Of a stretch of 64,000 bases of DNA, positions 1 through 64,000 are shown one piece after another. The stretch lies in the NCBI GenBank assembly GCA_020057885.1, contig JAGVEX010000015.1:55862-119861 (forward strand), in the 5' to 3' direction. Position numbers and translations under genes: made by a program. Under the pieces are notes generated by a model, which made no database searches, was not told where the DNA came from, and was given only the letters and a program-made list of their open reading frames with translations. Each line of letters opens with the position of its first letter. Positions within the stretch are counted from its first letter, which is position 1. The stretch comes from a bacterium (GTDB lineage Bacteria; Patescibacteriota; Patescibacteriia; Veblenbacterales; UBA10138).

Positions 1-1
1 G

Positions 2-478
2 CTGGGTATTGCGCTTTACGGCTTATGGCCTTCGGTTGAAAATAAAAAAGTAGCTAACAAAATGCATTCAAATTTTGAACTCAAACCCGCCTTAACCTGG
101 AAAACGCAAATTGTGGAAGTGCAAATGTTGCCCAAGGGCACGCCAATTGGTTATGACCGATCTTATATAACAAAAAAACCAACGATTATGGCTGTAATTC
201 CGGTTGGTTATTGGGATGGTTATGACAGAAAATTATCAAATTCAAGTGAAGTAATAATTCACAAGACACGAGTGCCAATAATTGGTAGAATTTGTATGAA
301 CATCTCAATGGTTGATATTACCAAAGTTCCTAATGCCAAAGTTGGCGACGAGGTTATTTTAATAGGCAAAGACGGCGAGGCTGAAATAACCGCCGACGAA
401 ATAGCGAAAAAAGTAGAAACAATTAATTATGAGGCAGTAACAAGAATTAATCCTTTATTGCCAAGGGTACTAGTTTAG
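2..478 (+). CDS. alr: Alanine racemase, C-terminal part (5' end lies outside the window)
   Basis: The frame is open from the window start. The translation ...[10 protein letters not shown]... and the C-terminal beta-domain match alanine racemase. It sits immediately upstream of ddl. Confidence 0.8.
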
Positions 479-505
479 TTTCTAGCCAATAGTTCATAGT
501 GTTTT

Positions 506-1630
506 ATGAAAAGTAATAAAATCAAAGTTGGAGTTTTATTTGGCGGGCGTTCAGCTGAACATGAAGTTTCACTTGTTTCAGCGCGTTCGGTAATGAAAGC
601 ACTTGATAAAAAAAAGTATGAAGTTATTCCTATTGGTATTACCAAACAAGGACAATGGTTAGTGGGGGAGAGGGTCGTGGGCTTACTTGAATCAGGCACA
701 AAAATTCCACCACAACTTGCGCAAACTTTACCAGCTGACCCAACAATTAAATCTTTAATTAATTTAAAATCACCCCGACAAATATCAACTAAAGTAGATG
801 TAATATTCTCGGTACTTCATGGAACGTTTGGTGAAGATGGCACAGTGCAAGGATTATTAGAACTTGCCAACATTCCTTATGTTGGTGCTGGGGTTTTGGG
901 CTCGGCTATAGGGATGGATAAAATAGTCCAAAAAATGGCTTTTATGGCCAATAACCTGCCTACACCAGCATTTACCTATTTTACAGCCTCTTCCTGGGCT
1001 CAAAATGGGCCTAAATTAGCCTTAGAGTGTCAAAAACGACTAAAGTTACCTGTCTTTATAAAACCTGCTAATTTGGGCTCTTCTGTGGGTATAAGCAAGG
1101 CCCATAACATAAAGGAACTCAAACAAGCTATTAAACTAGCTTTAAAATATGATAGGCGAATTATTGTGGAAAAAAGTATAGAAAAAGCTATGGAGATTGA
1201 ATGCGCGGTTTTGGGTAATGATAATCCTAAAGCGTCGGTGGCAGGGCAAATTATAGCTTCTAATGAATTCTATGATTACAACGCCAAGTATGTTGATGGA
1301 AAATCAAAAGCTTTAATACCAGCACCACTACCTAAGGCTATTATGAATAAAGTACGGGAGTTGGCAGTGCAAGCCTTTAAAGTTTTGGACTTGGCTGGTA
1401 TGGCACGAGTAGATTTTTTGGTGCAAAAAAATCCTTGGCGAATTTATTTAAATGAGGTTAATACAATTCCGGGTTTTACTTCCATTAGTATGTACCCTAA
1501 ATTGTGGGAAAATTCAGGATTGCCTTACGCTAAATTATTGGACAAACTTATTGCCTTGGCCCTTGAACGTTTTAATGTTAAAACTAAATTATTAACTTCG
1601 TACCGTCCTAAAAAATCATGGTATCGTTAA
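506..1630 (+). CDS. ddl: D-alanine--D-alanine ligase
   Basis: 374 aa. The N-terminal [17 protein letters not shown] motif, an ATP-grasp core and a C-terminal [10 protein letters not shown] motif are typical of Ddl. Confidence 0.9.
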
Positions 1631-2535
1631 CTTCTTGGCGCACCACAGCGCCGCGACCTCGTGCGCGTCGCGATTTTTCACATTCAACTTACCGTACTCC
1701 AACTACAGTGAGGCATCTTTCTCGTGCCTACAATTTAAAATCCAAGTCAAAGTGGCAATATTGGCGCTGGAAAATTTTAGGTACGTTAATTTTATTGGCA
1801 TTGTTAATACTAATATATTCTCCCTTATTTACTATTAAAAACATTATTATAAATAATGCGCCTTCGATCGAAACAGAACAGCGTATTAAACAAATTGTCA
1901 CTAATATAATTCAAGAAAAAAAAATATCTCTATTTCCGCAATCAAGTTTATTATTTTTTAATACCATTGATGCACAAAACACTATAAATAAAGAGTTTTA
2001 TATTGAGGGTTTAAATTTTGTCCGCCATTGGCCTAATGTTTTACGTATTAGCGCCCCCCAGGGTGTTACGGTGGCGGTGTGGTACACTCCAGCCTCTATT
2101 GATAATAAAAACGAAATAGGGGAGAGTGTTTATCTTTTAAATAAAAATGGCGCTTTGGTTCAGCAATTATCACCAAATGCGGTGGTTGACAATGAATTAA
2201 TTGCGATCAAAGAAACGAAATTCGCCGTGCATCAACTTGGTGAGCAAGTAGTTACACAAAAAATTGCTGAATTTATAAATAATCTAAATAATGCCTGGCG
2301 CCAGGAGTTACCACAACTAACGTTGGATTATATAAAATTTGATTCATCTGCCATACCAACACTCCAAATTTATACCAAGGATCAATGGTATGTGTCATTT
2401 TCATCCCAAGAGGACGCTTTGTTGCAAGTGGTTGCCCTAAAACGTTTACTAGATGATAAAATTAAAGGGGATACCAGTAAGCTTGAATATATTGATGTAC
2501 GCTTTGGCACAAAACTTTATTACAAATTAAAATAA
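1618..2535 (+). CDS. ftsQ: Cell division protein FtsQ/DivIB-like (POTRA domain); the start codon is uncertain
   Basis: A short basic N-terminus is followed by a single TM (ILGTLILLALLILIYSPLF) and a POTRA-like region. It follows ddl as in dcw clusters and overlaps ddl by 13 nt. Confidence 0.6.
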   Translation: MVSLTSWRTTAPRPRARRDFSHSTYRTPTTVRHLSRAYNLKSKSKWQYWRWKILGTLILLALLILIYSPLFTIKNIIINNAPSIETEQRIKQIVTNIIQEKKISLFPQSSLLFFNTIDAQNTINKEFYIEGLNFVRHWPNVLRISAPQGVTVAVWYTPASIDNKNEIGESVYLLNKNGALVQQLSPNAVVDNELIAIKETKFAVHQLGEQVVTQKIAEFINNLNNAWRQELPQLTLDYIKFDSSAIPTLQIYTKDQWYVSFSSQEDALLQVVALKRLLDDKIKGDTSKLEYIDVRFGTKLYYKLK

Positions 2536-2537
2536 AA

Positions 2538-2564
2538 GGTGTATGCATAAATTTCGCATACACC
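2538..2564 (+). other. Stem-loop (GGTGTATGC...GCATACACC) directly after ftsQ; no T-run follows, so it may be part of a downstream RNA
   Basis: The inverted repeat was read directly from the sequence. Confidence 0.4.
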
Positions 2565-2570
2565 TGTAGG

Positions 2571-2846
2571 ATGTTCGACCCGTTTTTTTCCTCCGTTTAC
2601 ATAACAGAGTATGCAACCCTACACCCTAAATACTTAAGGGTTGCTAGGCACGCGCATTGGGTGTTATACAGAGCATTTTATTGCTCTAGGCCTGCACCAA
2701 CGCACGCTTGGACACGGTATCTATTGTCTCCTAAAAAAATTGCAGGCCTTTTATTTTGCTTGGCTAGTACTTTATACCAATTGACTATTTTGGGCAAGAT
2801 GGGGGATACCCAAAAAGAATCACTTAAGAAGTCTGTGATTTTATGA
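2571..2846. ncRNA. GC-rich ORF-free segment, candidate structured RNA of unknown class
   Basis: Local GC is clearly higher than the flanks. The only ORF (91 aa, W/H/Y/C-rich) is not protein-like. A GTTCGACC motif is shared with the 45.3 kb noncoding region. Confidence 0.2.
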
Positions 2847-3085
2847 TACTAGACACCCTTAAAAACAATCTGGAGCAAATTAAGAGGTCGTAAAAAATAA
2901 ATATAGATAAAAATATCATACAAAAATCATTATGGAGAATACCAACAATCTAATCATAAGAAATTATCCCCAAAGCTTAGGGGAGACATATAATATCCGT
3001 GTTTTGGCTGAATTTGACCACTTTTTAACTATATGATAAGCTGAGTATAATATCCCTTACACTCAGTTAGATATACTATAAATAT

Positions 3086-4054
3086 ATGGTTAACCCTAAA
3101 ACAAGTTCTCGTGGTCAAGCTGAGATACTTCCCTCACTAGATGACTTTTTGCTTTCTCTACAAACAAATAATTATTCTCCGGAAACTATTTATAATTATG
3201 AAAGGGATTTAAAAGTCTTTGCGGAATTCCTACAGGAGTTAAACTTACCTTTTGCCAAACTTGATAAAAAGGCCATAGATCGCTATAAGGCTTATTTAAC
3301 ATCTAGGGATAGGCTTACCAGTGCTCATATTGCGTCGGAAAAGCGTTTAAAAAGCTATTCCATAAACCGTATGCTCTCAAGTTTAAGAGCTTTTTTAAGA
3401 TACTTAATTGAAATGGATCAGCCTACTCCCCTATCTCCCGAGGCTATAAAATTAGTTAAAACAGAAAAAAAACATCCGCAGGTAGCTGAACTTTATGAAT
3501 TAGTGAAATTAATTGAATCACCTAACGCTTTAGAAAAAAATAAATTAATGGCCTTGCGTAATCGCGCTATGTTAGAAGTGCTTTTTGCCACCGGACTGCG
3601 TATTTCTGAGCTTGTTAATTTAAATAGAACGCAAATTGACAACACTGGACGAATTTTTGTAATGGGCAAGGGTAAAAAGGAACGCTTTGTTTATCTAACG
3701 CCACGTGCTATGAGACATATTGCCACATATTTAAAAACCAGAACTGACAATTTATCATCTCTGTTTATCCCCTATCGCGGAGAAAATTCAGGTAAAACAA
3801 ATAAACACATTTCTACAAATTATTTGCAAATGAAAATTAAACAGTATCGAGAAATATTGCGCATTAACGTGCCTACTTCGGCGCACTCACTAAGACATGG
3901 CTTTGCGACCTATCTCGCTGAACAAGGTGCTAATCCGGCGGCTATTCAAGTACTTTTGGGACATGAATCGCTTGATACTACAACTCGTTATGTGCACGCT
4001 TCGGATAAATATGCCGAAACAACCCATCGTAAATTCCATCCCTTGAAAGAATAG
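3086..4054 (+). CDS. Tyrosine site-specific recombinase, XerC/XerD family
   Basis: 322 aa. The N-terminal SAM-like domain and the C-terminal catalytic region (...HSLRHGFATYLAEQGANPAAIQVLLGHESLDTTTRYVH) carry the R..H..R..Y signature. Confidence 0.85.
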   Translation: MVNPKTSSRGQAEILPSLDDFLLSLQTNNYSPETIYNYERDLKVFAEFLQELNLPFAKLDKKAIDRYKAYLTSRDRLTSAHIASEKRLKSYSINRMLSSLRAFLRYLIEMDQPTPLSPEAIKLVKTEKKHPQVAELYELVKLIESPNALEKNKLMALRNRAMLEVLFATGLRISELVNLNRTQIDNTGRIFVMGKGKKERFVYLTPRAMRHIATYLKTRTDNLSSLFIPYRGENSGKTNKHISTNYLQMKIKQYREILRINVPTSAHSLRHGFATYLAEQGANPAAIQVLLGHESLDTTTRYVHASDKYAETTHRKFHPLKE

Positions 4055-4079
4055 TAAAACATTCACTAATGTTATTACC

Positions 4080-4117
4080 TATGTCAAAAAGTGTCCGGCC
4101 GGACACTTTTTGACATA
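4080..4117. repeat. 38-bp perfect palindrome, TATGTCAAAAAGTGTCCGG|CCGGACACTTTTTGACATA
   Basis: Read directly. It lies 26 nt downstream of the recombinase stop codon. A related palindrome is at 46075-46120. Confidence 0.8.
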
Positions 4118-4181
4118 TTGAATAACTATCATAAATACACAACCAAATCATTATCGCAAATCAGGTCTATAAACCTAAAAA

Positions 4182-5396
4182 TCAATCCATAATCATATTT
4201 GTTTCTGGTGTTTCAACTGTTGGTACTAGGGAAATCTTTTTACGCTGGCATAATACAGTTATAAAAGCCAAGAACATAAAACCAGCAGCTAACCAAAATG
4301 GCAGAGCTGGTTTGATATTAAATAATGCACCAGCGATTAAGGGACCTGCCACCATACCTAAAGACATAATGGAATTCAAAACACCAATCACCTCTCCCCT
4401 GCCATTAAGCGGCGCGGCGCCAACCATTTGGCTTGTCATAACCACACGCAAAACTGATTGACAAATTATATTTAATATCATACCAACAATAAAATAAATT
4501 CCGGCAGGTAAACTCAAAAATATAAAAGCTATAAACATAACCAGTAAAAGCCATAATTGCAAATCGGGTTCGGCAAATTTTTTTAACCAAAAATGCTTTA
4601 AACCAACCCCTTGGTTCAAAGCTATACCAACACCAACGCCAGCCATCAGCCAACCGGTTCCAGCGATTCCAACGTTAAAAATTTGAAGTAAATACAAAGC
4701 CATAACAGATTGCTGTGTAGCAAGAGCCAAACTGAACAAAAACCAAACTGAATATAATGGACGTAATATTTTATTTTTAGCAGCCGCGATTACTGGACGT
4801 AAGGGATGAATTTGCTGCCACCAAACTAGTCCAAATTTATCTGCCAAATGCTTATTAGTTTCTGGCAAAAAGAAATAAACAAATAATAAGTTCAAAGTTG
4901 CCAAAATAGTAACAAACCAAAATGGCGCGTGTGGATGCGCCGAGCCAAGTAAACCTCCAATGGCTGGGCCAATAATAAAACCAATGCCAAAAACAGCTCC
5001 TAAAACTCCCAAATTATGAGTCCTGTCCTTATCGTCAACCGATAAATCGGTAATAACACTATGAGCCGTGGAAATATTGCCAGCTGCCAAACCATCTATA
5101 ATTCTACCTATAAAAAGCCAAATAATAGATGGCGCTAGGGCAAACATTAGCCATCCTAGGGCAGTAGAAAAAATGCTGGCGATTAAAATCGGACGGCGGC
5201 CATATCTATCGGATAAAACTCCCAGTACTGGCGTAGAAAAAAACGAGCATAAAGAAAAAACAGCAAACAAGGTTGTTATGGTGGCCGCACCCACGCCAAA
5301 ATCCAAAACATAAAAAGGCAATGATGGTATAACAATACCAATGCCTATAACATCTACTAAAACAGTTAGAATAATGGCGACTTTTGCTTTTGACAT
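4182..5396 (-). CDS. MFS transporter (drug/tetracycline efflux-like)
   Basis: There are about 12 predicted TM helices, and the N-terminus MSKAKVAIILTVLVDVIGIGIVIPSLP carries the MFS motif. The likely start is MSKAKV, downstream of the ORF-track start. Confidence 0.8.
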   Translation of the reverse strand: MSKAKVAIILTVLVDVIGIGIVIPSLPFYVLDFGVGAATITTLFAVFSLCSFFSTPVLGVLSDRYGRRPILIASIFSTALGWLMFALAPSIIWLFIGRIIDGLAAGNISTAHSVITDLSVDDKDRTHNLGVLGAVFGIGFIIGPAIGGLLGSAHPHAPFWFVTILATLNLLFVYFFLPETNKHLADKFGLVWWQQIHPLRPVIAAAKNKILRPLYSVWFLFSLALATQQSVMALYLLQIFNVGIAGTGWLMAGVGVGIALNQGVGLKHFWLKKFAEPDLQLWLLLVMFIAFIFLSLPAGIYFIVGMILNIICQSVLRVVMTSQMVGAAPLNGRGEVIGVLNSIMSLGMVAGPLIAGALFNIKPALPFWLAAGFMFLAFITVLCQRKKISLVPTVETPETNMIMD

Positions 5397-5553
5397 TAGA
5401 ATTAAATAGTAACAATTACTTAAACAAAAGTCCACGATCAGTAAAGAGTTTAATTTCGACCTAGTATCATATTTTTAGATAGTATTGAACTTGACTTTTT
5501 GAGCTATTCAAGTAAAATCTAATCAATTAAATTGAACCTTAAAAACTCAATAT

Positions 5554-6279
5554 TTGAAAGGTATGGAAATGAAAAGACAAGTTACGGCGCTAATCGTCGT
5601 GGTTACAGTACTCACTATACTGTATACAACTATGTTTGCGCAGCATGAACCTACGCAACCAAACGCTACAAGAGACACCTTGTTTATTAAAGGCATATAC
5701 CACGGCCTTATTGCGCCAGCGACAGCCATCTCGGGATTGTTCACCGCCAGTATTGTTACAGCAGAAAAAAATGAAAAAAAATCTCCATATACTTATGGGT
5801 ATATGATAGGCATATACTTACTGCCGTTTCTCATCGCAGGATTAGACCAGCTGTGTGTGTGGAGAAATGAACGGGGAAACATATCGTTTAGTACTATAGA
5901 CAAAATCTATAAAAAACTTCGCCTAGTGGTGTGGGTCTATCTGGCAGTAATGATACTTTTAACTGTTCTATTTGCGACTTCAAAAATTTCACCGCAGGAT
6001 ATCAATGCACCAATAATCAACTTTAGAATACTTACCGGCTCTGCTGACCAGTTAATCGCGTGCATAGTTTTATTTATTTCTGGTTTAGTTTACCCGATTC
6101 TATTGCTTGGTCACTTAATACTCGGCCCTCTGGACAACTTCTACGGCCTTGGTGCGCCGCTACAACAGCTCTATGGTTGGCAAGCGATTGTCTTACTTAT
6201 TGGCATCTGGATATGGCCAGTAGTGCGAATGGATGAAGATGAGTTTGGCATGCCTAGCTCCGGAGACAGTGGCTGCTAA
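5554..6279 (+). CDS. Hypothetical polytopic membrane protein
   Basis: 241 aa with several hydrophobic segments; no recognisable family. Confidence 0.5.
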   Translation: MKGMEMKRQVTALIVVVTVLTILYTTMFAQHEPTQPNATRDTLFIKGIYHGLIAPATAISGLFTASIVTAEKNEKKSPYTYGYMIGIYLLPFLIAGLDQLCVWRNERGNISFSTIDKIYKKLRLVVWVYLAVMILLTVLFATSKISPQDINAPIINFRILTGSADQLIACIVLFISGLVYPILLLGHLILGPLDNFYGLGAPLQQLYGWQAIVLLIGIWIWPVVRMDEDEFGMPSSGDSGC

Positions 6280-6312
6280 TAAAATAAAAATTATCATCAA
6301 AAAATTGAATGA

Positions 6313-6346
6313 ACCCGCTTGATATCAACCAGAGCGGGTTTTATTT
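6313..6346 (+). terminator. Rho-independent terminator
   Basis: The ACCCGCT...AGCGGGT hairpin is followed by TTTATTT. Confidence 0.6.
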
Positions 6347-6436
6347 ACCTTAAAACTACCCCCTATATCAGGCGGTCCAAAAATCTATAGCTCCATATCA
6401 TGCCTGCCAGTGGCAAGGACGACGTTAGAACTAAGA

Positions 6437-7036
6437 TTATCCTAAACTACGTTTTCGTGCCCAGATGACGCTACCTAAAATTGCAGAACATATTAGAAAT
6501 ATATATATAGGAAACGCGAGTAAAATAAAATTCCATTGACCAACTGCCAAGGCACCAAACAAGCCTGCTAATACAGTTAACACCCAAGATATAATTGATT
6601 CAGAATTAGGATATTCCAGTGATTTCATTATAGTTAACACGCCACCACTAGCATCAATTAGAATCGCTATGAACAAAGCCACAGCTGGTTCTTGAGTAAT
6701 ATACCACAAGACTAGCGCCATAATTGTAAAACTAAAGGCAATAATATCTCTTTTTAGAAAACCACCAATACCATACTTGATAGATACAATAAATATTAAT
6801 AAATCACCAATGGTCTGAACGCCAGGTAACCATAAAGAAGATCCTGCGCCCTTAGCTAACTGAGTCCAAAATAAAATACTTCCTAGTAAAGCCCAAATTA
6901 ACCAGGAAGCCCTTTCTGGTTTAGTACGGTGTGTAAATATACTAAATAAGTACGGGACGAATGATAATAAAATCAAAATACCCGAGATATATCCAAAATA
7001 TTCGGTAAACATAAAAAGATTAAGACTTTGGTACAT
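6437..7036 (-). CDS. Hypothetical membrane protein (about 6 TM)
   Basis: 199 aa, hydrophobic throughout. Confidence 0.5.
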   Translation of the reverse strand: MYQSLNLFMFTEYFGYISGILILLSFVPYLFSIFTHRTKPERASWLIWALLGSILFWTQLAKGAGSSLWLPGVQTIGDLLIFIVSIKYGIGGFLKRDIIAFSFTIMALVLWYITQEPAVALFIAILIDASGGVLTIMKSLEYPNSESIISWVLTVLAGLFGALAVGQWNFILLAFPIYIFLICSAILGSVIWARKRSLG

Positions 7037-7058
7037 ATCTTAATTCCAGTAGTTTAAT

Positions 7059-8033
7059 TTACCAGGAGCATCCCTTTGGACACAAAATAAAATATCCAGC
7101 TAATAAATATAAATATCCTAAAGGAAAAAATTGCAGGCCCAAAAAAGGAATTATCCACCAATAAGAAATTCTTGTTTTTTTAATCCAAAAAACACTTATA
7201 TAAATAAATAAAAGAATTGCAAAAACTACGGGAATTATAAAGGCAGTAACTAAATTAAAATAAAAAACGGCTGTGAGTACTCTAGCAATTATATAATAAA
7301 ATAAAACTGGAATGCATTGTAATAAAACAAAAATTATTGATAACATTAAATACTTAAGAAATTTGTTTTCTTTTAATGGCACAGTTATTTTGGACTGATT
7401 GGGTTCAATATTTATATCGTTAGACATATATTTTGTAGGTATTTTATTAAAAATATAAATTATAAATCCGGCGCTAACACCGAGTGTTAAACTAACACAA
7501 AAAATGGGAATAAAACCTAACCCTAACCAGTCGGCAAACTGCGCCCCAAAAAGAAAACTAAAAAAAACAACTGTTCCAATAATTGTATTAGATTTAATTT
7601 TATCTGCACTCATAGTAGCAACATGTTGTATATTTTTTTTCCTAAATCTCAATCCTATTACAAAACAAGTAGCACAAAATAAACTTAATACCCCCCCCCA
7701 TCCCACCTTTTCAATTTTGACTTCAGTGCCCCAAGCTAAGAAAAAAAATAGTAAAGCAAATATAAGCACTAAAATATATGGACTTTTGGAACGGTACCAA
7801 GACAACAATTCTTGCTTCTGTTCTTCTCCATCAGCACGGAGTGTATGTGCCACGTCTTTAAAGAATAATACTCTAGTACCCCAAACAGTTCCCATGGTAA
7901 TTAAAACAATTAATATCAAAGCTATCTTTGTACTTATATACTGCCCCGATACGAGTTGAAAAATTAGCCAAAGATAAATCACCCCAACAATTGAAATAGA
8001 AAAACATATTTTGATAAATCTTGTAATATTCAT
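7059..8033 (-). CDS. Hypothetical membrane protein
   Basis: 324 aa with multiple TM helices. It contains a C9 run (about 7691-7699) but stays in frame. Confidence 0.5.
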   Translation of the reverse strand: MNITRFIKICFSISIVGVIYLWLIFQLVSGQYISTKIALILIVLITMGTVWGTRVLFFKDVAHTLRADGEEQKQELLSWYRSKSPYILVLIFALLFFFLAWGTEVKIEKVGWGGVLSLFCATCFVIGLRFRKKNIQHVATMSADKIKSNTIIGTVVFFSFLFGAQFADWLGLGFIPIFCVSLTLGVSAGFIIYIFNKIPTKYMSNDINIEPNQSKITVPLKENKFLKYLMLSIIFVLLQCIPVLFYYIIARVLTAVFYFNLVTAFIIPVVFAILLFIYISVFWIKKTRISYWWIIPFLGLQFFPLGYLYLLAGYFILCPKGCSW

Positions 8034-8043
8034 ATAAAAAAAT

Positions 8044-9240
8044 CTATGGTAAATAATCCAACGGATTTACTGGGATGCCATTGGAACGAACTTCAAAATG
8101 TAAATGCGGTCCAGTGGTTAAACTCCCCGCTCCCCTGGTGCCAGGCAAACCGCCGCTGGCGCCTATTATTTGCCCTTTGTTTACAAAAGTACCTTCTTGC
8201 ACATCAATACGGCTAACGTGCCCATAAACTGTAGAAAAACCACCATTATGTACCAACATAATATAGCTATAGCCCAAACCAGCATCTTTGGCGCGCGCCA
8301 CATAGCCCGAAGCCGCCGCTTTAATTGGTGTACTTTGTGCCGTAGGAATATCTATACCAGGGTGTTCAAAATACTTGCGGAAAATATAAGTGGGATCGTA
8401 AAAATAAGTTGAGAGTCCTTTTTTAGCTGTTACCGGCCAAATAAGCACTGTGTTGCCAAACTGATCCAAACTGCCAGAACCAGTTGATTTTAATTTCTTT
8501 CTTACCTCATCTTCCAAATTTTTAATATCGCGGTTAGCCTGTTCTTGTTCTTGGACTGCCTGATAAAGCAACGACTGGAATTTACTCTCAGAAAGTTTGG
8601 TTTGTTTTAATAAATCCTGCTTGGTTTGTTGTTGTACAGTCAAAACAGATTTAGAGGTTGAGAGATCTTCCTTGGTTTTAACTAATTGCGAACGCAAATT
8701 AGCCAAATCCTGTTGGCGGTGCTCCAATTCAGTTTTGAGAGTTTGTAAATTATTAATATTATCTTGTAAATTTCTTTGTAAGGTTTCCAAATAATTTATT
8801 TGTTCAAAAAACTCGCCCAACGATGTATTGAGAACGGCGATTTCTAAAAGGCTACGTTGATCTTCACGGTTAAGTTGACGCAAAGCTTCAGCAATTTTAG
8901 ATTTTTTATCTGTTATATCACGCTCTTTAGCCGCAATATCAAGTGTAACCGACTGTATTTGCAGGGTTGTAGTATTTAACTTAAGTTCGTTGGATTTAAT
9001 ATCAAGCTCTGCCTGCGCGACTTTATCATCTAGCACAGCCATCTGTTGTTTTAAAGTAGCGGCATCACCTTGTTTTTGCGCAATAGCTTTTTGATATTGC
9101 TCAATTTGTTTCTTAAGTTCTTCAATGCGTTGCTGTTTGGTTTGAATTTGATTATTAATTTCAGTAACAGTTTCTGCTCGCGCTACCAAAAATGGTGCAC
9201 TTATAAAAATCAGTAAAAATAAGACTCGAAGAAATTTCAT
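8044..9240 (-). CDS. M23 family metallopeptidase with N-terminal coiled-coil (EnvC/murein hydrolase activator-like)
   Basis: A signal peptide is followed by a long Q/E/K-rich coiled coil. The C-terminus ...HNGGFSTVYGHVS...GPHLHFEV is the LytM/M23 signature. Confidence 0.85.
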   Translation of the reverse strand: MKFLRVLFLLIFISAPFLVARAETVTEINNQIQTKQQRIEELKKQIEQYQKAIAQKQGDAATLKQQMAVLDDKVAQAELDIKSNELKLNTTTLQIQSVTLDIAAKERDITDKKSKIAEALRQLNREDQRSLLEIAVLNTSLGEFFEQINYLETLQRNLQDNINNLQTLKTELEHRQQDLANLRSQLVKTKEDLSTSKSVLTVQQQTKQDLLKQTKLSESKFQSLLYQAVQEQEQANRDIKNLEDEVRKKLKSTGSGSLDQFGNTVLIWPVTAKKGLSTYFYDPTYIFRKYFEHPGIDIPTAQSTPIKAAASGYVARAKDAGLGYSYIMLVHNGGFSTVYGHVSRIDVQEGTFVNKGQIIGASGGLPGTRGAGSLTTGPHLHFEVRSNGIPVNPLDYLP

Positions 9241-9243
9241 AAT

Positions 9244-10698
9244 TTAAGCTAGAACTTTTTGAGCGTCAAGCAAGCGTTTTAAGCATTCTTCGCGTCCCAG
9301 TACAAAAGCTACCTCAAACACATCAGGTGATTGCCGCTCGCCGGTTAAAGCCACACGTACGGGCCACAAAAGCTCACCGCGTGTAAAAGTGCCAGGCCGC
9401 ACCAACACCTCAAAAGCATTGCGCAATTCCTCAACTTCCCATTTTTTATCACCATAATCAATTAATAATTCATAGGCCAATTGCAAGGCTGATTTTGTTT
9501 TAGCCAAATTTCCAGCTTTGGGAATTAAAATATCAGCTGTTAATTTAAAATCGCTTACAAAATACCAATGCGTAAACTCGTTTATATCCTTTAATATTAT
9601 CAAACGGGACTGCAAAATTTGGGTTAGGGCGCGCGTAGTGCCAATTTTCTGTCCAGTGGTTTGAGCTAAAGCTTTATAAAAAGGCTTAAGCAAATTATCT
9701 AATTTAACCAAGGTGAGTTTTTTTATATATTCCGCGTTGAACCAACGCAATTTTTGCATACTAAAAATTGCTCCACCTTTTTGCACTCTATCCAAATCAA
9801 ATTCCTTAACCAATTCTTCTAAGCTAAAAATTTCTCTGTCGTCTTGGGGGTGCCAACCAAGTAATGCCAAAAAATTAGTTAAAGCTTCTGGTAAAAAACC
9901 ATCACGCTCATAAGTTTGCACCCAAACAGCTTCGCCGTCTTTACGTTTGGAGAGTTTAGCGCGCTTATCATTTAACACATTTGGCAAATGCGCAAACTCA
10001 GGCGGCTGCCAGCCAAAAGCTTCGTACAAAAGCAAATGCTTAGGCGTAGATGGCAACCATTCCTCGCCACGTATAACATGTGTAATTTGCATTAAATGGT
10101 CATCTACCACATTAGCCAAGTGGTAAGTGGGAAAGCCATCGGACTTTAAAAGCACTTGATCATCCAAATTGCTATTATCTACACATACTTCACCACGAAC
10201 CTTATCTGTAAAAATTGTTTTACCTTCTGGTACTTTTAAACGAATAACAAATTTCTCTCCCCTTGCCAACCGCTCTTTAACATTATCAGGTGTTAGTTTA
10301 AGGCATTCGCGATCGTATTTTGTAGGCTGCTTTTGTGATTGCTGAAGCTCACGTAAAATTTCCAAACGCGAAAGTTCACAAAAACAATAATAAGCGCTAC
10401 CTTTATCCACTAATTCATGCGCATATTTTTGATAAAGCTCCAAACGCTCTGATTGAATATAAGGCCCAAACTCACCTTTAATATCCGGCCCTTCATCCCA
10501 CTCTAAACCAAGCCACTTTAAACCTTGTAAAATTCTGTCTAAACTGCCAGGTACAAAACGTTCTTGGTCGGTATCTTCTATACGAATAATAAACTTGCCC
10601 TTATTTTTTCGGGCAAACAAATAATTATAAAGCGCAGTACGGGCGCCGCCAATATGAAGTTCTCCGGTTGGTGATGGTGCAAAACGAACACGAAACAT
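9244..10698 (-). CDS. gltX: Glutamate--tRNA ligase
   Basis: The N-terminus RFAPSPTGELHIGGARTALYN carries the HIGH motif, and a KLSKR motif is present; 484 aa. Confidence 0.9.
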   Translation of the reverse strand: MFRVRFAPSPTGELHIGGARTALYNYLFARKNKGKFIIRIEDTDQERFVPGSLDRILQGLKWLGLEWDEGPDIKGEFGPYIQSERLELYQKYAHELVDKGSAYYCFCELSRLEILRELQQSQKQPTKYDRECLKLTPDNVKERLARGEKFVIRLKVPEGKTIFTDKVRGEVCVDNSNLDDQVLLKSDGFPTYHLANVVDDHLMQITHVIRGEEWLPSTPKHLLLYEAFGWQPPEFAHLPNVLNDKRAKLSKRKDGEAVWVQTYERDGFLPEALTNFLALLGWHPQDDREIFSLEELVKEFDLDRVQKGGAIFSMQKLRWFNAEYIKKLTLVKLDNLLKPFYKALAQTTGQKIGTTRALTQILQSRLIILKDINEFTHWYFVSDFKLTADILIPKAGNLAKTKSALQLAYELLIDYGDKKWEVEELRNAFEVLVRPGTFTRGELLWPVRVALTGERQSPDVFEVAFVLGREECLKRLLDAQKVLA

Positions 10699-10786
10699 AC
10701 AAAGTGAAATCCTAAATTCTAATATCTAAATCTTAAACACTTTAACATTTGAATTTTGAAATTAGAATTTGTTTAAATATTAAAAA

Positions 10787-11791
10787 TTAGGGCTTGGGGG
10801 TTAAAATGTTCATCTTCTCTAATTCTACCATAGTTAGGCGGCCTAAGGCTCGTCGCACTGGGTGGAGTGCCAAAATTAGTTTATTATAAGGCACCCACTT
10901 CACTTCGGCGGCTTCGCGCGGATCTGGTTTTAATTTGGGCCTATCTTTAGACAAGCGTATAATAGCCAAACTTTGCTCTTGACCAAAATAAGGTTTCTTC
11001 TCCAAATCTGTTCCTTTTTCCCTTAATTTTTTGGACCAAAGGTATTTATGCACTTGTTCTTTAATTAAAATAGTTTCAAATTGTGTTATCCCAAGCTCTT
11101 CTTTAATCTCTTTTACTAAGGTTTGCTTTAAAGAATCACCTGGTTTAATACCCCCTTGAGGAAACTGCCAATCCCGAATATGATGATCTGAGCGCCTTAT
11201 TAACAAAATCTCGTTTTTGGGGTTAATTACACAAATAGCTAAATTAGGCCGTAATGGTCTTAAAACGCTTCCTGAGGTCAATTTTACGGCTTTGAGCGGC
11301 TTATAAATAGGCCCTTTTGAAGTCAGGATACTTTGAAAAAGGATAAACTGGCTTACTTTGAATAAAAGAGTTGGTATGGTTAATTTCGGGGCTTGTAGTA
11401 GTGTTGTTTTAAGTCGAATTAAAGTAAGGTGTGGCGGCTTAGCATCAGCCGGCATATCTACTTTTTTTACGGCTAGCACAACTTGTTTTTGTAAATTGTA
11501 AAAGTTTTGTGGGTTTTTTATATTCAAAGCTAAAAGTCTTGGTTTGTTATTGGGAATACCAATTAAATCACCAAGACTAATATCAAAATCTGACTCACTC
11601 TCCCCCACTTTCTCTAAAGTTTTTTCTAAAGCTAAAATTTTATCTTGAGGCACGTCACCCAAAAAAGCCAAGGTGAGATGTAAGTTTTTAACTTCAACCA
11701 ACGTTCCCTTTATGGGAGGAAATAAATTATAAATACGCGCTACCTCAGTTTTAATATTTAGTGGTAGTTCAATAGCTATAAATAATCGCAT
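10787..11791 (-). CDS. Fusion of 2'-5' RNA ligase / 2',3'-cyclic phosphodiesterase (ThpR/LigT) with a NUDIX hydrolase
   Basis: The N-terminal half has two H-x-T-x motifs (HLTLAFLG, PHLTLIRL). The C-terminal half has a Nudix box (GGIKPGDSLKQTLVKEIKEELGI). Confidence 0.7.
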   Translation of the reverse strand: MRLFIAIELPLNIKTEVARIYNLFPPIKGTLVEVKNLHLTLAFLGDVPQDKILALEKTLEKVGESESDFDISLGDLIGIPNNKPRLLALNIKNPQNFYNLQKQVVLAVKKVDMPADAKPPHLTLIRLKTTLLQAPKLTIPTLLFKVSQFILFQSILTSKGPIYKPLKAVKLTSGSVLRPLRPNLAICVINPKNEILLIRRSDHHIRDWQFPQGGIKPGDSLKQTLVKEIKEELGITQFETILIKEQVHKYLWSKKLREKGTDLEKKPYFGQEQSLAIIRLSKDRPKLKPDPREAAEVKWVPYNKLILALHPVRRALGRLTMVELEKMNILTPKP

Positions 11792-11889
11792 AATGTGTAC
11801 ATTTTAACATAATTTAGATAATTTTTCCAGAACTTTAGGTTAACTGTATGGTATTGTTATCGGTATTTAAAAGTGCTATAATATATTAT

Positions 11890-13284
11890 ATGAATCAGCG
11901 TTATAAGCGCTTGTTTTTTGTGTTAATAGGGCTTGTGTTAATAACTGGCTCATTTTTACCTGCGCTCGTCCAAGCTCAGGTAGAATTTGATTATAACTAT
12001 ATTCTTTCTGATAATGACATGTTTGATTACCAATCAATGTCTTTTGAGCAAATTCAAAACTTTTTGATTGCCAAAGGAAGCACTTTGGCCACCTACCGTG
12101 ATCCCATAACTTCCCTGCGGGCAGCTGAAGTTATTTATCACACTGCGCAAGATTTTAAAATAAGTCCTAAATTTTTAATAGCCCTTTTACAAAAAGAACA
12201 AAGTTTAATAGAAAATAATAATCCCAGCTTATATAATTATGACTGGGCTACCGGCTACGCCGTATGTGATGGCTGTGATATTAATGATCCTTACCTTCAA
12301 CGTTACAAGGGATTTTATAATCAAGTTTATAATGCCGGCAAAAAAATAAGGCGAGATTATATTCCTAACTTGGAAAATAACGGCCACACTATTTCAGGGT
12401 TAGGCCCTAATCAACCAAAAACAATTGATGGTGTTTTGATAAAACCAGCTAATAACGCTACAGCAATTGTTTACACCTACACGCCACATTTGCACGGCAA
12501 TCAACTGCTCTGGACAATTTGGAATAGATATTTTACTAGAGCTTACCCCGACGGCACACTGCTTAATGTGGAAGGCGAAAAAGAAGTTTGGTTAATTGAA
12601 AATGGACAGCGTCGCAAATTTGCCAACCGAAGCGTATTTTTATCGTACTATGATTCTTTTGATAATGTAATCACTATTAATAAAACTGAACTATTAAAAT
12701 ACTCTGAAGGTGTTCCTATTAGATTCGCCAACTATTCTTTTATACGAACGCCAAAAGGAACTGTCTATTTATTAATAGGTGACGCTATTCGTGGATTTGA
12801 TTCGCGCGAGGCCTTGCGCCGCGTTGGTGTGAGTCCAGAGGAAATTATAAAAGTAAAACAGGAGGATATATTAGATTTTGTTGAAGGCCAACCGATTACT
12901 ATAAAAAGTGTTTATCCTTTAGGCACACTTTTGCAAGTTAAAGAAACTGGTGGAATTTATTGGGTACAAGACGGCATAAAACATCCAATTATGTCACGCG
13001 AAATTTTAAAATCTAATTTTGGCAGCCGGCGCGCTACCAAAATGACAACTAAACAATTAGCTCAGTACGACACGGCCGAACCTGTATTGTTTAAAGAAGG
13101 CGACTTGGTAAGCAGTAAAACAGATCCTGGAACAATTTACTTAATATCAAATAAACAGCGACGACCTTTCGCCTCGGATAAGGCCTTTTCTCAGCTAGGT
13201 TTTGATAAGGCTAATATAATTACCACCAATGACCAATCTTTAACTATTCATGAAATTGGTTCAATGATTAATGAAAGCTTCTAA
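11890..13284 (+). CDS. Hypothetical secreted/anchored protein
   Basis: Signal/TM sequence (RLFFVLIGLVLITGSFLPALVQA); no recognisable family. The start was chosen at MNQRYK. Confidence 0.55.
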   Translation: MNQRYKRLFFVLIGLVLITGSFLPALVQAQVEFDYNYILSDNDMFDYQSMSFEQIQNFLIAKGSTLATYRDPITSLRAAEVIYHTAQDFKISPKFLIALLQKEQSLIENNNPSLYNYDWATGYAVCDGCDINDPYLQRYKGFYNQVYNAGKKIRRDYIPNLENNGHTISGLGPNQPKTIDGVLIKPANNATAIVYTYTPHLHGNQLLWTIWNRYFTRAYPDGTLLNVEGEKEVWLIENGQRRKFANRSVFLSYYDSFDNVITINKTELLKYSEGVPIRFANYSFIRTPKGTVYLLIGDAIRGFDSREALRRVGVSPEEIIKVKQEDILDFVEGQPITIKSVYPLGTLLQVKETGGIYWVQDGIKHPIMSREILKSNFGSRRATKMTTKQLAQYDTAEPVLFKEGDLVSSKTDPGTIYLISNKQRRPFASDKAFSQLGFDKANIITTNDQSLTIHEIGSMINESF

Positions 13285-13289
13285 GCTAT

Positions 13290-14075
13290 ATGCCTCTTAT
13301 ATCAGCCACAATTCTGCCTCATTCTCCCCTACTTTTGCCTGGATTAACTGATGAAGCGCGCGCCGCTGTTAGTAAAACCACCACAGCTATTGGCAGTCTC
13401 AGTGAAAAAATATTGTCACAAAAACCAGATGTTATTTTTATAATATCAGCACACACTGGTTTAGTAGGAGGCTCTAATAAATATGCTTTATTACAAGGAC
13501 CAAAATTTAATTATGTTTTTAACCAGTTTGGTGACTTAGTCACTAGTGGTAGCATTAAAGGGGCTATTGGCTTCACACACCACTTAAAAGAGAAGTTAGA
13601 AACAAAATTCCCCCTACCCCTAGTAAGCGCTGAATTATTACCTTACACTTTTGCCATACCTTTGGTTTGTCTTGGCGCTACTATTAATAGCTTGCCGATT
13701 GCTTGCTTACAAATTCCTAAAGAAATTTCCGCTGACGAAATAAAACGCTTAGCTACATTATTAAGTGAAGAAATTTCCGCTATGCCAGAACGTGTAGCAA
13801 TAATAGCGACTGGTAATCTATCGCATAACAAAGAAACTTCCAACACGCAGGCAAAAATCTTTGATCAGCTTTTTCAGGCGGCTTGCCAAGAAAATTCCCT
13901 AAACAAACTAACTAATATGGATGTATCGGTGCGACGAGAAATAGAAGAATGTTTATGGTCCCCCACTACTTTGCTATATTCTTTATTAGGAGAACAGAAA
14001 GTGTCTACCCAAATAATATCTTATGAAGCTTCTGTTGGAATTGGTTTTTTGGTGGCAGAAATTAATATAGATTAA
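13290..14075 (+). CDS. LigB/MEMO1-superfamily protein (class III extradiol dioxygenase-like)
   Basis: The N-terminal ILPHSPLL and the later IATGNLSH resemble LigB/DODA family motifs. Confidence 0.45.
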   Translation: MPLISATILPHSPLLLPGLTDEARAAVSKTTTAIGSLSEKILSQKPDVIFIISAHTGLVGGSNKYALLQGPKFNYVFNQFGDLVTSGSIKGAIGFTHHLKEKLETKFPLPLVSAELLPYTFAIPLVCLGATINSLPIACLQIPKEISADEIKRLATLLSEEISAMPERVAIIATGNLSHNKETSNTQAKIFDQLFQAACQENSLNKLTNMDVSVRREIEECLWSPTTLLYSLLGEQKVSTQIISYEASVGIGFLVAEINID

Positions 14076-14082
14076 TTCGCCT

Positions 14083-15939
14083 ATGGCTGAAGATATAAAA
14101 ATCGCGGAGGTAGTACTAATACAGAGACTGCCCAGATTAACTCGTGTTTTTGATTATACTTTACCAGCTTCGCTAAAAACCAAACCGGGCGATTTGGTAC
14201 GTGTGCCATTTCGTAAAAAAATGTCAAATAGCGTAATTGTAAAAATTAAACGCTACACTAATATTAAAACACGCCTGTTAGCTGTGGATTCATTACTAGT
14301 AGAACATTTTGTTACTAACTCACAGATAAAATTATCCCAACAAGCCGCTGAACATTTTGGAGTATCATGGAGTTCAACTATGCTTTTGTGCTCTCCTGTT
14401 TTACCCAATCGTCGTTTTACTCCTTTGTTAATAAACAATTCTACCACAACAAAAACCTCTAAAAAACAAAACAAACCGCTAACTATAATATTTGAAAAAA
14501 AGGCTGAACGTGAACAAGTTGTAAAATCTCTTGCCCAAAAAGTGATAGCTCGCCAGCAACAACTATTAATATTGGTGCCGGAATTAAATTATATAGAATC
14601 ATGGTTTAAAATTTTAAAATCAAATTACCAGGTGGTCACCTTTACCTCTGAAGGTACTATTAAAAAGCAACGGCAAACATGGGAAGAGGCCAGAAATGGC
14701 AAGGCACAAATCATTATTGGCACTAGAGCGGCGCTGTGGCTCAATTTTTATAATTTAGGCGGAATAGTAATAGACTATGCGGAAAATGAAAATTATAAAC
14801 AGTATGATCAAAATCCACGCTATAATAGCTTAGAAATAGCCAATTGGCTTGCTAAATTAAATGCGGCCTCTTTGGCCTTACTTACGCCAGCACCCGCTTT
14901 AACTGAATGGTGGCAAACACAACAAAAGCATAATACTTGGAAAAAACTAAGCTCATTAGCGCATAAAGTTAAACTAGTTGATTTAGCTGCCGAACGTCAA
15001 AGCGGTAATCACTCTTTAATTTCATACGAACTACACGAGGCTATAGAAACAAGATTATCTCACTCCAAACAAATTTATCTATATTTGAATAGACGAGGGT
15101 GCGCCACCACCATAACCTGTCGCGATTGTGGATACACTGCCAATTGCCCAACTTGTGAACGTTCGTTGGTTTGGAATGAAAAACAAAACCAGCTCAATTG
15201 TTATAACTGTAATATTAAACAGCCTATTCCACTCCCCTGCCCCAAGTGTCATGGCGTAAATTTACGTTATTTAGGTAGTGGTTTAGAAAAATTAGAAAAT
15301 GAAGTAAAAAAAACATGGCCCAAAATCAAAACTATAACTCTGGAGGGTGAGATAAACAAAGAAATAAAAAATAAAATCGCAGAAGCACAGATAATTTTAG
15401 GAAGTCGTGCCGCCTGGCGTTATTTAGATTTTTCTAAAATTGACTTAATTGGCGCGGTGTTACCAGATGCGGAATTATCCCTACCAGAATTTCGCGCGGC
15501 GGAATCCACTTGGCAAACCATGAGATTTTTTATAACAAATGATGTTAATGAATTAATCATACAAACTTATCGACCAGAACATTATGTTTGGCAAAGCTTG
15601 ATAAAAAATGATTTTAATTTTTTTTACCAAAATGAATTAAAAGAGCGTGATAAATATCAATACCCTCCTTTTTGTAATTTAATCAGATTTACCACTCAAG
15701 CCATAACAGAAAAAGAAGCGCTTACTCAGGCACGTCAAATACGCATTAAAATTATGAACCAAATTAACAAAAACACCACCTTGGTTGGTCCTTACCGCGA
15801 TTATTATAAGCAAGTAAGAGGGCGCTTTCGTTTTCACTTATTACTACGTTACCAGAGCGAATTTAATCCTGAAAAGCTCTGGCCTGTTTTACCAGATGAT
15901 ATACTTATTGACAGGCACCCATATAATGTATTAAGTTAA
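14083..15939 (+). CDS. priA: Primosomal protein N' (PriA)-like, apparently lacking the Walker A P-loop
   Basis: A PriA-like N-terminal 3'BD region is followed by a Cys-rich zinc-binding region (CRDCGYTANCPTCERSL...CYNCN...CPKCHG). No GxGKT/S motif was seen. Confidence 0.55.
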   Translation: MAEDIKIAEVVLIQRLPRLTRVFDYTLPASLKTKPGDLVRVPFRKKMSNSVIVKIKRYTNIKTRLLAVDSLLVEHFVTNSQIKLSQQAAEHFGVSWSSTMLLCSPVLPNRRFTPLLINNSTTTKTSKKQNKPLTIIFEKKAEREQVVKSLAQKVIARQQQLLILVPELNYIESWFKILKSNYQVVTFTSEGTIKKQRQTWEEARNGKAQIIIGTRAALWLNFYNLGGIVIDYAENENYKQYDQNPRYNSLEIANWLAKLNAASLALLTPAPALTEWWQTQQKHNTWKKLSSLAHKVKLVDLAAERQSGNHSLISYELHEAIETRLSHSKQIYLYLNRRGCATTITCRDCGYTANCPTCERSLVWNEKQNQLNCYNCNIKQPIPLPCPKCHGVNLRYLGSGLEKLENEVKKTWPKIKTITLEGEINKEIKNKIAEAQIILGSRAAWRYLDFSKIDLIGAVLPDAELSLPEFRAAESTWQTMRFFITNDVNELIIQTYRPEHYVWQSLIKNDFNFFYQNELKERDKYQYPPFCNLIRFTTQAITEKEALTQARQIRIKIMNQINKNTTLVGPYRDYYKQVRGRFRFHLLLRYQSEFNPEKLWPVLPDDILIDRHPYNVLS

Positions 15940-15965
15940 ATTATTAAATATATTATATTAAGACA

Positions 15966-16442
15966 ATGGCAGAAATTTATCAAACAAGAAATTTTATAGT
16001 AGAAAGCGCAGAAAAACCACATATTACTAGAACTGATGGTGGTCATATCAAAATTGTACCCAAAATAAGAATTATTGACCGTACACAGCTTACAGCCAAA
16101 CAAGCTATTGAATTTATGAGATTAACAATGGTGGCGGGCGAAGCAATGGCTAAAGGACTACAACAACAAGGTATTGATATTGGCAGGATTAATTACCAAG
16201 ACATGAGTAATTGGTCAGTATTTAGTGCAGAAGGACCTTATTTTCATTTACATCTTTACGGCCGTGCCAAAAATGCAAAAATTCAAAAATATGGTGATGC
16301 TGTACATCTACCACAACGCGAAACAGGATTTTATGATAAATTTGAACCACTCAACAAGGAAGATATAATTCAAGTTAAGAAACAAATCGAATTGACTTTG
16401 AAAGAAGAAAAATATCAAGACGACAAATGGGGACTAGTTTAA
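15966..16442 (+). CDS. Hypothetical protein, possible HIT-like
   Basis: 158 aa. The HLHLYGR segment weakly resembles a histidine triad. Confidence 0.35.
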   Translation: MAEIYQTRNFIVESAEKPHITRTDGGHIKIVPKIRIIDRTQLTAKQAIEFMRLTMVAGEAMAKGLQQQGIDIGRINYQDMSNWSVFSAEGPYFHLHLYGRAKNAKIQKYGDAVHLPQRETGFYDKFEPLNKEDIIQVKKQIELTLKEEKYQDDKWGLV

Positions 16443-16447
16443 TATAT

Positions 16448-16930
16448 ATGCTTTCTTTAATTACTCTACCAAACCCAATCTTAAGAAAAGTTGCTGAGGA
16501 TGTTAAATTCCCGGTTGATTCGAATTTTCGTAAATTTATTAAGGAAATGTTTACAGCTATGAAACATTACGACGGTATTGGCTTAGCCGCGCCGCAAGTT
16601 GGCAAAAGTATTCAACTAATGGTCATAAACACGCCCAATAAGCCAACGGCTTTTATCAATCCAGTTGTACTTAAAAAATCTTGGAAAAAATCAGAAGCGG
16701 AAGAGGGCTGTCTTTCTGTTCCAAATGTCTATGGAATGGTAAAAAGATCAAAGAAAATATTGGTTAGTTTTTTTAATATAGATGGTGTGAAGCACGAAGA
16801 ATGGTTGGATGGAATGATAGCGCGAGTATATCAACATGAAGTCGATCATTTAAATGGAATACTATTTATTGACCGAACAAAAAAAATAATTCAAGGGAAA
16901 GAATTATTAGCCGAATATTTAACTAAATAA
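16448..16930 (+). CDS. def: Peptide deformylase
   Basis: Motifs GIGLAAPQVG, EGCLSVP and HEVDHLNG are present. Confidence 0.9.
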   Translation: MLSLITLPNPILRKVAEDVKFPVDSNFRKFIKEMFTAMKHYDGIGLAAPQVGKSIQLMVINTPNKPTAFINPVVLKKSWKKSEAEEGCLSVPNVYGMVKRSKKILVSFFNIDGVKHEEWLDGMIARVYQHEVDHLNGILFIDRTKKIIQGKELLAEYLTK

Positions 16931-16970
16931 TCTATTTAATCATTCATCCGAATGGTTCAATAATAATAAT

Positions 16971-17909
16971 ATGAAATTAGACTCTAGCTTCACTTATTAT
17001 GGTACTTCTGAATTCTCGGCCTCTATACTACAAGGCCTATTAAAAGCTGGGCTAAAACCTAATTTAATTGTTTCCACTATTGCCAAACCAGCCGGCCGCG
17101 GGTTAAAAATCAAACCCGTTCCTGTGGCGCAAATTGCCAAAGAATTAAATCTGCCGCTTTTAGAGGTGAAAACTTTAAAAGACAAAGAGATACAAAAACA
17201 ATTATCTCTTTCTGCCACACCGTTTGCTATTTTGGCTGCTTTTGGAAAAATTATTCCCCCAGAAATTTTAGAGCTTTATCCCAAAGGAATAATTAATGTT
17301 CATCCTTCGCTTTTGCCACTATATCGCGGTCCCGCGCCTATTCAATATGCCATTCGGGATGGTCAGCACCATACGGGCGTAAGTTTGATAATACTAGATA
17401 AAGAAGTTGATCATGGCCCAATTTTAGCTCAAGAAAAATGCCTGATAGAAAAAATTGATAATATTACTTCACTCTCTAATAAATTAGCCGAGATTTCTAT
17501 AAAACTTCTGCTCTCTACTATTAATTCATACTTAGACAATTCACTTTCCCTTATTACACAAGACCATAATAAAGCCACTTTTACAAAAATGATAACGCGT
17601 GAGGATGGTAAGGCTGATTTTTTAAAAAGCGCAATTGAACTTAATAATGAGCGCCGCGCTTTTACACCTTGGCCCGGGCTTTGGACTACTTGGCAAGGTA
17701 AAATAGTCAAATTTTTAGAAACCAAACCAAGTGAACCAAGTTCTGGCACGCCGGGAAAAATTGAATTAATTAACAATGATTTAATAATCCATTGTGGCCA
17801 AGGGGTGTTATTAATTAATTCCCTACAACTTGAGGGTGGTAAACAGTTGTCATCTTCTGAATTTTTAAGAGGTCACAAAGATTTTATTGCGGCCAAACTA
17901 CCATCATAA
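16971..17909 (+). CDS. fmt: Methionyl-tRNA formyltransferase
   Basis: The formyltransferase N-domain (HPSLLPLYRGPAPIQ) and a C-terminal domain are present; it follows def. Confidence 0.9.
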   Translation: MKLDSSFTYYGTSEFSASILQGLLKAGLKPNLIVSTIAKPAGRGLKIKPVPVAQIAKELNLPLLEVKTLKDKEIQKQLSLSATPFAILAAFGKIIPPEILELYPKGIINVHPSLLPLYRGPAPIQYAIRDGQHHTGVSLIILDKEVDHGPILAQEKCLIEKIDNITSLSNKLAEISIKLLLSTINSYLDNSLSLITQDHNKATFTKMITREDGKADFLKSAIELNNERRAFTPWPGLWTTWQGKIVKFLETKPSEPSSGTPGKIELINNDLIIHCGQGVLLINSLQLEGGKQLSSSEFLRGHKDFIAAKLPS

Positions 17910-17913
17910 AAAT

Positions 17914-19008
17914 ATGAATAAATTTATTTGGTTTGTAATACCATTTGCGCTGGCATGTATCCTGATGCCTGTTTTGCTTATTAACAAAGTTAACACCCAA
18001 ATTAAACAATATAACGCCTTTCAGCTCATTAATAATCAAACACAAAATTCAACCAGTGATCTTTTACCAACAACTAGCTCTAAAATATCATTTTTAGCAG
18101 TTGGCGATATTTCCCTTTCCCGGAACGTAGCTGCTCAAATTATAAAACACGACGATCCTTTATTGCCCTTTAAAAATATAGCAAATTTACTCAAATCCAC
18201 TGATTTCAATTTTGCTAATTTAGAATCACCTTTTGCAGGAGGAAATTATTTTGGCAAAACAGGCAGTTTAGTTTTTAATGCACCACTCAATAATATAAAA
18301 GGGCTGGTGGAATATAATTTTAAAATACTAAACCTAGCAAATAACCACGCGCTGGATCAGGGTTTAAGAGGTCTAGAATATACACGTAATTATTTAACTA
18401 AAAACAATATTCAATATACAGGAGTTGGTAATAATCTCACCGAGGCCTGGCAGCCAGTTTTGGTTAAAGCAAATGATATTAAGATTGCTTTTATTGGCGC
18501 GTCTTACAGCTCAATTAACGATAATGCGAAAACCACTAATAATTATGTTGCCAGAATTGAAGATTTAAACATGCTTAAAAATGCCATAGCCAAAGCTAAA
18601 AAAACATCAGATTTTATAGTTGTTGCCATGCATGCGGGTACGGAATACACTTATAAACCGAACGAAAAACAAATAAACTTCGCTCACGCCGCTATTGAGG
18701 CCGGTGCTGATATGGTTATTGGTCATCATCCGCACTGGATACAATCAATTGAACAATATCAAGGCAAATACATTTTTTACAGTTTAGGAAACTTTATTTT
18801 TGATCAAATGTGGAGCCAAGAAACCAAAGAGGGTTTAATGCTTAAAATCATTTTGCAAAAAAATAGCGTGACTAAGCTTTACCAAGTCGAACTAATACCT
18901 ATTATAATAGAAAACTACAGCACTCCACGCTTAGCTAATGAACAAGAAAGTACTACTATGCTAAATCAGATTGGTATTAAAGAGAAAATATTATTTTCAG
19001 ACAACTAA
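17914..19008 (+). CDS. CapA/PgsA-family metallophosphatase-like protein
   Basis: Motifs FLAVGDISLSR, LANNHALDQG, HAGTEY and GHHPHW are present, with an N-terminal TM. Confidence 0.75.
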   Translation: MNKFIWFVIPFALACILMPVLLINKVNTQIKQYNAFQLINNQTQNSTSDLLPTTSSKISFLAVGDISLSRNVAAQIIKHDDPLLPFKNIANLLKSTDFNFANLESPFAGGNYFGKTGSLVFNAPLNNIKGLVEYNFKILNLANNHALDQGLRGLEYTRNYLTKNNIQYTGVGNNLTEAWQPVLVKANDIKIAFIGASYSSINDNAKTTNNYVARIEDLNMLKNAIAKAKKTSDFIVVAMHAGTEYTYKPNEKQINFAHAAIEAGADMVIGHHPHWIQSIEQYQGKYIFYSLGNFIFDQMWSQETKEGLMLKIILQKNSVTKLYQVELIPIIIENYSTPRLANEQESTTMLNQIGIKEKILFSDN

Positions 19009-19061
19009 TCTAAATATTGTTCGTATGAATAGTGTTTAGGTTAGTGATTTATATAAACCAA

Positions 19062-19089
19062 AAACCTCCCGATAAATATCGGGAGGTTT
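19062..19089. terminator. Bidirectional rho-independent terminator
   Basis: The AAACCTCCCGATAAATATCGGGAGGTTT hairpin is flanked by an A-run and a T-run, between convergent genes. Confidence 0.7.
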
Positions 19090-19105
19090 TTCGTTATCTA
19101 AAAAT

Positions 19106-19345
19106 TTAGTAACGAGGAGGACGGCTCTTGCGTAAACAATCGCGACAGCGAATTGTATTTAAACGGGCCGGATCCGGCTGAAATGGCAACTGTGCAACAG
19201 CTGCGCCGCAATCGGCGCACTTAATATTAAGTGCCGAAACATCTATGAGCTGGCGTGGGGCGCGGTTAAAACCGCCACCGAAACCGCCGCGATTACCACC
19301 GCGGAAGCCACCACCTTGCCCATCATCATTATTCTGGTAGGTCAT
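19106..19345 (-). CDS. Small Gly/Arg-rich (RGG/FGG) protein with a C-terminal CxxC...CxxC zinc ribbon
   Basis: 79 aa: GGGFRGGNRGGFGGGF is followed by CADCGAAVAQLPFQPDPARLNTIRCRDC. The ribbon motif recurs in the ATPase at 57219-59081. Confidence 0.55.
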   Translation of the reverse strand: MTYQNNDDGQGGGFRGGNRGGFGGGFNRAPRQLIDVSALNIKCADCGAAVAQLPFQPDPARLNTIRCRDCLRKSRPPRY

Positions 19346-19508
19346 ATAGCGAAATTCACCCCCTTTCTTATAAGCTATTAGGATGAACTTTTTCGCTTAT
19401 GACCTACTTATTATGTAAGCTTTTTACGAAACTCTATCCTAACTGAAAATAAGTATATCACAACATGTATAATCTGTCAAGGGTAAATAAAAAATAAGTC
19501 CCTACATT

Positions 19509-19736
19509 ATGCAGAGACTTATTTGCTTGGTTTTTTTATTCTATTACCACTTTGGATTGTCCAAAGTTTCTTTTGCTTCTTTTATGTGTCGTAAATATGC
19601 AGACACTGATATACAAATACAATCAAATGTTGTAAATTTAGCACGTAAACCATGGAAAAGTTTTTTCCAAATCGATGAATTTTTGTTTTTCATTATATTA
19701 CTCCTATTAGATTGTGAATTTTATTTTTGTTTATAA
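19509..19736 (+). CDS. Possible small hydrophobic protein (doubtful)
   Basis: 75 aa and hydrophobic. A TATAAT-like box lies upstream, but the downstream hairpins are oriented for the minus strand. Confidence 0.2.
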   Translation: MQRLICLVFLFYYHFGLSKVSFASFMCRKYADTDIQIQSNVVNLARKPWKSFFQIDEFLFFIILLLLDCEFYFCL

Positions 19737-19745
19737 AATCAAAAA

Positions 19746-19771
19746 CCCCGTCTTGTTTGTACAAAACGGGG
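19746..19771 (-). terminator. Rho-independent terminator for the minus-strand glycosyltransferase operon
   Basis: CCCCGT...ACGGGG hairpin with a T-run on the minus strand. A second hairpin lies at about 19815-19836. Confidence 0.55.
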
Positions 19772-19910
19772 CTACTTGTGAATTTTAGTTATCTAAACCA
19801 AGACAACATTAAGCTCACGAGGGTAACCCCTCGTGCGGCGGAACAACTAAATTTAAATTAGTAACCATAAGCTTAAAAATAGTATAGGGCATGTTTTAAA
19901 GTCTGTCAAA

Positions 19911-21149
19911 TTAAGATAACTTACTAAAAATTTGATCTAGCATAAGTTTAACCCTTTTATCCCAAGTATGCTGTTCCATAAACGATTGACGTTTAGCTAT
20001 ATCTGTTTCAGAATTTTCTGTTAGGGCCTTGAGTAATTCCTTATTGAATTTTTCCGGAGTATCAGCAGTGTGTATAATTTTGCCAAAATCTTCCAAACCA
20101 ACACTTGGCGTAACCACCACCGGCTTACCCATGGCTAAATATTCATAAAGTTTCATTGAATTAGTGTGGCGATTAAATTCATTGTGTAAATTCGGTATAA
20201 TTGACACATTAAATTCACGTATATAAGCTAAAACTTCATTAAATGGGATTCTACCCAACAGGTGAACATTGGGTAAAGAACGCAATTTTTGATCAACTGC
20301 AAATTTAATACCCGGCCACACTGGTCCGATTAAAACAAATGATTTGGTAGGGTTTAATTTGGCTAAATATTGTAATAAATCGACATCAATTCTATCTTCC
20401 TGCAAAGTGCCTACATACCCAATAATAGGTCGGGGCAGGCTTGCAATATCGCGACCAACCAATTTAGGAGTGTTAGCAATATGTTCCAAACTGATACCAT
20501 TAGGAACAAAAGTACAATAATCCGAACGATCAAAAAATTTCACCAAATCCGGCGAGGTGGTAAAAATTAAATCAGCTTTGTAGCGCATTGTTTGATAATT
20601 CAACTTTAAACGATCTTTAATTTTTGTGTAACTGGAATGCTCCAGCCAATTATCAACCGCGTCGAAAACTGATAATTTTTCATTAAACTTTCCCAAGTAA
20701 CCGACGAAAGTGGGTGTATAAGACCACAACACTATATTTTTCAAATCGAGACGTTTAAGATCGTGTTTTAATCTTTGGTAGACGCTTTGCTCCGACCACA
20801 CTGAGCCAATATCGGAATAATTAAAAAGTTTAAAAGGAATGGCTGAAGGATCTACGCCTTCTAATTTATAACCAGTACGCTCTATTTCAGACTCACGCAC
20901 GGCAACTAATTTATGAGTAATGCCTTGTGAAATAACTTTACCCTGCACACCATGCATTCTGTTTTGCCACCATTGCCTCATGGCCCGTTTCCAAGTGAAC
21001 GGCAAATAATCAACCATTACTATTTTACGCACTCTGTCATCTTTTAATAAAGTGTGTAAAATATGAAAATTACGATTAGAAATTCCTGCCTGCCACTCTG
21101 TGTAGCAAGACATATTAAACATTACAATATCAATTTTTTCCGTAAACAT
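19911..21149 (-). CDS. Glycosyltransferase (GT1/GT4-like fold)
   Basis: 412 aa with glycosyltransferase-like C-terminal half, in a cluster with a GT4 and a flippase. Confidence 0.6.
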   Translation of the reverse strand: MFTEKIDIVMFNMSCYTEWQAGISNRNFHILHTLLKDDRVRKIVMVDYLPFTWKRAMRQWWQNRMHGVQGKVISQGITHKLVAVRESEIERTGYKLEGVDPSAIPFKLFNYSDIGSVWSEQSVYQRLKHDLKRLDLKNIVLWSYTPTFVGYLGKFNEKLSVFDAVDNWLEHSSYTKIKDRLKLNYQTMRYKADLIFTTSPDLVKFFDRSDYCTFVPNGISLEHIANTPKLVGRDIASLPRPIIGYVGTLQEDRIDVDLLQYLAKLNPTKSFVLIGPVWPGIKFAVDQKLRSLPNVHLLGRIPFNEVLAYIREFNVSIIPNLHNEFNRHTNSMKLYEYLAMGKPVVVTPSVGLEDFGKIIHTADTPEKFNKELLKALTENSETDIAKRQSFMEQHTWDKRVKLMLDQIFSKLS

Positions 21150-21152
21150 AAA

Positions 21153-22226
21153 TTAAAATTTATCCAAAAAATTTTTTAATCTTAAAGCCTGCTTCTTCCA
21201 GTTAAAATTATCTATGCCCTCTTGGCCATTCTTACCCAATAACAATCTTTGCGATTCATCATCTAATAATTGACGCATTTTAAACAATAATTCGCCATTA
21301 TTAACTAAAACGCCCCCCACGCCTACTGCTTCTGGAACACCACCAACGCGACTCGCAATAATTGGCTTGCCTGCACGTCTAGCCTCCAAATAAACAATCC
21401 CGAAACCTTCAACATCCACTGTTTCATTTTTTGGCGCTAGCACAAAAATATCACATATATCATACCAAGCAGACAATTCATTGTCATCAACCTCACTTGT
21501 AAAAATAACATTGCAATTCAAACTTTTGGCTTGTTCCTCTAAATTATTCTTTTCCGGACCATCTCCCACTACTACATAAATTAAATTAGAAAACTCGCGC
21601 TGCAGTTGTGGCAAAACTTTTAAAACATCGTCAATCCCTTTTCTTTTAACCAAACGGCTCACAGAAAGTAAAACTAATTTATTTACCAAGTTATAGCGCT
21701 GACGCAAAACTTGCACATCATTACTCAAAGCTGGTTTAAGATTGGAACATGGATATACAACTAACAAATGAGGTTTGTCAGCGCCAGCTTTAATGGCTAA
21801 AGATTTTGTAAATTCACTATTTACCACCACTAAAGTGGCATATTTTAAAATTATTCGCGCCAGCCAGCTCTGCTTTTTATTCGTCTGTGTTAGGGCAATA
21901 TCCAAACCGTGTAAAAAAACAATATATCGCCAACCAAAGGCCAAGCGCATCAATAGCAAAGCTGTGCCAATCGGCAATATTTGTCCTGCACCCAAAAAAC
22001 GCGCCTTGGTTTTAAATTTTAAATAAGGCACTAGCCACAAAAGCGGCAACCAGTGTGGCCAGGCTGACCAATACCAAGATTTTCTAATAACATTTTTTTT
22101 GTCCTCACCATTAACGCAAGTAAAAACCGTAACGTCGTTTAGCTCATCTGCTAAAGCACTATAATACCTTGCCACACCGCCTTTGAGCGGAAAAAAATCT
22201 TCAGTAATCAACAACAGCTTGCTCAT
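21153..22226 (-). CDS. Glycosyltransferase family 4 (group 1)
   Basis: The C-terminal E..GFGIVYLEARRAGKPIIASRVGGVPE motif is present. Confidence 0.8.
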   Translation of the reverse strand: MSKLLLITEDFFPLKGGVARYYSALADELNDVTVFTCVNGEDKKNVIRKSWYWSAWPHWLPLLWLVPYLKFKTKARFLGAGQILPIGTALLLMRLAFGWRYIVFLHGLDIALTQTNKKQSWLARIILKYATLVVVNSEFTKSLAIKAGADKPHLLVVYPCSNLKPALSNDVQVLRQRYNLVNKLVLLSVSRLVKRKGIDDVLKVLPQLQREFSNLIYVVVGDGPEKNNLEEQAKSLNCNVIFTSEVDDNELSAWYDICDIFVLAPKNETVDVEGFGIVYLEARRAGKPIIASRVGGVPEAVGVGGVLVNNGELLFKMRQLLDDESQRLLLGKNGQEGIDNFNWKKQALRLKNFLDKF

Positions 22227-23671
22227 ACAATTTGGCGTTTGAGTAAAACTTTAAACAAGGTTAATATTTCAACCCAAGTTACTCCTTTAAAATAAACTAA
22301 ACAAACTGCGTAGACTAATCCAGCTAATGGTATAACCAATGTAAAATGTAAAATATTTTTAAATACCATAGCCACAAAAAGCATTATCAATCCAGCCAAT
22401 ATAATTCGAAGTAATCTTGCGGTGAGCCATTTTTTATTGTAAACAACTAGCTTGCGCGCCACCATCCAACCAAGAATAAATAATACCAAGGTGCTTAAAA
22501 AAGAAGCTATGGCGGCGCCAAGGGGGCCTATTTTGGGTATTAACAACAAATTAAAAACTATGCTCGAGGTAGCGGCTAAGGCTAAATTAAGGGTGTTTCT
22601 TTTTTGTCGATTACAAGCCGGTAAAAGTGCGCCTACCGGAAAAGAAATAAAAACAAAAGGCAAACTTAACATTAAAATAATTAAAGGCCAAATTGATTCT
22701 GTATATGCCGGATAAATAGAATGAATAATGTTTGGTGTAAGCGAAGCTATGCCAAAAGAAACCGGTACAGCAATGGCGGTTAAATAAACTATGCCGCGGG
22801 CAAAAGTTTCACCAAGCTTTTGTGGCTCTTTACCAAAATAAGCGCTAAAACCAGGAAACAATGAAGCGGAAAAAGCAGTAGGAATAAATTGCAGAGCAAA
22901 AGTAATTTTATAAGCCACGCTATAAATACCAACTGCCCTATCTCCCGAAAGTAAAGAAAGAAAAACTGTGTCTATATAGCCATAAACTCGCGTCAAAATA
23001 GCCGCTACGGTAAAGGGCCAAGCAATAATAAAAAGCGCACGCCAGCCTTGCCAATTTAAAATTGGTTTAATGTGTAACTGAAAACGCCATTTTAACTGCC
23101 AAAGCGCGTAAACAAAATTAACCAAAGCTCCGAATATTAAAGCTCCCATAAAAAACCTCAGATCGTGGGTAAAATGCGCTACCGTAAATCCAGCCGCCGC
23201 TACTGCTGTTTGAAAAACAATTGTGCCTATGCTTTCCCATGATAAATTTTGAAAGCCACGAATGGTAGCATAGGTTGATAGCACAAAAGAATCCAACAGC
23301 ATTACTATGCTTGCCAAATAAACCAACTGACGCGTAATTTCTGGATAACCTAAAAGGTTAATAGTTAAAGCAACTAAGCCTATTACCATTAAACCAACTA
23401 CGGCCTTAAAGCCAAAAACTAATCGTACATATCTTTCGGCGATTGACTTATCGCGCGCCACTTCACGAGTTAAAACTGGCGCCAAACCAAGATCCAATAA
23501 AACAGAAAATATGGTGGTAAGTGAAAGTGCAAAAACATATTTTCCGATGTTAGTAGGGCCTAAAGTACGCGCTAAAAAGGTGAAATACAAAAACGAGATC
23601 ACCTTTTGGGCGACCAAGGCAAAAGTGAAATAACTGGTGTTTCGTGCAAGCACAGCAGGCTCCGCGGACAT
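22223..23671 (-). CDS. Oligosaccharide/polysaccharide flippase (Wzx-like, MOP superfamily)
   Basis: 482 aa with about 12-14 TM helices and a typical Wzx N-terminus. Confidence 0.75.
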   Translation of the reverse strand: MSAEPAVLARNTSYFTFALVAQKVISFLYFTFLARTLGPTNIGKYVFALSLTTIFSVLLDLGLAPVLTREVARDKSIAERYVRLVFGFKAVVGLMVIGLVALTINLLGYPEITRQLVYLASIVMLLDSFVLSTYATIRGFQNLSWESIGTIVFQTAVAAAGFTVAHFTHDLRFFMGALIFGALVNFVYALWQLKWRFQLHIKPILNWQGWRALFIIAWPFTVAAILTRVYGYIDTVFLSLLSGDRAVGIYSVAYKITFALQFIPTAFSASLFPGFSAYFGKEPQKLGETFARGIVYLTAIAVPVSFGIASLTPNIIHSIYPAYTESIWPLIILMLSLPFVFISFPVGALLPACNRQKRNTLNLALAATSSIVFNLLLIPKIGPLGAAIASFLSTLVLFILGWMVARKLVVYNKKWLTARLLRIILAGLIMLFVAMVFKNILHFTLVIPLAGLVYAVCLVYFKGVTWVEILTLFKVLLKRQIV

Positions 23672-23723
23672 AGTATTATTATAAATAAAAAATGGTTAAA
23701 AATCAACCATTATAATCAATAAA

Positions 23724-24131
23724 CTATACTACAAACAACTCTTTAATTTTTTGAGCCACTTCAGTTGGAACAAAATTATGCTGCGATAATTTACCAAGTT
23801 CTATCCACTCTAAAATATATATGTTATTTGGTGTTGCGCGTAATTTTTCTTCACCAACTATTGCCAAATTACCGGTGGTATTTTTAACTAAAAAGCATAT
23901 TGACTTGTTATAGCCTCCAATATTATCTAAAGTAAATATCTCTCTTATGTTATTTATTTTTAAATTTAATTCTTCCTTCACTTCTCTTATAAGAGCTTCC
24001 TCTGGCGTCTCATTGTCTTCAATTGCTCCACCAGGTAGTACGTAATAATTCTTACCATCACGCAGACGATTAATTAACAAAATTTTTTCATCTACAATAA
24101 TTACGGCTGATACTCTAATATTTGTTCTCAT
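23724..24131 (-). CDS. NUDIX hydrolase
   Basis: Nudix box GGAIEDNETPEEALIREVKEELNL. Confidence 0.8.
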   Translation of the reverse strand: MRTNIRVSAVIIVDEKILLINRLRDGKNYYVLPGGAIEDNETPEEALIREVKEELNLKINNIREIFTLDNIGGYNKSICFLVKNTTGNLAIVGEEKLRATPNNIYILEWIELGKLSQHNFVPTEVAQKIKELFVV

Positions 24132-24152
24132 ATTCTATAACTATAACACAAA

Positions 24153-24174
24153 ATCCACGCCCTAGGGCGTGGAT
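24153..24174 (-). terminator. Terminator hairpin downstream of rpsI
   Basis: ATCCACGCCCTAGGGCGTGGAT with flanking A-run and T-run. Confidence 0.6.
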
Positions 24175-24186
24175 TTTTTTTAAATA

Positions 24187-24744
24187 TTAACGTTTGCTGA
24201 ATTGCGGGGCGCGGCGGGCTTTTTTAAGGCCATACTTTTTGCGCTCCTTAACACGTGAATCGCGGGTTAAAAATCCAGCGGTGCGGAGATTTTTGCGAAG
24301 TTCTTCGTCAAGAATCAAAATAGCGCGAGCAATACCATGCCTTACCGCCTCAGCTTGACCCGTTTTACCACCACCAGACACCTTTACGCGTATATCAACT
24401 TTTGTATCTAACCCAACTAACTTTAACGGTTGCATTACTATTAATTGATAATCGTATGTTGAAAAATATTTTTGAAATTCCAAATTATTAATAGTAATTT
24501 GTCCACTACCTTTAGCATAAAGCCTAACACGCGCCACAGCTTCTTTGCGTCTGCCAACAGTGGCTATAAAATCATAAGAGGTCTTTGGCAAAACTTTTTC
24601 GCCAGTCTCTTTGGGTTTTACAGCATGAGAAACATGGTGCTCAATTTTTGTCTTGGGTACAGTGGGTATTTTTTTTACCACAGGCTTAACAGTCTTTTTA
24701 GGCACTGTTTTTGTAACAGTTTTTTTAATAGCAGTAGTTGTCAT
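24187..24744 (-). CDS. rpsI: 30S ribosomal protein S9 with a Lys/Thr-rich N-terminal extension of about 55 aa
   Basis: C-terminus ...[18 protein letters not shown]...[25 protein letters not shown]. Confidence 0.9.
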
Positions 24745-24747
24745 ACT

Positions 24748-25125
24748 TTAAACTTCTCCTCTACGGTAAATTTTAAGATTACGCAAAAAACGAGAATTTA
24801 AACGATTTTTAGGTAGCATTCCTCGTATTGAACGACGCACCAACCTAACTGGGTCTTTAGTAAACTCCTGCTGCAAAGTAGAAGTTTTCATACCACCCGG
24901 ATAACCACTGTAATGATGGTAAGTTTTAACTTCTAATTTTGTACCTGTAAAAAGCAACTGTTCGATATTGATAATAAAAACCTGCACATTAGGAACAATG
25001 TTAGGCGCAAAAGTAACTAAATTTTTACCACGCAATACATTAGCCGCTTGTGTGGCCACGCGACCCAAGCTTTTGCCAGCGGCATCAATTACTACTTTTG
25101 TCATTTTAACTTCTTTCTTAGACAT
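24748..25125 (-). CDS. rplM: 50S ribosomal protein L13
   Basis: KEVKMTKVVIDAAGKSLGRVATQAANVLRGKN; the start was chosen at MSKKEV. Confidence 0.85.
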   Translation of the reverse strand: MSKKEVKMTKVVIDAAGKSLGRVATQAANVLRGKNLVTFAPNIVPNVQVFIINIEQLLFTGTKLEVKTYHHYSGYPGGMKTSTLQQEFTKDPVRLVRRSIRGMLPKNRLNSRFLRNLKIYRRGEV

Positions 25126-25129
25126 AAAT

Positions 25130-25480
25130 TTAGATAAATTCAATTTGTACCATAGCCGCTCTATCGCCCTGGCGAGAAGCTAATTTGGTAATTCTAGTAT
25201 AACCACCTGCTCTTTTTACATAACGAGGTCCCAACACCTCCAATAACTTACGCACAGAGCCTTCAGTCGGCAAGCGCCTTATTAACAAACGGCGATTAGC
25301 CAGGCTAGGATTTTTAGCTATTGTAACTAAACGCTCAACATAAGAACGAATCACCCGCGCTTTAGCATTGGTGGTTTTTACTTTTTCATAAAGCACTAAA
25401 CTCTGCGCCAAATTTTTAATAAGGGCGCGGCGTGGACCAACTTTACGATCTAAAATTTTACCTGACTTACGATGTCTCAT
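25130..25480 (-). CDS. rplQ: 50S ribosomal protein L17
   Basis: MRHRKSGKILDRKVGPRRALIKNLAQSLV... Confidence 0.9.
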   Translation of the reverse strand: MRHRKSGKILDRKVGPRRALIKNLAQSLVLYEKVKTTNAKARVIRSYVERLVTIAKNPSLANRRLLIRRLPTEGSVRKLLEVLGPRYVKRAGGYTRITKLASRQGDRAAMVQIEFI

Positions 25481-25513
25481 AAAAACTAATAACTATAAAC
25501 TTAAAATTAATTA

Positions 25514-26305
25514 TTATTCCTTTTTGGGACGGCCTCGTTTCTTAGTTGGCTTAGCCTCCGGCTCAGCCTCAGACTCGTCTTCATTTTTAACTTCTACTTC
25601 TTGCTCTTGTGCGGATACCAGTTTCTGACCAACCACAACCATAAAATGATCTATTAAAATTTGGCTAGCTTGTTTAACAGCATCGAGTGGAGTAATACTG
25701 CCATCGGTAGTAACGTCCAAACTAAGCTTGTCATAATTTGTCATTTGCCCTACACGCACATTCTCAACGTTATAACCAACGCGACGGCAAGGAGTAAAAA
25801 TAGCATCCACTGCGATAGTGCCAATATCCAATTTACGGCCCTCATGACTTTCTACCGGTACGTATCCCCTGCCCTGTTCGATTGTAAATTCAACTTCTAA
25901 AGAAGCTTTTTTTTCTGTGAGTGTGGCTAAATGCAAATCTTTATTTAAAATTTCTACGTCACTAGTGGCGCTAATATCAGCGGCTGTAACCTCACGTTCA
26001 CCTGTAGCTTTAAGATTAACTTTGACTGGTTCGGCTGAATAACTTTTAAAACGAAGTTGTTTAACATTAAGCAAAAAATCCACCATATCCTCTTTCATAC
26101 CAACCAATGAGGAAAATTCATGATCAACGCCAATAATCTTAACAGCTGTAACTGCCGCGCCTGGCAAAGAAGATAATAACACGCGCCTTAGAGCATTACC
26201 CAAGGTAGTACCATAACCAGGATAACACGGCTCAATAACAATACGCGCTTGGTTGGTATCCAATTTTTCACTAGTAACATGTTGGGGAAGTGATAATGCC
26301 TCCAT
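25514..26305 (-). CDS. rpoA: DNA-directed RNA polymerase alpha subunit, NTD only, with an AT-hook-like basic tail instead of alpha-CTD
   Basis: The alpha-NTD is present (ARIVIEPCYPGYGTTLGNALRRVLLSSLPG). The protein ends after an acidic stretch with PTKKRGRPKKE and has no helix-hairpin-helix CTD. Confidence 0.85.
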   Translation of the reverse strand: MEALSLPQHVTSEKLDTNQARIVIEPCYPGYGTTLGNALRRVLLSSLPGAAVTAVKIIGVDHEFSSLVGMKEDMVDFLLNVKQLRFKSYSAEPVKVNLKATGEREVTAADISATSDVEILNKDLHLATLTEKKASLEVEFTIEQGRGYVPVESHEGRKLDIGTIAVDAIFTPCRRVGYNVENVRVGQMTNYDKLSLDVTTDGSITPLDAVKQASQILIDHFMVVVGQKLVSAQEQEVEVKNEDESEAEPEAKPTKKRGRPKKE

Positions 26306-26332
26306 AAATTTATATGTTAAAAAGTACAAAAA

Positions 26333-26947
26333 TTAACGAGAGTAGAATTCTACTATTAATTTAATATCAAATGGCGGCTTAATTTGTTCAACATTTGGTA
26401 AGCCCACTAATTTAGCCATAAATTCCTTGGGATCAATTACCAACCAATCATAAACTACCGGCTGTTTACCCCAAGATTTAACCAAATTAATAAAATATGC
26501 TTTTTTAGCACTAATAGGATCAACACTAATAGTTTGACCAACTTTTACCGTATAAGATGATATATCAACCTTGCGCCCATTAACAAAAATATGGCCATGG
26601 TTAACCAGTTGGCGTGCGCCTTGGCGAGTTTTACTTAAACCCATACGATACACAATGTTATCGAGTCTGGTCTCAAGTAATTGTAATAACAGTACGTCGG
26701 TAGCGCCTTTTTTATTTATAGCCATTTCATAATAACGACGGAATTGACGCTCTAATATGCCATAAATCCAACGCGCCTTTTGCTTTTCTCGCAACTGCAA
26801 ACCGAATACTGTCAATTTGCCGCGCCCCTTAATACCATGAACACCTGGCGGATAATTGCGCTTAACTACTGGACACTTGTCAGTAGTACACATGCGCTCA
26901 CCTACGCGGCGGCACAAACGATGTTTAGGACCTATATGTCTTCCCAT
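26333..26947 (-). CDS. rpsD: 30S ribosomal protein S4
   Basis: MGRHIGPKHRLCRRVGERMCTTDKCPVVKRNYPPGVHG. Confidence 0.9.
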   Translation of the reverse strand: MGRHIGPKHRLCRRVGERMCTTDKCPVVKRNYPPGVHGIKGRGKLTVFGLQLREKQKARWIYGILERQFRRYYEMAINKKGATDVLLLQLLETRLDNIVYRMGLSKTRQGARQLVNHGHIFVNGRKVDISSYTVKVGQTISVDPISAKKAYFINLVKSWGKQPVVYDWLVIDPKEFMAKLVGLPNVEQIKPPFDIKLIVEFYSR

Positions 26948-26973
26948 AAAAAATTAACAAAAATTCAAATTAA

Positions 26974-27444
26974 CTATACGCGGCGCGGACGACGAGGTCG
27001 GCAACCGTTATGTGGTATAGGGGTTATATCTTTAATAGACAATACATTAAAACCATTAGCATAGAGCGCGCGAATAGCGGCCTCGCGTCCCACACCAACT
27101 CCTTTAACAAAAATATCTACATCTTTAACTCCAAAGTCATTAATTTTTTCTGCAATTGTGCGTACTACTACACCAGCGGCATAAGGAGTAGATTTTTTAG
27201 GACCCTTAAAACCAACTTTACCTGTTGAACAAGAAACTAAAGTATTACCACCTTGGTCAGTTACAGTAACAATTGTATTGTTGTACGTCGCTAAAATGTG
27301 GGCTTGAGCGCGCGTAACCTGCCTCTTTTTTTTAGCACGACGACGCGGAGCAGATACAGTAGCAGACTTTTCGCTATCAGTAACTGCTGGGGTTGCCTCC
27401 ACCGGCGCGGTTGATTCTTTTTTAGTTACTTTTTCAGTTGGCAT
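26974..27444 (-). CDS. rpsK: 30S ribosomal protein S11 with an N-terminal extension
   Basis: HILATYNNTIVTVTDQGGN...GPKKSTPYAAG... Confidence 0.9.
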   Translation of the reverse strand: MPTEKVTKKESTAPVEATPAVTDSEKSATVSAPRRRAKKKRQVTRAQAHILATYNNTIVTVTDQGGNTLVSCSTGKVGFKGPKKSTPYAAGVVVRTIAEKINDFGVKDVDIFVKGVGVGREAAIRALYANGFNVLSIKDITPIPHNGCRPRRPRRV

Positions 27445-27499
27445 AAAATTAGTTCAAAATTCCTAATAAACAACTAATAACTATAAATTAAAAAATTAA

Positions 27500-27889
27500 T
27501 TAAGTCTTTTGTGCGGATGGTTTACGGCCACTTCCCATTGTTCGACGCACATTGCCACGTACCGTACGAGAATTAGTTTTAGTTCTCTGACCTCTTGCTG
27601 GTAAATGTCTAGAGTGACGCGTGCCTCGATAAGCGCCAATTTCTTTTAGACGCTTAATATTCATCATTACCTCACGGCGTAAATCACCCTCTACTTTAAA
27701 GCTTTTTTCAATAAAATCTCTTAAACGAGCAACTTGTTCTTCGGTAAGATCTTCGGTGCGAGTATTAAAATCTATTTTAGTGTCAGTAAGAATTTTTTGT
27801 GATAATGGCAAACCAATACCATAAAGATAAGTAAGAGCGTATTCAATACGCTTGCCTTTTGGTAAATTAACTCCAGCTATACGTGCCAT
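27500..27889 (-). CDS. rpsM: 30S ribosomal protein S13
   Basis: [26 protein letters not shown]. Confidence 0.9.
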
Positions 27890-27914
27890 AAAAAATTAAA
27901 TAAATTCCAAATAA

Positions 27915-28028
27915 TTAACCTTGGCGCTGTTTATGCTTAGGATTACTGCAAATCACAACTAACCGCTTCTTACGGCGTACCACATGACATTTTGAACAAA
28001 TCTTTTTTACTGAAGCTCTAACTTTCAT
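27915..28028 (-). CDS. rpmJ: 50S ribosomal protein L36 (37 aa; too short for the ORF track)
   Basis: Manual translation of the minus strand gives [37 protein letters not shown]. It sits between infA and rpsM as expected. Confidence 0.85.
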
Positions 28029-28051
28029 AGAATTAGTTTCTGATTCTAAAA

Positions 28052-28309
28052 TTAAAATCTATAAACTATCCGCCCTTTAGTTAAATCATAAGGGGTCATT
28101 TCTATTTTTACCCTATCTCCCGGGATAAGTCTTATTTTAAACAAACGCATTTTACCTGATAAGTGAGCTAGAATTTCGTGGCCATTATCAAGCTTAACAT
28201 GAAAAGTAGCCGAAGGCAGGAGTTCTTCTATTACCCCCTCAACCTCCAGGAATCCCTTGGGATTTACCTGTATGTTGCTCGCAGATGAAACTTCTTTAAT
28301 ATCAGACAT
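28052..28309 (-). CDS. infA: Translation initiation factor IF-1
   Basis: [31 protein letters not shown]...IVYRF; S1-like fold. Confidence 0.9.
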
Positions 28310-28482
28310 GTCCTATGGTTTGCCTCTGGAGCTAAAATAAAATTATGCCTAGCCTGAGTTTGTATCTCACGGCCCGACATAACGTCATCTGAGCTTGAGG
28401 CTTCCCCAGAATTAACACGGTCTAACCCGTGTTTAATAATGTTTTGTTAACTGTTAAAACGCTACTCTAGTATAGAAGTTTT

Positions 28483-29163
28483 TCAATTAATGTCAAGGAT
28501 AATGGTGATAGCAGATGGGTTGGAAGGTGCTTTTTGGCTAATCTTAGCAAAAAAACTAGGGTATAAACTAACTGATACCAAAGCTACCCCCGGCTGATGT
28601 TTAATCCATTCTTCTATATCGGATAATTGTTTTCCAACTAAGCGATTTTCCCAATCTAATAGTGGAAACTGCGGGTAAAATTGAGCTTGCACAGCTGCAT
28701 TTACTGTAAAAGAACGCTCTGAACGATTTTTTATTGGATTCTGCCAGGTAACATTAAATGTACCCGGGCGCATTATTCTATGCTCACCGATTTTTTGATA
28801 TAAAGAATTGTTTATCAATTTATTAACAAATACATCATCAACTAGTAATTTTTTATCATCATCTAAATTGTAAAAACGCCAACCTGACCTAGCAACCTCA
28901 AACTCTTGGCTAGATGAAGTAACAAGTTGGCCAGGAATAACGCCTACGTTAAAATTAGGTTCTTTTAAATCTAAATCTATCTTAATTGGCACACCAATTT
29001 TAACTAATTCAAACTCCGGCTTAACCACCACGCGTACGCGCGGCCAAATCAAAGTGCTTAAACTAACAAGCAATAAAAATACTGCTACTAAAAAAATATA
29101 CAACCAAAATTTGCCACGCTTACTGACAGGCACTGTTTGTATATGAGCCGCATAATCAGTCAT
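28483..29163 (-). CDS. Hypothetical membrane-anchored protein
   Basis: 226 aa with an N-terminal TM; no family recognised. Confidence 0.5.
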   Translation of the reverse strand: MTDYAAHIQTVPVSKRGKFWLYIFLVAVFLLLVSLSTLIWPRVRVVVKPEFELVKIGVPIKIDLDLKEPNFNVGVIPGQLVTSSSQEFEVARSGWRFYNLDDDKKLLVDDVFVNKLINNSLYQKIGEHRIMRPGTFNVTWQNPIKNRSERSFTVNAAVQAQFYPQFPLLDWENRLVGKQLSDIEEWIKHQPGVALVSVSLYPSFFAKISQKAPSNPSAITIILDIN

Positions 29164-29174
29164 GGGATCAAGCT

Positions 29175-31016
29175 TTATTTACCAACTACTGCTTTAAGGC
29201 GTCTAATACCGGCCGCTACTGCTTCCTCTTTGATAATTTTAAAACTGCCAATTTGTCCAGTATGTTCCACGTGCGGCCCGCCGCAAATTTCCGCTGAGTA
29301 AGCTTGCCCTGAATCAACTGAAGGGTCGCCTACGAAATAAACTTTTACCTGATTGCCTAACTTGACGTATTTATCTTCAAACAAACCAATGGCGCCTTTT
29401 TGTTTGGCCTCATCTACCGACAACATTTCAAAATGCACTGGCACATCAGCTTTAATTTTTTCATTCACAATTTTTTCCACTTGAGCTATTTCTTCGGCTG
29501 TCATTTTGGCGGGATGAGAAAAATCAAACCGCAAACGTTCGGCATTTATGTTGCTCCCCTTTTGCGCCACATGTTCGCCTAACACCTGCCGCAGGGCCTG
29601 ATGCAAGAGATGGGTAGCGGTATGATACTTAACCACTATTTCAGAATTATCAGCTAATCCCCCTTTAAACATCCCAACAGATGCTGTTTGTGAAGATTTT
29701 TGGTGTTTTTTTAACTCATTAGAATACTCTGAAGCTATTTCTTCTTTTCTATTTATTAAACTAAGGTTTGGTGTTTTAAAAGTCTGACATAAACGATCCC
29801 ATTCCTCAAAAATAAGCTGAAAACGCAAACCGTGGGTTTGATATAAATTAAAAAAATCTTTACCACCTACAAGCTTAATTTCACCAAGTGTCCTATAAAA
29901 ATCATATAATCTCCTAACCTCTGGCAATCCTTCAGTGATGGCTTTGTTATATTTTTTTTCTTCAATAATTAACTCATCAATTATAAAATCACTGTTTTTT
30001 TGTAATTCTGAATAAATATTTTTAAAAATAGATATAATAATTTCAGCCACCGGAACAACTAAACCATCTTTTACACCAATTAATTTACCACGTTCGATGG
30101 TTTCACGAATCAAACGCCTGACCACATAACCCTGCCCCACATTTGATGGTGAAATACCGTGTGAATCTCCCATGATAAATACCGCCGCTTTAATATGATC
30201 AGCAATAATTCGAATAGCTTTCTCATTCGGTTTAACAGCTAACTCTTTAATCTTGGAAATTATTGGTTCAAATTCCTGAATAGCAAATACATTATCATAA
30301 CCATTTAAAACAGCCAAAGTACGCTCTAAGCCCATCCCTGTATCCACATTCCTTTGTTTTAGTGGTTCAAATTTGCCATCAGCTGTCTTGCTATACTGCA
30401 TAAATACATCATTCCAAATTTCCACCCAACGCTTATCTTTTGGATCAAAAACTTTAGGCGCAGGTTCCTCGCCCACCCAATAAAACATTTCCGTATCCGG
30501 ACCACACGGGCCTGTTAACCCAGCTGGACCCCACCAGTTATCATCCCTGCCCAAAAAAACTATCCGTTCTTTTTGTATACCTTGCTCCTGCCACAACTTA
30601 GCTGACTCATTATCTTGCTCAATATTATTTTTTTCTTCACCCTCAAAACAAGTCACGGCCAATTTTTCTATTGGTAGACCCAACTCTTTAGTTAAAAATT
30701 CAAAACTCCAACTAATTGCTTCCTTTTTCCAGTAGTCACCGAGCGACCAATTACCAAGCATCTCAAAAAAAGTTAAATGCACATCATCGCCAACTTCATC
30801 TATATCCCCTGTCCTAATACATTTTTGGCAAGAAGTTAAACGCTTACCACAAGGATGCTCTTCCCCTAAAAGACAAGGCACCAATGGATGCATACCAGCG
30901 GTGGTAAATAAAACCGTTGGATCGTTTTCGGGAATCAAAGAAGCAGAAGGAATTATCGTATGTCCTTTAGCTCTAAAAAAATCTAAATATTTTTGCCGTA
31001 GTTCTTGAGACGTCAT
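29175..31016 (-). CDS. alaS: Alanine--tRNA ligase, short form lacking the C-terminal C-Ala domain
   Basis: The class II catalytic core (FTTAGMHPLVP) and the editing domain (HTATHLLHQALRQVLGEHVAQKGS) are present. At about 613 aa it is far shorter than the usual length near 870 aa. The start was chosen at MTSQEL. Confidence 0.85.
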   Translation of the reverse strand: MTSQELRQKYLDFFRAKGHTIIPSASLIPENDPTVLFTTAGMHPLVPCLLGEEHPCGKRLTSCQKCIRTGDIDEVGDDVHLTFFEMLGNWSLGDYWKKEAISWSFEFLTKELGLPIEKLAVTCFEGEEKNNIEQDNESAKLWQEQGIQKERIVFLGRDDNWWGPAGLTGPCGPDTEMFYWVGEEPAPKVFDPKDKRWVEIWNDVFMQYSKTADGKFEPLKQRNVDTGMGLERTLAVLNGYDNVFAIQEFEPIISKIKELAVKPNEKAIRIIADHIKAAVFIMGDSHGISPSNVGQGYVVRRLIRETIERGKLIGVKDGLVVPVAEIIISIFKNIYSELQKNSDFIIDELIIEEKKYNKAITEGLPEVRRLYDFYRTLGEIKLVGGKDFFNLYQTHGLRFQLIFEEWDRLCQTFKTPNLSLINRKEEIASEYSNELKKHQKSSQTASVGMFKGGLADNSEIVVKYHTATHLLHQALRQVLGEHVAQKGSNINAERLRFDFSHPAKMTAEEIAQVEKIVNEKIKADVPVHFEMLSVDEAKQKGAIGLFEDKYVKLGNQVKVYFVGDPSVDSGQAYSAEICGGPHVEHTGQIGSFKIIKEEAVAAGIRRLKAVVGK

Positions 31017-31029
31017 AATCAAACTAATT

Positions 31030-32160
31030 TTACCAAATAAACCCCTTTTTTTCAACTTTTTCAATAACTGCGCTACCAACTACTTCTAAATTATTTTTTA
31101 CCTTGCGGTAAAATACGGCTGACTGACCGGGGGTAATAGCCCGCTGTGGTTTAATAAACTTAACACGCAGTCCTGTACTAATTTTACTAACTTGAGCTTT
31201 AAAAACCGGATGGCGATAGCGGTGCCTAACCAAAAAAGTAGCCGGCAATTTAGGCGCCGTTTCTGCTACCCAATGAACTTTTTCAGCTATAAATTTGCTA
31301 GCTAGTAAATATTTCTGCTCAACTAATTTACCAACAATTAAAGTATTAGCTTTCCATTTCCGCCCAATAACATACCACGGCCCGCCAGCTAATCCCATAC
31401 CGTGCCTTTGGCCAATAGTATAAAAAGCTAAACCAATGTGTTTGCCCAAAACGCGGCCTTTGGTATCCACAATCGGTCCGGGCTTTTCCTGCAGTCTAGT
31501 ACGCAAAAAATCTTCTACTTTAACTTCGCCAATAAAACAAATGCCAACGCTATCGGGCTTGGCTGCCACTGGCAATTTAAGTTTCTTAGCCAATTGGCGT
31601 ACTTCAACTTTAGTCATTCCGCCTACTGGAAATAAAATATGTTTTAATTGATGCTGAGTTAAAGTGCAAAGAAAATAAGATTGATCTTTTTCTTTATCAA
31701 TACCATTTAATAAATGAAATTGCCATTTGCGATTTGCCATTTGCGATTTGCCAACTTTCGCGTAGTGTCCTGTGGCAATAAAATCCGCACCTGACTCCAG
31801 TGCTCTTTTTAAAAACAAAGGGATCTTTACAAATTGATTACAGCGAATATCCGGGTTAGGTGTACGACCACGCGCGTATTCCTTAAAAAAATAATCTATC
31901 ACATCGCGTCGATACTCTTTTTCAAAATCCCAAACCTCAAAAGGTATTTTTAATTTTTGCGCAACTTTTTTAGCATCATCACGCTCGCGAGTCCACTGGC
32001 ACTCCCCTGCTAAATTAAGATGCGTGCCTGTCCAATTTTTCATAAATACAGCATGCACATCGTAACCCTGCTTTTTTAAAAGGTATGCTGAAACAGCGGA
32101 ATCAACTCCACCGGATAAACCGATAAAAACTTTAACCTTACTCTGGCCCATAATTTTCAA
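31030..32160 (-). CDS. mnmA: tRNA-specific 2-thiouridylase
   Basis: The PP-loop SGGVDSAV is present, with MnmA-like central and C-terminal domains. Confidence 0.85.
   Translation of the reverse strand: MKIMGQSKVKVFIGLSGGVDSAVSAYLLKKQGYDVHAVFMKNWTGTHLNLAGECQWTRERDDAKKVAQKLKIPFEVWDFEKEYRRDVIDYFFKEYARGRTPNPDIRCNQFVKIPLFLKRALESGADFIATGHYAKVGKSQMANRKWQFHLLNGIDKEKDQSYFLCTLTQHQLKHILFPVGGMTKVEVRQLAKKLKLPVAAKPDSVGICFIGEVKVEDFLRTRLQEKPGPIVDTKGRVLGKHIGLAFYTIGQRHGMGLAGGPWYVIGRKWKANTLIVGKLVEQKYLLASKFIAEKVHWVAETAPKLPATFLVRHRYRHPVFKAQVSKISTGLRVKFIKPQRAITPGQSAVFYRKVKNNLEVVGSAVIEKVEKKGFIW
31716..31756. repeat. Tandem duplication of a 14-mer (GCCATTTGCGATTT, about 2.5 copies) inside mnmA
   Basis: Read directly. 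It encodes ...KSQMANRKWQ... in frame. Confidence 0.6.
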
Positions 32161-32211
32161 ACAAAAAAGTGAGTAAAATTACCCACCTTTTATTGTATCA
32201 TAAACGCGTGA

Positions 32212-33153
32212 TTATTCCGTAACTAACTCGGCTAGCACAACATATCGCTTAAGCGCCGTACCAATAGGCCAGGAGGTCTGCAAGGTCAACAAACGGCTCT
32301 TGTAGTCATTTTGGCCCAAATAATGCGTGTCAGAAGCGGCTACCACCTTACTCTCGGTGACTTTATAAGTGTAAACCTTGCCATTATGATCGCTTAACAA
32401 AATTTCAGCGCCAATTTTTATTTTAGGTAATACAGCAAACACAGTTCTATACTTCCCATTGCTCCACCAATAATCACTGGAATGCCCAAAAATATACACG
32501 TTGCCATACTCACCAGGATTTACTGTACCTGGATAATGAACCACGCCGTTTTTCAAACCTGCCTGAAAAGAATCCTCGTTGGCCTGCTCAACATAAATTA
32601 CCGGCACTAATAAATTAAGACTAGAAATAGAAAGTGTGTCAGCGGACAAGCTTTCTGCTGGTTTAGTTTGAGACTTAGGTGAAACTAAGGTGGCAATAAA
32701 ATTATTAGCGTTGCTTAAATTAGGTACCAAATATCGGTGATAATCAACTGGATTAACATACCAAAGCTCGCCAAGATTTTGCACTTGAATAAATAATTTA
32801 CCACTCTGTTTTTTAGCAAAGCTAAGATTAAGTTTTGTACGAGCAGTAGAAGATGAATAGTCAATCTCCAAGCCGCCCATAGGAATACGAGCTAGATCAG
32901 CATTAGTAATTCCAATCGGTTTTAAATTTGCCGGCAAACTTAAAACTTTCTTTATAGAAGAAGCGTTATTAGAACTCTGATTTTGTTGATTATCGCTTTG
33001 TGCTTGGGTAGCGGTTGGTTGCAATTGAGACACTATTATCGGCTCAGTTGAGTATCTCAAATTAGCCCAAATATACTGGGCGTTAAATGCCACTAATGCA
33101 ACCACACTCAAAATTAAGGCCCAACCAATTGTCCGCCAAGGATTTGTATTCAT
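32212..33153 (-). CDS. Sortase-family protein whose predicted catalytic Cys is replaced by Ser (TLQTSWP instead of TLxTC)
   Basis: An N-terminal TM and linker precede VHYPGTVNPGEYGNVYIFGHSS (His motif). The segment LLTLQTSWP...KRY aligns to the TLxTC...R signature. The Ser codon is TCC at 32272-32274. It is adjacent to an LPRTG protein. Confidence 0.6.
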   Translation of the reverse strand: MNTNPWRTIGWALILSVVALVAFNAQYIWANLRYSTEPIIVSQLQPTATQAQSDNQQNQSSNNASSIKKVLSLPANLKPIGITNADLARIPMGGLEIDYSSSTARTKLNLSFAKKQSGKLFIQVQNLGELWYVNPVDYHRYLVPNLSNANNFIATLVSPKSQTKPAESLSADTLSISSLNLLVPVIYVEQANEDSFQAGLKNGVVHYPGTVNPGEYGNVYIFGHSSDYWWSNGKYRTVFAVLPKIKIGAEILLSDHNGKVYTYKVTESKVVAASDTHYLGQNDYKSRLLTLQTSWPIGTALKRYVVLAELVTE

Positions 33154-33158
33154 ATTAA

Positions 33159-35885
33159 TTAATTGCTAACCCAATCTTTACCAACTTCCTTAAAACCAAT
33201 GACAAATAAAGCCAAAACCGGCAAAGCTAATAATATCGCCATAGGAAAACCTGTACGGGGAAGCTCTGTTGTAACACCAAGAACTTTTGGTACAGGTGGT
33301 GTTGTGATCGTCACACTCGCACTTTTTATTGTAGAGCAACCAACGCCACCGTTAAATTTAGCATAAACTGTTTTAATTCCATCACCTGATAATAATATCC
33401 AACTATGTGTTGGGGCTGGTGTTTCATAACTAGAGCCACTAAGATTAGCATTATTACTCAAAGCTATACCAGTTATGGTACTAGGATAAGTAAGATTTAA
33501 TGTTACGTTTGTTCCTGTAACAACAGGCCCTTCTACAATAGAAAAAACAAAATTGGCTGGATTAAAACCAGTACAAAAATCTCCACCACCTCCGCCGCCG
33601 CCTCCACCTCCCCCACCTTGGTCATCGTTAATCACTACACAAGTTTTTGTTTCACCAGCGGCAATAGTACCAGAACAATCGGAACCTAAACTCTTGCTAT
33701 AACCGAGTGATGAAACTTCATCAACACTATAACTGCCAGCATCCAAAGTAACAGTAGTACCTGCTTCGTCACCAGCGAATGAAGCGCTGGAGACGTTAGT
33801 ACCAGTTACGTTCATAGTAAAGTCGGCAACTGTTTTAGTTTTACCATTATCATTAATCACGTGTTTTTTTACAATTAAAGTTGCAGAAGATGGGGGTGTT
33901 GGTACATCACTATTAGTAATGGTACAAGTTTTACTCTCACCAACTAACAAAGCTGTTACGCCAGTACTGTCGCAATCGCCACTAAAAACAGCATTATAAC
34001 CCGTAGGAGTGGTGTCTTCACTCACAGTGTAAGTTCCGGGCAATAAAGTGTAAGAAACGCCTGTTTCAGAACCTACTGCTGGAGAACCAGCCACTTCCAA
34101 AATACCTTGTTTTAAATGTAAATTAAAATCAGTTGAAGTCTTTGTGCCACCGTGAGTATTAATAACCAACTTAATCACTTTAATAATACCGTGACTGGGC
34201 GGTGGTGGAGCATCGTCATCATTCGTTATAGTACAGGTCTTAGTTTCACCAATCGCAATAGTACCAGCACAATCAGTACCTAAGGTTTTAGTATATCCAT
34301 CAACTGTAGTTTCATCTACGCTGTAACTGCCAGCATCCAAAGTAACAGTAGTACCTGCTTCGTCACCTGCAAATGAAGCACTGGAGACGTTGGTACCAGT
34401 TACGTTCATGGTAAAATCGGCAGCTGTTTTAGTTTTACCATTATCATTAATAACGTATTTTTTTACAATAAGTTGTGGTTGAATATCATCATTAGTTATG
34501 GTACAAGTTTTAGTTTCACCAATCGTAATAGTGCCAGTACATTCATCTGAAGTACTAGAAGTATAATCAGCTACTGCTGTTTCAGAAACTAAGTATGTGC
34601 CAGCATCTAGGGTAACAGTTGTACCGGTATCCGAACCCGCAAAACTAGCAGATGAAACATTAGTACCCATGATATTCATAGTAAAATCCGCAGGAACTTT
34701 TATTCCACCATTGTCATTTATCACTTGTTTTTTCACAATAAGCTGTGGTGGAATATCATCGTTAGTTATAGTACAAGTTTTAGTTTCAGAAACTGCTAAA
34801 ATAACTGTGCCGTCTGTTGCGCAATCACTGGTAATAGAAGTCTTGTTATAACCAACTGGCGCAGTATCTTCACTCACGGTGTAAGTTCCTGGTAATAAAG
34901 TGTAGGTAGTGCCAGTGGTAGACCCAACTATTGGCGAACTAGCAACATCCACACCGGTATCCATAACATGAAGCATAAAGTCAGCGGCTGTTTTAGTACC
35001 GCCGTTATCATTTACTACCTGTTTTTTTATAATTAACGTACCAGTAGTTGGCGGTGGTGGAGCATCATCATCGTTTGTCACGGTACAAGTTTTGGTTTCA
35101 CCAACTGCGATAGTGCCAGCGCAGTCTGTACCTAGAGCTTTGGTGTATCCATCAACTGCAGTTTCATCTACGCTGTAACTGCCAGCATCCAAAGTAACAG
35201 TAGTACCTGCTTCGTCACCAGCGAATGAAGCGCTGGATACGTTGGTGCCTGTTACATTCATAGTAAAATCGGCAGCTGTTTTAGTTTTACCATTATCATT
35301 AATCACGTGTTTTTGAACAATTAAAGTAGCTTTACAATCTTTTGTCACACTAGTGTGGGTGGTATTACTAGAAACCCAAACAGTAAAATTCCCATATTCC
35401 AATGATGTAGCACGAGCTATATTTGTAATATCAAACGTATCACAAGAACTTGGTGTATTTACTGCGGCTGTCCAAACAATTTGACCAGCTTGACCTGGTG
35501 TTAAAGTATGTGCGTTCCAGGTTAAAGTACGGCTACCACTTTGGTATAAAGGAATTGCATAATAAGCAGTTGATATATTGCTACTAGTAGTAGAGTTAAC
35601 AAAAGTTAAATTAACATCTACTACGTCCTGCACTTTAATACCACCGCCCGTACAATTGGCAGTACCAGTATTTTTTATATCTATAGTGTAAGTTAAAGTA
35701 TCACCCGGATTAGCTGTGGCCGAACTCACCTGCTTAGTAAGAGTGAGGATACATTGCCCCGTGGCATTAACAGATGTCGGCGCTATAGCAATGTTGGTAG
35801 ATACCAACCCTGTTATTAACAAAGTGGCAAAAATACCAATTGTCCACCACCGCCAAGGTAACTTTTTGAATTTAAATATAAACAT
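33159..35885 (-). CDS. LPXTG (LPRTG) cell-wall-anchored surface protein with DUF11-like N-domain, several near-identical prealbumin-fold (Cna-B/SpaA-like) repeats and a Gly12 linker
   Basis: 908 aa with an N-terminal signal. The unit LIVKKHVINDNGKTKTAADFTMNVTGTNVSSASFAGDEAGTTVTLDAGSYSVDE...TKTCT.TNDD recurs. The C-terminus LPRTG, a hydrophobic stretch and KEVGKDW form a sortase sorting signal. Confidence 0.8.
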   Translation of the reverse strand: MFIFKFKKLPWRWWTIGIFATLLITGLVSTNIAIAPTSVNATGQCILTLTKQVSSATANPGDTLTYTIDIKNTGTANCTGGGIKVQDVVDVNLTFVNSTTSSNISTAYYAIPLYQSGSRTLTWNAHTLTPGQAGQIVWTAAVNTPSSCDTFDITNIARATSLEYGNFTVWVSSNTTHTSVTKDCKATLIVQKHVINDNGKTKTAADFTMNVTGTNVSSASFAGDEAGTTVTLDAGSYSVDETAVDGYTKALGTDCAGTIAVGETKTCTVTNDDDAPPPPTTGTLIIKKQVVNDNGGTKTAADFMLHVMDTGVDVASSPIVGSTTGTTYTLLPGTYTVSEDTAPVGYNKTSITSDCATDGTVILAVSETKTCTITNDDIPPQLIVKKQVINDNGGIKVPADFTMNIMGTNVSSASFAGSDTGTTVTLDAGTYLVSETAVADYTSSTSDECTGTITIGETKTCTITNDDIQPQLIVKKYVINDNGKTKTAADFTMNVTGTNVSSASFAGDEAGTTVTLDAGSYSVDETTVDGYTKTLGTDCAGTIAIGETKTCTITNDDDAPPPPSHGIIKVIKLVINTHGGTKTSTDFNLHLKQGILEVAGSPAVGSETGVSYTLLPGTYTVSEDTTPTGYNAVFSGDCDSTGVTALLVGESKTCTITNSDVPTPPSSATLIVKKHVINDNGKTKTVADFTMNVTGTNVSSASFAGDEAGTTVTLDAGSYSVDEVSSLGYSKSLGSDCSGTIAAGETKTCVVINDDQGGGGGGGGGGGGDFCTGFNPANFVFSIVEGPVVTGTNVTLNLTYPSTITGIALSNNANLSGSSYETPAPTHSWILLSGDGIKTVYAKFNGGVGCSTIKSASVTITTPPVPKVLGVTTELPRTGFPMAILLALPVLALFVIGFKEVGKDWVSN
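33700..35330. repeat. Three near-identical intragenic nucleotide repeats of about 280 nt (about 33700-33880, 34200-34480, 35040-35330) in the LPXTG protein gene
   Basis: The three copies are nearly identical at the nucleotide level. Confidence 0.7.
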
Positions 35886-36004
35886 AAAATGTGATTTAAA
35901 TTAAAAATGAGATCCTATTAATAATTAAGATCCCTACATTCTTAACATATATAGTAAAAATAATCAATAATTTATTTTCCACAACAACTATACTCACGAA
36001 ACGA

Positions 36005-36898
36005 CTATTTATTTAAAGCGGCTCTGGTGATTGGTCCTACAAAACCAGTTGCGGTAATACCATTTTTACGCTGATAAGCTTGTACGGCTCTAAAAATAGA
36101 CCAACTAAAATAGGTTGATATTTTCCCTTTATAAAAGCCTAAGATCGTTAAACGTTTTTGCAATTCTTTTACATCATTATCCCACATTCCTAGCCACATA
36201 TTATGTGTGAAAGAAAAATTAACCACACCAGAAACTATACCTGAAATTTTAGGTGGTTTATTATTACCGTTATTATTGTTGCTATTGTTGTTATTACTGC
36301 CGTTATTATTATTATTGTTATTTGAATTATCATTATTTGTTGTACCACCGCCGCCACCGCTTTGTGTTGTAATTAAACCAAGCAAGGGGGTACTGGCAGT
36401 AAACAATGTTCCTTCGCCTGAAACGCCGACTTGAATATCAAATCCTACGCTGCCATTTTGATAATTATTATTTGCTGAATTATTAAATGTTACTGCAAAA
36501 TTATATTGCGTTTGTACGCCGCTTGCTATTTCCGAAAGATTTGTTACGTCATTGTCATACAAACTTCCTAAGGTGCCTATGTAAAGAGTTGCAGTATTTT
36601 GAGTGATAACAACATTCAACTGCGAAGCTAAATTATCATTATCAATAAACGAATTTAACTTTACACCAATAAGTTTTGGGGTTGAGGTATTGTTTGTTAC
36701 CTTAACATAACGAGTTACTGTATTGCCGGGCAAAAAATTTACTTCGCTAAACAGTGGTTTATATTCAAATTCAATTAAAATATTGGGTGCAACAGGTGTA
36801 GCTAAAGCTGAATGTGGCCAAACAAAAAATAATGAAAAAGCGCCAAGTATAACTAAGCTTAATTTTATAATATTAAATTTCTCAAAAAAACTATTCAT
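36005..36898 (-). CDS. Secreted protein with N-terminal beta-rich domain, poly-Asn/Gly/Ser low-complexity linker and C-terminal peptidoglycan-binding domain (PG_binding_1-like)
   Basis: Classical signal peptide (ALA|TP). The linker is NNNNNNNGSNNNNSNNNN. The C-terminus VKELQKRLTILGFYKGKISTYFSWSIFRAVQAYQRKNGITATGFVGPITRAAL matches the PG-binding repeat. Confidence 0.65.
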   Translation of the reverse strand: MNSFFEKFNIIKLSLVILGAFSLFFVWPHSALATPVAPNILIEFEYKPLFSEVNFLPGNTVTRYVKVTNNTSTPKLIGVKLNSFIDNDNLASQLNVVITQNTATLYIGTLGSLYDNDVTNLSEIASGVQTQYNFAVTFNNSANNNYQNGSVGFDIQVGVSGEGTLFTASTPLLGLITTQSGGGGGTTNNDNSNNNNNNNGSNNNNSNNNNGNNKPPKISGIVSGVVNFSFTHNMWLGMWDNDVKELQKRLTILGFYKGKISTYFSWSIFRAVQAYQRKNGITATGFVGPITRAALNK

Positions 36899-36906
36899 AA
36901 ATATTA

Positions 36907-37974
36907 TTAATTAATTGGCGCGGTGCCATCATTGGGTGTTAAAGGGACCAAGGTTGGTTCTGGTAAAATTGGGTCCTCTACTGGTGCTAAGGGATCAATT
37001 GGAGGAATTAATTCATCAGTTGGTGTAATTAGAGAAGTCGTTTCAATTACTGGATCGCTCGGAATTATAGGCTCGTTAACTAATACATCGGTGGATAAAA
37101 TTTCAATTACCGCATCTGGGTCAAGACTTTCTTGGGTGCCTAATACTTTTGGATTAATTACAGTGCCATCATCAATAATACTTGAACTGCGTGGTAGGCA
37201 CCAAGTACCAGCCGTAACAGTACCGCTTATTTGCGCGGTATCGGTAAAGTAGCCAACGCCATAACTCGGGGCTTCCAACTGCCAAGCTTTAAACAAAATA
37301 TTAAAATTACAAGCCTTGCCACGCAAACTCTCATTATTACTGGTAAGCTTTAAAGCAAAAGTCCAATCTTCTGGTGTGCTAAACTCAAAAGCCCCACTGC
37401 TAAATCCTACCAAAGAACCTGTATATACGGTGTTACCTTTTAGCATAGCTGTTAGTTCTAAAGCTACACATAAGTCTCCACTTACAACATCAGACTCAGT
37501 TGAATATTTAAAATTAATCGCGCCGGTTTGTGTTAATAATACTGGCAAGGCAGTGGTTTCATTGGGCTTAATAGCCAAATTACTGCCTGCTGGCTGATAC
37601 TCCCCTGCCACGGCATTCAAACTTAATGAAATGGTAGATAAATTATTATCTATTGACTCTTCGGTATCGCTAAAATAAGAACTAGTGCCAATTATTCCTG
37701 TTAATTCAGTTGCTAATAAGGCGATTATGGCCACTAGCGTGCCACCCTTCAAAACAAACCTTCTTAATAATATTCTATTTGCTTTACGGCGTTGTAATTT
37801 GTGTAAAATTATTTTGTAACCTCTATACACCCTGCGCTCAGACCGATACATAGCCAAAACCAATTTGCGCCCGCGTTTAAAATACAAAGCCACCGCTTTG
37901 TGTGCACGTCGAACATAGCGTTGTAACACTCTGCTTATTTTTCGCACTCGGCGTTGTAATTTTAGCTGACGCAT
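36907..37974 (-). CDS. SipW-cognate-signal family protein with an unusually long Arg/Lys-rich N-terminal region and a Pro-rich C-terminal tail
   Basis: A highly basic N-terminus of more than 35 aa precedes a TM, then GTSSYFSDTEESIDNN (SipW-cognate-like motif). The C-terminus is PIIPSDPVIETT...PILPEPTLVPLTPNDGTAPIN. Confidence 0.55.
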   Translation of the reverse strand: MRQLKLQRRVRKISRVLQRYVRRAHKAVALYFKRGRKLVLAMYRSERRVYRGYKIILHKLQRRKANRILLRRFVLKGGTLVAIIALLATELTGIIGTSSYFSDTEESIDNNLSTISLSLNAVAGEYQPAGSNLAIKPNETTALPVLLTQTGAINFKYSTESDVVSGDLCVALELTAMLKGNTVYTGSLVGFSSGAFEFSTPEDWTFALKLTSNNESLRGKACNFNILFKAWQLEAPSYGVGYFTDTAQISGTVTAGTWCLPRSSSIIDDGTVINPKVLGTQESLDPDAVIEILSTDVLVNEPIIPSDPVIETTSLITPTDELIPPIDPLAPVEDPILPEPTLVPLTPNDGTAPIN

Positions 37975-37983
37975 AAATTAAGC

Positions 37984-38559
37984 TTAAACTATCTTAGTTT
38001 CTGCTTTCTTTTTATTTCTTAGCTTAGCTATTTCCTGCCACACTTTTTTGCCTTCGTCGTACATAAGAATAAGTGCTGGCAAAATAACTAATACTGCAAA
38101 ACCAATCGGCTTTTTAGCCGCCGCCACACCATAACCAACGTAAGGCATACTGAATAGTGTTTTGCCAATTACATCGCGTCCGCGCACCTCACGCATATCT
38201 TGGTTATTATTGGCATCACCTTTGGTTAGATAAACTGGGCGACCAGAATCATTTTTTACTTCCACAATACGATGCGTAGTGGGCGGTTTAACTTTAGAAA
38301 ATGGTCCAAAAGTAATAATATCACCTACTTGATAACTACTAGCTGGTCTAACTACCACCACGCTGCCAGTTTTAATCGCCGGCTCCATGGAGCCCGATTG
38401 CACCACAAAAGCTTTAATTCCACCCGGTATGGGCAAAGCGGAAGAAATTAAGACCAACACAATAAACAGCGCTACGGCCAAAAACGCGTAGGAAAGTATT
38501 TTATAAATTGTATCAATAACTTTTTTCATAAATAAACTATTTTTTATTATGGCGCGCAA
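37984..38559 (-). CDS. sipW: Signal peptidase I, SipW/ER/archaeal type (S26B-like)
   Basis: An N-terminal TM is followed by VVQSGSMEPAIKTGSVVVV (catalytic Ser box) and TTHRIVEV (His box), then a C-terminal TM. At about 180-191 aa the size fits. Confidence 0.75.
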   Translation of the reverse strand: MRAIIKNSLFMKKVIDTIYKILSYAFLAVALFIVLVLISSALPIPGGIKAFVVQSGSMEPAIKTGSVVVVRPASSYQVGDIITFGPFSKVKPPTTHRIVEVKNDSGRPVYLTKGDANNNQDMREVRGRDVIGKTLFSMPYVGYGVAAAKKPIGFAVLVILPALILMYDEGKKVWQEIAKLRNKKKAETKIV

Positions 38560-41267
38560 TATTGCACGTGTTCTGCTATATTAACAGCTTCCAACCGATT
38601 TTTCATTGCTTCAAACTGAGTATAAGTAGCACTGGGATTATTCAGCAACGCATCAGCCTGCGCGGCTAATTGCGCTAAAGTAATACTTTCACCCGGCACT
38701 TGTCCTCCTCCTGCCCCAAAATAAGCAATACTAAATTTAAGCGCTAATAATTGCCCTCTTACTCTATTGCGCATGGTATCAGAATAACGGACAAATACTT
38801 CCTGAGCTTGAAATGCCGTACTAATTATTTCACTGCCTAAAATTTGCGGTAAAATCCATTGGCTAGGATGATTTATCCAATAACCTTTTGATTTAACTTG
38901 TAAATCTACACATTGCAACGGATCGTCATTAGTTACGGTGCAAGTTTTGGTTTCGCCTTGAACAATAATACCGCCGCAGCCCGCACCAATTGTTTTGGTG
39001 TAACCAAAGCTATCAACCTCGTCAACAATATAAGTGCCCGGCTCAACAGTAACTGCTGTACCATCTTCGGAACCAGGTAAATTAAGCACCATTCCGCTAT
39101 TCATACTTATTTTCATGGTGAAATCTCGGGCTTGTTTAGTGCCGCCATTATCATTAATAACGTGTTTTTTTACAAGCAAAATTGTATCACAGGTAGAACG
39201 CGTGCCTGTGGTATGTACTGTGTTACTCTCCACCCACTGCCAATTTAATTCATTAGCAGAAATTCGGGCAGTATTAGGAATATCAAATGGACCACAAGGC
39301 GGCTGCTTAATATTAGCGCTCCAGCTTACCCAACCCGATTGTCCCGGAACAACTGTGTGCGCGTTCCAGCGTAAAATACTGCCGTCAAATACCGAACCAT
39401 AATAACCCGCGTCAACATTACTGGAATGGGTTTCAGTAACATAAGTCAAAAGCGGATTAACCGTATCTTCTATCTTTACTCCCCCGCCCGTACAATTCAG
39501 CTTGCCAATATTCTTAAAATTAATAGTATAAGTTAACTGCTCACCCGGATTAGCAGTAGTTTTATTAACCTGTTTAGTAATTTGCAAAATACACTTAGGC
39601 GGCACGTAAACATCATTGTTTGTCACTATACAAGTTTTAGTTTCTCCGACCGCGATAGTACCAGCACAATCGGCGCCTAGAGTTTTATTATAATCAGCTA
39701 CAAAATTTTCATCCACGCTATAAGCTCCCGCGTCAAGCGTTACGTTAGTACCAGTTTCGGAGCCAGTAAACGAAGGCATTGAAACATTTGTACCAGTAAC
39801 ATTCATAGTGAAATCAGCTGCCAACTTAATACCGCCATCATCGTTAATTACGTGCTTTACTACTATCAAATGAGCGTGCTTATCCTCTGGCGGTTGGCAA
39901 ATAAAATTCGGATTATTGCGCGCTTGTTCAACTTGGAATGATAAATCAACTTTCAGCGAATCGGTTTGCGATTCGTTACCCATAGTAGAACCATTACAAT
40001 TAAGACTGTTAGCACTAATATTAGCGGTCAGAGTGCCGGCGCACCACGCTAAACCAACATAACTAGTTGTATCGCCAGCTAAAGCTCCAGCAACGGGCGT
40101 ATACAAGGCATAATATTTATTATCAAATGCCTCTTGAGCTGTTACAGGATTAGATAACAATGGTTCTTCGCCAGGCTCCCAAATATTATCGCCATCATCG
40201 CGCCATATAAATACTGTAACGTGTTCGCCGAGTTCGCCATTACCCGGGCCGTCGGTTGAATCTACCAATGCCTCTGGTTTGGTTAAACCATTATCGTCAT
40301 CTCTTAAATTGGTGGCCAAAAGACAGGCGTAAGCATCGTTTGTATCCACGTGCAAGCTTATAGTGTTCTCACCTTTATCGTTTGGCTTAACGCTATTTAA
40401 ATCAAAAAATTTAGTAGTAGGACCCAGATCAGTTAACTCCCAAGTGCTGGCGCAACTCTGCCCGACTAATGAATTCGAACGGCAATCTAAATTAGAAAGT
40501 TTTACTTCATCTAAAAATACTCCGTAACTTTCGTCCAGTCCGCCGCCCACAAACTCCACACGCGTAGTGGTGGATGTAGTAATTACTTCGTATTCATAAT
40601 ATTCCCAAGCTGTATTGCTAATAGCCGAACCATTGGCCGCCAAATCTGCCACTTGTGTACCGCCCAAATTAACTTTGAGTTTATTATTATCCGCTCCTGT
40701 GCCAGGCCGCGGCGAAAACTTAAAGCTTAAGCGATATTTATTGCCAACTACAGTATTCACATCCTGATAAATTTTTACCAAAGCCGGCTCGCCGTTTAAG
40801 CTACCATTTGGCCCATCCCAATCTGCATCAAGCTCGGCATATTGATTACCACTGCTTGGCAACCAACCATTCACGCCACGGTGAAACTCCACTTGAGCAA
40901 TCAGCGGCCTAATAGCCGACCCAAATGTTGTTTGGGTTCCTACCCATTCTACATTCCAACCAAGCGAGAGGGTACCCGAGGGGTAAATATCCCATTTTTT
41001 ATCCGAAGTTACTGTTGGATTCTCAAAATCACCATTTTGTAACAAATTAGTGCTGGTTGGTACGCAAGATTGTACCCACACGCCATCTTTACAAACTATG
41101 CCATTGTAATGCCCTTGGCTATCTACTTTAAGATTCAAATCACCCGCCACAAACGTATTGCCATTTGAAGATTCAGTATCACTAACAAAAGCACCAGTGC
41201 CACCGGTGATGATTATCACCCCCGCACCTATTGCTAATATTGCTAATAATAATTTCTTGGCTGACAT
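38547..41267 (-). CDS. Large secreted protein with SipW-cognate (TasA/camelysin-like) signal and N-module, followed by a DUF11-like domain and prealbumin-fold (Cna-B-like) repeats
   Basis: The N-terminus MSAKKLLLAILAIGAGVIIITGGTGAFVSDTESSNGNTFVAGDLNLKVDS matches the cog_SipW_sig-like pattern (GT.A.FSDTE.S..N.F.AG.L.L). Repeats such as LVKKHVINDNGGTKQARDFTM are shared with the LPXTG protein. Confidence 0.75.
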   Translation of the reverse strand: MSAKKLLLAILAIGAGVIIITGGTGAFVSDTESSNGNTFVAGDLNLKVDSQGHYNGIVCKDGVWVQSCVPTSTNLLQNGDFENPTVTSDKKWDIYPSGTLSLGWNVEWVGTQTTFGSAIRPLIAQVEFHRGVNGWLPSSGNQYAELDADWDGPNGSLNGEPALVKIYQDVNTVVGNKYRLSFKFSPRPGTGADNNKLKVNLGGTQVADLAANGSAISNTAWEYYEYEVITTSTTTRVEFVGGGLDESYGVFLDEVKLSNLDCRSNSLVGQSCASTWELTDLGPTTKFFDLNSVKPNDKGENTISLHVDTNDAYACLLATNLRDDDNGLTKPEALVDSTDGPGNGELGEHVTVFIWRDDGDNIWEPGEEPLLSNPVTAQEAFDNKYYALYTPVAGALAGDTTSYVGLAWCAGTLTANISANSLNCNGSTMGNESQTDSLKVDLSFQVEQARNNPNFICQPPEDKHAHLIVVKHVINDDGGIKLAADFTMNVTGTNVSMPSFTGSETGTNVTLDAGAYSVDENFVADYNKTLGADCAGTIAVGETKTCIVTNNDVYVPPKCILQITKQVNKTTANPGEQLTYTINFKNIGKLNCTGGGVKIEDTVNPLLTYVTETHSSNVDAGYYGSVFDGSILRWNAHTVVPGQSGWVSWSANIKQPPCGPFDIPNTARISANELNWQWVESNTVHTTGTRSTCDTILLVKKHVINDNGGTKQARDFTMKISMNSGMVLNLPGSEDGTAVTVEPGTYIVDEVDSFGYTKTIGAGCGGIIVQGETKTCTVTNDDPLQCVDLQVKSKGYWINHPSQWILPQILGSEIISTAFQAQEVFVRYSDTMRNRVRGQLLALKFSIAYFGAGGGQVPGESITLAQLAAQADALLNNPSATYTQFEAMKNRLEAVNIAEHVQYCAP

Positions 41268-41301
41268 TTGATAAATTGATTACTTAATATTATCTAAATT
41301 A

Positions 41302-42678
41302 TTAATTGAATGTTTGATTAGTATTCACGGCGTTGTATGTACTTGTGATAGGGCTAGACCATGTGAAATCAGAATATTCGTTTCCTGTTCCTTGAAGCTG
41401 TAAAGAATAACCTATAGGGGTAGTAGATGATTCAGTAACACCAATGTCAACCGACATCATACCAGCAGCCGGACCGTTTGCGGCTGTAAAACTACCACCA
41501 TAACTTAAAAATTTAACGACTGTATTATCCGACTTTACGAGTGCAAGACCATCAGGTGAACCATTCTGGACGCTAACCTTAGCAAACCACAATGTACCAA
41601 AACCTCCTTGTTGACTAGGAATTGTACTGGAAAGATTTATAGTGTCGTAACTTGCTTGATTGCTACCATTATACAAAACGACTTTCCAACCAATTAAATC
41701 CGTACCTGCAACGCCTGCAATTTCCACACCTTCATTGGCATCTGTCCCGGTATTGTCATAATGAATCTCATTAATCCATACCTTAGCTACCTCGCAAGCA
41801 TCCCCAATGCCGTTACTATCTGAATCTAGTTGGTCAGGATTAGAAATATTCGAACAATTGTCACAAACGTCCCCGACACCGTCCGCATCTGTATCTATTT
41901 GATCAGGATTATAAGTTGCAGGACAATTATCTCGCGCGTCAGCTATACCATCAACATCACCATCCACTGACAAAGGAATACATCGGAAATTGGTATTATT
42001 TCTGGCCTGCACTACATTAAAAGAAATATCACCAATCAGACTATCGGTTTGCACTTTATTTCCGATTCCAGCAGGTAAATTCCAAGAGACGCCAAGATAT
42101 CCAATTGTTCCGCTCGGCAATGCTCCCGTGCCTGTGGTTGAATCGTAAACCGGTAATACGCCGTTTATTGGATAACCAGTAGCCAATGTTTGCTCAGTTC
42201 CATTTTGGATATTGTCGCCAGCAACTCCTCCCCCTGTACCATCGTCTCTCCAAACAGTCCAAACCATAGTATTTTGTAATTCACCTTCGCCGGCTCCGCC
42301 AGTCGTATCAACCACACTTTCTGGTTCGGTTAATCCATTATCATCGCTAGTCAAATTGACAACTTCCGCGCAAACCCAGGCATCGTTGTTTATCACATGC
42401 AAACTAATAGTGTTCTCGCCGTAGTCGCCTGGCTTAACATCAGAAAAGTTAAAAAACTTATCACTAGTTGGAACCAAATCTTTCAACTTCCATAAACCAC
42501 ATTCGCTTGAGGCAACACCATTGTAACTGCACTGACTATCAACCTTAAGGTCAATCGCTCCGGCAGTAAAGGTATTACCAGTGGAAGTTTCAGTATCGCT
42601 AAACAAAGCGCTGGTACCAGCCACCACCACAGCCCCAACGGCTGCAAGAATGCTTAAACTTAAAATAATTTTCTTCAT
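41302..42678 (-). CDS. Secreted protein with SipW-cognate signal and TasA-like N-module, thrombospondin type-3-like Ca-binding repeats and a C-terminal lamin-tail domain (LTD)
   Basis: The N-terminus is MKKIILSLSILAAVGAVVVAGTSALFSDTETSTGNTFTAGAIDLKVDS. TSP3-like repeats follow (DGDVDGIADARDNCPATYNPDQIDTDADGVGDVCDNCSNISNPDQLDSDSNGIGDAC). The LTD-like segment is VWINEIHYDNTGTDANEGVEIAGVAGTDLIGWKVVLYNG. Confidence 0.75.
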   Translation of the reverse strand: MKKIILSLSILAAVGAVVVAGTSALFSDTETSTGNTFTAGAIDLKVDSQCSYNGVASSECGLWKLKDLVPTSDKFFNFSDVKPGDYGENTISLHVINNDAWVCAEVVNLTSDDNGLTEPESVVDTTGGAGEGELQNTMVWTVWRDDGTGGGVAGDNIQNGTEQTLATGYPINGVLPVYDSTTGTGALPSGTIGYLGVSWNLPAGIGNKVQTDSLIGDISFNVVQARNNTNFRCIPLSVDGDVDGIADARDNCPATYNPDQIDTDADGVGDVCDNCSNISNPDQLDSDSNGIGDACEVAKVWINEIHYDNTGTDANEGVEIAGVAGTDLIGWKVVLYNGSNQASYDTINLSSTIPSQQGGFGTLWFAKVSVQNGSPDGLALVKSDNTVVKFLSYGGSFTAANGPAAGMMSVDIGVTESSTTPIGYSLQLQGTGNEYSDFTWSSPITSTYNAVNTNQTFN

Positions 42679-42875
42679 ATAAATTAGAGTTAAACTAAAT
42701 TATTTTGGGCTATTGGCTACTAGCTATATGCTAATAGCTATTTAACGCCTCGGCTCTCTCCGCAAATTTTTTCGATTTACGAAGAGGAGCAGGCTTTAAA
42801 CGCCTAACGCGGTTATTGTTGTTTTTGTAACCAAATAAATGGTTAGAGCAACTAATTGCTTAGATATAACGATAA

Positions 42876-44258
42876 TTATGGTAACGGATTGTCGTCGTTC
42901 GTGATAGTACAAATAATGGCTTCGCCTTCATCAAGCGTAGCTGTACCACCGAGCACGGCTGGACACTTAATATTTCCAATAATAGATACGAAGGTGTAGC
43001 CCACGCGCCCTACCTCATTAATAGTGTGCGGAATGTTTGAATTTACCGCCACCGAGGTATTGTTTTGAACAAGGTTGCCGTCAATATTAAGGCCGAACAT
43101 AGTTGGTCCAGCGGTACCACCATTGTCATTAATCACGTTTTTTATAAGCGTGATATTACCAGGCAAGTCATTATTTACTATAGTGCAAGATTTGTTATCA
43201 CCTGCATTAAGAGTAACTTGACCAAACTGATCACAATCGGGTCCACTGAACGATGCTACATATCCCATAATACCTGTCTCGGTCACCACATAGTTACCTG
43301 GTGGTACCTGAACTGGTACGCCAGATGTAACTGGAAATGGTGTCATGTAATTATCAACAAATAATTGATAATCACCAACGACATTATTACCGCCATTATC
43401 ATTTACAATTTCTTTAGTAACTGTAATAGTTGCGAGTCGAGGTTTACCGTCGCAAGTGTAATTTGGATTGTGTCGAGCTTGTACAGCGCGGAAAGCAATA
43501 TCCATCGTCACGCCATCAGTTTGGCTTTCGTTGCCAAGCTGAGTACCGTTACAAGTAAACCCAGAACCCTGCGCTCCCAAAGGACTATCATAGTCGCCTG
43601 GTGTAACAGGATTAAGAGTCATTGTGCCATAGCACCAACCTTTGGCAATATAGTAAGTTTCGCCACCTAGCGCCGGGCCGGGTACACCGGTCCAAACGTT
43701 TGTATTGGCATCAGCCAAAACAGCTGAAAACTTTTTATCCTCACCAAATAAACTTAGGATGGTTTGCTCGCCGTCAGAAAGCAAGGTTTCGCCTTGTTCC
43801 AAAACATTGTCGCCATCATCCACCCACCAAACCATTTTAACCAAGTTGCCAAGTTCACCATCCCACGTATCATTCACGTCTTCTGGTGCGTCAACTATAA
43901 GCTCTGGTTCGGTAGATGAAATATCGTTGTTAGTTGTAAGCGACATATCCAAACACAAGTATGCGTCGTTGTTGTTAACGTGGAGAGAAATAGTATCCTC
44001 ACCCTCGTCATCTGGCTTTAGATCGGTAAAGTTGATAAGTAAGAGCCCGTTGCCTAAATCCGAAGGGCCGAAAGTAGTTATATCCGAAATCGCTCCGTTA
44101 TAGTAACTCTCGTTATCTACTTTAAGATCAATCGCGCCAGCCACAAAAACGTTACCGCTAGCTGTTTCGGTGTCGCTTAAGAAAGCGCTAGTCGCTCCAA
44201 AACCGACAACCACAGCTAAGGCTCCAATAACCGCTAAACTGAAAATTATTCTTTTCAT
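42876..44258 (-). CDS. Secreted protein with SipW-cognate signal and TasA-like N-module plus C-terminal prealbumin-fold repeats
   Basis: The N-terminus is MKRIIFSLAVIGALAVVVGFGATSAFLSDTETASGNVFVAGAIDLKVDN. C-terminal repeats include ITVTKEIVNDNGGNNVVGDYQLF...PGNYVVTETG..GY and ITLIKNVINDNGG. Confidence 0.75.
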   Translation of the reverse strand: MKRIIFSLAVIGALAVVVGFGATSAFLSDTETASGNVFVAGAIDLKVDNESYYNGAISDITTFGPSDLGNGLLLINFTDLKPDDEGEDTISLHVNNNDAYLCLDMSLTTNNDISSTEPELIVDAPEDVNDTWDGELGNLVKMVWWVDDGDNVLEQGETLLSDGEQTILSLFGEDKKFSAVLADANTNVWTGVPGPALGGETYYIAKGWCYGTMTLNPVTPGDYDSPLGAQGSGFTCNGTQLGNESQTDGVTMDIAFRAVQARHNPNYTCDGKPRLATITVTKEIVNDNGGNNVVGDYQLFVDNYMTPFPVTSGVPVQVPPGNYVVTETGIMGYVASFSGPDCDQFGQVTLNAGDNKSCTIVNNDLPGNITLIKNVINDNGGTAGPTMFGLNIDGNLVQNNTSVAVNSNIPHTINEVGRVGYTFVSIIGNIKCPAVLGGTATLDEGEAIICTITNDDNPLP

Positions 44259-44335
44259 AGCAGTGCATCTTTCCTCTTACCCTAATGCTGAAATCTAAAT
44301 AATCTCAAAATTAAGTTTGAGGAAAGTGGAGTTAG

Positions 44336-45184
44336 TTAGCGCCTGGTAGGAAGTACGCAAGTAAAGTTAGGGTTGTTTCTGGCTTGTTCAACACGGAAAG
44401 CTATGTTAGCTGTCATGGTGTCGGTCTGAGCAATGTTACCCAATCCATTACCATCGCAAGTTATGATTGCATTAGCAGTTGGTGTCGCGGCGGTTACATT
44501 CATTGTACCTGCGCACCAAGCCAAACCAATGTATCTTGTTGTATTACCTGCCAAAGGACCAGTGATGGAATTAGCTAAGGTGTAAGACTTGCCACCAAGT
44601 ACGTCGCTGGCTGGACCATAAAGGTTAGAGAATAACTGTTGCTCGCCTGCTTCCCAAATATTGTCGCCATCATCTGCCCAAGCAGTGAAGTAAATGCCTT
44701 GTGCGAGGTCACCAGTTGTGGTTCCATCGGAAGCATTTAGTACTGAGCCATCTACCAAGTCTTCAGGAGTTGTAATGCCATTGTCGTCGTTTGCAGTAAT
44801 ATCTACATCAACACAGGCATAAGCGTCGTTGCTGTCAACGTGAAGCGAGATTGTATTCTCACCAGAGTCGCCAGGCTTAACATCCAAAAAATTAAAAAAC
44901 TTTTGTGCACCAAGATCAGCTAGCTCCCAAGAACCATCGCAAGGTGTTCCGGCCTTTGGATAAGCGGCATCACCAGACCAAATATATGGATATTGACCAT
45001 CTGTAGTAGCAACACAAACATTACCATTGTAGTGTTGTTCACTATCAACAGTTAAATCGATAGCGCCAGCAGTAAAGGTGTTACCAGTGGATGTTTCAGT
45101 ATCACTGAAAAAAGCAGTGGTGCCAGCAACTACCACAGCCCCAACGGCTGCGAGAATTGCCAAGCTTAAAAGAATTTTCTTCAT
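44336..45184 (-). CDS. Secreted TasA/camelysin-like protein with SipW-cognate signal (shortest paralog, candidate major subunit)
   Basis: The N-terminus is MKKILLSLAILAAVGAVVVAGTTAFFSDTETSTGNTFTAGAIDLTVDS. It shares the core module (KFFNF.DVKPGD.GENTISLHV, WCAG, QTD...F..EQARNNPNF.C) with the other paralogs. Confidence 0.75.
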   Translation of the reverse strand: MKKILLSLAILAAVGAVVVAGTTAFFSDTETSTGNTFTAGAIDLTVDSEQHYNGNVCVATTDGQYPYIWSGDAAYPKAGTPCDGSWELADLGAQKFFNFLDVKPGDSGENTISLHVDSNDAYACVDVDITANDDNGITTPEDLVDGSVLNASDGTTTGDLAQGIYFTAWADDGDNIWEAGEQQLFSNLYGPASDVLGGKSYTLANSITGPLAGNTTRYIGLAWCAGTMNVTAATPTANAIITCDGNGLGNIAQTDTMTANIAFRVEQARNNPNFTCVLPTRR

Positions 45185-45265
45185 AGTATTTTATAAGGTT
45201 AATTGTTAATTAGTTGCTTCTGCTTTCAGCCCAATAAATTAGGATAAAAGCGAAGCTTTACGTCA

Positions 45266-45285
45266 TTAGAAATATAAATTTCTAA
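45266..45285. promoter_or_regulatory. Inverted repeat TTAGAAAT-ATAA-ATTTCTAA, about 80 nt upstream of the first TasA-like gene; candidate operator
   Basis: 8-bp arms with a 4-nt spacer in the upstream region of the minus-strand gene starting at 45184. Confidence 0.35.
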
Positions 45286-45299
45286 TTGATGTGGCACGG

Positions 45300-45580
45300 T
45301 TTTATTTTTAATAACGTTTATCGCAACGTTTAAGCGTTCGACCTTTGGTGGCCACATCGAGGGCTGAGGGTTAAAGCAAGGCACGTGCCCGGCATTACTT
45401 ACACCCTTAGCCCCCTTTTGGCCAAACCGAGATTGCCAAACTAATGAAGCCTCCACGGGCTTACGCCCGCGGTATCCTTCATTTCGCCTTGCACATTCAT
45501 CTACGACTTTACGGTCATAGTCTTCTGCGAAGGCGGATAAAAATTTAGCATGCCCCGTCTAACCACAAGGTGTGTGGCTT
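45300..45580. ncRNA. GC-rich ORF-free stretch within a 1.08-kb intergenic region; candidate structured RNA (class undetermined)
   Basis: GC is well above the flanks, with several short hairpins (for example CGGGCTTACGCCCG). The only ORF is not protein-like. The conserved cores of RNase P, SRP and tmRNA could not be recognised by eye. Confidence 0.2.
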
Positions 45581-46074
45581 AAAAATTATTAATTAATTTA
45601 ATTCTTCAGTTTGTGTTTTTCTTTTTTTCCAAAACAAAAAACCACTACTATAAAAATAAAGTAGTGGCTCCATTAGAGCACTTGGCAAAAAAATTGTGAT
45701 AACACCATTTCTTTAACCTATGTGACATTTTAATATAAGGTTACTACACAATTTAATAATTAAGCTGTCTAGGCCTTTTCATCTCGGTTTATTACCTTAC
45801 CGCACCACTAATAGGCTGTCAAGAAAAAGTTATGCACAACCCCCTTTTCCCCCAACCTCAAAACAAACCAACCGAACACTAAACTTATTCAGTTATAAAA
45901 TTTATGCCAATTTTAAAGCGTTTTATTTATTAATCCCTAACTAATACTAACTAGTAGGCGTTAGCATTAACCTAAATGAACCATCTGCTGGTTTACCCGC
46001 CTGCGACTCGATTGAACTCAGCAAAATTCGGTACGCAAGGTGGATAGGAGCAAAAATACGTAAATCATAAATTA

Positions 46075-46120
46075 ACCAACATAACACTTTTTGACGGCCG
46101 TCAAAAAGTGTTATGTTGGT
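46075..46120. repeat. 46-bp perfect palindrome ACCAACATAACACTTTTTGACGG|CCGTCAAAAAGTGTTATGTTGGT
   Basis: Read directly. It shares the GTCAAAAAGTGT / ACACTTTTTGAC half-site with the palindrome at 4080-4117, but with the arm order swapped around a GGCC core. Confidence 0.8.
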
Positions 46121-46211
46121 GATTTAGAGTTGTGCTTTGCGTTAATGAATCCTCCACAAGCTTACTGCAGATAGGCCGAGCAGATGCGAAGGTGGACAAA
46201 AACAAAAATAA

Positions 46212-46231
46212 GGCCGGACTCTAGTCCGGCC
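46212..46231 (-). terminator. Rho-independent terminator for the CAP-domain gene
   Basis: The GGCCGGACT-CTA-GTCCGGCC hairpin is followed on the minus strand by TTATTTTTGTTTTTG. Confidence 0.7.
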
Positions 46232-46264
46232 TTTAAGTTATAACCAACAATTTTACTCCAAGAC

Positions 46265-47575
46265 TTAAATTATAGTCAGTAATAGCGCCAACCCCACCAC
46301 CGCCAGCGAATGGCTTACAACTGAAACGTGCTGCACGCGGATTTTGATGAAGATATTAAGCAACAGCGCGGCTACCAAAAATACTACAAAATAAAAATAA
46401 AATTGGGTAACCGAATCGTCAAGATTACGTACTGTAAAAAAACCTAAAATTTTAGCAAACTTATTCGTGCCTTCGTTAAATACATAAAACTGTTGCGTGG
46501 AAACTTTAGGCGCTAACCACACTAACGATTTAGTATCAACTGAATCATCGCTTCCTATAACCATGGCTGATAACAATTCCCCGCCTTTACTAAATTGATC
46601 AGGATTAAACGCTATACTCCCCTGCCACACATCGTTATTTTGTTTAATTAAAACTACCGCTTCCGCAACCAACCGAACCACTACTGCTTTGGCATTTGTA
46701 ACTTTAATTTGTACTTGATAAGAATTATTATCTTGTAATACTTTCAAGCTTGATTCGTCAATAATGGGTTTAAGTACAACCGGTACTGGTTTTGCCACCG
46801 CACTAACTGGTGTTTTGGGAACAATAACAGCCGACTCCACCTCACCCGTAGTACTACCTGCTGTAACCGGCTCTAGCACTGGTTTGGGTGCTGGTGTATT
46901 GGTATTAGCATTAATAACAGGGGCAACTACCTCTTTAGTAACTGGTTTAATGGTTGTTGCTAAAGCTGTTTTAATTGGTGAGGCAAAATGCTCTACCACT
47001 ATAGTGGTATCAAAACCCTCAAATGTACCCATGGCCACGCCTACGCCTATCTCGGTATATTTGGGCATAACAATATTGGCGCGGTGCGTAGGGCTAGCGA
47101 GCCAGCCTGCTTGCAAATTCTCGGCGGTGGTAAAATGTACTGCTAAATTTTCACCAGCATAAGTATATTTGTAACCAGCTTTAGCAAACCAATCCCAGGG
47201 CGTGGCGCCTGCGGGACTAGTGTGCGCGAAATACTGATTCAAAAGCATATCCTCGGCTTTAGCTTGCGCGGAGGCGGTTAGCTTGTCATTCAACTTTAAA
47301 TCACCCAAACTTAAATTTTCTCTGGTTTGATTTGTTAGCTCAACAATATTCTGTGGCGTAATAGCGCTAGAAAATAAACTGGAAGAAGGTAGTGCAATAG
47401 GCACCACTACTACCAAAACTTTTAACAAAATTAAAATAACGCTATAGCCAATAAGCACATTGTGCTTTAAAGCGTGCGGGTGATAATTGTTGCCAGCGTG
47501 CGGAATAAAATGATCCCACAGGTGGCGGCCTGCTTTTTTGGTGTGCCTTGATATATGCTGAATGGCTTTTGACAT
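46265..47575 (-). CDS. Membrane-anchored CAP/SCP/PR-1 (YkwD-like) domain protein with Pro/Val/Thr-rich linker and C-terminal TM
   Basis: The CAP domain reads AQAKAEDMLLNQYFAHTSP...GENLA...PTHRANIVMPKYTEIGVGV. Confidence 0.7.
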   Translation of the reverse strand: MSKAIQHISRHTKKAGRHLWDHFIPHAGNNYHPHALKHNVLIGYSVILILLKVLVVVVPIALPSSSLFSSAITPQNIVELTNQTRENLSLGDLKLNDKLTASAQAKAEDMLLNQYFAHTSPAGATPWDWFAKAGYKYTYAGENLAVHFTTAENLQAGWLASPTHRANIVMPKYTEIGVGVAMGTFEGFDTTIVVEHFASPIKTALATTIKPVTKEVVAPVINANTNTPAPKPVLEPVTAGSTTGEVESAVIVPKTPVSAVAKPVPVVLKPIIDESSLKVLQDNNSYQVQIKVTNAKAVVVRLVAEAVVLIKQNNDVWQGSIAFNPDQFSKGGELLSAMVIGSDDSVDTKSLVWLAPKVSTQQFYVFNEGTNKFAKILGFFTVRNLDDSVTQFYFYFVVFLVAALLLNIFIKIRVQHVSVVSHSLAVVGLALLLTII

Positions 47576-47658
47576 ATATTATAAGCTCATTTAATAGCTT
47601 TTAACTTAACATTGTATACTACTTTAGATTAGCAATTTTGTCAAGAATTGTACAATTA

Positions 47659-49614
47659 CTATGGTAGATTAAAATTTTGTAAATATGGCTTAACAATTTC
47701 ATCTGGTTTGCCTTTCAATAATTTAAGATAATTATTAAATTTAATTTTAGCTTCAGCCACACTCCCTGTTTCATAAAGCACAATACCCCAATTGCGATAA
47801 AAATCACTCCGATTAAACAAATAAGGTTCGGCTGCCTGATAAATCGATAATAATACTGGAAGTTGGTTGCCATCTAAAATAATCCAATAAGTATATAGCT
47901 GTAGTAAAGCCTGATAATAATTTGTCTTAGGCAAACCCTGAACCTTAGCTATATTAAAATAACCCAAACTTAATTTAATTTTATCTAAAACTAATTTAAT
48001 ATCTGTTTCATCGGAAATATCTATAATATAACTACCCGCCCACAAAGACCGATAAACTGATTCCACTGGGTTATATGTTACTGCTACACCAAACTCATGT
48101 TCCGCTAATTTAACCTGCCCCACAGCTATGGCCCTTGAACCACTACCAGCATAAGCATCTGCTTGCCAGCTACTAATATTTTTATAAAGCAATACTGCTG
48201 TTAAAATTGAACATAAAACCACTAAAAAATAACGCCAATTATAATTTTTATAATTTGACTCAGTTGAAATTGGTAATTCTTCAGATTTGTTTACGCTAAG
48301 GGTTAAAGCTATTACTAAATAAAAATATACTAGCGAGGTTATGGTATCAAAATTAAACAAACCAATTATTATATAAGCTATGAGTGATGCTAATAAGGCA
48401 CTATAATAAATATTTAATTCGGTTTCAGTAGCAGCGCGGCGGGCATTCCATAAATAATATATTATATAAACCATTAGGGCCAACAAGAGAAAAGTTGCAA
48501 CAACACCTACACTCAAGGCAGTATCTAAAAATATATTATGCGCCCTATCAAATGGCTGTGGTTCAAAATTAAAGGGTGAGGGTGTTTTTTCGGCGAGTAA
48601 ATAAAAGGTATCTGGTCCGTAACCAAAGAGTGGTTTTGTTACGACATGATTTAAGGCAACTCCCCATATCCACAACCTTACGCCGCCACTGTCATTTTGT
48701 ATATTAAAGGCGCTTACCAAGCGTTTTGTTAATACGCTATTATTATTTGCTGAATGATTTATAAAAAAATAACCGGCGACCAAAACAAAAAGCGTAACAA
48801 CAAAAAACAAAATGCGATTTTTAGTAAAATGAAACTTATCCTTAATTAATATAATAGCTAGTACAACCAATGAAATCGTTACTGCCAACCAAACACTGCG
48901 TGATAATGTAAAAACCGTCGCTATTAATCCCACAATCAAGGTAACAGCATTAAATATTCGTTTATAAATATTTTTACTCACTAACAAAGAATAAACAACC
49001 AGTGGTAATACCAGTGCCAAATATGCTCCTAAAAAGTTAGGATGACCTAGGGTGGCAAAAGAACGTCTTGGCCAACCAGGAGTAGCAACGCGCAAACCTT
49101 CCTTAAACCCAGGAAGGTCAATGCCAAAGTGTTGTAAAATAGCATACACCGAAATAAAAAATGTCACCACAGCCACACCGTCTAGTAACATCTTAAATAT
49201 CTGCTGACGTCGTAAAGTAATTCTTAACAAAAAATAAAATACAAAAACGTGTAAGAGTGTAAATAAGCCAAACCAACGTTCATATGTCCCCCACCAGCTA
49301 ATTCTAGGAAAAATTGAAAAAATAGTAGCTAGTGTAGTAATGCCAAAAATACCAACTATAAGCAAATCAGCTGGTGATTTTTTTAATAAATTAATTATCT
49401 CTCCACAAAAATTACTCCAATTGTCAAAAGTAAATATTAACTTTGCGGCCCATATAAAAAACAAAACTTCCACGCCTATACGAAACCATATAATTTTATT
49501 AAACTCAAAAACATTTAACGTTCTAATATCAAAAATAAGAGGTAGAGCCAATAATAAAGCTAGCACACCTATATCTAAACATTTTTGATAATTTTTGGAT
49601 TTAACTATTAACAT
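47659..49614 (-). CDS. O-antigen ligase/polymerase-family (Wzy_C-like) polytopic membrane protein with C-terminal TPR-like region
   Basis: About 10-12 TM helices and a TLSRSVWL motif in a periplasmic-loop-like region; the C-terminal 180 aa are soluble and helical. Confidence 0.6.
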   Translation of the reverse strand: MLIVKSKNYQKCLDIGVLALLLALPLIFDIRTLNVFEFNKIIWFRIGVEVLFFIWAAKLIFTFDNWSNFCGEIINLLKKSPADLLIVGIFGITTLATIFSIFPRISWWGTYERWFGLFTLLHVFVFYFLLRITLRRQQIFKMLLDGVAVVTFFISVYAILQHFGIDLPGFKEGLRVATPGWPRRSFATLGHPNFLGAYLALVLPLVVYSLLVSKNIYKRIFNAVTLIVGLIATVFTLSRSVWLAVTISLVVLAIILIKDKFHFTKNRILFFVVTLFVLVAGYFFINHSANNNSVLTKRLVSAFNIQNDSGGVRLWIWGVALNHVVTKPLFGYGPDTFYLLAEKTPSPFNFEPQPFDRAHNIFLDTALSVGVVATFLLLALMVYIIYYLWNARRAATETELNIYYSALLASLIAYIIIGLFNFDTITSLVYFYLVIALTLSVNKSEELPISTESNYKNYNWRYFLVVLCSILTAVLLYKNISSWQADAYAGSGSRAIAVGQVKLAEHEFGVAVTYNPVESVYRSLWAGSYIIDISDETDIKLVLDKIKLSLGYFNIAKVQGLPKTNYYQALLQLYTYWIILDGNQLPVLLSIYQAAEPYLFNRSDFYRNWGIVLYETGSVAEAKIKFNNYLKLLKGKPDEIVKPYLQNFNLP

Positions 49615-49716
49615 TAATTGTTTATAAAAACAGCCTTATTATACAACTAGGGCGCACAAGGCGCCCTAGGTATTATAAACTATTTTCTTAGATTGCTAAA
49701 CGCATATCATCTGCTA

Positions 49717-51279
49717 TTATTTTGTGATTACCGACACAATCGTGCCCCAAACTTTTTGTATAAAATTCTTATCTTGGTTGCCACTAGGATCCGACGCCCG
49801 CACTATATAATAGGTTGGAGTTGGCAAGGCCGGACGTTTAATAAGATATCGTAAAGCTTTAGTGGCAAAACTCTGATAATTTAGTGAGCTACTCGCAAAA
49901 TAAGGTACCACTGTGGTTGACCAAATGGGACGCGTAAAATCAAAACCACTTGGCTTGGTAGCCTCATAAATCTTATAAGTTAGAGGTGTGGAAGCAGAGA
50001 CTTTTTTATAACTGTCTAAATCAACACCCGGCAACCAACTAAAATAGGCACTTTTAACATTATTAACTGGTTTTAGTGGTTCGATTTTTTCTAAGCCTTT
50101 GAAATTAGGGGCATATACATCTTTGGGGCCAAGGCATTTTTGATACTCATGAGTATGATCGCCAAAGTAAGCCCATGCCAAACGGTACGATCCGTCTGGG
50201 TTTGTCTTCCAATCAAGATCGTTTACACCAGGCGTAAACCACCCGGACCACGCACCCGAGAACCATTGAATACGGTAATTCTTTATCTCTGGGTGTTTGG
50301 CGCTATCCAATGTACTAAATTCAGATGTTCGCAAAGGGGCTTCCTTAACTATCTGGAACGACGCACAGAAAGAAGGATCACGAACTACAACATCTATGGT
50401 CTGCATATCGCCTAACCCAGAAGAATCCGCCACCTTGAATGTTGCTCGATACTTACCTGCAGTTGTAAAAAAATTAAAAAACTTACCATCTGCATTTACT
50501 TGGGTCGGCATACCTGCACCTAAGCTAAAACTATAAGTTAATGGGCTGTTGTTTGGATTATTAACTTCGACCTTAAATTGAGCTGAACCCTTAACATCTA
50601 TGGTACGCGTACCATAGATGTATTTAATCATGGATCCATTTCCAATAACAATGTTTTTTGCATACACATTATTACCCTCATTTGATTCGGATACAACTTT
50701 ATTAACATCAACCACAACTTGAATATTATTTGTACCCGCTACAAAGTGCTGATCAAGAAGAGCAAGTATATGGGGGCTATATTTACCATTTGGCTGGAGA
50801 TATGTTCCCTGTTGGATCTTATCAAGAATAATTTCATTATTAGTCAAATTTGTTACAACAATCCTAAAATCAGATAATACTTCTCCTTGTCCTAAATTGG
50901 AAATATCAAATTCAACATACTTGTACATATTATTCGAAACGATACTTGGCCCAACCTTAAAATTACTTATTGCAAGATCGGGTAACGATAATATTGGTCC
51001 ACTAAAACTACAAACCAACCACTGAGCCACATCAACCAAACAAGGCATTACACTCACAATGTCGCTACCCAAATTATAATCTGATATGTTAAATATAGAT
51101 GGAGTTACTGCATTATTTGTATTATACCAATTAGCCAGTAATGCACTTGCAGTTAGTCTGTGAATCTCATTGTTATATATAAGATAATAAGAACCACTAT
51201 AATTTAATAAAGTATTGTCAGGATATTTATCAACAATGGGAGCGCCCATTAAATAACTCAGCCATAATACGTCTGGCAT
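49717..51279 (-). CDS. Hypothetical secreted beta-rich protein
   Basis: 520 aa; Ig/PKD-like segments; no confident family. Confidence 0.45.
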   Translation of the reverse strand: MPDVLWLSYLMGAPIVDKYPDNTLLNYSGSYYLIYNNEIHRLTASALLANWYNTNNAVTPSIFNISDYNLGSDIVSVMPCLVDVAQWLVCSFSGPILSLPDLAISNFKVGPSIVSNNMYKYVEFDISNLGQGEVLSDFRIVVTNLTNNEIILDKIQQGTYLQPNGKYSPHILALLDQHFVAGTNNIQVVVDVNKVVSESNEGNNVYAKNIVIGNGSMIKYIYGTRTIDVKGSAQFKVEVNNPNNSPLTYSFSLGAGMPTQVNADGKFFNFFTTAGKYRATFKVADSSGLGDMQTIDVVVRDPSFCASFQIVKEAPLRTSEFSTLDSAKHPEIKNYRIQWFSGAWSGWFTPGVNDLDWKTNPDGSYRLAWAYFGDHTHEYQKCLGPKDVYAPNFKGLEKIEPLKPVNNVKSAYFSWLPGVDLDSYKKVSASTPLTYKIYEATKPSGFDFTRPIWSTTVVPYFASSSLNYQSFATKALRYLIKRPALPTPTYYIVRASDPSGNQDKNFIQKVWGTIVSVITK

Positions 51280-51297
51280 CTTAATAATGGAGTTCTG

Positions 51298-53520
51298 TCA
51301 ATTGGGATACATTGTTGAAAGTTTAGCTTCTGGAATTTTATGTAATATATTAGGATACGATACGGCATAAACATTAACAAAACCGCTATCGGACATTTTT
51401 TGGACTAATTTAGTACCAGGCCTAATTGTTATATTTTTGTCCATTGGCAAACTAGTAAGTGTAGAAATCGCTACGGTCTTTACATTAGAAAAATCTTTAT
51501 ACCAAGAGAAATAAGTTTCCACATTAGGAAAAAGCAAACGTTTAATACCATCAAAATAATATACGGATGGATCACCAGCCCCTTTAATCACATCACCAGC
51601 TACTATACCAAGGTTACTGCCCTGCACACTCATCATATTACCCCAAAGTGGTAAGGTAACACGTGTATTTGGTTGACTTCCACTAAAACCTATGCCAGAC
51701 ACGCCCAAGCGGTAAGCACCACTCGCCTGTCCTGATAAATCAGCTTTAATTGTCAATATTTTACTGGTATTATTGGCTACGCTAACTGGCGTTAATATAT
51801 CGGCATAAAGCCAACCATGTGTCGGATTTGAAAGATTAAGTGACGCCGCACTACCTATTAACGTAGAGTCATCAAAAATCTTTATATTTGATAAAGCTGA
51901 CAAATTTGCAGAATCAGAATTTATCTGTAAATTATTAAGAGTAACATTACCACCTGTGGCGCTTAACTTTATTCTGGTAAATGTAACGCCAGTTTGACTG
52001 GAAGGAATATTGGCTGCTGCTGGACTAGATGCATCAAGTGCTACAGATAAAGTTGATGTAGCAGTAGATAGAACAGTCATCAAATTGCCATATAGGGGAA
52101 ATGCTACATTAACGCTTGTAGGTGCATGCTCAGAATTATAACCCAATCCAATTAAACCTAACCTATATGAACCACTAGCATTAGAGCCAACATCGGCCAC
52201 TAATCTTAAAACCATAGTGGAATCCTTTTTTATAGTTTGTGGTGCAATTGAAATACTAGTCCATTTATAAGAAGGGTCTGTAAAATTCAAAGTTGATGAA
52301 CTGCCTAATAATGTAGTGCCATAATAAACGCTAATATTAGACAAGGCTGAAACATTAAGCGCGTCAGAATTAATTTGAACTGTATTTATAGAAACATCCC
52401 CACCGATAGCTGAAAATTTTATTGTAGTAAAAAGCACGTTAGTTCCCCCAGCATTTATATTGCTAGCCATAGGAGATGCTGCATCTAACACTGCGGATAA
52501 TTTTGTACTTATTGGTAAGGGCGCAAAATTGGCAATTATAGACTTATTTGCGCTAATAGAAACAGTACAAGTTAATCCTGCAACACTACTACAACCAACC
52601 CAACTTACAAATGATGATGCTGCGCTGGCTGTAGCGGTTAATGTTACTACTGATTCAGATGCAAATGAAGCGTTACAAGAAGAACCGCAATTAATTCCTG
52701 TAATTCCTGTTGGGCTACTTGTAACTAAATCCGCGTCAGTACCGTTTTTAGTAACAGTTAAAGTATAATTATTTATAACCACATTTGTAGTAGTAACAAA
52801 TGATTTAACCACACTTACAGAACTACCAACGCTACTATTAGCTATGGCGCAATAATAATACGTTGTACTAGGTAATAAACCAGTAATAATACGCGAAACT
52901 GTAATAGGACTAGATCCGGTGAAAACGCTACTCGCACTAATTTGTGACAGGTTACTACATGTTGATTGTACAGGACTATACCTAAATGCAACTGAAGTTG
53001 ATACACCATTAGGATTTACTAAGGCGCTTAGAGTTGCTGAATTAGTAGTTATGCTTGTGGCGGCATTAATGGTGACGTAAGGAAGCTCTAATGGTATGGG
53101 TACAAAATTAGCTGTCACAGCTTTATTTGCATTTAAACTTAATACGCAAGTACTAGCTGTACCAGTACAACTACCTCCCCAACCATTAAAAATACTTCCA
53201 CTTGCCGCCGTAGCGGTTAAAGTAACAACGGAATTAGCAACATAACTAACAGAACATGTAGAGCCACAATTTATACCTGTCGGTGCGCTTATGACTGCTC
53301 CAGAGCCACTTTTAGTTACTGAAATGGTATAAGAAGATGGCCTAATTATTATTGGAACATCTTCCCCTGGTGCTGTGGCAGCCGAGGCTAATTGCGTAAT
53401 CATTGCGCTATAAAACAAAATACCCATCACTAATAGACTGGCTGAACCAATAAAATGATGGGGTTTATTTAACTTAGTTAAATTATGTAGCGGAGCTACA
53501 TGATAATGCAATTTTTTCAT
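51298..53520 (-). CDS. Large secreted protein with divergent InlB B-repeat-like Cys-containing modules and FN3-like domain
   Basis: Signal/TM sequence. Repeated modules such as GINCGSTCSVSY...LTATAASGSIFNGWGGSCTGTASTC...ANF and GINCGSSCNASF...FVSWVGCSS. Confidence 0.55.
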   Translation of the reverse strand: MKKLHYHVAPLHNLTKLNKPHHFIGSASLLVMGILFYSAMITQLASAATAPGEDVPIIIRPSSYTISVTKSGSGAVISAPTGINCGSTCSVSYVANSVVTLTATAASGSIFNGWGGSCTGTASTCVLSLNANKAVTANFVPIPLELPYVTINAATSITTNSATLSALVNPNGVSTSVAFRYSPVQSTCSNLSQISASSVFTGSSPITVSRIITGLLPSTTYYYCAIANSSVGSSVSVVKSFVTTTNVVINNYTLTVTKNGTDADLVTSSPTGITGINCGSSCNASFASESVVTLTATASAASSFVSWVGCSSVAGLTCTVSISANKSIIANFAPLPISTKLSAVLDAASPMASNINAGGTNVLFTTIKFSAIGGDVSINTVQINSDALNVSALSNISVYYGTTLLGSSSTLNFTDPSYKWTSISIAPQTIKKDSTMVLRLVADVGSNASGSYRLGLIGLGYNSEHAPTSVNVAFPLYGNLMTVLSTATSTLSVALDASSPAAANIPSSQTGVTFTRIKLSATGGNVTLNNLQINSDSANLSALSNIKIFDDSTLIGSAASLNLSNPTHGWLYADILTPVSVANNTSKILTIKADLSGQASGAYRLGVSGIGFSGSQPNTRVTLPLWGNMMSVQGSNLGIVAGDVIKGAGDPSVYYFDGIKRLLFPNVETYFSWYKDFSNVKTVAISTLTSLPMDKNITIRPGTKLVQKMSDSGFVNVYAVSYPNILHKIPEAKLSTMYPN

Positions 53521-53650
53521 TTTTATTTTTCCTTTTTACTTAATATATTTAAATTATATTAAGCATTAATATTTATTTTAGGCTAATATTAGCCAATTCT
53601 ATATACATTATAGCATACAATACAAAAAAAATCAAGCCGTTTCAACAAAA

Positions 53651-53676
53651 AAACAGACTTTTTTGAAAGCCTGTTT
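53651..53676 (-). terminator. Rho-independent terminator downstream of the ferredoxin gene
   Basis: The AAACAGAC...GCCTGTTT hairpin has a T-run on the minus strand. Confidence 0.55.
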
Positions 53677-53702
53677 TTTAAATGTATTAAATTTATAAAT
53701 AA

Positions 53703-53951
53703 TTAAGGATAAATTTGTTTGCCTGTATCATCCTCAATAAAAACCGCGTTGGTCGGACAAGATTTTGCGGCCTCCAACACCATTTTTTCATCAGCCGAAA
53801 ATTTAGAAAATTCCACCCACTCGCTTGTTTTGCTGCCGTCGCTAGATTTGATCACGGCTTTACCCTCTTCATCTAACTCAAATACTTCTGGCAAAAGCGC
53901 AATGCAAGAAGCCGCGCTAATGCATAATTCTCTATCTACTCTAACTCGCAT
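53703..53951 (-). CDS. Small single-cluster ferredoxin
   Basis: 82 aa: DRELCISAASCIALLPEVFEL...AAKSCPTNAVFIED (Cys ligands C..AASC...CP). Confidence 0.65.
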   Translation of the reverse strand: MRVRVDRELCISAASCIALLPEVFELDEEGKAVIKSSDGSKTSEWVEFSKFSADEKMVLEAAKSCPTNAVFIEDDTGKQIYP

Positions 53952-54015
53952 AATAATTTATGGTTAAAAATTAATTGTTAATTTTATTGTTTTTAATTAG
54001 ATTCCTTCGTCGCCC

Positions 54016-54100
54016 GCCCAAAGCGTGCTCCTCGCAATGACATTAATGTATAATTACGAATCAATATCGTCATTGCGAACGAAGTGAAGCAATCTCTCTA
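54016..54100. promoter_or_regulatory. Extended imperfect inverted repeat (CTTCGTCGC...CGCAATGAC / GTCATTGCGAACGAAG) between the EamA gene and the ferredoxin gene
   Basis: Read directly: 9-bp and 6-bp paired arms with a 22-nt bulge. Confidence 0.3.
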
Positions 54101-54119
54101 TTCATAATTCAGTATTCAA

Positions 54120-54536
54120 CTATAAAGCAATTAAGACGGCCCCGGCGGCCATTAATATGGTACCGGCTATAACTTTAAAGGTCAAACTTTCGCCCAAAAT
54201 AAGCGCCGCTAAAACTACTGTGAACACTAAGGATAATTTATCAATTGGTGCCACCTTGGAGGCCGCTCCCACTTTAAGCGCGTAAAAATAAAACAACCAA
54301 GAAAGCGCTGTGGCAATAGCAGATAAAAATAAAAACAACCATGTCTTACTACCAATGCTTCCTAATTCATTTGTCTTACCTTGAAACAGCACAATCGCCC
54401 AAGCAAAGGCTAAAATAAAAACCGTACGAATAGCAGTGGCTAAGTTTGAATTTACATCTTTAATTCCAATTTTCGCCAAAATGGCGGTAAGCCCGGCGAA
54501 TAAAGCAGAAAGTAAAGCGGCGGTTACCCAAGACAT
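54120..54536 (-). CDS. EamA-like small transporter (DMT superfamily)
   Basis: 138 aa with 4 TM helices; N-terminus MSWVTAALLSALFAGLTAILAKIGIKDV. Confidence 0.7.
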   Translation of the reverse strand: MSWVTAALLSALFAGLTAILAKIGIKDVNSNLATAIRTVFILAFAWAIVLFQGKTNELGSIGSKTWLFLFLSAIATALSWLFYFYALKVGAASKVAPIDKLSLVFTVVLAALILGESLTFKVIAGTILMAAGAVLIAL

Positions 54537-54643
54537 AAAAATTAAATCTAAATTTCAAAATCCAAAATCCAAAACAATTAAGGATAAATTTTTTAAGAAG
54601 TGAATTTAGGACTTGTTTAAAATTAATGATTAGAAACTGTTTA

Positions 54644-56140
54644 TTATTTTATAAACACTACATTATTTTTACGAGCAGCAGCGAGTCCGAGTTGTAAACG
54701 TTCCTTACTCGCGGCATACAAAGTAAATAATTTATCGCCCTTTTTCACTTTATTGCCCCAATCGACATGTGTATGAATACCGGCGATTTTTTCGTGCGGT
54801 GCGCCCAAATTCATACAAATTTCATTAATCGCGCGATCGTGTATCAAAACAACTTTACCGGATTTTTTGGAATGAATTTCATAACGGAAAGCGCCCGTAG
54901 CAATTTCTTCTGATTTAATATTATAATTACCACCCTGCGCCTTAATAATCTCTTGCATTTTTTTCCAAGCCGCGCCATTTAACAATTGCTTTTGCGCAAT
55001 TTTTTTACCTTGTCCTTTGCGGCAATAACCCTTAAGCTCCAAAAGTTCACCAGCCAAATAAATTGATTTACGCTCTAAATCGTGCGGGCGTAATTTATGT
55101 TGCTGTAAAACGCGCAACACATCACGCGCTTCCAGCGCTGGCCCAATACCGCGTCCTATTGGCTCACGCGCCAAGGTTTTAATAACCTTTACTTTCATAT
55201 GGAACTTACGCCCAAGCCATTCAAACTTTTTCTGTAATTGATTGGCTGTGCGCATATTAGGAATTTTGGTAGTTTCGCCAATCGGCATATCAATAACCAA
55301 ATAATCCACCCCCATGGCCACTTTTTTAGCCATTATGGAAACTATCATTTTATCGTAAGGCTCAAGGGCTAACGGTCTTGAGATTTTTATAATTTTATCA
55401 TCGGCTGGGGCAATATTAAGCCCACCGCCCCACACCAAACAAGCTTTGGTTTTTTTAACTATTTCCTTAATCTGCTTCATGGAAAAACTTACCGGCGCCA
55501 ACACTTCCATCGTATCAGCAGTACCGGCTGGCGAAGTTATGGCGCGCGAAGACGTTTTGGGAATATAAATCCCGAGCGAGGCAATAATGGGAATCACCAC
55601 CATAGTTGTGCGGTTACCTGGCAAGCCGCCGACTGAATGTTTATCTACCACCTTTGTTGGCAGATCCATTTTTTCACCTGTATTGGCAATTGATTTGGCT
55701 AGATAATAAAGCTCGTCTTTGGAATACGGCTTAACAAAACCAGAGGCCACGAAATAAGTAATCTCGGGTATTGATAATTTATTTTGGGTTATATCAGAAA
55801 TAATTGAATGAATTTCCTCATAGCCCAAAGGCTTGCCCAACATTTTTTTCTTAATAGCCTGAATAGATGGTGGGCGCGATATAATAGATACTTCCACCAC
55901 GTCACCCTCCTCAATATTACGGCCGCGCCAAACCTCACGAAACAAGCCCACGCGCCCCGGCATTACTTTGGCTTTACTAGTATCAGCCGATACGACCAAT
56001 TTGGATCTATTACTCCATTTAAGCTCTATTCTATCGCCTGCCTGTATGCCTAAACTTTCGGCCTCGGCTTCATTAAGCACTGCAATAATTTCGTTGCCGG
56101 CGGAAAAATCTAATTTTTTTGACTTTAGATAAAATGACAT
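54644..56140 (-). CDS. AMP phosphorylase (thymidine phosphorylase family, archaeal DeoA-type)
   Basis: 498 aa. An N-terminal extra domain precedes the pyrimidine-nucleoside phosphorylase core (DKHSVGGLPGNRTT...SSRAITSPAGTADTMEVL). It is adjacent to an R15P isomerase. Confidence 0.7.
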   Translation of the reverse strand: MSFYLKSKKLDFSAGNEIIAVLNEAEAESLGIQAGDRIELKWSNRSKLVVSADTSKAKVMPGRVGLFREVWRGRNIEEGDVVEVSIISRPPSIQAIKKKMLGKPLGYEEIHSIISDITQNKLSIPEITYFVASGFVKPYSKDELYYLAKSIANTGEKMDLPTKVVDKHSVGGLPGNRTTMVVIPIIASLGIYIPKTSSRAITSPAGTADTMEVLAPVSFSMKQIKEIVKKTKACLVWGGGLNIAPADDKIIKISRPLALEPYDKMIVSIMAKKVAMGVDYLVIDMPIGETTKIPNMRTANQLQKKFEWLGRKFHMKVKVIKTLAREPIGRGIGPALEARDVLRVLQQHKLRPHDLERKSIYLAGELLELKGYCRKGQGKKIAQKQLLNGAAWKKMQEIIKAQGGNYNIKSEEIATGAFRYEIHSKKSGKVVLIHDRAINEICMNLGAPHEKIAGIHTHVDWGNKVKKGDKLFTLYAASKERLQLGLAAARKNNVVFIK

Positions 56141-56160
56141 AAATAAAAGCTTCGCTTTTA

Positions 56161-56175
56161 CCCCGCGGAGCGGGG
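56161..56175 (-). terminator. GC hairpin (CCCCGC-GGA-GCGGGG) between the R15P isomerase and AMP phosphorylase genes
   Basis: Read directly. Confidence 0.35.
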
Positions 56176-56268
56176 TGGTCCGCCACGGCGAACCAAAATA
56201 CTAAATTCGAAATCCCTGCCTACCGGTAGGCTGGCTAAACTCTAAACAACATATGAATAAAAAATTAA

Positions 56269-57201
56269 TTATTTAGATAGCCAAGGATAATGCTGTTTAA
56301 CTAATTTTACCACTTGCTTGGGTTTAATTATACCAAATTCACAAATAATACCAGTAATATACTTAGCAGGCACTTTATCAAAGGCATAATTTATTATTTT
56401 TGTGCCGCGTGGCGCATGCGGCCACAGCTCTTGCCGCGGGCGCAATTCAATTTTACTCTCCCCTTTCATATCTGCCTTTAAAAGTGTAGCGGCAATATAA
56501 ACTGGAATTTTAGAATCATAAGCCGCTAAAGCAATGCCAAAACTACCAATTTTATTTAACACCGACCCATCGCGTGCTATGCTATCAGCGCCCAATAAAA
56601 CTAAATTGATTTTAACATCATCCCCCGAGTGGTTAGAAACCAACCAGGCCGCTGCACTGTCGGCTACCATTGCACAGGGTATTTTAGAGTGACGCAAATG
56701 CTTGTCAGTAATATGACCTTGAAACAAAGGCCTGGTTTCGGTGTGATAAACTTTAAATCTTTTCCCCTTGCGATGCGCGGCCAACAAAACTTTTTCCGCC
56801 AATGAAGAATGGCAATGTGTAAAAATATTTCTTTTGGCGGTAAGCGCCACAACTCCGGCGTGACTTAATTTATTTTCAGCTTGTTTTAAATAAGCTTCCA
56901 ATTTAACCACCAGTTGTTCAACTAATTTATTCCAATTTGATTTATTTAAATTAACTGCTCGCTTTTTTAATTCATATACAAACCACCGACTAATATTGCG
57001 TGCCAACGGTTCGGTAGGTCTTAAATTAGCCAAGTCTTCCTGTATTTTGGCTAGACTTTTCCAATCGGCTTTGGTAGTTGGTATTTTTTCAGATTTAGCA
57101 TAATGCGACAAAGCCTGCAAAGTGGTTTGCGCTACCAGTGTTGCGCCCTGAATATGAACACTTAACAAATCCTTCTTAAAATTCTTGAGGGAGTTTGACA
57201 T
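56269..57201 (-). CDS. Ribose-1,5-bisphosphate isomerase (eIF-2B alpha/beta/delta-like, e2b2 family)
   Basis: 310 aa. The C-terminal LLGADSIARDGSVLNKIGSFGIALAAYDSKIPVYIAA is typical of the e2b2/MtnA family. Confidence 0.65.
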   Translation of the reverse strand: MSNSLKNFKKDLLSVHIQGATLVAQTTLQALSHYAKSEKIPTTKADWKSLAKIQEDLANLRPTEPLARNISRWFVYELKKRAVNLNKSNWNKLVEQLVVKLEAYLKQAENKLSHAGVVALTAKRNIFTHCHSSLAEKVLLAAHRKGKRFKVYHTETRPLFQGHITDKHLRHSKIPCAMVADSAAAWLVSNHSGDDVKINLVLLGADSIARDGSVLNKIGSFGIALAAYDSKIPVYIAATLLKADMKGESKIELRPRQELWPHAPRGTKIINYAFDKVPAKYITGIICEFGIIKPKQVVKLVKQHYPWLSK

Positions 57202-57218
57202 ATTTTTACTAAAAATAA

Positions 57219-59081
57219 TTACTCATCAAATCTAATTACTTGCCCGGGCTGCAATTTTTTAAAATTGGACTCAGCTTTGTTATTTTCTTCTGACATATGC
57301 TGATCTACCGAGCGAGCATTAAAAGAAACCGGTTTGCGAGCTAAGGCTTCTTCTAAAGAAATACTAGGTGGCGGCGTTGGCACTAGTGGCTGTGCCATGA
57401 CCAACGGACTAGCTGTTTTTTCTTCCGGTACTGGCGGTAAAGCATTTTCAACTGTCGGCAAATCAACCGGTGCTTGTGCTGGGCCTTGGGTTGCATTTGT
57501 TACCACTAACCTTGGTTTTGGTTTGGCAATTATTCCTTGTCGCACCCGTTTCATATCTTCTTTGCAATAAACCGCCCTAATGCCGTCGGGCTTAAATGGT
57601 AATTGCACCTTACGTTTGCAAACCCAGCATTCTGCCTCAAAAAGCTCCCGTTCCGGATTTAAATTCAAACGCGGTGGCTCATTGGAAGTGGTGGCCGCCC
57701 CGCGCTGTTTAAACGAAGCTGGCACATTACGATACATCATTTCTTCGGGATCAAGCGAACGAGAATCTTCGTGGGCGGATCCTTTAAACGTTTCCTCCAC
57801 GCCTGCCCAACGCAAAATTTTCTCCTCTACCACTGTTCTATTCTTAGCATAACGTTCACGTGATACTCTAATAATTTTATCGCGGTTATTAGTGCGCTGA
57901 GAAATTGGCGGTAAAGTAGTAGCGCTAAAGGCGGAACTAGTAACACCATCTATCATTAATTTTAAATAAATATGATAGTTGGGCAAAGATACTAAATCCG
58001 TCTGCATAAAAGTTGGCTCAAATTCCGGCTCTAAATATTCGGCATCTTCTGCGCCGATGCGGAATATAATCATAGTACCAACGTTGCCAAAAACTGAGGC
58101 TTTAACCTCGTCACCTAATTGCTCAATATATTGGTGAGCCATAATTAAATCCAAGCGATATTTACGCGCTTCTGACAGAATGTTGGCAAAACTTTCTGTG
58201 GCAAAATTTTGAAACTCGTCTACATAAAGAAAAAAATCTTGGCGTTCTTCTTCGGGAGTATCAATGCGGCTCATTGCCGCCAGCTGGATTTTTGTAATCA
58301 TCATAGCGCCAAGTAGCGCTGAGTTATCTTCACCCACCCTACCTTTGGACAAATCCATCAACAAAATTTTACGTCCATCCATAATTTCTCGCAAATCAAG
58401 AGTGGATTTGGATTGGCCAACAATATTGCGAATAATAGCCGAAGATAAAAATTGGCCAATTTTATTTTGGATAGGTGAAATAGCTTCCGTACGGAATTTT
58501 TCATTGTAATTTTCATATTCATCAATCCAGAAAGAACGTACCACCGGATCACTTAATTTATCCAAAACTTTTCGGCGAAAATATTTATCCACTAAAATAC
58601 GTGTAATACCAAGCAAAGTGGAGCCAGGATATTCTAAAAGCGATAATATGGCATTACGTAAAATGTATTCCAAGCGCGGCCCCCAGGAATCAGCCCAAAT
58701 TTTCTTAAACACACCAATCAAACCCGAAGCTACCAAATGACGATACCTTGGATCCACTGCCTCCAAGGGGTTAAAAGCTACTGGGTAATCAACATCCGAA
58801 GGATTAAAATACACTACGTCGTTTACGCGACTAGAAGGGATTATATCCAAAATCTTTTCCACCAAATCACCGTGCGGGTCAACTACTGCCACACCAAAAC
58901 CAGCGCGGATATCGCTCGCTATCATATTTTCAAGCATGACAGATTTACCCGTACCAGATTTACCAATTACATACATATGGCGACGGCGATCGTCCAGCTT
59001 AATACCGAATTTCCGCGATTGATTGCGAAAATTAGTTTCGGCAAAAGGAGTGATATTGTAACGTGGGGTCAACTCTTCCAT
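57219..59081 (-). CDS. FtsK/HerA-superfamily P-loop ATPase (TraD/VirD4 coupling-protein-like), soluble, with C-terminal zinc ribbon and Pro-rich tail
   Basis: Walker A HMYVIGKSGTGKS, Walker B FFLYVDEFQNF and an AHQ motif are present. The C-terminal ECWVCKRKVQLPFKPDGIRAVYCKEDMKRV is followed by a PAQAPVDLPTVENALPPVPEEK tail. Confidence 0.55.
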   Translation of the reverse strand: MEELTPRYNITPFAETNFRNQSRKFGIKLDDRRRHMYVIGKSGTGKSVMLENMIASDIRAGFGVAVVDPHGDLVEKILDIIPSSRVNDVVYFNPSDVDYPVAFNPLEAVDPRYRHLVASGLIGVFKKIWADSWGPRLEYILRNAILSLLEYPGSTLLGITRILVDKYFRRKVLDKLSDPVVRSFWIDEYENYNEKFRTEAISPIQNKIGQFLSSAIIRNIVGQSKSTLDLREIMDGRKILLMDLSKGRVGEDNSALLGAMMITKIQLAAMSRIDTPEEERQDFFLYVDEFQNFATESFANILSEARKYRLDLIMAHQYIEQLGDEVKASVFGNVGTMIIFRIGAEDAEYLEPEFEPTFMQTDLVSLPNYHIYLKLMIDGVTSSAFSATTLPPISQRTNNRDKIIRVSRERYAKNRTVVEEKILRWAGVEETFKGSAHEDSRSLDPEEMMYRNVPASFKQRGAATTSNEPPRLNLNPERELFEAECWVCKRKVQLPFKPDGIRAVYCKEDMKRVRQGIIAKPKPRLVVTNATQGPAQAPVDLPTVENALPPVPEEKTASPLVMAQPLVPTPPPSISLEEALARKPVSFNARSVDQHMSEENNKAESNFKKLQPGQVIRFDE

Positions 59082-59084
59082 AGA

Positions 59085-60494
59085 TTAATCAACAAAGGGC
59101 AAATTAGATGGCGGCCCGCCTTTGCCACCAGTTTCCGAAACAGCTTGCGCGCCAGACATGGGTTTTAAATAGCCTCCCAAAGTAGGTAAAAGAGTTGGTG
59201 GTTCAGATTTTTTGGTTTCCGTTTTTTTAACCAATGGCGCCTTCACTGTTACAACTGGGAAATGGTAAAGGGAGGCCAACTCTTCGGTATTTAAAATAAA
59301 GCCATGCCCTAATCCCCTATGAGCGCTGCGTATTTTATATGATTTAAGAATACTTTTTTGTTTGCGGTTAATACGAGATTGCTTAAGAAAATATTCAGCT
59401 TTGGTTGTTACTCGTTTACCAGGCAAAAAACCGTTCATATTTAAAGCGGTAAATTGCTGAATAGCTCCCACTACGGCCGATACTCCTCTGCCCTTTAAAA
59501 AAGTTTCACGTTTACCCCAATAAACCAATCTGAGTTTTGAGTGAAAACCAATTTTAGAAGCTTTGTGTTCAATTCCTTCTACTACAGCTTTCTCGCCAGG
59601 AGTGAGTTTGGTAATATCACGGACTATCTCTACCTCTTTACCACCACTGTATTCGTTGCCGCACCAATTTGGCTCAAAAATACCGGCAAAAGCTATTTCC
59701 ACAATTACACAAACAGTATTCAATGGTAATTCTACAAACAACCAATATATCATACCATGCCCGGAGTGTTTTTTATGTTCAACTATTTTTTTAACCTCAG
59801 CGGCGGATTCAGCTTTCCAGTGATCACTGCAAGGTGTTACTAATAATTGTAGCCAAACATCTTCGTCTGTATTAACGCGGCTTAAAATTTCCAATAAGGC
59901 CGCCATGGGATCTTTAAAATCGCCGGAAAGCGTATGCTCAAAATCGGGATAAGTGCGTAGGGGATAAGCGCTTTTTTTAGTAAGCGCAAACTCTGTGCCC
60001 CATAAATCATAAGCATCTGTATCAAAATCAAGTGGCACGCGATCTACATAATCTTCCACTTCGGTAATTTCAGCATCGGGATATTGTGCGTAAATTGAAG
60101 ATTCTATTAAATCGCGATAGTCAGCTGGTGTGCGAATTAAAAATTGTATGTAACCACCCAAGCTAACAATTTCAAAACTAAAAGATTCTTGGTGCTTGCC
60201 CTGCCACAAACGCTGGTAAATAGTACCCTTGCTATAAGTAGCGGCTAAACTAGAAAAAATTTGTTCCACCGCACGCGGACTTTGCTCGGTTTCTTTGGGT
60301 ACATCTATCGCAAGTAATACATAACGAATATTATGCTCATACTGATGCTTGCGTGAAGTAAGCCACGAAGTCCACGCTGCCCACAAGGCTGGCAAAACAG
60401 CAAAGATCCAGCCGCCATTAATGAAAATCCACCAAGCAACCGTAATCGGATCGCTGGTAGGCAAACCGCTAAGATACGTATTCAAATTTATCAT
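59085..60494 (-). CDS. Hypothetical membrane-anchored protein (partner of the ATPase)
   Basis: 469 aa; an N-terminal TM pair (WWIFINGGWIFAVLPALWAAW) is followed by a soluble domain. The 3' end abuts the ATPase gene by 3 nt. Confidence 0.45.
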   Translation of the reverse strand: MINLNTYLSGLPTSDPITVAWWIFINGGWIFAVLPALWAAWTSWLTSRKHQYEHNIRYVLLAIDVPKETEQSPRAVEQIFSSLAATYSKGTIYQRLWQGKHQESFSFEIVSLGGYIQFLIRTPADYRDLIESSIYAQYPDAEITEVEDYVDRVPLDFDTDAYDLWGTEFALTKKSAYPLRTYPDFEHTLSGDFKDPMAALLEILSRVNTDEDVWLQLLVTPCSDHWKAESAAEVKKIVEHKKHSGHGMIYWLFVELPLNTVCVIVEIAFAGIFEPNWCGNEYSGGKEVEIVRDITKLTPGEKAVVEGIEHKASKIGFHSKLRLVYWGKRETFLKGRGVSAVVGAIQQFTALNMNGFLPGKRVTTKAEYFLKQSRINRKQKSILKSYKIRSAHRGLGHGFILNTEELASLYHFPVVTVKAPLVKKTETKKSEPPTLLPTLGGYLKPMSGAQAVSETGGKGGPPSNLPFVD

Positions 60495-60496
60495 AT

Positions 60497-61633
60497 TTAT
60501 GTTTGATTGTTTGGTGTTGCCAAAGTATACCGACCATCGGGCAATCTTTGGAATTTTTGTTTATTAGTAAGTGCTAAATGAATAGTCCCCTTTTTAACTA
60601 AACGTTGTTTAAGAATATCTTCTACAATTTGGGAACGATCAAGCGGTCCTTTGGTTTTTAAAATTTCCACTAAAATATCCGCCACCACTCCAGGATTAAA
60701 ACCCCACTCTTTAAGCGCATAAATTCCGCGACCAACCAGCACATATTTTTTATCCATAATAAGTTCATTGTGCACCGTGGGCGGATAAGCCATTTTATGA
60801 TCAAATTTCTGCTCATTAACAAGTTTAGTAATTTCTCTAAAATGCAAAGGCTTACCGTGTTTTTTTAGGACCAGATAAATTTTATCATTCATGCGCTTAG
60901 GGCTAACTGTTTGCCAATGTGTTAAACCCCACTCACCAAAAGTATTGCTGCGCACGTTAACACTTAATTCTAATAGCCCCACAGCCAAACGACCGTCATT
61001 TAAACTACCGCCCAAAGGACTAGGCAAATTAGCTCGCGCTAGCTCACGCACTAATTCATCCTCTGAAATAGGGTGGCCCTTAGTGCTAATAAAATCTTGC
61101 GCGTGATTGATGATATTAGTTATAGCTTCAAGCGAAGCATTTCTTAATCGCCAACCCAAAATAAATTCTGTTTCCTCGCCGCCTAAACTTGCTACCACAT
61201 CAGTTAAAATTTCGCTTAAATAAAAATTAATAACATTCAAGCTGGCGCCATCGCCTGATTCTTGCAGTAAGTGACCAAGCTTTTCACTGGTAGCGGCACC
61301 ACTCTCGCCTTCTAAAACTTCTACCACGACTTGGCGAATCGGCCGCAACAATTCTTGGGCGCGCTTGCCTTGAACTATTTTTTGTACTGCTAATCGCTGA
61401 ATTTGGCGAATACGCTCGCGTGTTACCTGAAAAGAATTACCAATGCTTTCCAAAGTCTCCGACTCACTGCCAGAAAAACCAAAACGGCGCGCCAATACTT
61501 GCCGCTCACGCTCTCCCAACCCTTGCAAAAGTTCCGTTAATACTGCCTGCGGCCTAAAATGCTCGCGATGCGAAACCTGCTGGGTGGAGATTATTTTATC
61601 TAAAATTGATTCTTGGTCTTGATTCATAGACAC
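60497..61633 (-). CDS. Protein with N-terminal sigma-70 region-4 HTH only (no region 2) plus a 270-aa C-terminal domain of unknown function
   Basis: ERERQVLARRFGFSGSESETLESIGNSFQVTRERIRQIQRLAVQKI matches sigma-70 region 4. Confidence 0.55.
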   Translation of the reverse strand: MSMNQDQESILDKIISTQQVSHREHFRPQAVLTELLQGLGERERQVLARRFGFSGSESETLESIGNSFQVTRERIRQIQRLAVQKIVQGKRAQELLRPIRQVVVEVLEGESGAATSEKLGHLLQESGDGASLNVINFYLSEILTDVVASLGGEETEFILGWRLRNASLEAITNIINHAQDFISTKGHPISEDELVRELARANLPSPLGGSLNDGRLAVGLLELSVNVRSNTFGEWGLTHWQTVSPKRMNDKIYLVLKKHGKPLHFREITKLVNEQKFDHKMAYPPTVHNELIMDKKYVLVGRGIYALKEWGFNPGVVADILVEILKTKGPLDRSQIVEDILKQRLVKKGTIHLALTNKQKFQRLPDGRYTLATPNNQT

Positions 61634-61805
61634 AAAGATAATAGTATGGGATACTATATATTTAGTATATCATAATTATCCAATCCTGTCAATAGATAAA
61701 ATTTTCAACCAACAGGGGCAATAACTTACTTAATACCTTTTAAATTATTTTAACTTCTTGCATATACTACGACTGCCTTTCTTTATTGGAAGATAATACC
61801 GTAAT

Positions 61806-62845
61806 TCAATTAAAATTATTACGTAGGTTGTTAGATATAGAGAATCCATCACAATGCTTCAAAGCACCCAAATATGATTGCACGGATTGCTTAAAACTAT
61901 CCTCATTTAACTCACCTCGTAAAACTTCATTCTGTTTAAAAAATAACTTTTTAAATATCCTATGCTTTGTACTGGTCCTAAGCACAATATGGTAAGGCAA
62001 AACTACATAGCCTAAAAAATCTATGCCTTGACTTAGCTTACACTGTATAATCTTATTGGGGTGAAGCTCAAGTGACAAATTGTCATTCAAAAAATTCTGT
62101 ACCTTTGGTATTAGTGCATCCAATTTAATTGGATCATCATTAACCATTATAAAATCATCAGCATAGCGAAAGTAGTGTCGTACTTTTAATTCGTGTTTTA
62201 TAAATTGGTCTAATTCGTTTAAATATATGTTGGCAAAAATCTGCGAGGTCAAATTACCAATGGGTAATCCTATATTTTTTGATTGTATACCCATTAACGC
62301 CCCCCCCCCCCGACACTTCCTGGAAAACTACTAATTACCTCATCAAGTAACCAAAGTATCTGGGCATCTTTAACCCTGCTCTTTATTATATTTAATAGTT
62401 TTTGGTGATTGATGCTGTGAAAAAATCTCTTTATATCACATTTCAAAGCATAAACTGGCCGAGTGTAGTTAACACTTAATGCTCTCAAACTGTGATTTAA
62501 GTTCTGAATAGCTAAGTGAGTGCCTTTATTCAGACGAGAAGAGTAGGAATGATAAATAAACGTGGCATTAAAAACATTATCAAGGTAATCAAAAATAACG
62601 TGATGAATCAACCTATCTCTAACGCCTGCCTTGCTTATCAATCTCGGCTTAGGGTCGCAGATACGAAATGTCTGATACGGCCTGTGGCGATAGGCTTGCT
62701 CCAAAAGCTCGTTAGATAAAAAGAAAACATTATCTTCAAGATGACGTTCAAATTGAAGCACATCCATCTTACTGAGCTTGCCCTTCTTAAACTGATCCCA
62801 GGCTCTGAATAAATTTTCAGGGCTTATTAACTCTTCATAAATCAT
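61806..62845 (-). pseudogene. DGR-type reverse transcriptase, split by a frameshift in a G12 (C12 on plus strand, 62300-62311) homopolymer; a +1 G would restore a single 345-aa ORF
   Basis: ORF-A (62294-62845) has RT motifs 1-2 (PKP..G..R...RD..IHHV...SYSSR.NKGTH.A). ORF-B (61806-62294) has motifs 4-7 (GLPIGNLTSQIFANIYLNELD, YADDFIM, QGIDFLGYVV). There is no maturase or endonuclease domain. Confidence 0.8.
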
Positions 62846-63202
62846 ATGAATAATTATACCAGTACAACTGAAATACCCATCATCAAAAAATTATACGATT
62901 TGTACAAAACGTATTACGACTATCAAACCCTATTTAGCAAACGAGACAAGTACGCTCTGGGCAGTAAATGCGAACAGTATATATTTTCAACCTTTGAGCT
63001 AATACTGGCTGCCAGCAGTGCAGCTAAACAGAATAAAATGACTTTAATACAACAAGCCAATGTAAAGTTTGATACGCTTAAAGTACTATTTAGATTAGCA
63101 AAAGATTTAAAAATGTTAGATATTAAAAAATATACTGTTATTCAAGGATACCTACAGGAGATAGGACGTATGTTGGGTGGCTGGCAACGCTCACTTATAT
63201 AA
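62846..63202 (+). CDS. Avd-like four-helix-bundle protein (23S rRNA-IVS protein family), DGR accessory variability determinant candidate
   Basis: 118 aa. The helical pattern IPIIKKLYDLYKTY...ELILAASSAAKQNK...VLFRLAKDLKML...QEIGRMLGGWQRSL matches four-helix-bundle/Avd proteins. Its start codon abuts the RT start codon back-to-back (CAT|ATG). Confidence 0.65.
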   Translation: MNNYTSTTEIPIIKKLYDLYKTYYDYQTLFSKRDKYALGSKCEQYIFSTFELILAASSAAKQNKMTLIQQANVKFDTLKVLFRLAKDLKMLDIKKYTVIQGYLQEIGRMLGGWQRSLI

Positions 63203-63248
63203 GCAAAACTCCCCATAGTGGAGAGCTTTGCTAGTACCTAAAAACAAT

Positions 63249-63367
63249 CGAGAGAAGACAAGACCACCAGAGTAATTGTCATTCGCATTGCCGAGATTGC
63301 TCTTGTTGTCGAACTTGAGCTTGTCGTCATTGGCCTTCAGATAGAGCGACTTCTCAGGCTGCTGCCA
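63249..63367 (-). repeat. DGR template repeat (TR), template sense on the minus strand
   Basis: 119 nt homologous to 63749-63867. At every mismatch the plus strand has T (minus-strand A). In the VR frame it encodes AAY/AAG-rich codons (K,Y,K,N,K,K,N,K,S,N,N,N,Y). Confidence 0.85.
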
Positions 63368-63641
63368 AATTGTGCTTACATCCTCCCTTTTTCACCAGAG
63401 CCCTAAATTTTATTTTAGGTCCCTTGAATTTTATTCGGCCTCGCTAAGCCCTAGAAGTAAGCACGTAGTGTCTAGGTACACCGTATACGCTCTTGTAATC
63501 CCTGCCTGCCGTAGGCAGGCGTAAACTACAGGACTCTGATACGTTTGCGTGTTCTAGGATTTCGGCGACCCCAATCCGTAAATCGGGGTACATTAGCCTA
63601 CTCTCAAGCTTAAGTATATAGTTTTTTGATAAAAAGAAAAA

Positions 63642-63670
63642 CAGGGTTTGCGATATTTTGCAAAACCCTG
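63642..63670 (-). terminator. Hairpin (CAGGGTTTGC...GCAAAACCCTG) with a minus-strand T-run, about 75 nt downstream of VR
   Basis: Read directly; candidate target-gene terminator and DGR homing-associated stem-loop. Confidence 0.5.
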
Positions 63671-63744
63671 TTTGATATTTCTTTGAAGACCAAAGGTCAA
63701 AAGCCATTGTCCAAAGGACAAGTGGCCGAAGTCCAAAGCCCTCA

Positions 63745-64000
63745 CTACCGAGAGAAGACAAGACCACCAGAGCAACAGTCATTCGCATCGCCGAGATCGC
63801 CCTCGCCGTCGAACCTGAGCTCGTCGTCATAGGCCCCCAGACAGAGCGACCGCTCAGGCTGCTGCCATTGAAGAGCGGACAAATCATATCCTGGGGTATT
63901 TACATCACGGGCCAGTGTTTCTGTGTACATTATATGGCCGATAACTCTCTCAAAACCAGCTAAACTAATTTGTTCTGGCAGTGTTGCCATCTGCTCACGC
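63745..64000 (-). CDS. DGR target gene, 3' portion (5' end lies outside the window); the variable region encodes the C-terminal 40 aa
   Basis: The frame is open to the window edge and the stop codon is at 63745-63747. The C-terminus reads ...WQQPERSLCLGAYDDELRFDGEGDLGDANDCCSGGLVFSR. The VR (63749-63867) differs from the TR at 17 positions, all TR-adenine sites. Confidence 0.75.
   Translation of the reverse strand, partial: REQMATLPEQISLAGFERVIGHIMYTETLARDVNTPGYDLSALQWQQPERSLCLGAYDDELRFDGEGDLGDANDCCSGGLVFSR
63749..63867 (-). repeat. DGR variable repeat (VR)
   Basis: Pairs with the TR. Identity at the 3' end (minus strand, CTCTGGTGGTCTTGTCTTCTCTCG) forms an IMH-like invariant segment. Confidence 0.85.

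Follow-up and report, generated by a model that had tools for sequence, protein, structure and literature searches.

We analysed a 64,000-nucleotide stretch of DNA (hereafter the window), in which three genes follow one another on the minus strand: a protein named here SigHARE, a protein of the DUF8128 family (PF26449) and a P-loop ATPase. The genes, their promoter and the features of their products are as follows.

61664..61692, minus strand: sigma-70 promoter close to the consensus (TTGACA-17 nt-TATACT, extended -10 TG), some 30 nt 5' of SigHARE
60497-61633, minus strand: SigHARE gene, 378 aa, first of the trio
61376..61531, minus strand: sigma-70 region 4 of SigHARE, residues 35-86, including TRERIRQIQ (PF04545, E 1.8e-12)
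60704..60895, minus strand: HARE-HTH of SigHARE, an RNA polymerase delta-like winged helix, residues ~247-310 (PF05066)
59085-60494, minus strand: DUF8128 (PF26449) gene, 469 aa, second of the trio
60360..60440, minus strand: N-terminal TM helix of DUF8128, residues ~19-45 (Kyte-Doolittle at least 1.6 from residue 19)
57219-59081, minus strand: P-loop ATPase gene, 620 aa, third of the trio
58941..58964, minus strand: Walker A of the ATPase, GKSGTGKS, residues 40-47
58215..58232, minus strand: Walker B of the ATPase, FLYVDE, residues 284-289
57558..57650, minus strand: treble-clef zinc ribbon of the ATPase, CxxC-x17-CxxD, residues 478-508 (PF23477, zf_Tbcl_2)
57222..57557, minus strand: Pro-rich C-terminal tail of the ATPase, residues 509-620, 16 Pro among the final 111

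An earlier note, made from the sequence alone, had described these three open reading frames as a module. All three are real and lie tightly packed, with 2 nt between SigHARE and DUF8128 and 3 nt between DUF8128 and the ATPase, so that translation of the latter two is probably coupled. Public gene callers start SigHARE two codons later, at an ATG, giving 376 aa. The family is large, with thousands of homologs and more than 590 genome loci, and was recovered from the ultrasmall Patescibacteria only. When gene order was checked in these relatives, it was found to be kept: the ATPase lies directly 3' of DUF8128 in 57/77 testable genome loci, the two form a single ORF in loci L060, L094 and L098, and DUF8128 lies directly downstream of SigHARE in all 14 testable distant SigHARE loci (28-49% identity). 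Recurrence in dozens of independent genomes puts the arrangement far beyond chance, and the linkage in 14/14 loci makes the sigma-like protein a genuine third member, as the note had assumed. The trio as a gene cluster is not obligatory, since 20 of the 77 DUF8128 loci have no adjacent ATPase and 33/79 have no upstream SigHARE.

The promoter is the top match (11/12) within 54-64 kb of the window. Upstream of 57 SigHARE homologs, the equivalent site scored at least 10/12 in 41 cases and at least 11/12 in 26. Random windows reached these scores in 3.3% and 0.6% of cases, respectively, and upstream regions of other intergenic stretches in 26% and 10%. The operon promoter, close to the TTGACA-17-TATAAT consensus, is thus unusually conserved, and the trio forms one conserved Patescibacteria transcription unit under its own strong sigma-70 promoter. 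A normal primary sigma factor would recognise such a site anyway, so it is no proof that SigHARE binds there.

The reading of the third gene product as a soluble VirD4/HerA-like ATPase held up well. In addition to both Walker motifs, it has the AHQ motif after Walker B (residues 315-317), and it contains no hydrophobic segment, the maximum Kyte-Doolittle mean over 19 residues being 1.26. The HMM searches proposed in the note gave matches above the gathering cut-off for TrwB_AAD_bind (38.7 bits), DUF87 (34.7 bits) and T4SS-DNA_transf (33.9 bits), as well as for TraG-D_C (23.8 bits), and did not place the protein in a well-characterised non-T4SS family. Sequence matches thus support its membership of the VirD4/VirB4/HerA clade. 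The predicted zinc ribbon and Pro-rich tail are both present, the ribbon (PF23477, 32 bits for a cut-off of 27; TIGR04272, 31.1 bits, under the cut-off of 36) being degenerate, with three Cys and an Asp. Among the best 120 ATPase homologs, it has four Cys in 45, three in 51 and none in 24, and its presence does not track that of SigHARE (Fisher p 0.50). The tail, whose length varies among homologs, is probably disordered.

DUF8128 is made up of a TM helix, a cytosolic domain resembling the VirB4 N-terminal domain, and a tail that is Pro-rich and disordered, with PPSNLPFVD at its end. Two hydrophobic segments were found, the first from residue 19 and the second at residues 247-274, which sits in a poorly conserved, gap-rich part of the family alignment. 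In a structure model, residues 16-55 form one long helix. The sequence SRKHQYEH follows the TM helix and, by the positive-inside rule, would place the globular domain on the cytoplasmic side. In modelling, this domain folds like the N-terminal domain of VirB4. The note had suggested that the 469-aa protein supplies the membrane anchor normally contained in VirD4 proteins. Its role as the anchor of the ATPase is supported by their adjacency, by the fused paralog described below and by its VirB4-N-domain-like fold, but we rejected it as a substitute for the VirD4 TM domain, since by fold it is a homolog of the VirB4 N-terminal domain; the overall architecture is thus VirB4-like.

Genomes carrying the split pair also have a colinear fused paralog of ~850 aa, whose residues 55-417 align with DUF8128 residues 45-440 (E 2e-24) and whose residues 425-838 align with ATPase residues 18-423 (47% identity, E 4e-129). 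It is in this fused form that the two halves were modelled together. About 120 fused homologs among the matches listed bear both PF26449 and PF10412, and the longest contig reported for each of the split genes measures 876 kb, as does that for their fused counterpart. DUF8128 and the ATPase are therefore the halves of one motor of the VirB4/VirD4 family, in which DUF8128 provides the membrane helix and the N-domain, and the ATPase provides the RecA-like/all-alpha engine, the zinc ribbon and the Pro-rich tail.

In SigHARE, a sigma-70 region 4 is followed by a variable middle part, then by a HARE-HTH and by another conserved stretch at the C-terminus. The N-terminus of SigHARE had been recognised as a sigma-70 region 4, and this is fully borne out: Sigma70_r4 scored 47 bits (Pfam cut-off 24.1), the C-terminus of RpoD matched at E 8e-16, and in the PDB the family profile matched nothing but sigma region 4 (best E 7e-20), mostly in primary RpoD/SigA sigma factors, plus RpoS/SigB. 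A generic LuxR-type HTH was considered and rejected on this last result. Residues R72, E73, R74, R76, Q77 and I78 are invariant across 29 family members, and every -35-contact residue of region 4.2 is kept, a likeness to sigma factors of the sigma-70 family. Unlike these, SigHARE has neither region 2, as the note had seen, nor region 3 (Pfam search), and therefore cannot act as an initiation factor. The rest of the protein, taken at first for a 270-aa unknown domain, is not wholly unknown, as it holds the HARE-HTH (PF05066, 33.8 bits, cut-off 25.9), for which SigHARE homologs yield full-length matches. A search of 1.84 billion representatives recovered 562 full-length relatives (E at most 1e-30). 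One representative (P0365) is a complete sigma-70 factor, with regions 2, 3 and 4, fused to a SigHARE.

Region 4 and the delta-subunit HARE-HTH are both RNA-polymerase-binding modules in other proteins. Together with the P0365 fusion and the DUF8128 loci that have no SigHARE nearby, this suggests that SigHARE might be a general RNA-polymerase-associated factor, delta-like or a sigma-4 decoy contacting the beta-flap and the core, with no specific tie to the motor beyond a shared operon. We consider this unlikely: linkage to DUF8128 in 14/14 loci across such divergence would be unusual for such a factor, and the resemblance to delta (RpoE of Firmicutes) is partial, as SigHARE shares its HARE-HTH but has no acidic tail, the defining feature of delta, and residues 247-310 score below the RNAP-delta cut-off (TIGR04567, 30.8 bits versus 42). 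The combination of region 4 and HARE-HTH within one protein of 350-400 aa is specific to the SigHARE family.

In relatives, the order secD-secF-SigHARE-DUF8128-ATPase adjoins ribosomal, tRNA-synthetase and other core genes, and the G+C content of the operon equals that of its flanks. The window holds surface-protein and salvage genes, and in it a DGR cassette, rather than secDF, lies upstream of the operon. No relaxase, integrase or T4SS gene was found in the neighbourhoods read, including the window. The operon is thus core chromosomal, in a housekeeping setting often right after secDF. It is not a conjugation module, and the view of the trio as an atypical, possibly mobile, minimal secretion module had to be abandoned. 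An origin as remnant or cargo of an ICE or conjugative plasmid, or as an anti-phage ATPase of the HerA, Dnd or MADS type, is brought to mind by partial PADLOC matches (mad8 at E 4.8e-15, HerA, DndH), by the PHROG family phrog_5156, which represents the fused form, and by the adjoining DGR. We judge it highly improbable: every defence match falls far short of a full-length family match, no nuclease, sirtuin or methylase partner accompanies the genes, the large family keeps its order among core genes of Patescibacteria, and among 2.9 million viral contigs a single chimeric fragment of it was found. Moreover, passages of Quinonero-Coronel et al. 2025 (PMC12102498) report 5,713 copies of VirD4-like genes in 2,918/3,035 Patescibacteria genomes (96%).

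The linkage to secDF could instead indicate protein or membrane-protein handling. SecD and SecF are encoded on the same strand directly upstream in 44/69 loci, with SecF at most 2.5 kb away, and in 23 loci SecF and DUF8128 are immediate neighbours. The ATPase might then extract membrane or secreted proteins, or hand them over, with SecDF, much as a pilin-dislocase role has been proposed for VirB4, and SigHARE would only regulate the operon. The N-domain fold is common to VirB4 and EccE of type VII protein secretion, and surface and secreted proteins are plentiful in the window. Against this, a separate, strong and conserved promoter stands between secF and SigHARE, and only four SigHARE-anchored metagenome loci (L089, L092, L093, L100) have an upstream SecD/SecF match, so that most such loci show no secDF link; the window itself has the DGR cassette in this place. 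The zinc ribbon and a partner with three HTHs also suit nucleic acid better, and we hold this Sec-associated role to be quite improbable.

The orphan T4CP homologues of Patescibacteria described in passages of PMC12102498 are almost certainly the same genes as those studied here: with about two VirD4-like copies per genome, mostly far from virB4 (148 of the 5,713 copies lie near it), they match the split and fused paralogs. According to these passages, their function is "possibly exapted". The same passages make no mention of the DUF8128 partner, its VirB4-N-domain fold, the split/fused duality, SigHARE, secDF synteny or the promoter. Our literature search likewise found no account of the partner, the duality or the sigma-4 protein, nor any mention of the name "DUF8128". 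As far as these sources go, the abundance of orphan VirD4-like genes in Patescibacteria was already known, and the partner, the split/fused duality and the sigma-4 protein would be new.

These genes could also encode a coupling protein in trans, DUF8128 and the ATPase docking via the VirB4-like N-domain onto a VirB3/VirB4/VirB6/VirB8 complex of the inner membrane encoded elsewhere, so as to feed proteins or nucleic acids into a Patescibacterial T4SS or receive them. Sequence models put the ATPase closest to T4CPs (TrwB_AAD_bind, T4SS-DNA_transf, TraD; TrwB and DotL in the PDB), and S. epibionticum has no recognisable coupling protein in its T4SS cluster, which is essential (PMC10633639). Passages of PMC12102498 indicate that t4cp genes are frequently sited far from virB4; a prevalence of 96% versus 80% is what two copies versus one would give in ~80%-complete genomes, and is thus no argument against co-occurrence. 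In the same passages, however, the VirD4-like copy of S. epibionticum is dispensable whereas its T4SS genes are essential, and so few copies lie near virB4. The linkage seen here is to secDF and SigHARE, not to T4SS genes, and canonical T4CPs carry a TM domain themselves but lack an N-domain of the VirB4 type. We therefore regard coupling in trans as possible but rather doubtful.

With moderate confidence, we consider that the best explanation is a split, membrane-anchored VirB4/VirD4-like motor, independent of conjugation, with SigHARE as its putative DNA-binding partner. The motor most likely handles nucleic acids as a hexamer anchored in the membrane, served by a dedicated subunit or regulator that binds DNA. 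DUF8128 would hold the ATPase hexamer at the cytoplasmic side of the membrane, just as VirB4 is held by its N-domain, and the motor would spend ATP on moving or remodelling a polymer. The most likely substrate is DNA or another nucleic acid, given the nearest relatives (TrwB/TraD, HerA, DndH, FtsK) and the dedicated multi-HTH partner. On the other hand, VirB4, to which the N-domain is structurally closest, has no known role as a DNA pump, and T4CPs of effector systems and EccC transport proteins. SigHARE may bind -35-like TTGACA DNA, and thereby autoregulate the consensus promoter of the operon, mark the DNA that the motor works on, or both. The whole would run independently of conjugation.

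Among known systems, VirB4 (TrwK of R388, and VirB4 of Thermoanaerobacter pseudethanolicus) likewise combines an N-terminal membrane-associated domain with a C-terminal RecA-like ATPase, and the DUF8128 anchor recalls VirB3-VirB4 fusions, anchored through a short TM element. Here, in contrast, the motor is encoded by two genes, has an additional zinc ribbon and Pro-rich tail, exists as two paralogs per genome and lies in a housekeeping setting without VirB3, VirB6 or VirB8 neighbours; at the sequence level it is no member of the family (TIGR00929, 15.3 bits versus a cut-off of 643). The best sequence families of the ATPase are those of VirD4/TrwB/TraD/DotL (PF10412, PF02534, PF12696; TrwB 1e9r, E 2e-7), with which it shares the NBD with an all-alpha insertion and a C-terminal extension, which serves adaptor binding in TraD and DotL. 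It differs from these T4CPs by the absence of a TM domain in the polypeptide, by its VirB4-N-domain-like partner as anchor and by an operon unlinked to relaxase or T4SS, and it scores far under the TraD equivalog cut-off (43.7 bits versus 366). Similarity to EccE/EccC of type VII secretion is much weaker; EccC, with TM helices of its own, bears three ATPase domains, and no other ESX genes are present here. The ATPase is also distinct from FtsK, which is annotated separately in TM7x: PF01580 reached 17.5 bits, under the cut-off of 24, and there is no gamma domain. FtsK/SpoIIIE and Streptomyces TraB are nevertheless works-like analogues, as membrane-anchored hexameric motors with an HTH module; the sequence-reading part is played in them by the gamma domain, and here might be played in trans by SigHARE.

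All three reading frames of the three-gene module described in the earlier note proved real. They lie on the minus strand, with intergenic gaps of 2 nt and then 3 nt, and encode SigHARE, a protein made of sigma-70 region 4 and a HARE-HTH, then DUF8128 (PF26449), the membrane partner, and finally a soluble ATPase of the VirD4/VirB4 clade.

Features of the operon and its surroundings
61806-63990, diversity-generating retroelement (DGR) directly upstream of the operon, with RVT_1, bAvd and a template/variable repeat pair
63244-63367 and 63744-63867, DGR template/variable repeats, 124 nt, 85% identical
62846-63202, plus strand, DGR bAvd gene (PF22296, E 1.4e-19)
61692-61664, sigma-70-like promoter, about 30 nt 5' of the first gene
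60497-61633, minus strand, SigHARE gene, 378 aa
59085-60494, minus strand, DUF8128 gene, 469 aa
57219-59081, minus strand, ATPase gene, 620 aa
54644-57201, salvage-type genes directly 3' of the ATPase gene, assigned by reading of the ORFs and by the Pfam labels of their equivalents in L001 (an annotated relative) and L168 (an independent assembly)

The ATPase indeed carries the motifs named in the earlier note, namely Walker A (GKSGTGKS, residue 40), Walker B (FLYVDE, residue 284) and AHQ (residue 315), and is devoid of transmembrane segments, with no hydrophobic stretch in its 620 aa (maximum KD19 1.26). Its Pfam matches above cut-off are TrwB_AAD_bind, T4SS-DNA_transf, DUF87, TraG-D_C and the treble-clef zinc finger zf_Tbcl_2. 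The P-loop NBD, of the FtsK/HerA clade, is recognised by the family models of type IV coupling proteins (T4CP), and among sequences with solved structures TrwB (E 2e-7) and DotL come nearest. NCBIfam returned only partial matches, far under cut-off, to TraD, CD1115-type VirD4, CedD, VirB4 and HerA, and no full-length TraD/VirD4-like equivalog was matched (TIGR03743, 43.7/366 bits; NF045973, 42.6/250; TIGR02759, 15.8/521). The C-terminal zinc ribbon is present, but as CxxC-x17-CxxD rather than in an all-Cys form; among the 120 best homologs, four cysteines were found in 45, three in 51 and none in 24. A tie between this ribbon and SigHARE adjacency was considered and dropped, as the two did not correlate (Fisher p 0.50).

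Searching species-representative genomes with the DUF8128 alignment matched more than 590 loci, of which the best 80 were fetched. The neighbourhood is conserved among these 80, the ATPase gene lying directly 3' of DUF8128 in 57 of the 77 testable loci. Moreover, a paralog of about 850 aa, occurring in the same genomes as the split pair, fuses both proteins: its residues 55-417 align with DUF8128 45-440 (24% identity, E 2e-24, EELAS.YHFP included), and its residues 425-838 with ATPase 18-423 (47% identity, E 4e-129). All of the approximately 120 listed fused-form relatives carry both PF26449 and PF10412. For the nearest relative, the fused protein (P0253) and the split ones (P0124 and P0002) all report the same longest contig, of 876,493 bp. 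Three loci (L060, L094 and L098) encode the SigHARE-linked copy, too, in one continuous ORF, and fusion or fission has therefore occurred more than once. On the grounds of adjacency and fusion, DUF8128 and the ATPase are one machine, and the split pair was represented in modelling by the fused paralog. Its own gene neighbours are holB, frr, rseP and dnaX; in the nearest relative it is preceded, at a distance of 8 nt, by an ORF of 138 aa that matches no Pfam family (L085:9576-9992).

The fused form is also found in PHROGs as phrog_5156, a phage-protein family of unknown function with 824 profile positions, which the ATPase matches at positions 403-806 and DUF8128 at 49-204. DUF8128 is nevertheless almost absent from 2.9 million IMG/VR viral contigs, and the phrog_5156 members may stem from CPR contigs that were misclassified or called as prophage. 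In nine Falkowbacteria-like loci (L049, L053, L058, L067, L072, L073, L075, L082 and L083), the place of the ATPase after SigHARE and DUF8128 is taken by three ORFs on the same strand, measuring about 400, 850-960 and 670 aa. A scan of L049, the sole one of the nine covered, identified them as a GT4 glycosyltransferase, a DUF4012 protein and a DUF11 surface protein. In these nine loci, DUF8128 must act with an ATPase encoded elsewhere, or alone.

Membership of the 469-aa partner in PF26449 was established indirectly, through the precomputed annotation of its homologs: with a single exception, the 120 listed, which reach down to 42% identity, are assigned to the family, as is the gene called at the same locus in the independent assembly. 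The family alignment consists of an N-terminal transmembrane helix, a conserved globular part (motifs LLAIDVPK..EQSP.AVE, FSFEIVS..GYIQF, RDL.E..IYAQYPDAEI and LN.EELA..YHFP) and a disordered Pro-rich tail terminating in a conserved PPxNLP peptide. An AlphaFold2 model computed from 87 sequences was confident (pLDDT 85.8, pTM 0.79); P-loop ATPases (VirB4 CTD, TrwB, HerA) were absent from the list of its fold matches, so that what it resembles is the N-terminal domain of VirB4. Foldseek, as an independent ranking, placed four TrwK chains at the top (E 7e-4, prob 1.0), with EccE3 next. The link is visible through fold comparison only, the DUF8128 profile giving nothing against PDB sequences even at E 10.

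For the leading protein, the reading as a sigma-70 region 4 devoid of region 2 was upheld: Sigma70_r4 (PF04545) matches residues 35-86 with 47 bits (cut-off 24.1), and the search that finds no region 2 there does detect regions 2 and 3 in P0365, an 800-aa homolog. The remainder, which the earlier note took for an unknown domain, contains a HARE-HTH from residue 252, above the Pfam cut-off; the RNAP delta model TIGR04567 matches residues 247-310 with 30.8 bits, under its cut-off of 42. The family counts 562 representatives at E <= 1e-30, nearly all of 340-400 aa. Among 29 members, down to 30% identity, the TRERIRQI helix shows no variation at R72, E73, R74, R76, Q77 and I78, the positions with which sigma-70 reads the -35 hexamer. 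Judged from its sequence, SigHARE is a sigma region 4 protein, with -35 recognition and beta-flap binding both predicted. P0365, from the representative library, joins a complete sigma-70 (regions 2, 3 and 4) in-frame to a full SigHARE, i.e. a second region 4 and a HARE-HTH; it is either a true fusion, tying SigHARE to the primary sigma factor, or a read-through by the gene caller.

Does SigHARE belong to the machine? It might instead be a general RNA-polymerase factor merely sharing the operon: its top NCBIfam matches are RpoD C-termini, and in the PDB its family profile finds sigma region 4 only, mostly of primary factors (RpoD/SigA) along with RpoS/SigB (E down to 7e-20). Linkage was examined in two sets. 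SigHARE lies directly 5' of DUF8128 in 46/79 loci (among the best 80 of more than 590). When metagenomes were scanned with the SigHARE alignment, the region-4 pattern drew overwhelmingly ordinary sigma factors; among the matches listed, 16 are true full-length homologs (28-49% identity), with DUF8128 directly 3' in 14 of the 14 testable loci. Two loci at 25% identity (L103 and L104), with no DUF8128 nearby, are probably not members of the family. These counts make SigHARE a real, if dispensable, member of the module, and we judge the general-factor reading rather improbable.

The best sigma-70-like site in the 54-64 kb part of the window, TTGACA-17-TATACT with an extended-10 TG, is the one preceding the SigHARE gene. 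Upstream of SigHARE homologs, sites matching at least 10/12 positions were found in 41/57 loci and at least 11/12 in 26/57, almost always with a 17-nt spacer. The corresponding figures were 3.3% and 0.6% in random windows, and 26% and 10% in other intergenic upstream regions of the same loci. Just upstream, secD-secF occupy the same strand in 44/69 loci (again from the best 80 of more than 590), and in 23 loci without SigHARE, secDF directly abuts DUF8128. The genes 3' of the operon vary between loci. A Sec-linked, protein-handling role of the motor would fit this synteny; we consider it improbable.

In the window, the secDF position is occupied by the DGR. Its two repeats differ almost exclusively at adenines of the first copy in the minus-strand reading (18/19 mismatches), and the variable copy is located 3'-terminally in an ORF on the minus strand that spans 63745-63990 or more. 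The reverse transcriptase (61806-62845; L168:868-1906) is broken into two overlapping ORFs in different frames, matching RVT_1 profile positions 8-97 and 117-204. Gene calls on an independent assembly, made from a different sequencing run, show the identical split, so that the frameshift is real (pseudogene or programmed) and no one-off assembly error.

A ribose-1,5-bisphosphate-isomerase-like gene (IF-2B family) starts 17 nt past the ATPase gene and is followed by an AMP-phosphorylase-like gene (Glycos_transf_3 family), a pair resembling the archaeal-type AMP salvage genes typical of CPR. A functional link to nucleotide salvage was rejected: e2b2 or AMP phosphorylase is directly 3' in just 6/57 genome loci (L005, L022, L025, L030, L045 and L060) and in L001, and this lineage-specific arrangement was not used as evidence. 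The remaining window genes encode surface or secreted proteins, one Wzy-like and one CAP-domain protein. Direct repeats of 45-280 nt, 60-86% identical, were seen at 33593-45185, within and between large minus-strand ORFs with SpaA-like, DUF11 and Peptidase_M73 domains; they are repeated domains of paralogous surface proteins.

Operon G+C (about 0.40) equals that of the flanks, neither tRNA nor Rfam RNA was found across the window, and close homologs are all from Patescibacteria/CPR (Kerfeld-, Veblen-, Kuenen-, Buchanan-, Uhr-, Magasanik- and Falkowbacteria). A viral scan gave one chimeric fragment and PADLOC partial matches only, so that a mobile-element, phage or defence origin was rejected as very improbable. 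No T4SS or relaxase Pfam family was detected in the window or in the annotated relatives (L001-L004 and L085), nor any VirB3/VirB6/VirB8-type channel gene in their neighbourhoods. The operon is conserved, separately promoted and chromosomal, outside T4SS and mobile elements.

The main rival, that DUF8128 and the ATPase are the trans-encoded coupling protein of the Patescibacterial T4SS, has to be weighed in the light of published data. Wang et al. 2023 (PMC10633639) recognised no coupling protein in the essential T4SS cluster. Quinonero-Coronel et al. 2025 (PMC12102498) count 5,713 VirD4-like genes, spread over 2,918 of the 3,035 Patescibacteria genomes, with just 148 of these genes near virB4, describe the S. 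epibionticum copy as non-essential, and propose possible exaptation. The roughly two copies per genome are explained by the coexistence of split and fused paralogs. We discarded the prevalence gap (96% for the T4CP-like gene, 80% for VirB4) as evidence of independence, because two versus one copy in genomes about 80% complete gives the same numbers. We regard the trans-encoded coupling protein as unlikely, though it is the strongest of the competing readings.

The operon comprises a split VirB4/VirD4-type ATPase, a membrane partner resembling the VirB4 N-domain, and a dedicated sigma-4/HARE-HTH protein. We propose that DUF8128 would hold an ATPase hexamer at the inner membrane face, and that this motor would act on a polymer, most likely nucleic acid. 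Such a substrate is favoured because the nearest relatives are mostly DNA motors and because two or more HTH modules are recognised in the dedicated partner. SigHARE would bind -35-like DNA, and might autoregulate the consensus promoter and/or designate the DNA substrate, by analogy with the FtsK gamma domain or the wHTH of Streptomyces TraB. Our preference for this whole package, a tethered hexameric motor on a polymer with a DNA-binding SigHARE, is slight; its architecture appears highly probable, and its substrate tentative. More speculatively, and improbably at present, this could be a translocase of nucleic acids that works throughout Patescibacteria without the T4SS, a membrane motor derived from VirB4/VirD4 in which the sigma-4/HARE-HTH subunit picks the polymer, perhaps serving nucleotide-auxotrophic epibionts for uptake or processing of host DNA/RNA, whose uptake route was explicitly left unresolved in the 2026 OT8 preprint. 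The operon does abut AMP-salvage genes in the window and a few relatives.

Much of the diversity of bacteria belongs to Patescibacteria, in which the majority of conserved genes still lack an assigned function. By published count, VirD4-like ATPases are present in 96% of the phylum's genomes, yet apart from the essential T4SS. They are now paired with a VirB4-N-domain-like partner, split and fused paralogs, a leading SigHARE and a strongly conserved promoter, giving a concrete, testable three-component system in organisms now open to genetic manipulation. For VirB4/VirD4 evolution, the case is one of a VirB4-type N-domain joined to an ATPase classed by sequence models as a coupling protein. 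Identical sequences of the ATPase and its partner are public, under no more specific names than 'CxxC-x17-CxxC domain-containing protein' for the one and 'hypothetical protein' for the other. No paper turned up in a full-text search for 'DUF8128', nor anything on the SigHARE architecture in one for HARE-HTH with sigma, and the few papers mentioning 'CxxC-x17-CxxC' were, by title and abstract, apparently unrelated to the domain's function. The literature searched contains no account of the DUF8128 partner, its VirB4-like fold or the split/fused duality, nor of SigHARE, the operon promoter or the secDF synteny. The gene family is already known as an HMM match; the system described here belongs to the VirB4/VirD4 kind, in a form not found in that literature.

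Compared with known systems, the RNAP delta subunit (RpoE) of Firmicutes has an N-terminal HARE-HTH and a long acidic C-terminal tail, whereas in SigHARE the HARE-HTH is C-terminal and there is no acidic tail. The sigma-region-4/HARE-HTH protein leading the operon is unique. As to the motor, it does not match the FtsK_SpoIIIE motor model above cut-off and has neither the gamma domain nor the N-terminal polytopic membrane domain of FtsK/SpoIIIE; replacement of FtsK was rejected, since TM7x has a separately annotated ftsK and FtsK models and fold score lower. It shares the DUF87 domain of HerA (34.7 vs 23.2) but falls outside the equivalog NF040819 (12.2 vs 970), has only partial PADLOC matches to HerA-type defence, and no NurA, Sir2 or nuclease neighbour was found in the window or annotated relatives. 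T4CPs have a transmembrane domain in the same polypeptide and genetic linkage to a T4SS and/or relaxase, whereas the present ATPase and operon have neither. VirB4 shares with the motor a VirB4-type N-terminal domain followed by a C-terminal ATPase domain, but not sequence-family membership (TIGR00929, 15.3 vs 643 bits; no PF03135 match). The motor is, by modelled fold, equidistant from VirB4 and VirD4, nearer VirD4 according to sequence models, and VirB4-like by its domain architecture of membrane anchor, VirB4-type N-domain and ATPase.
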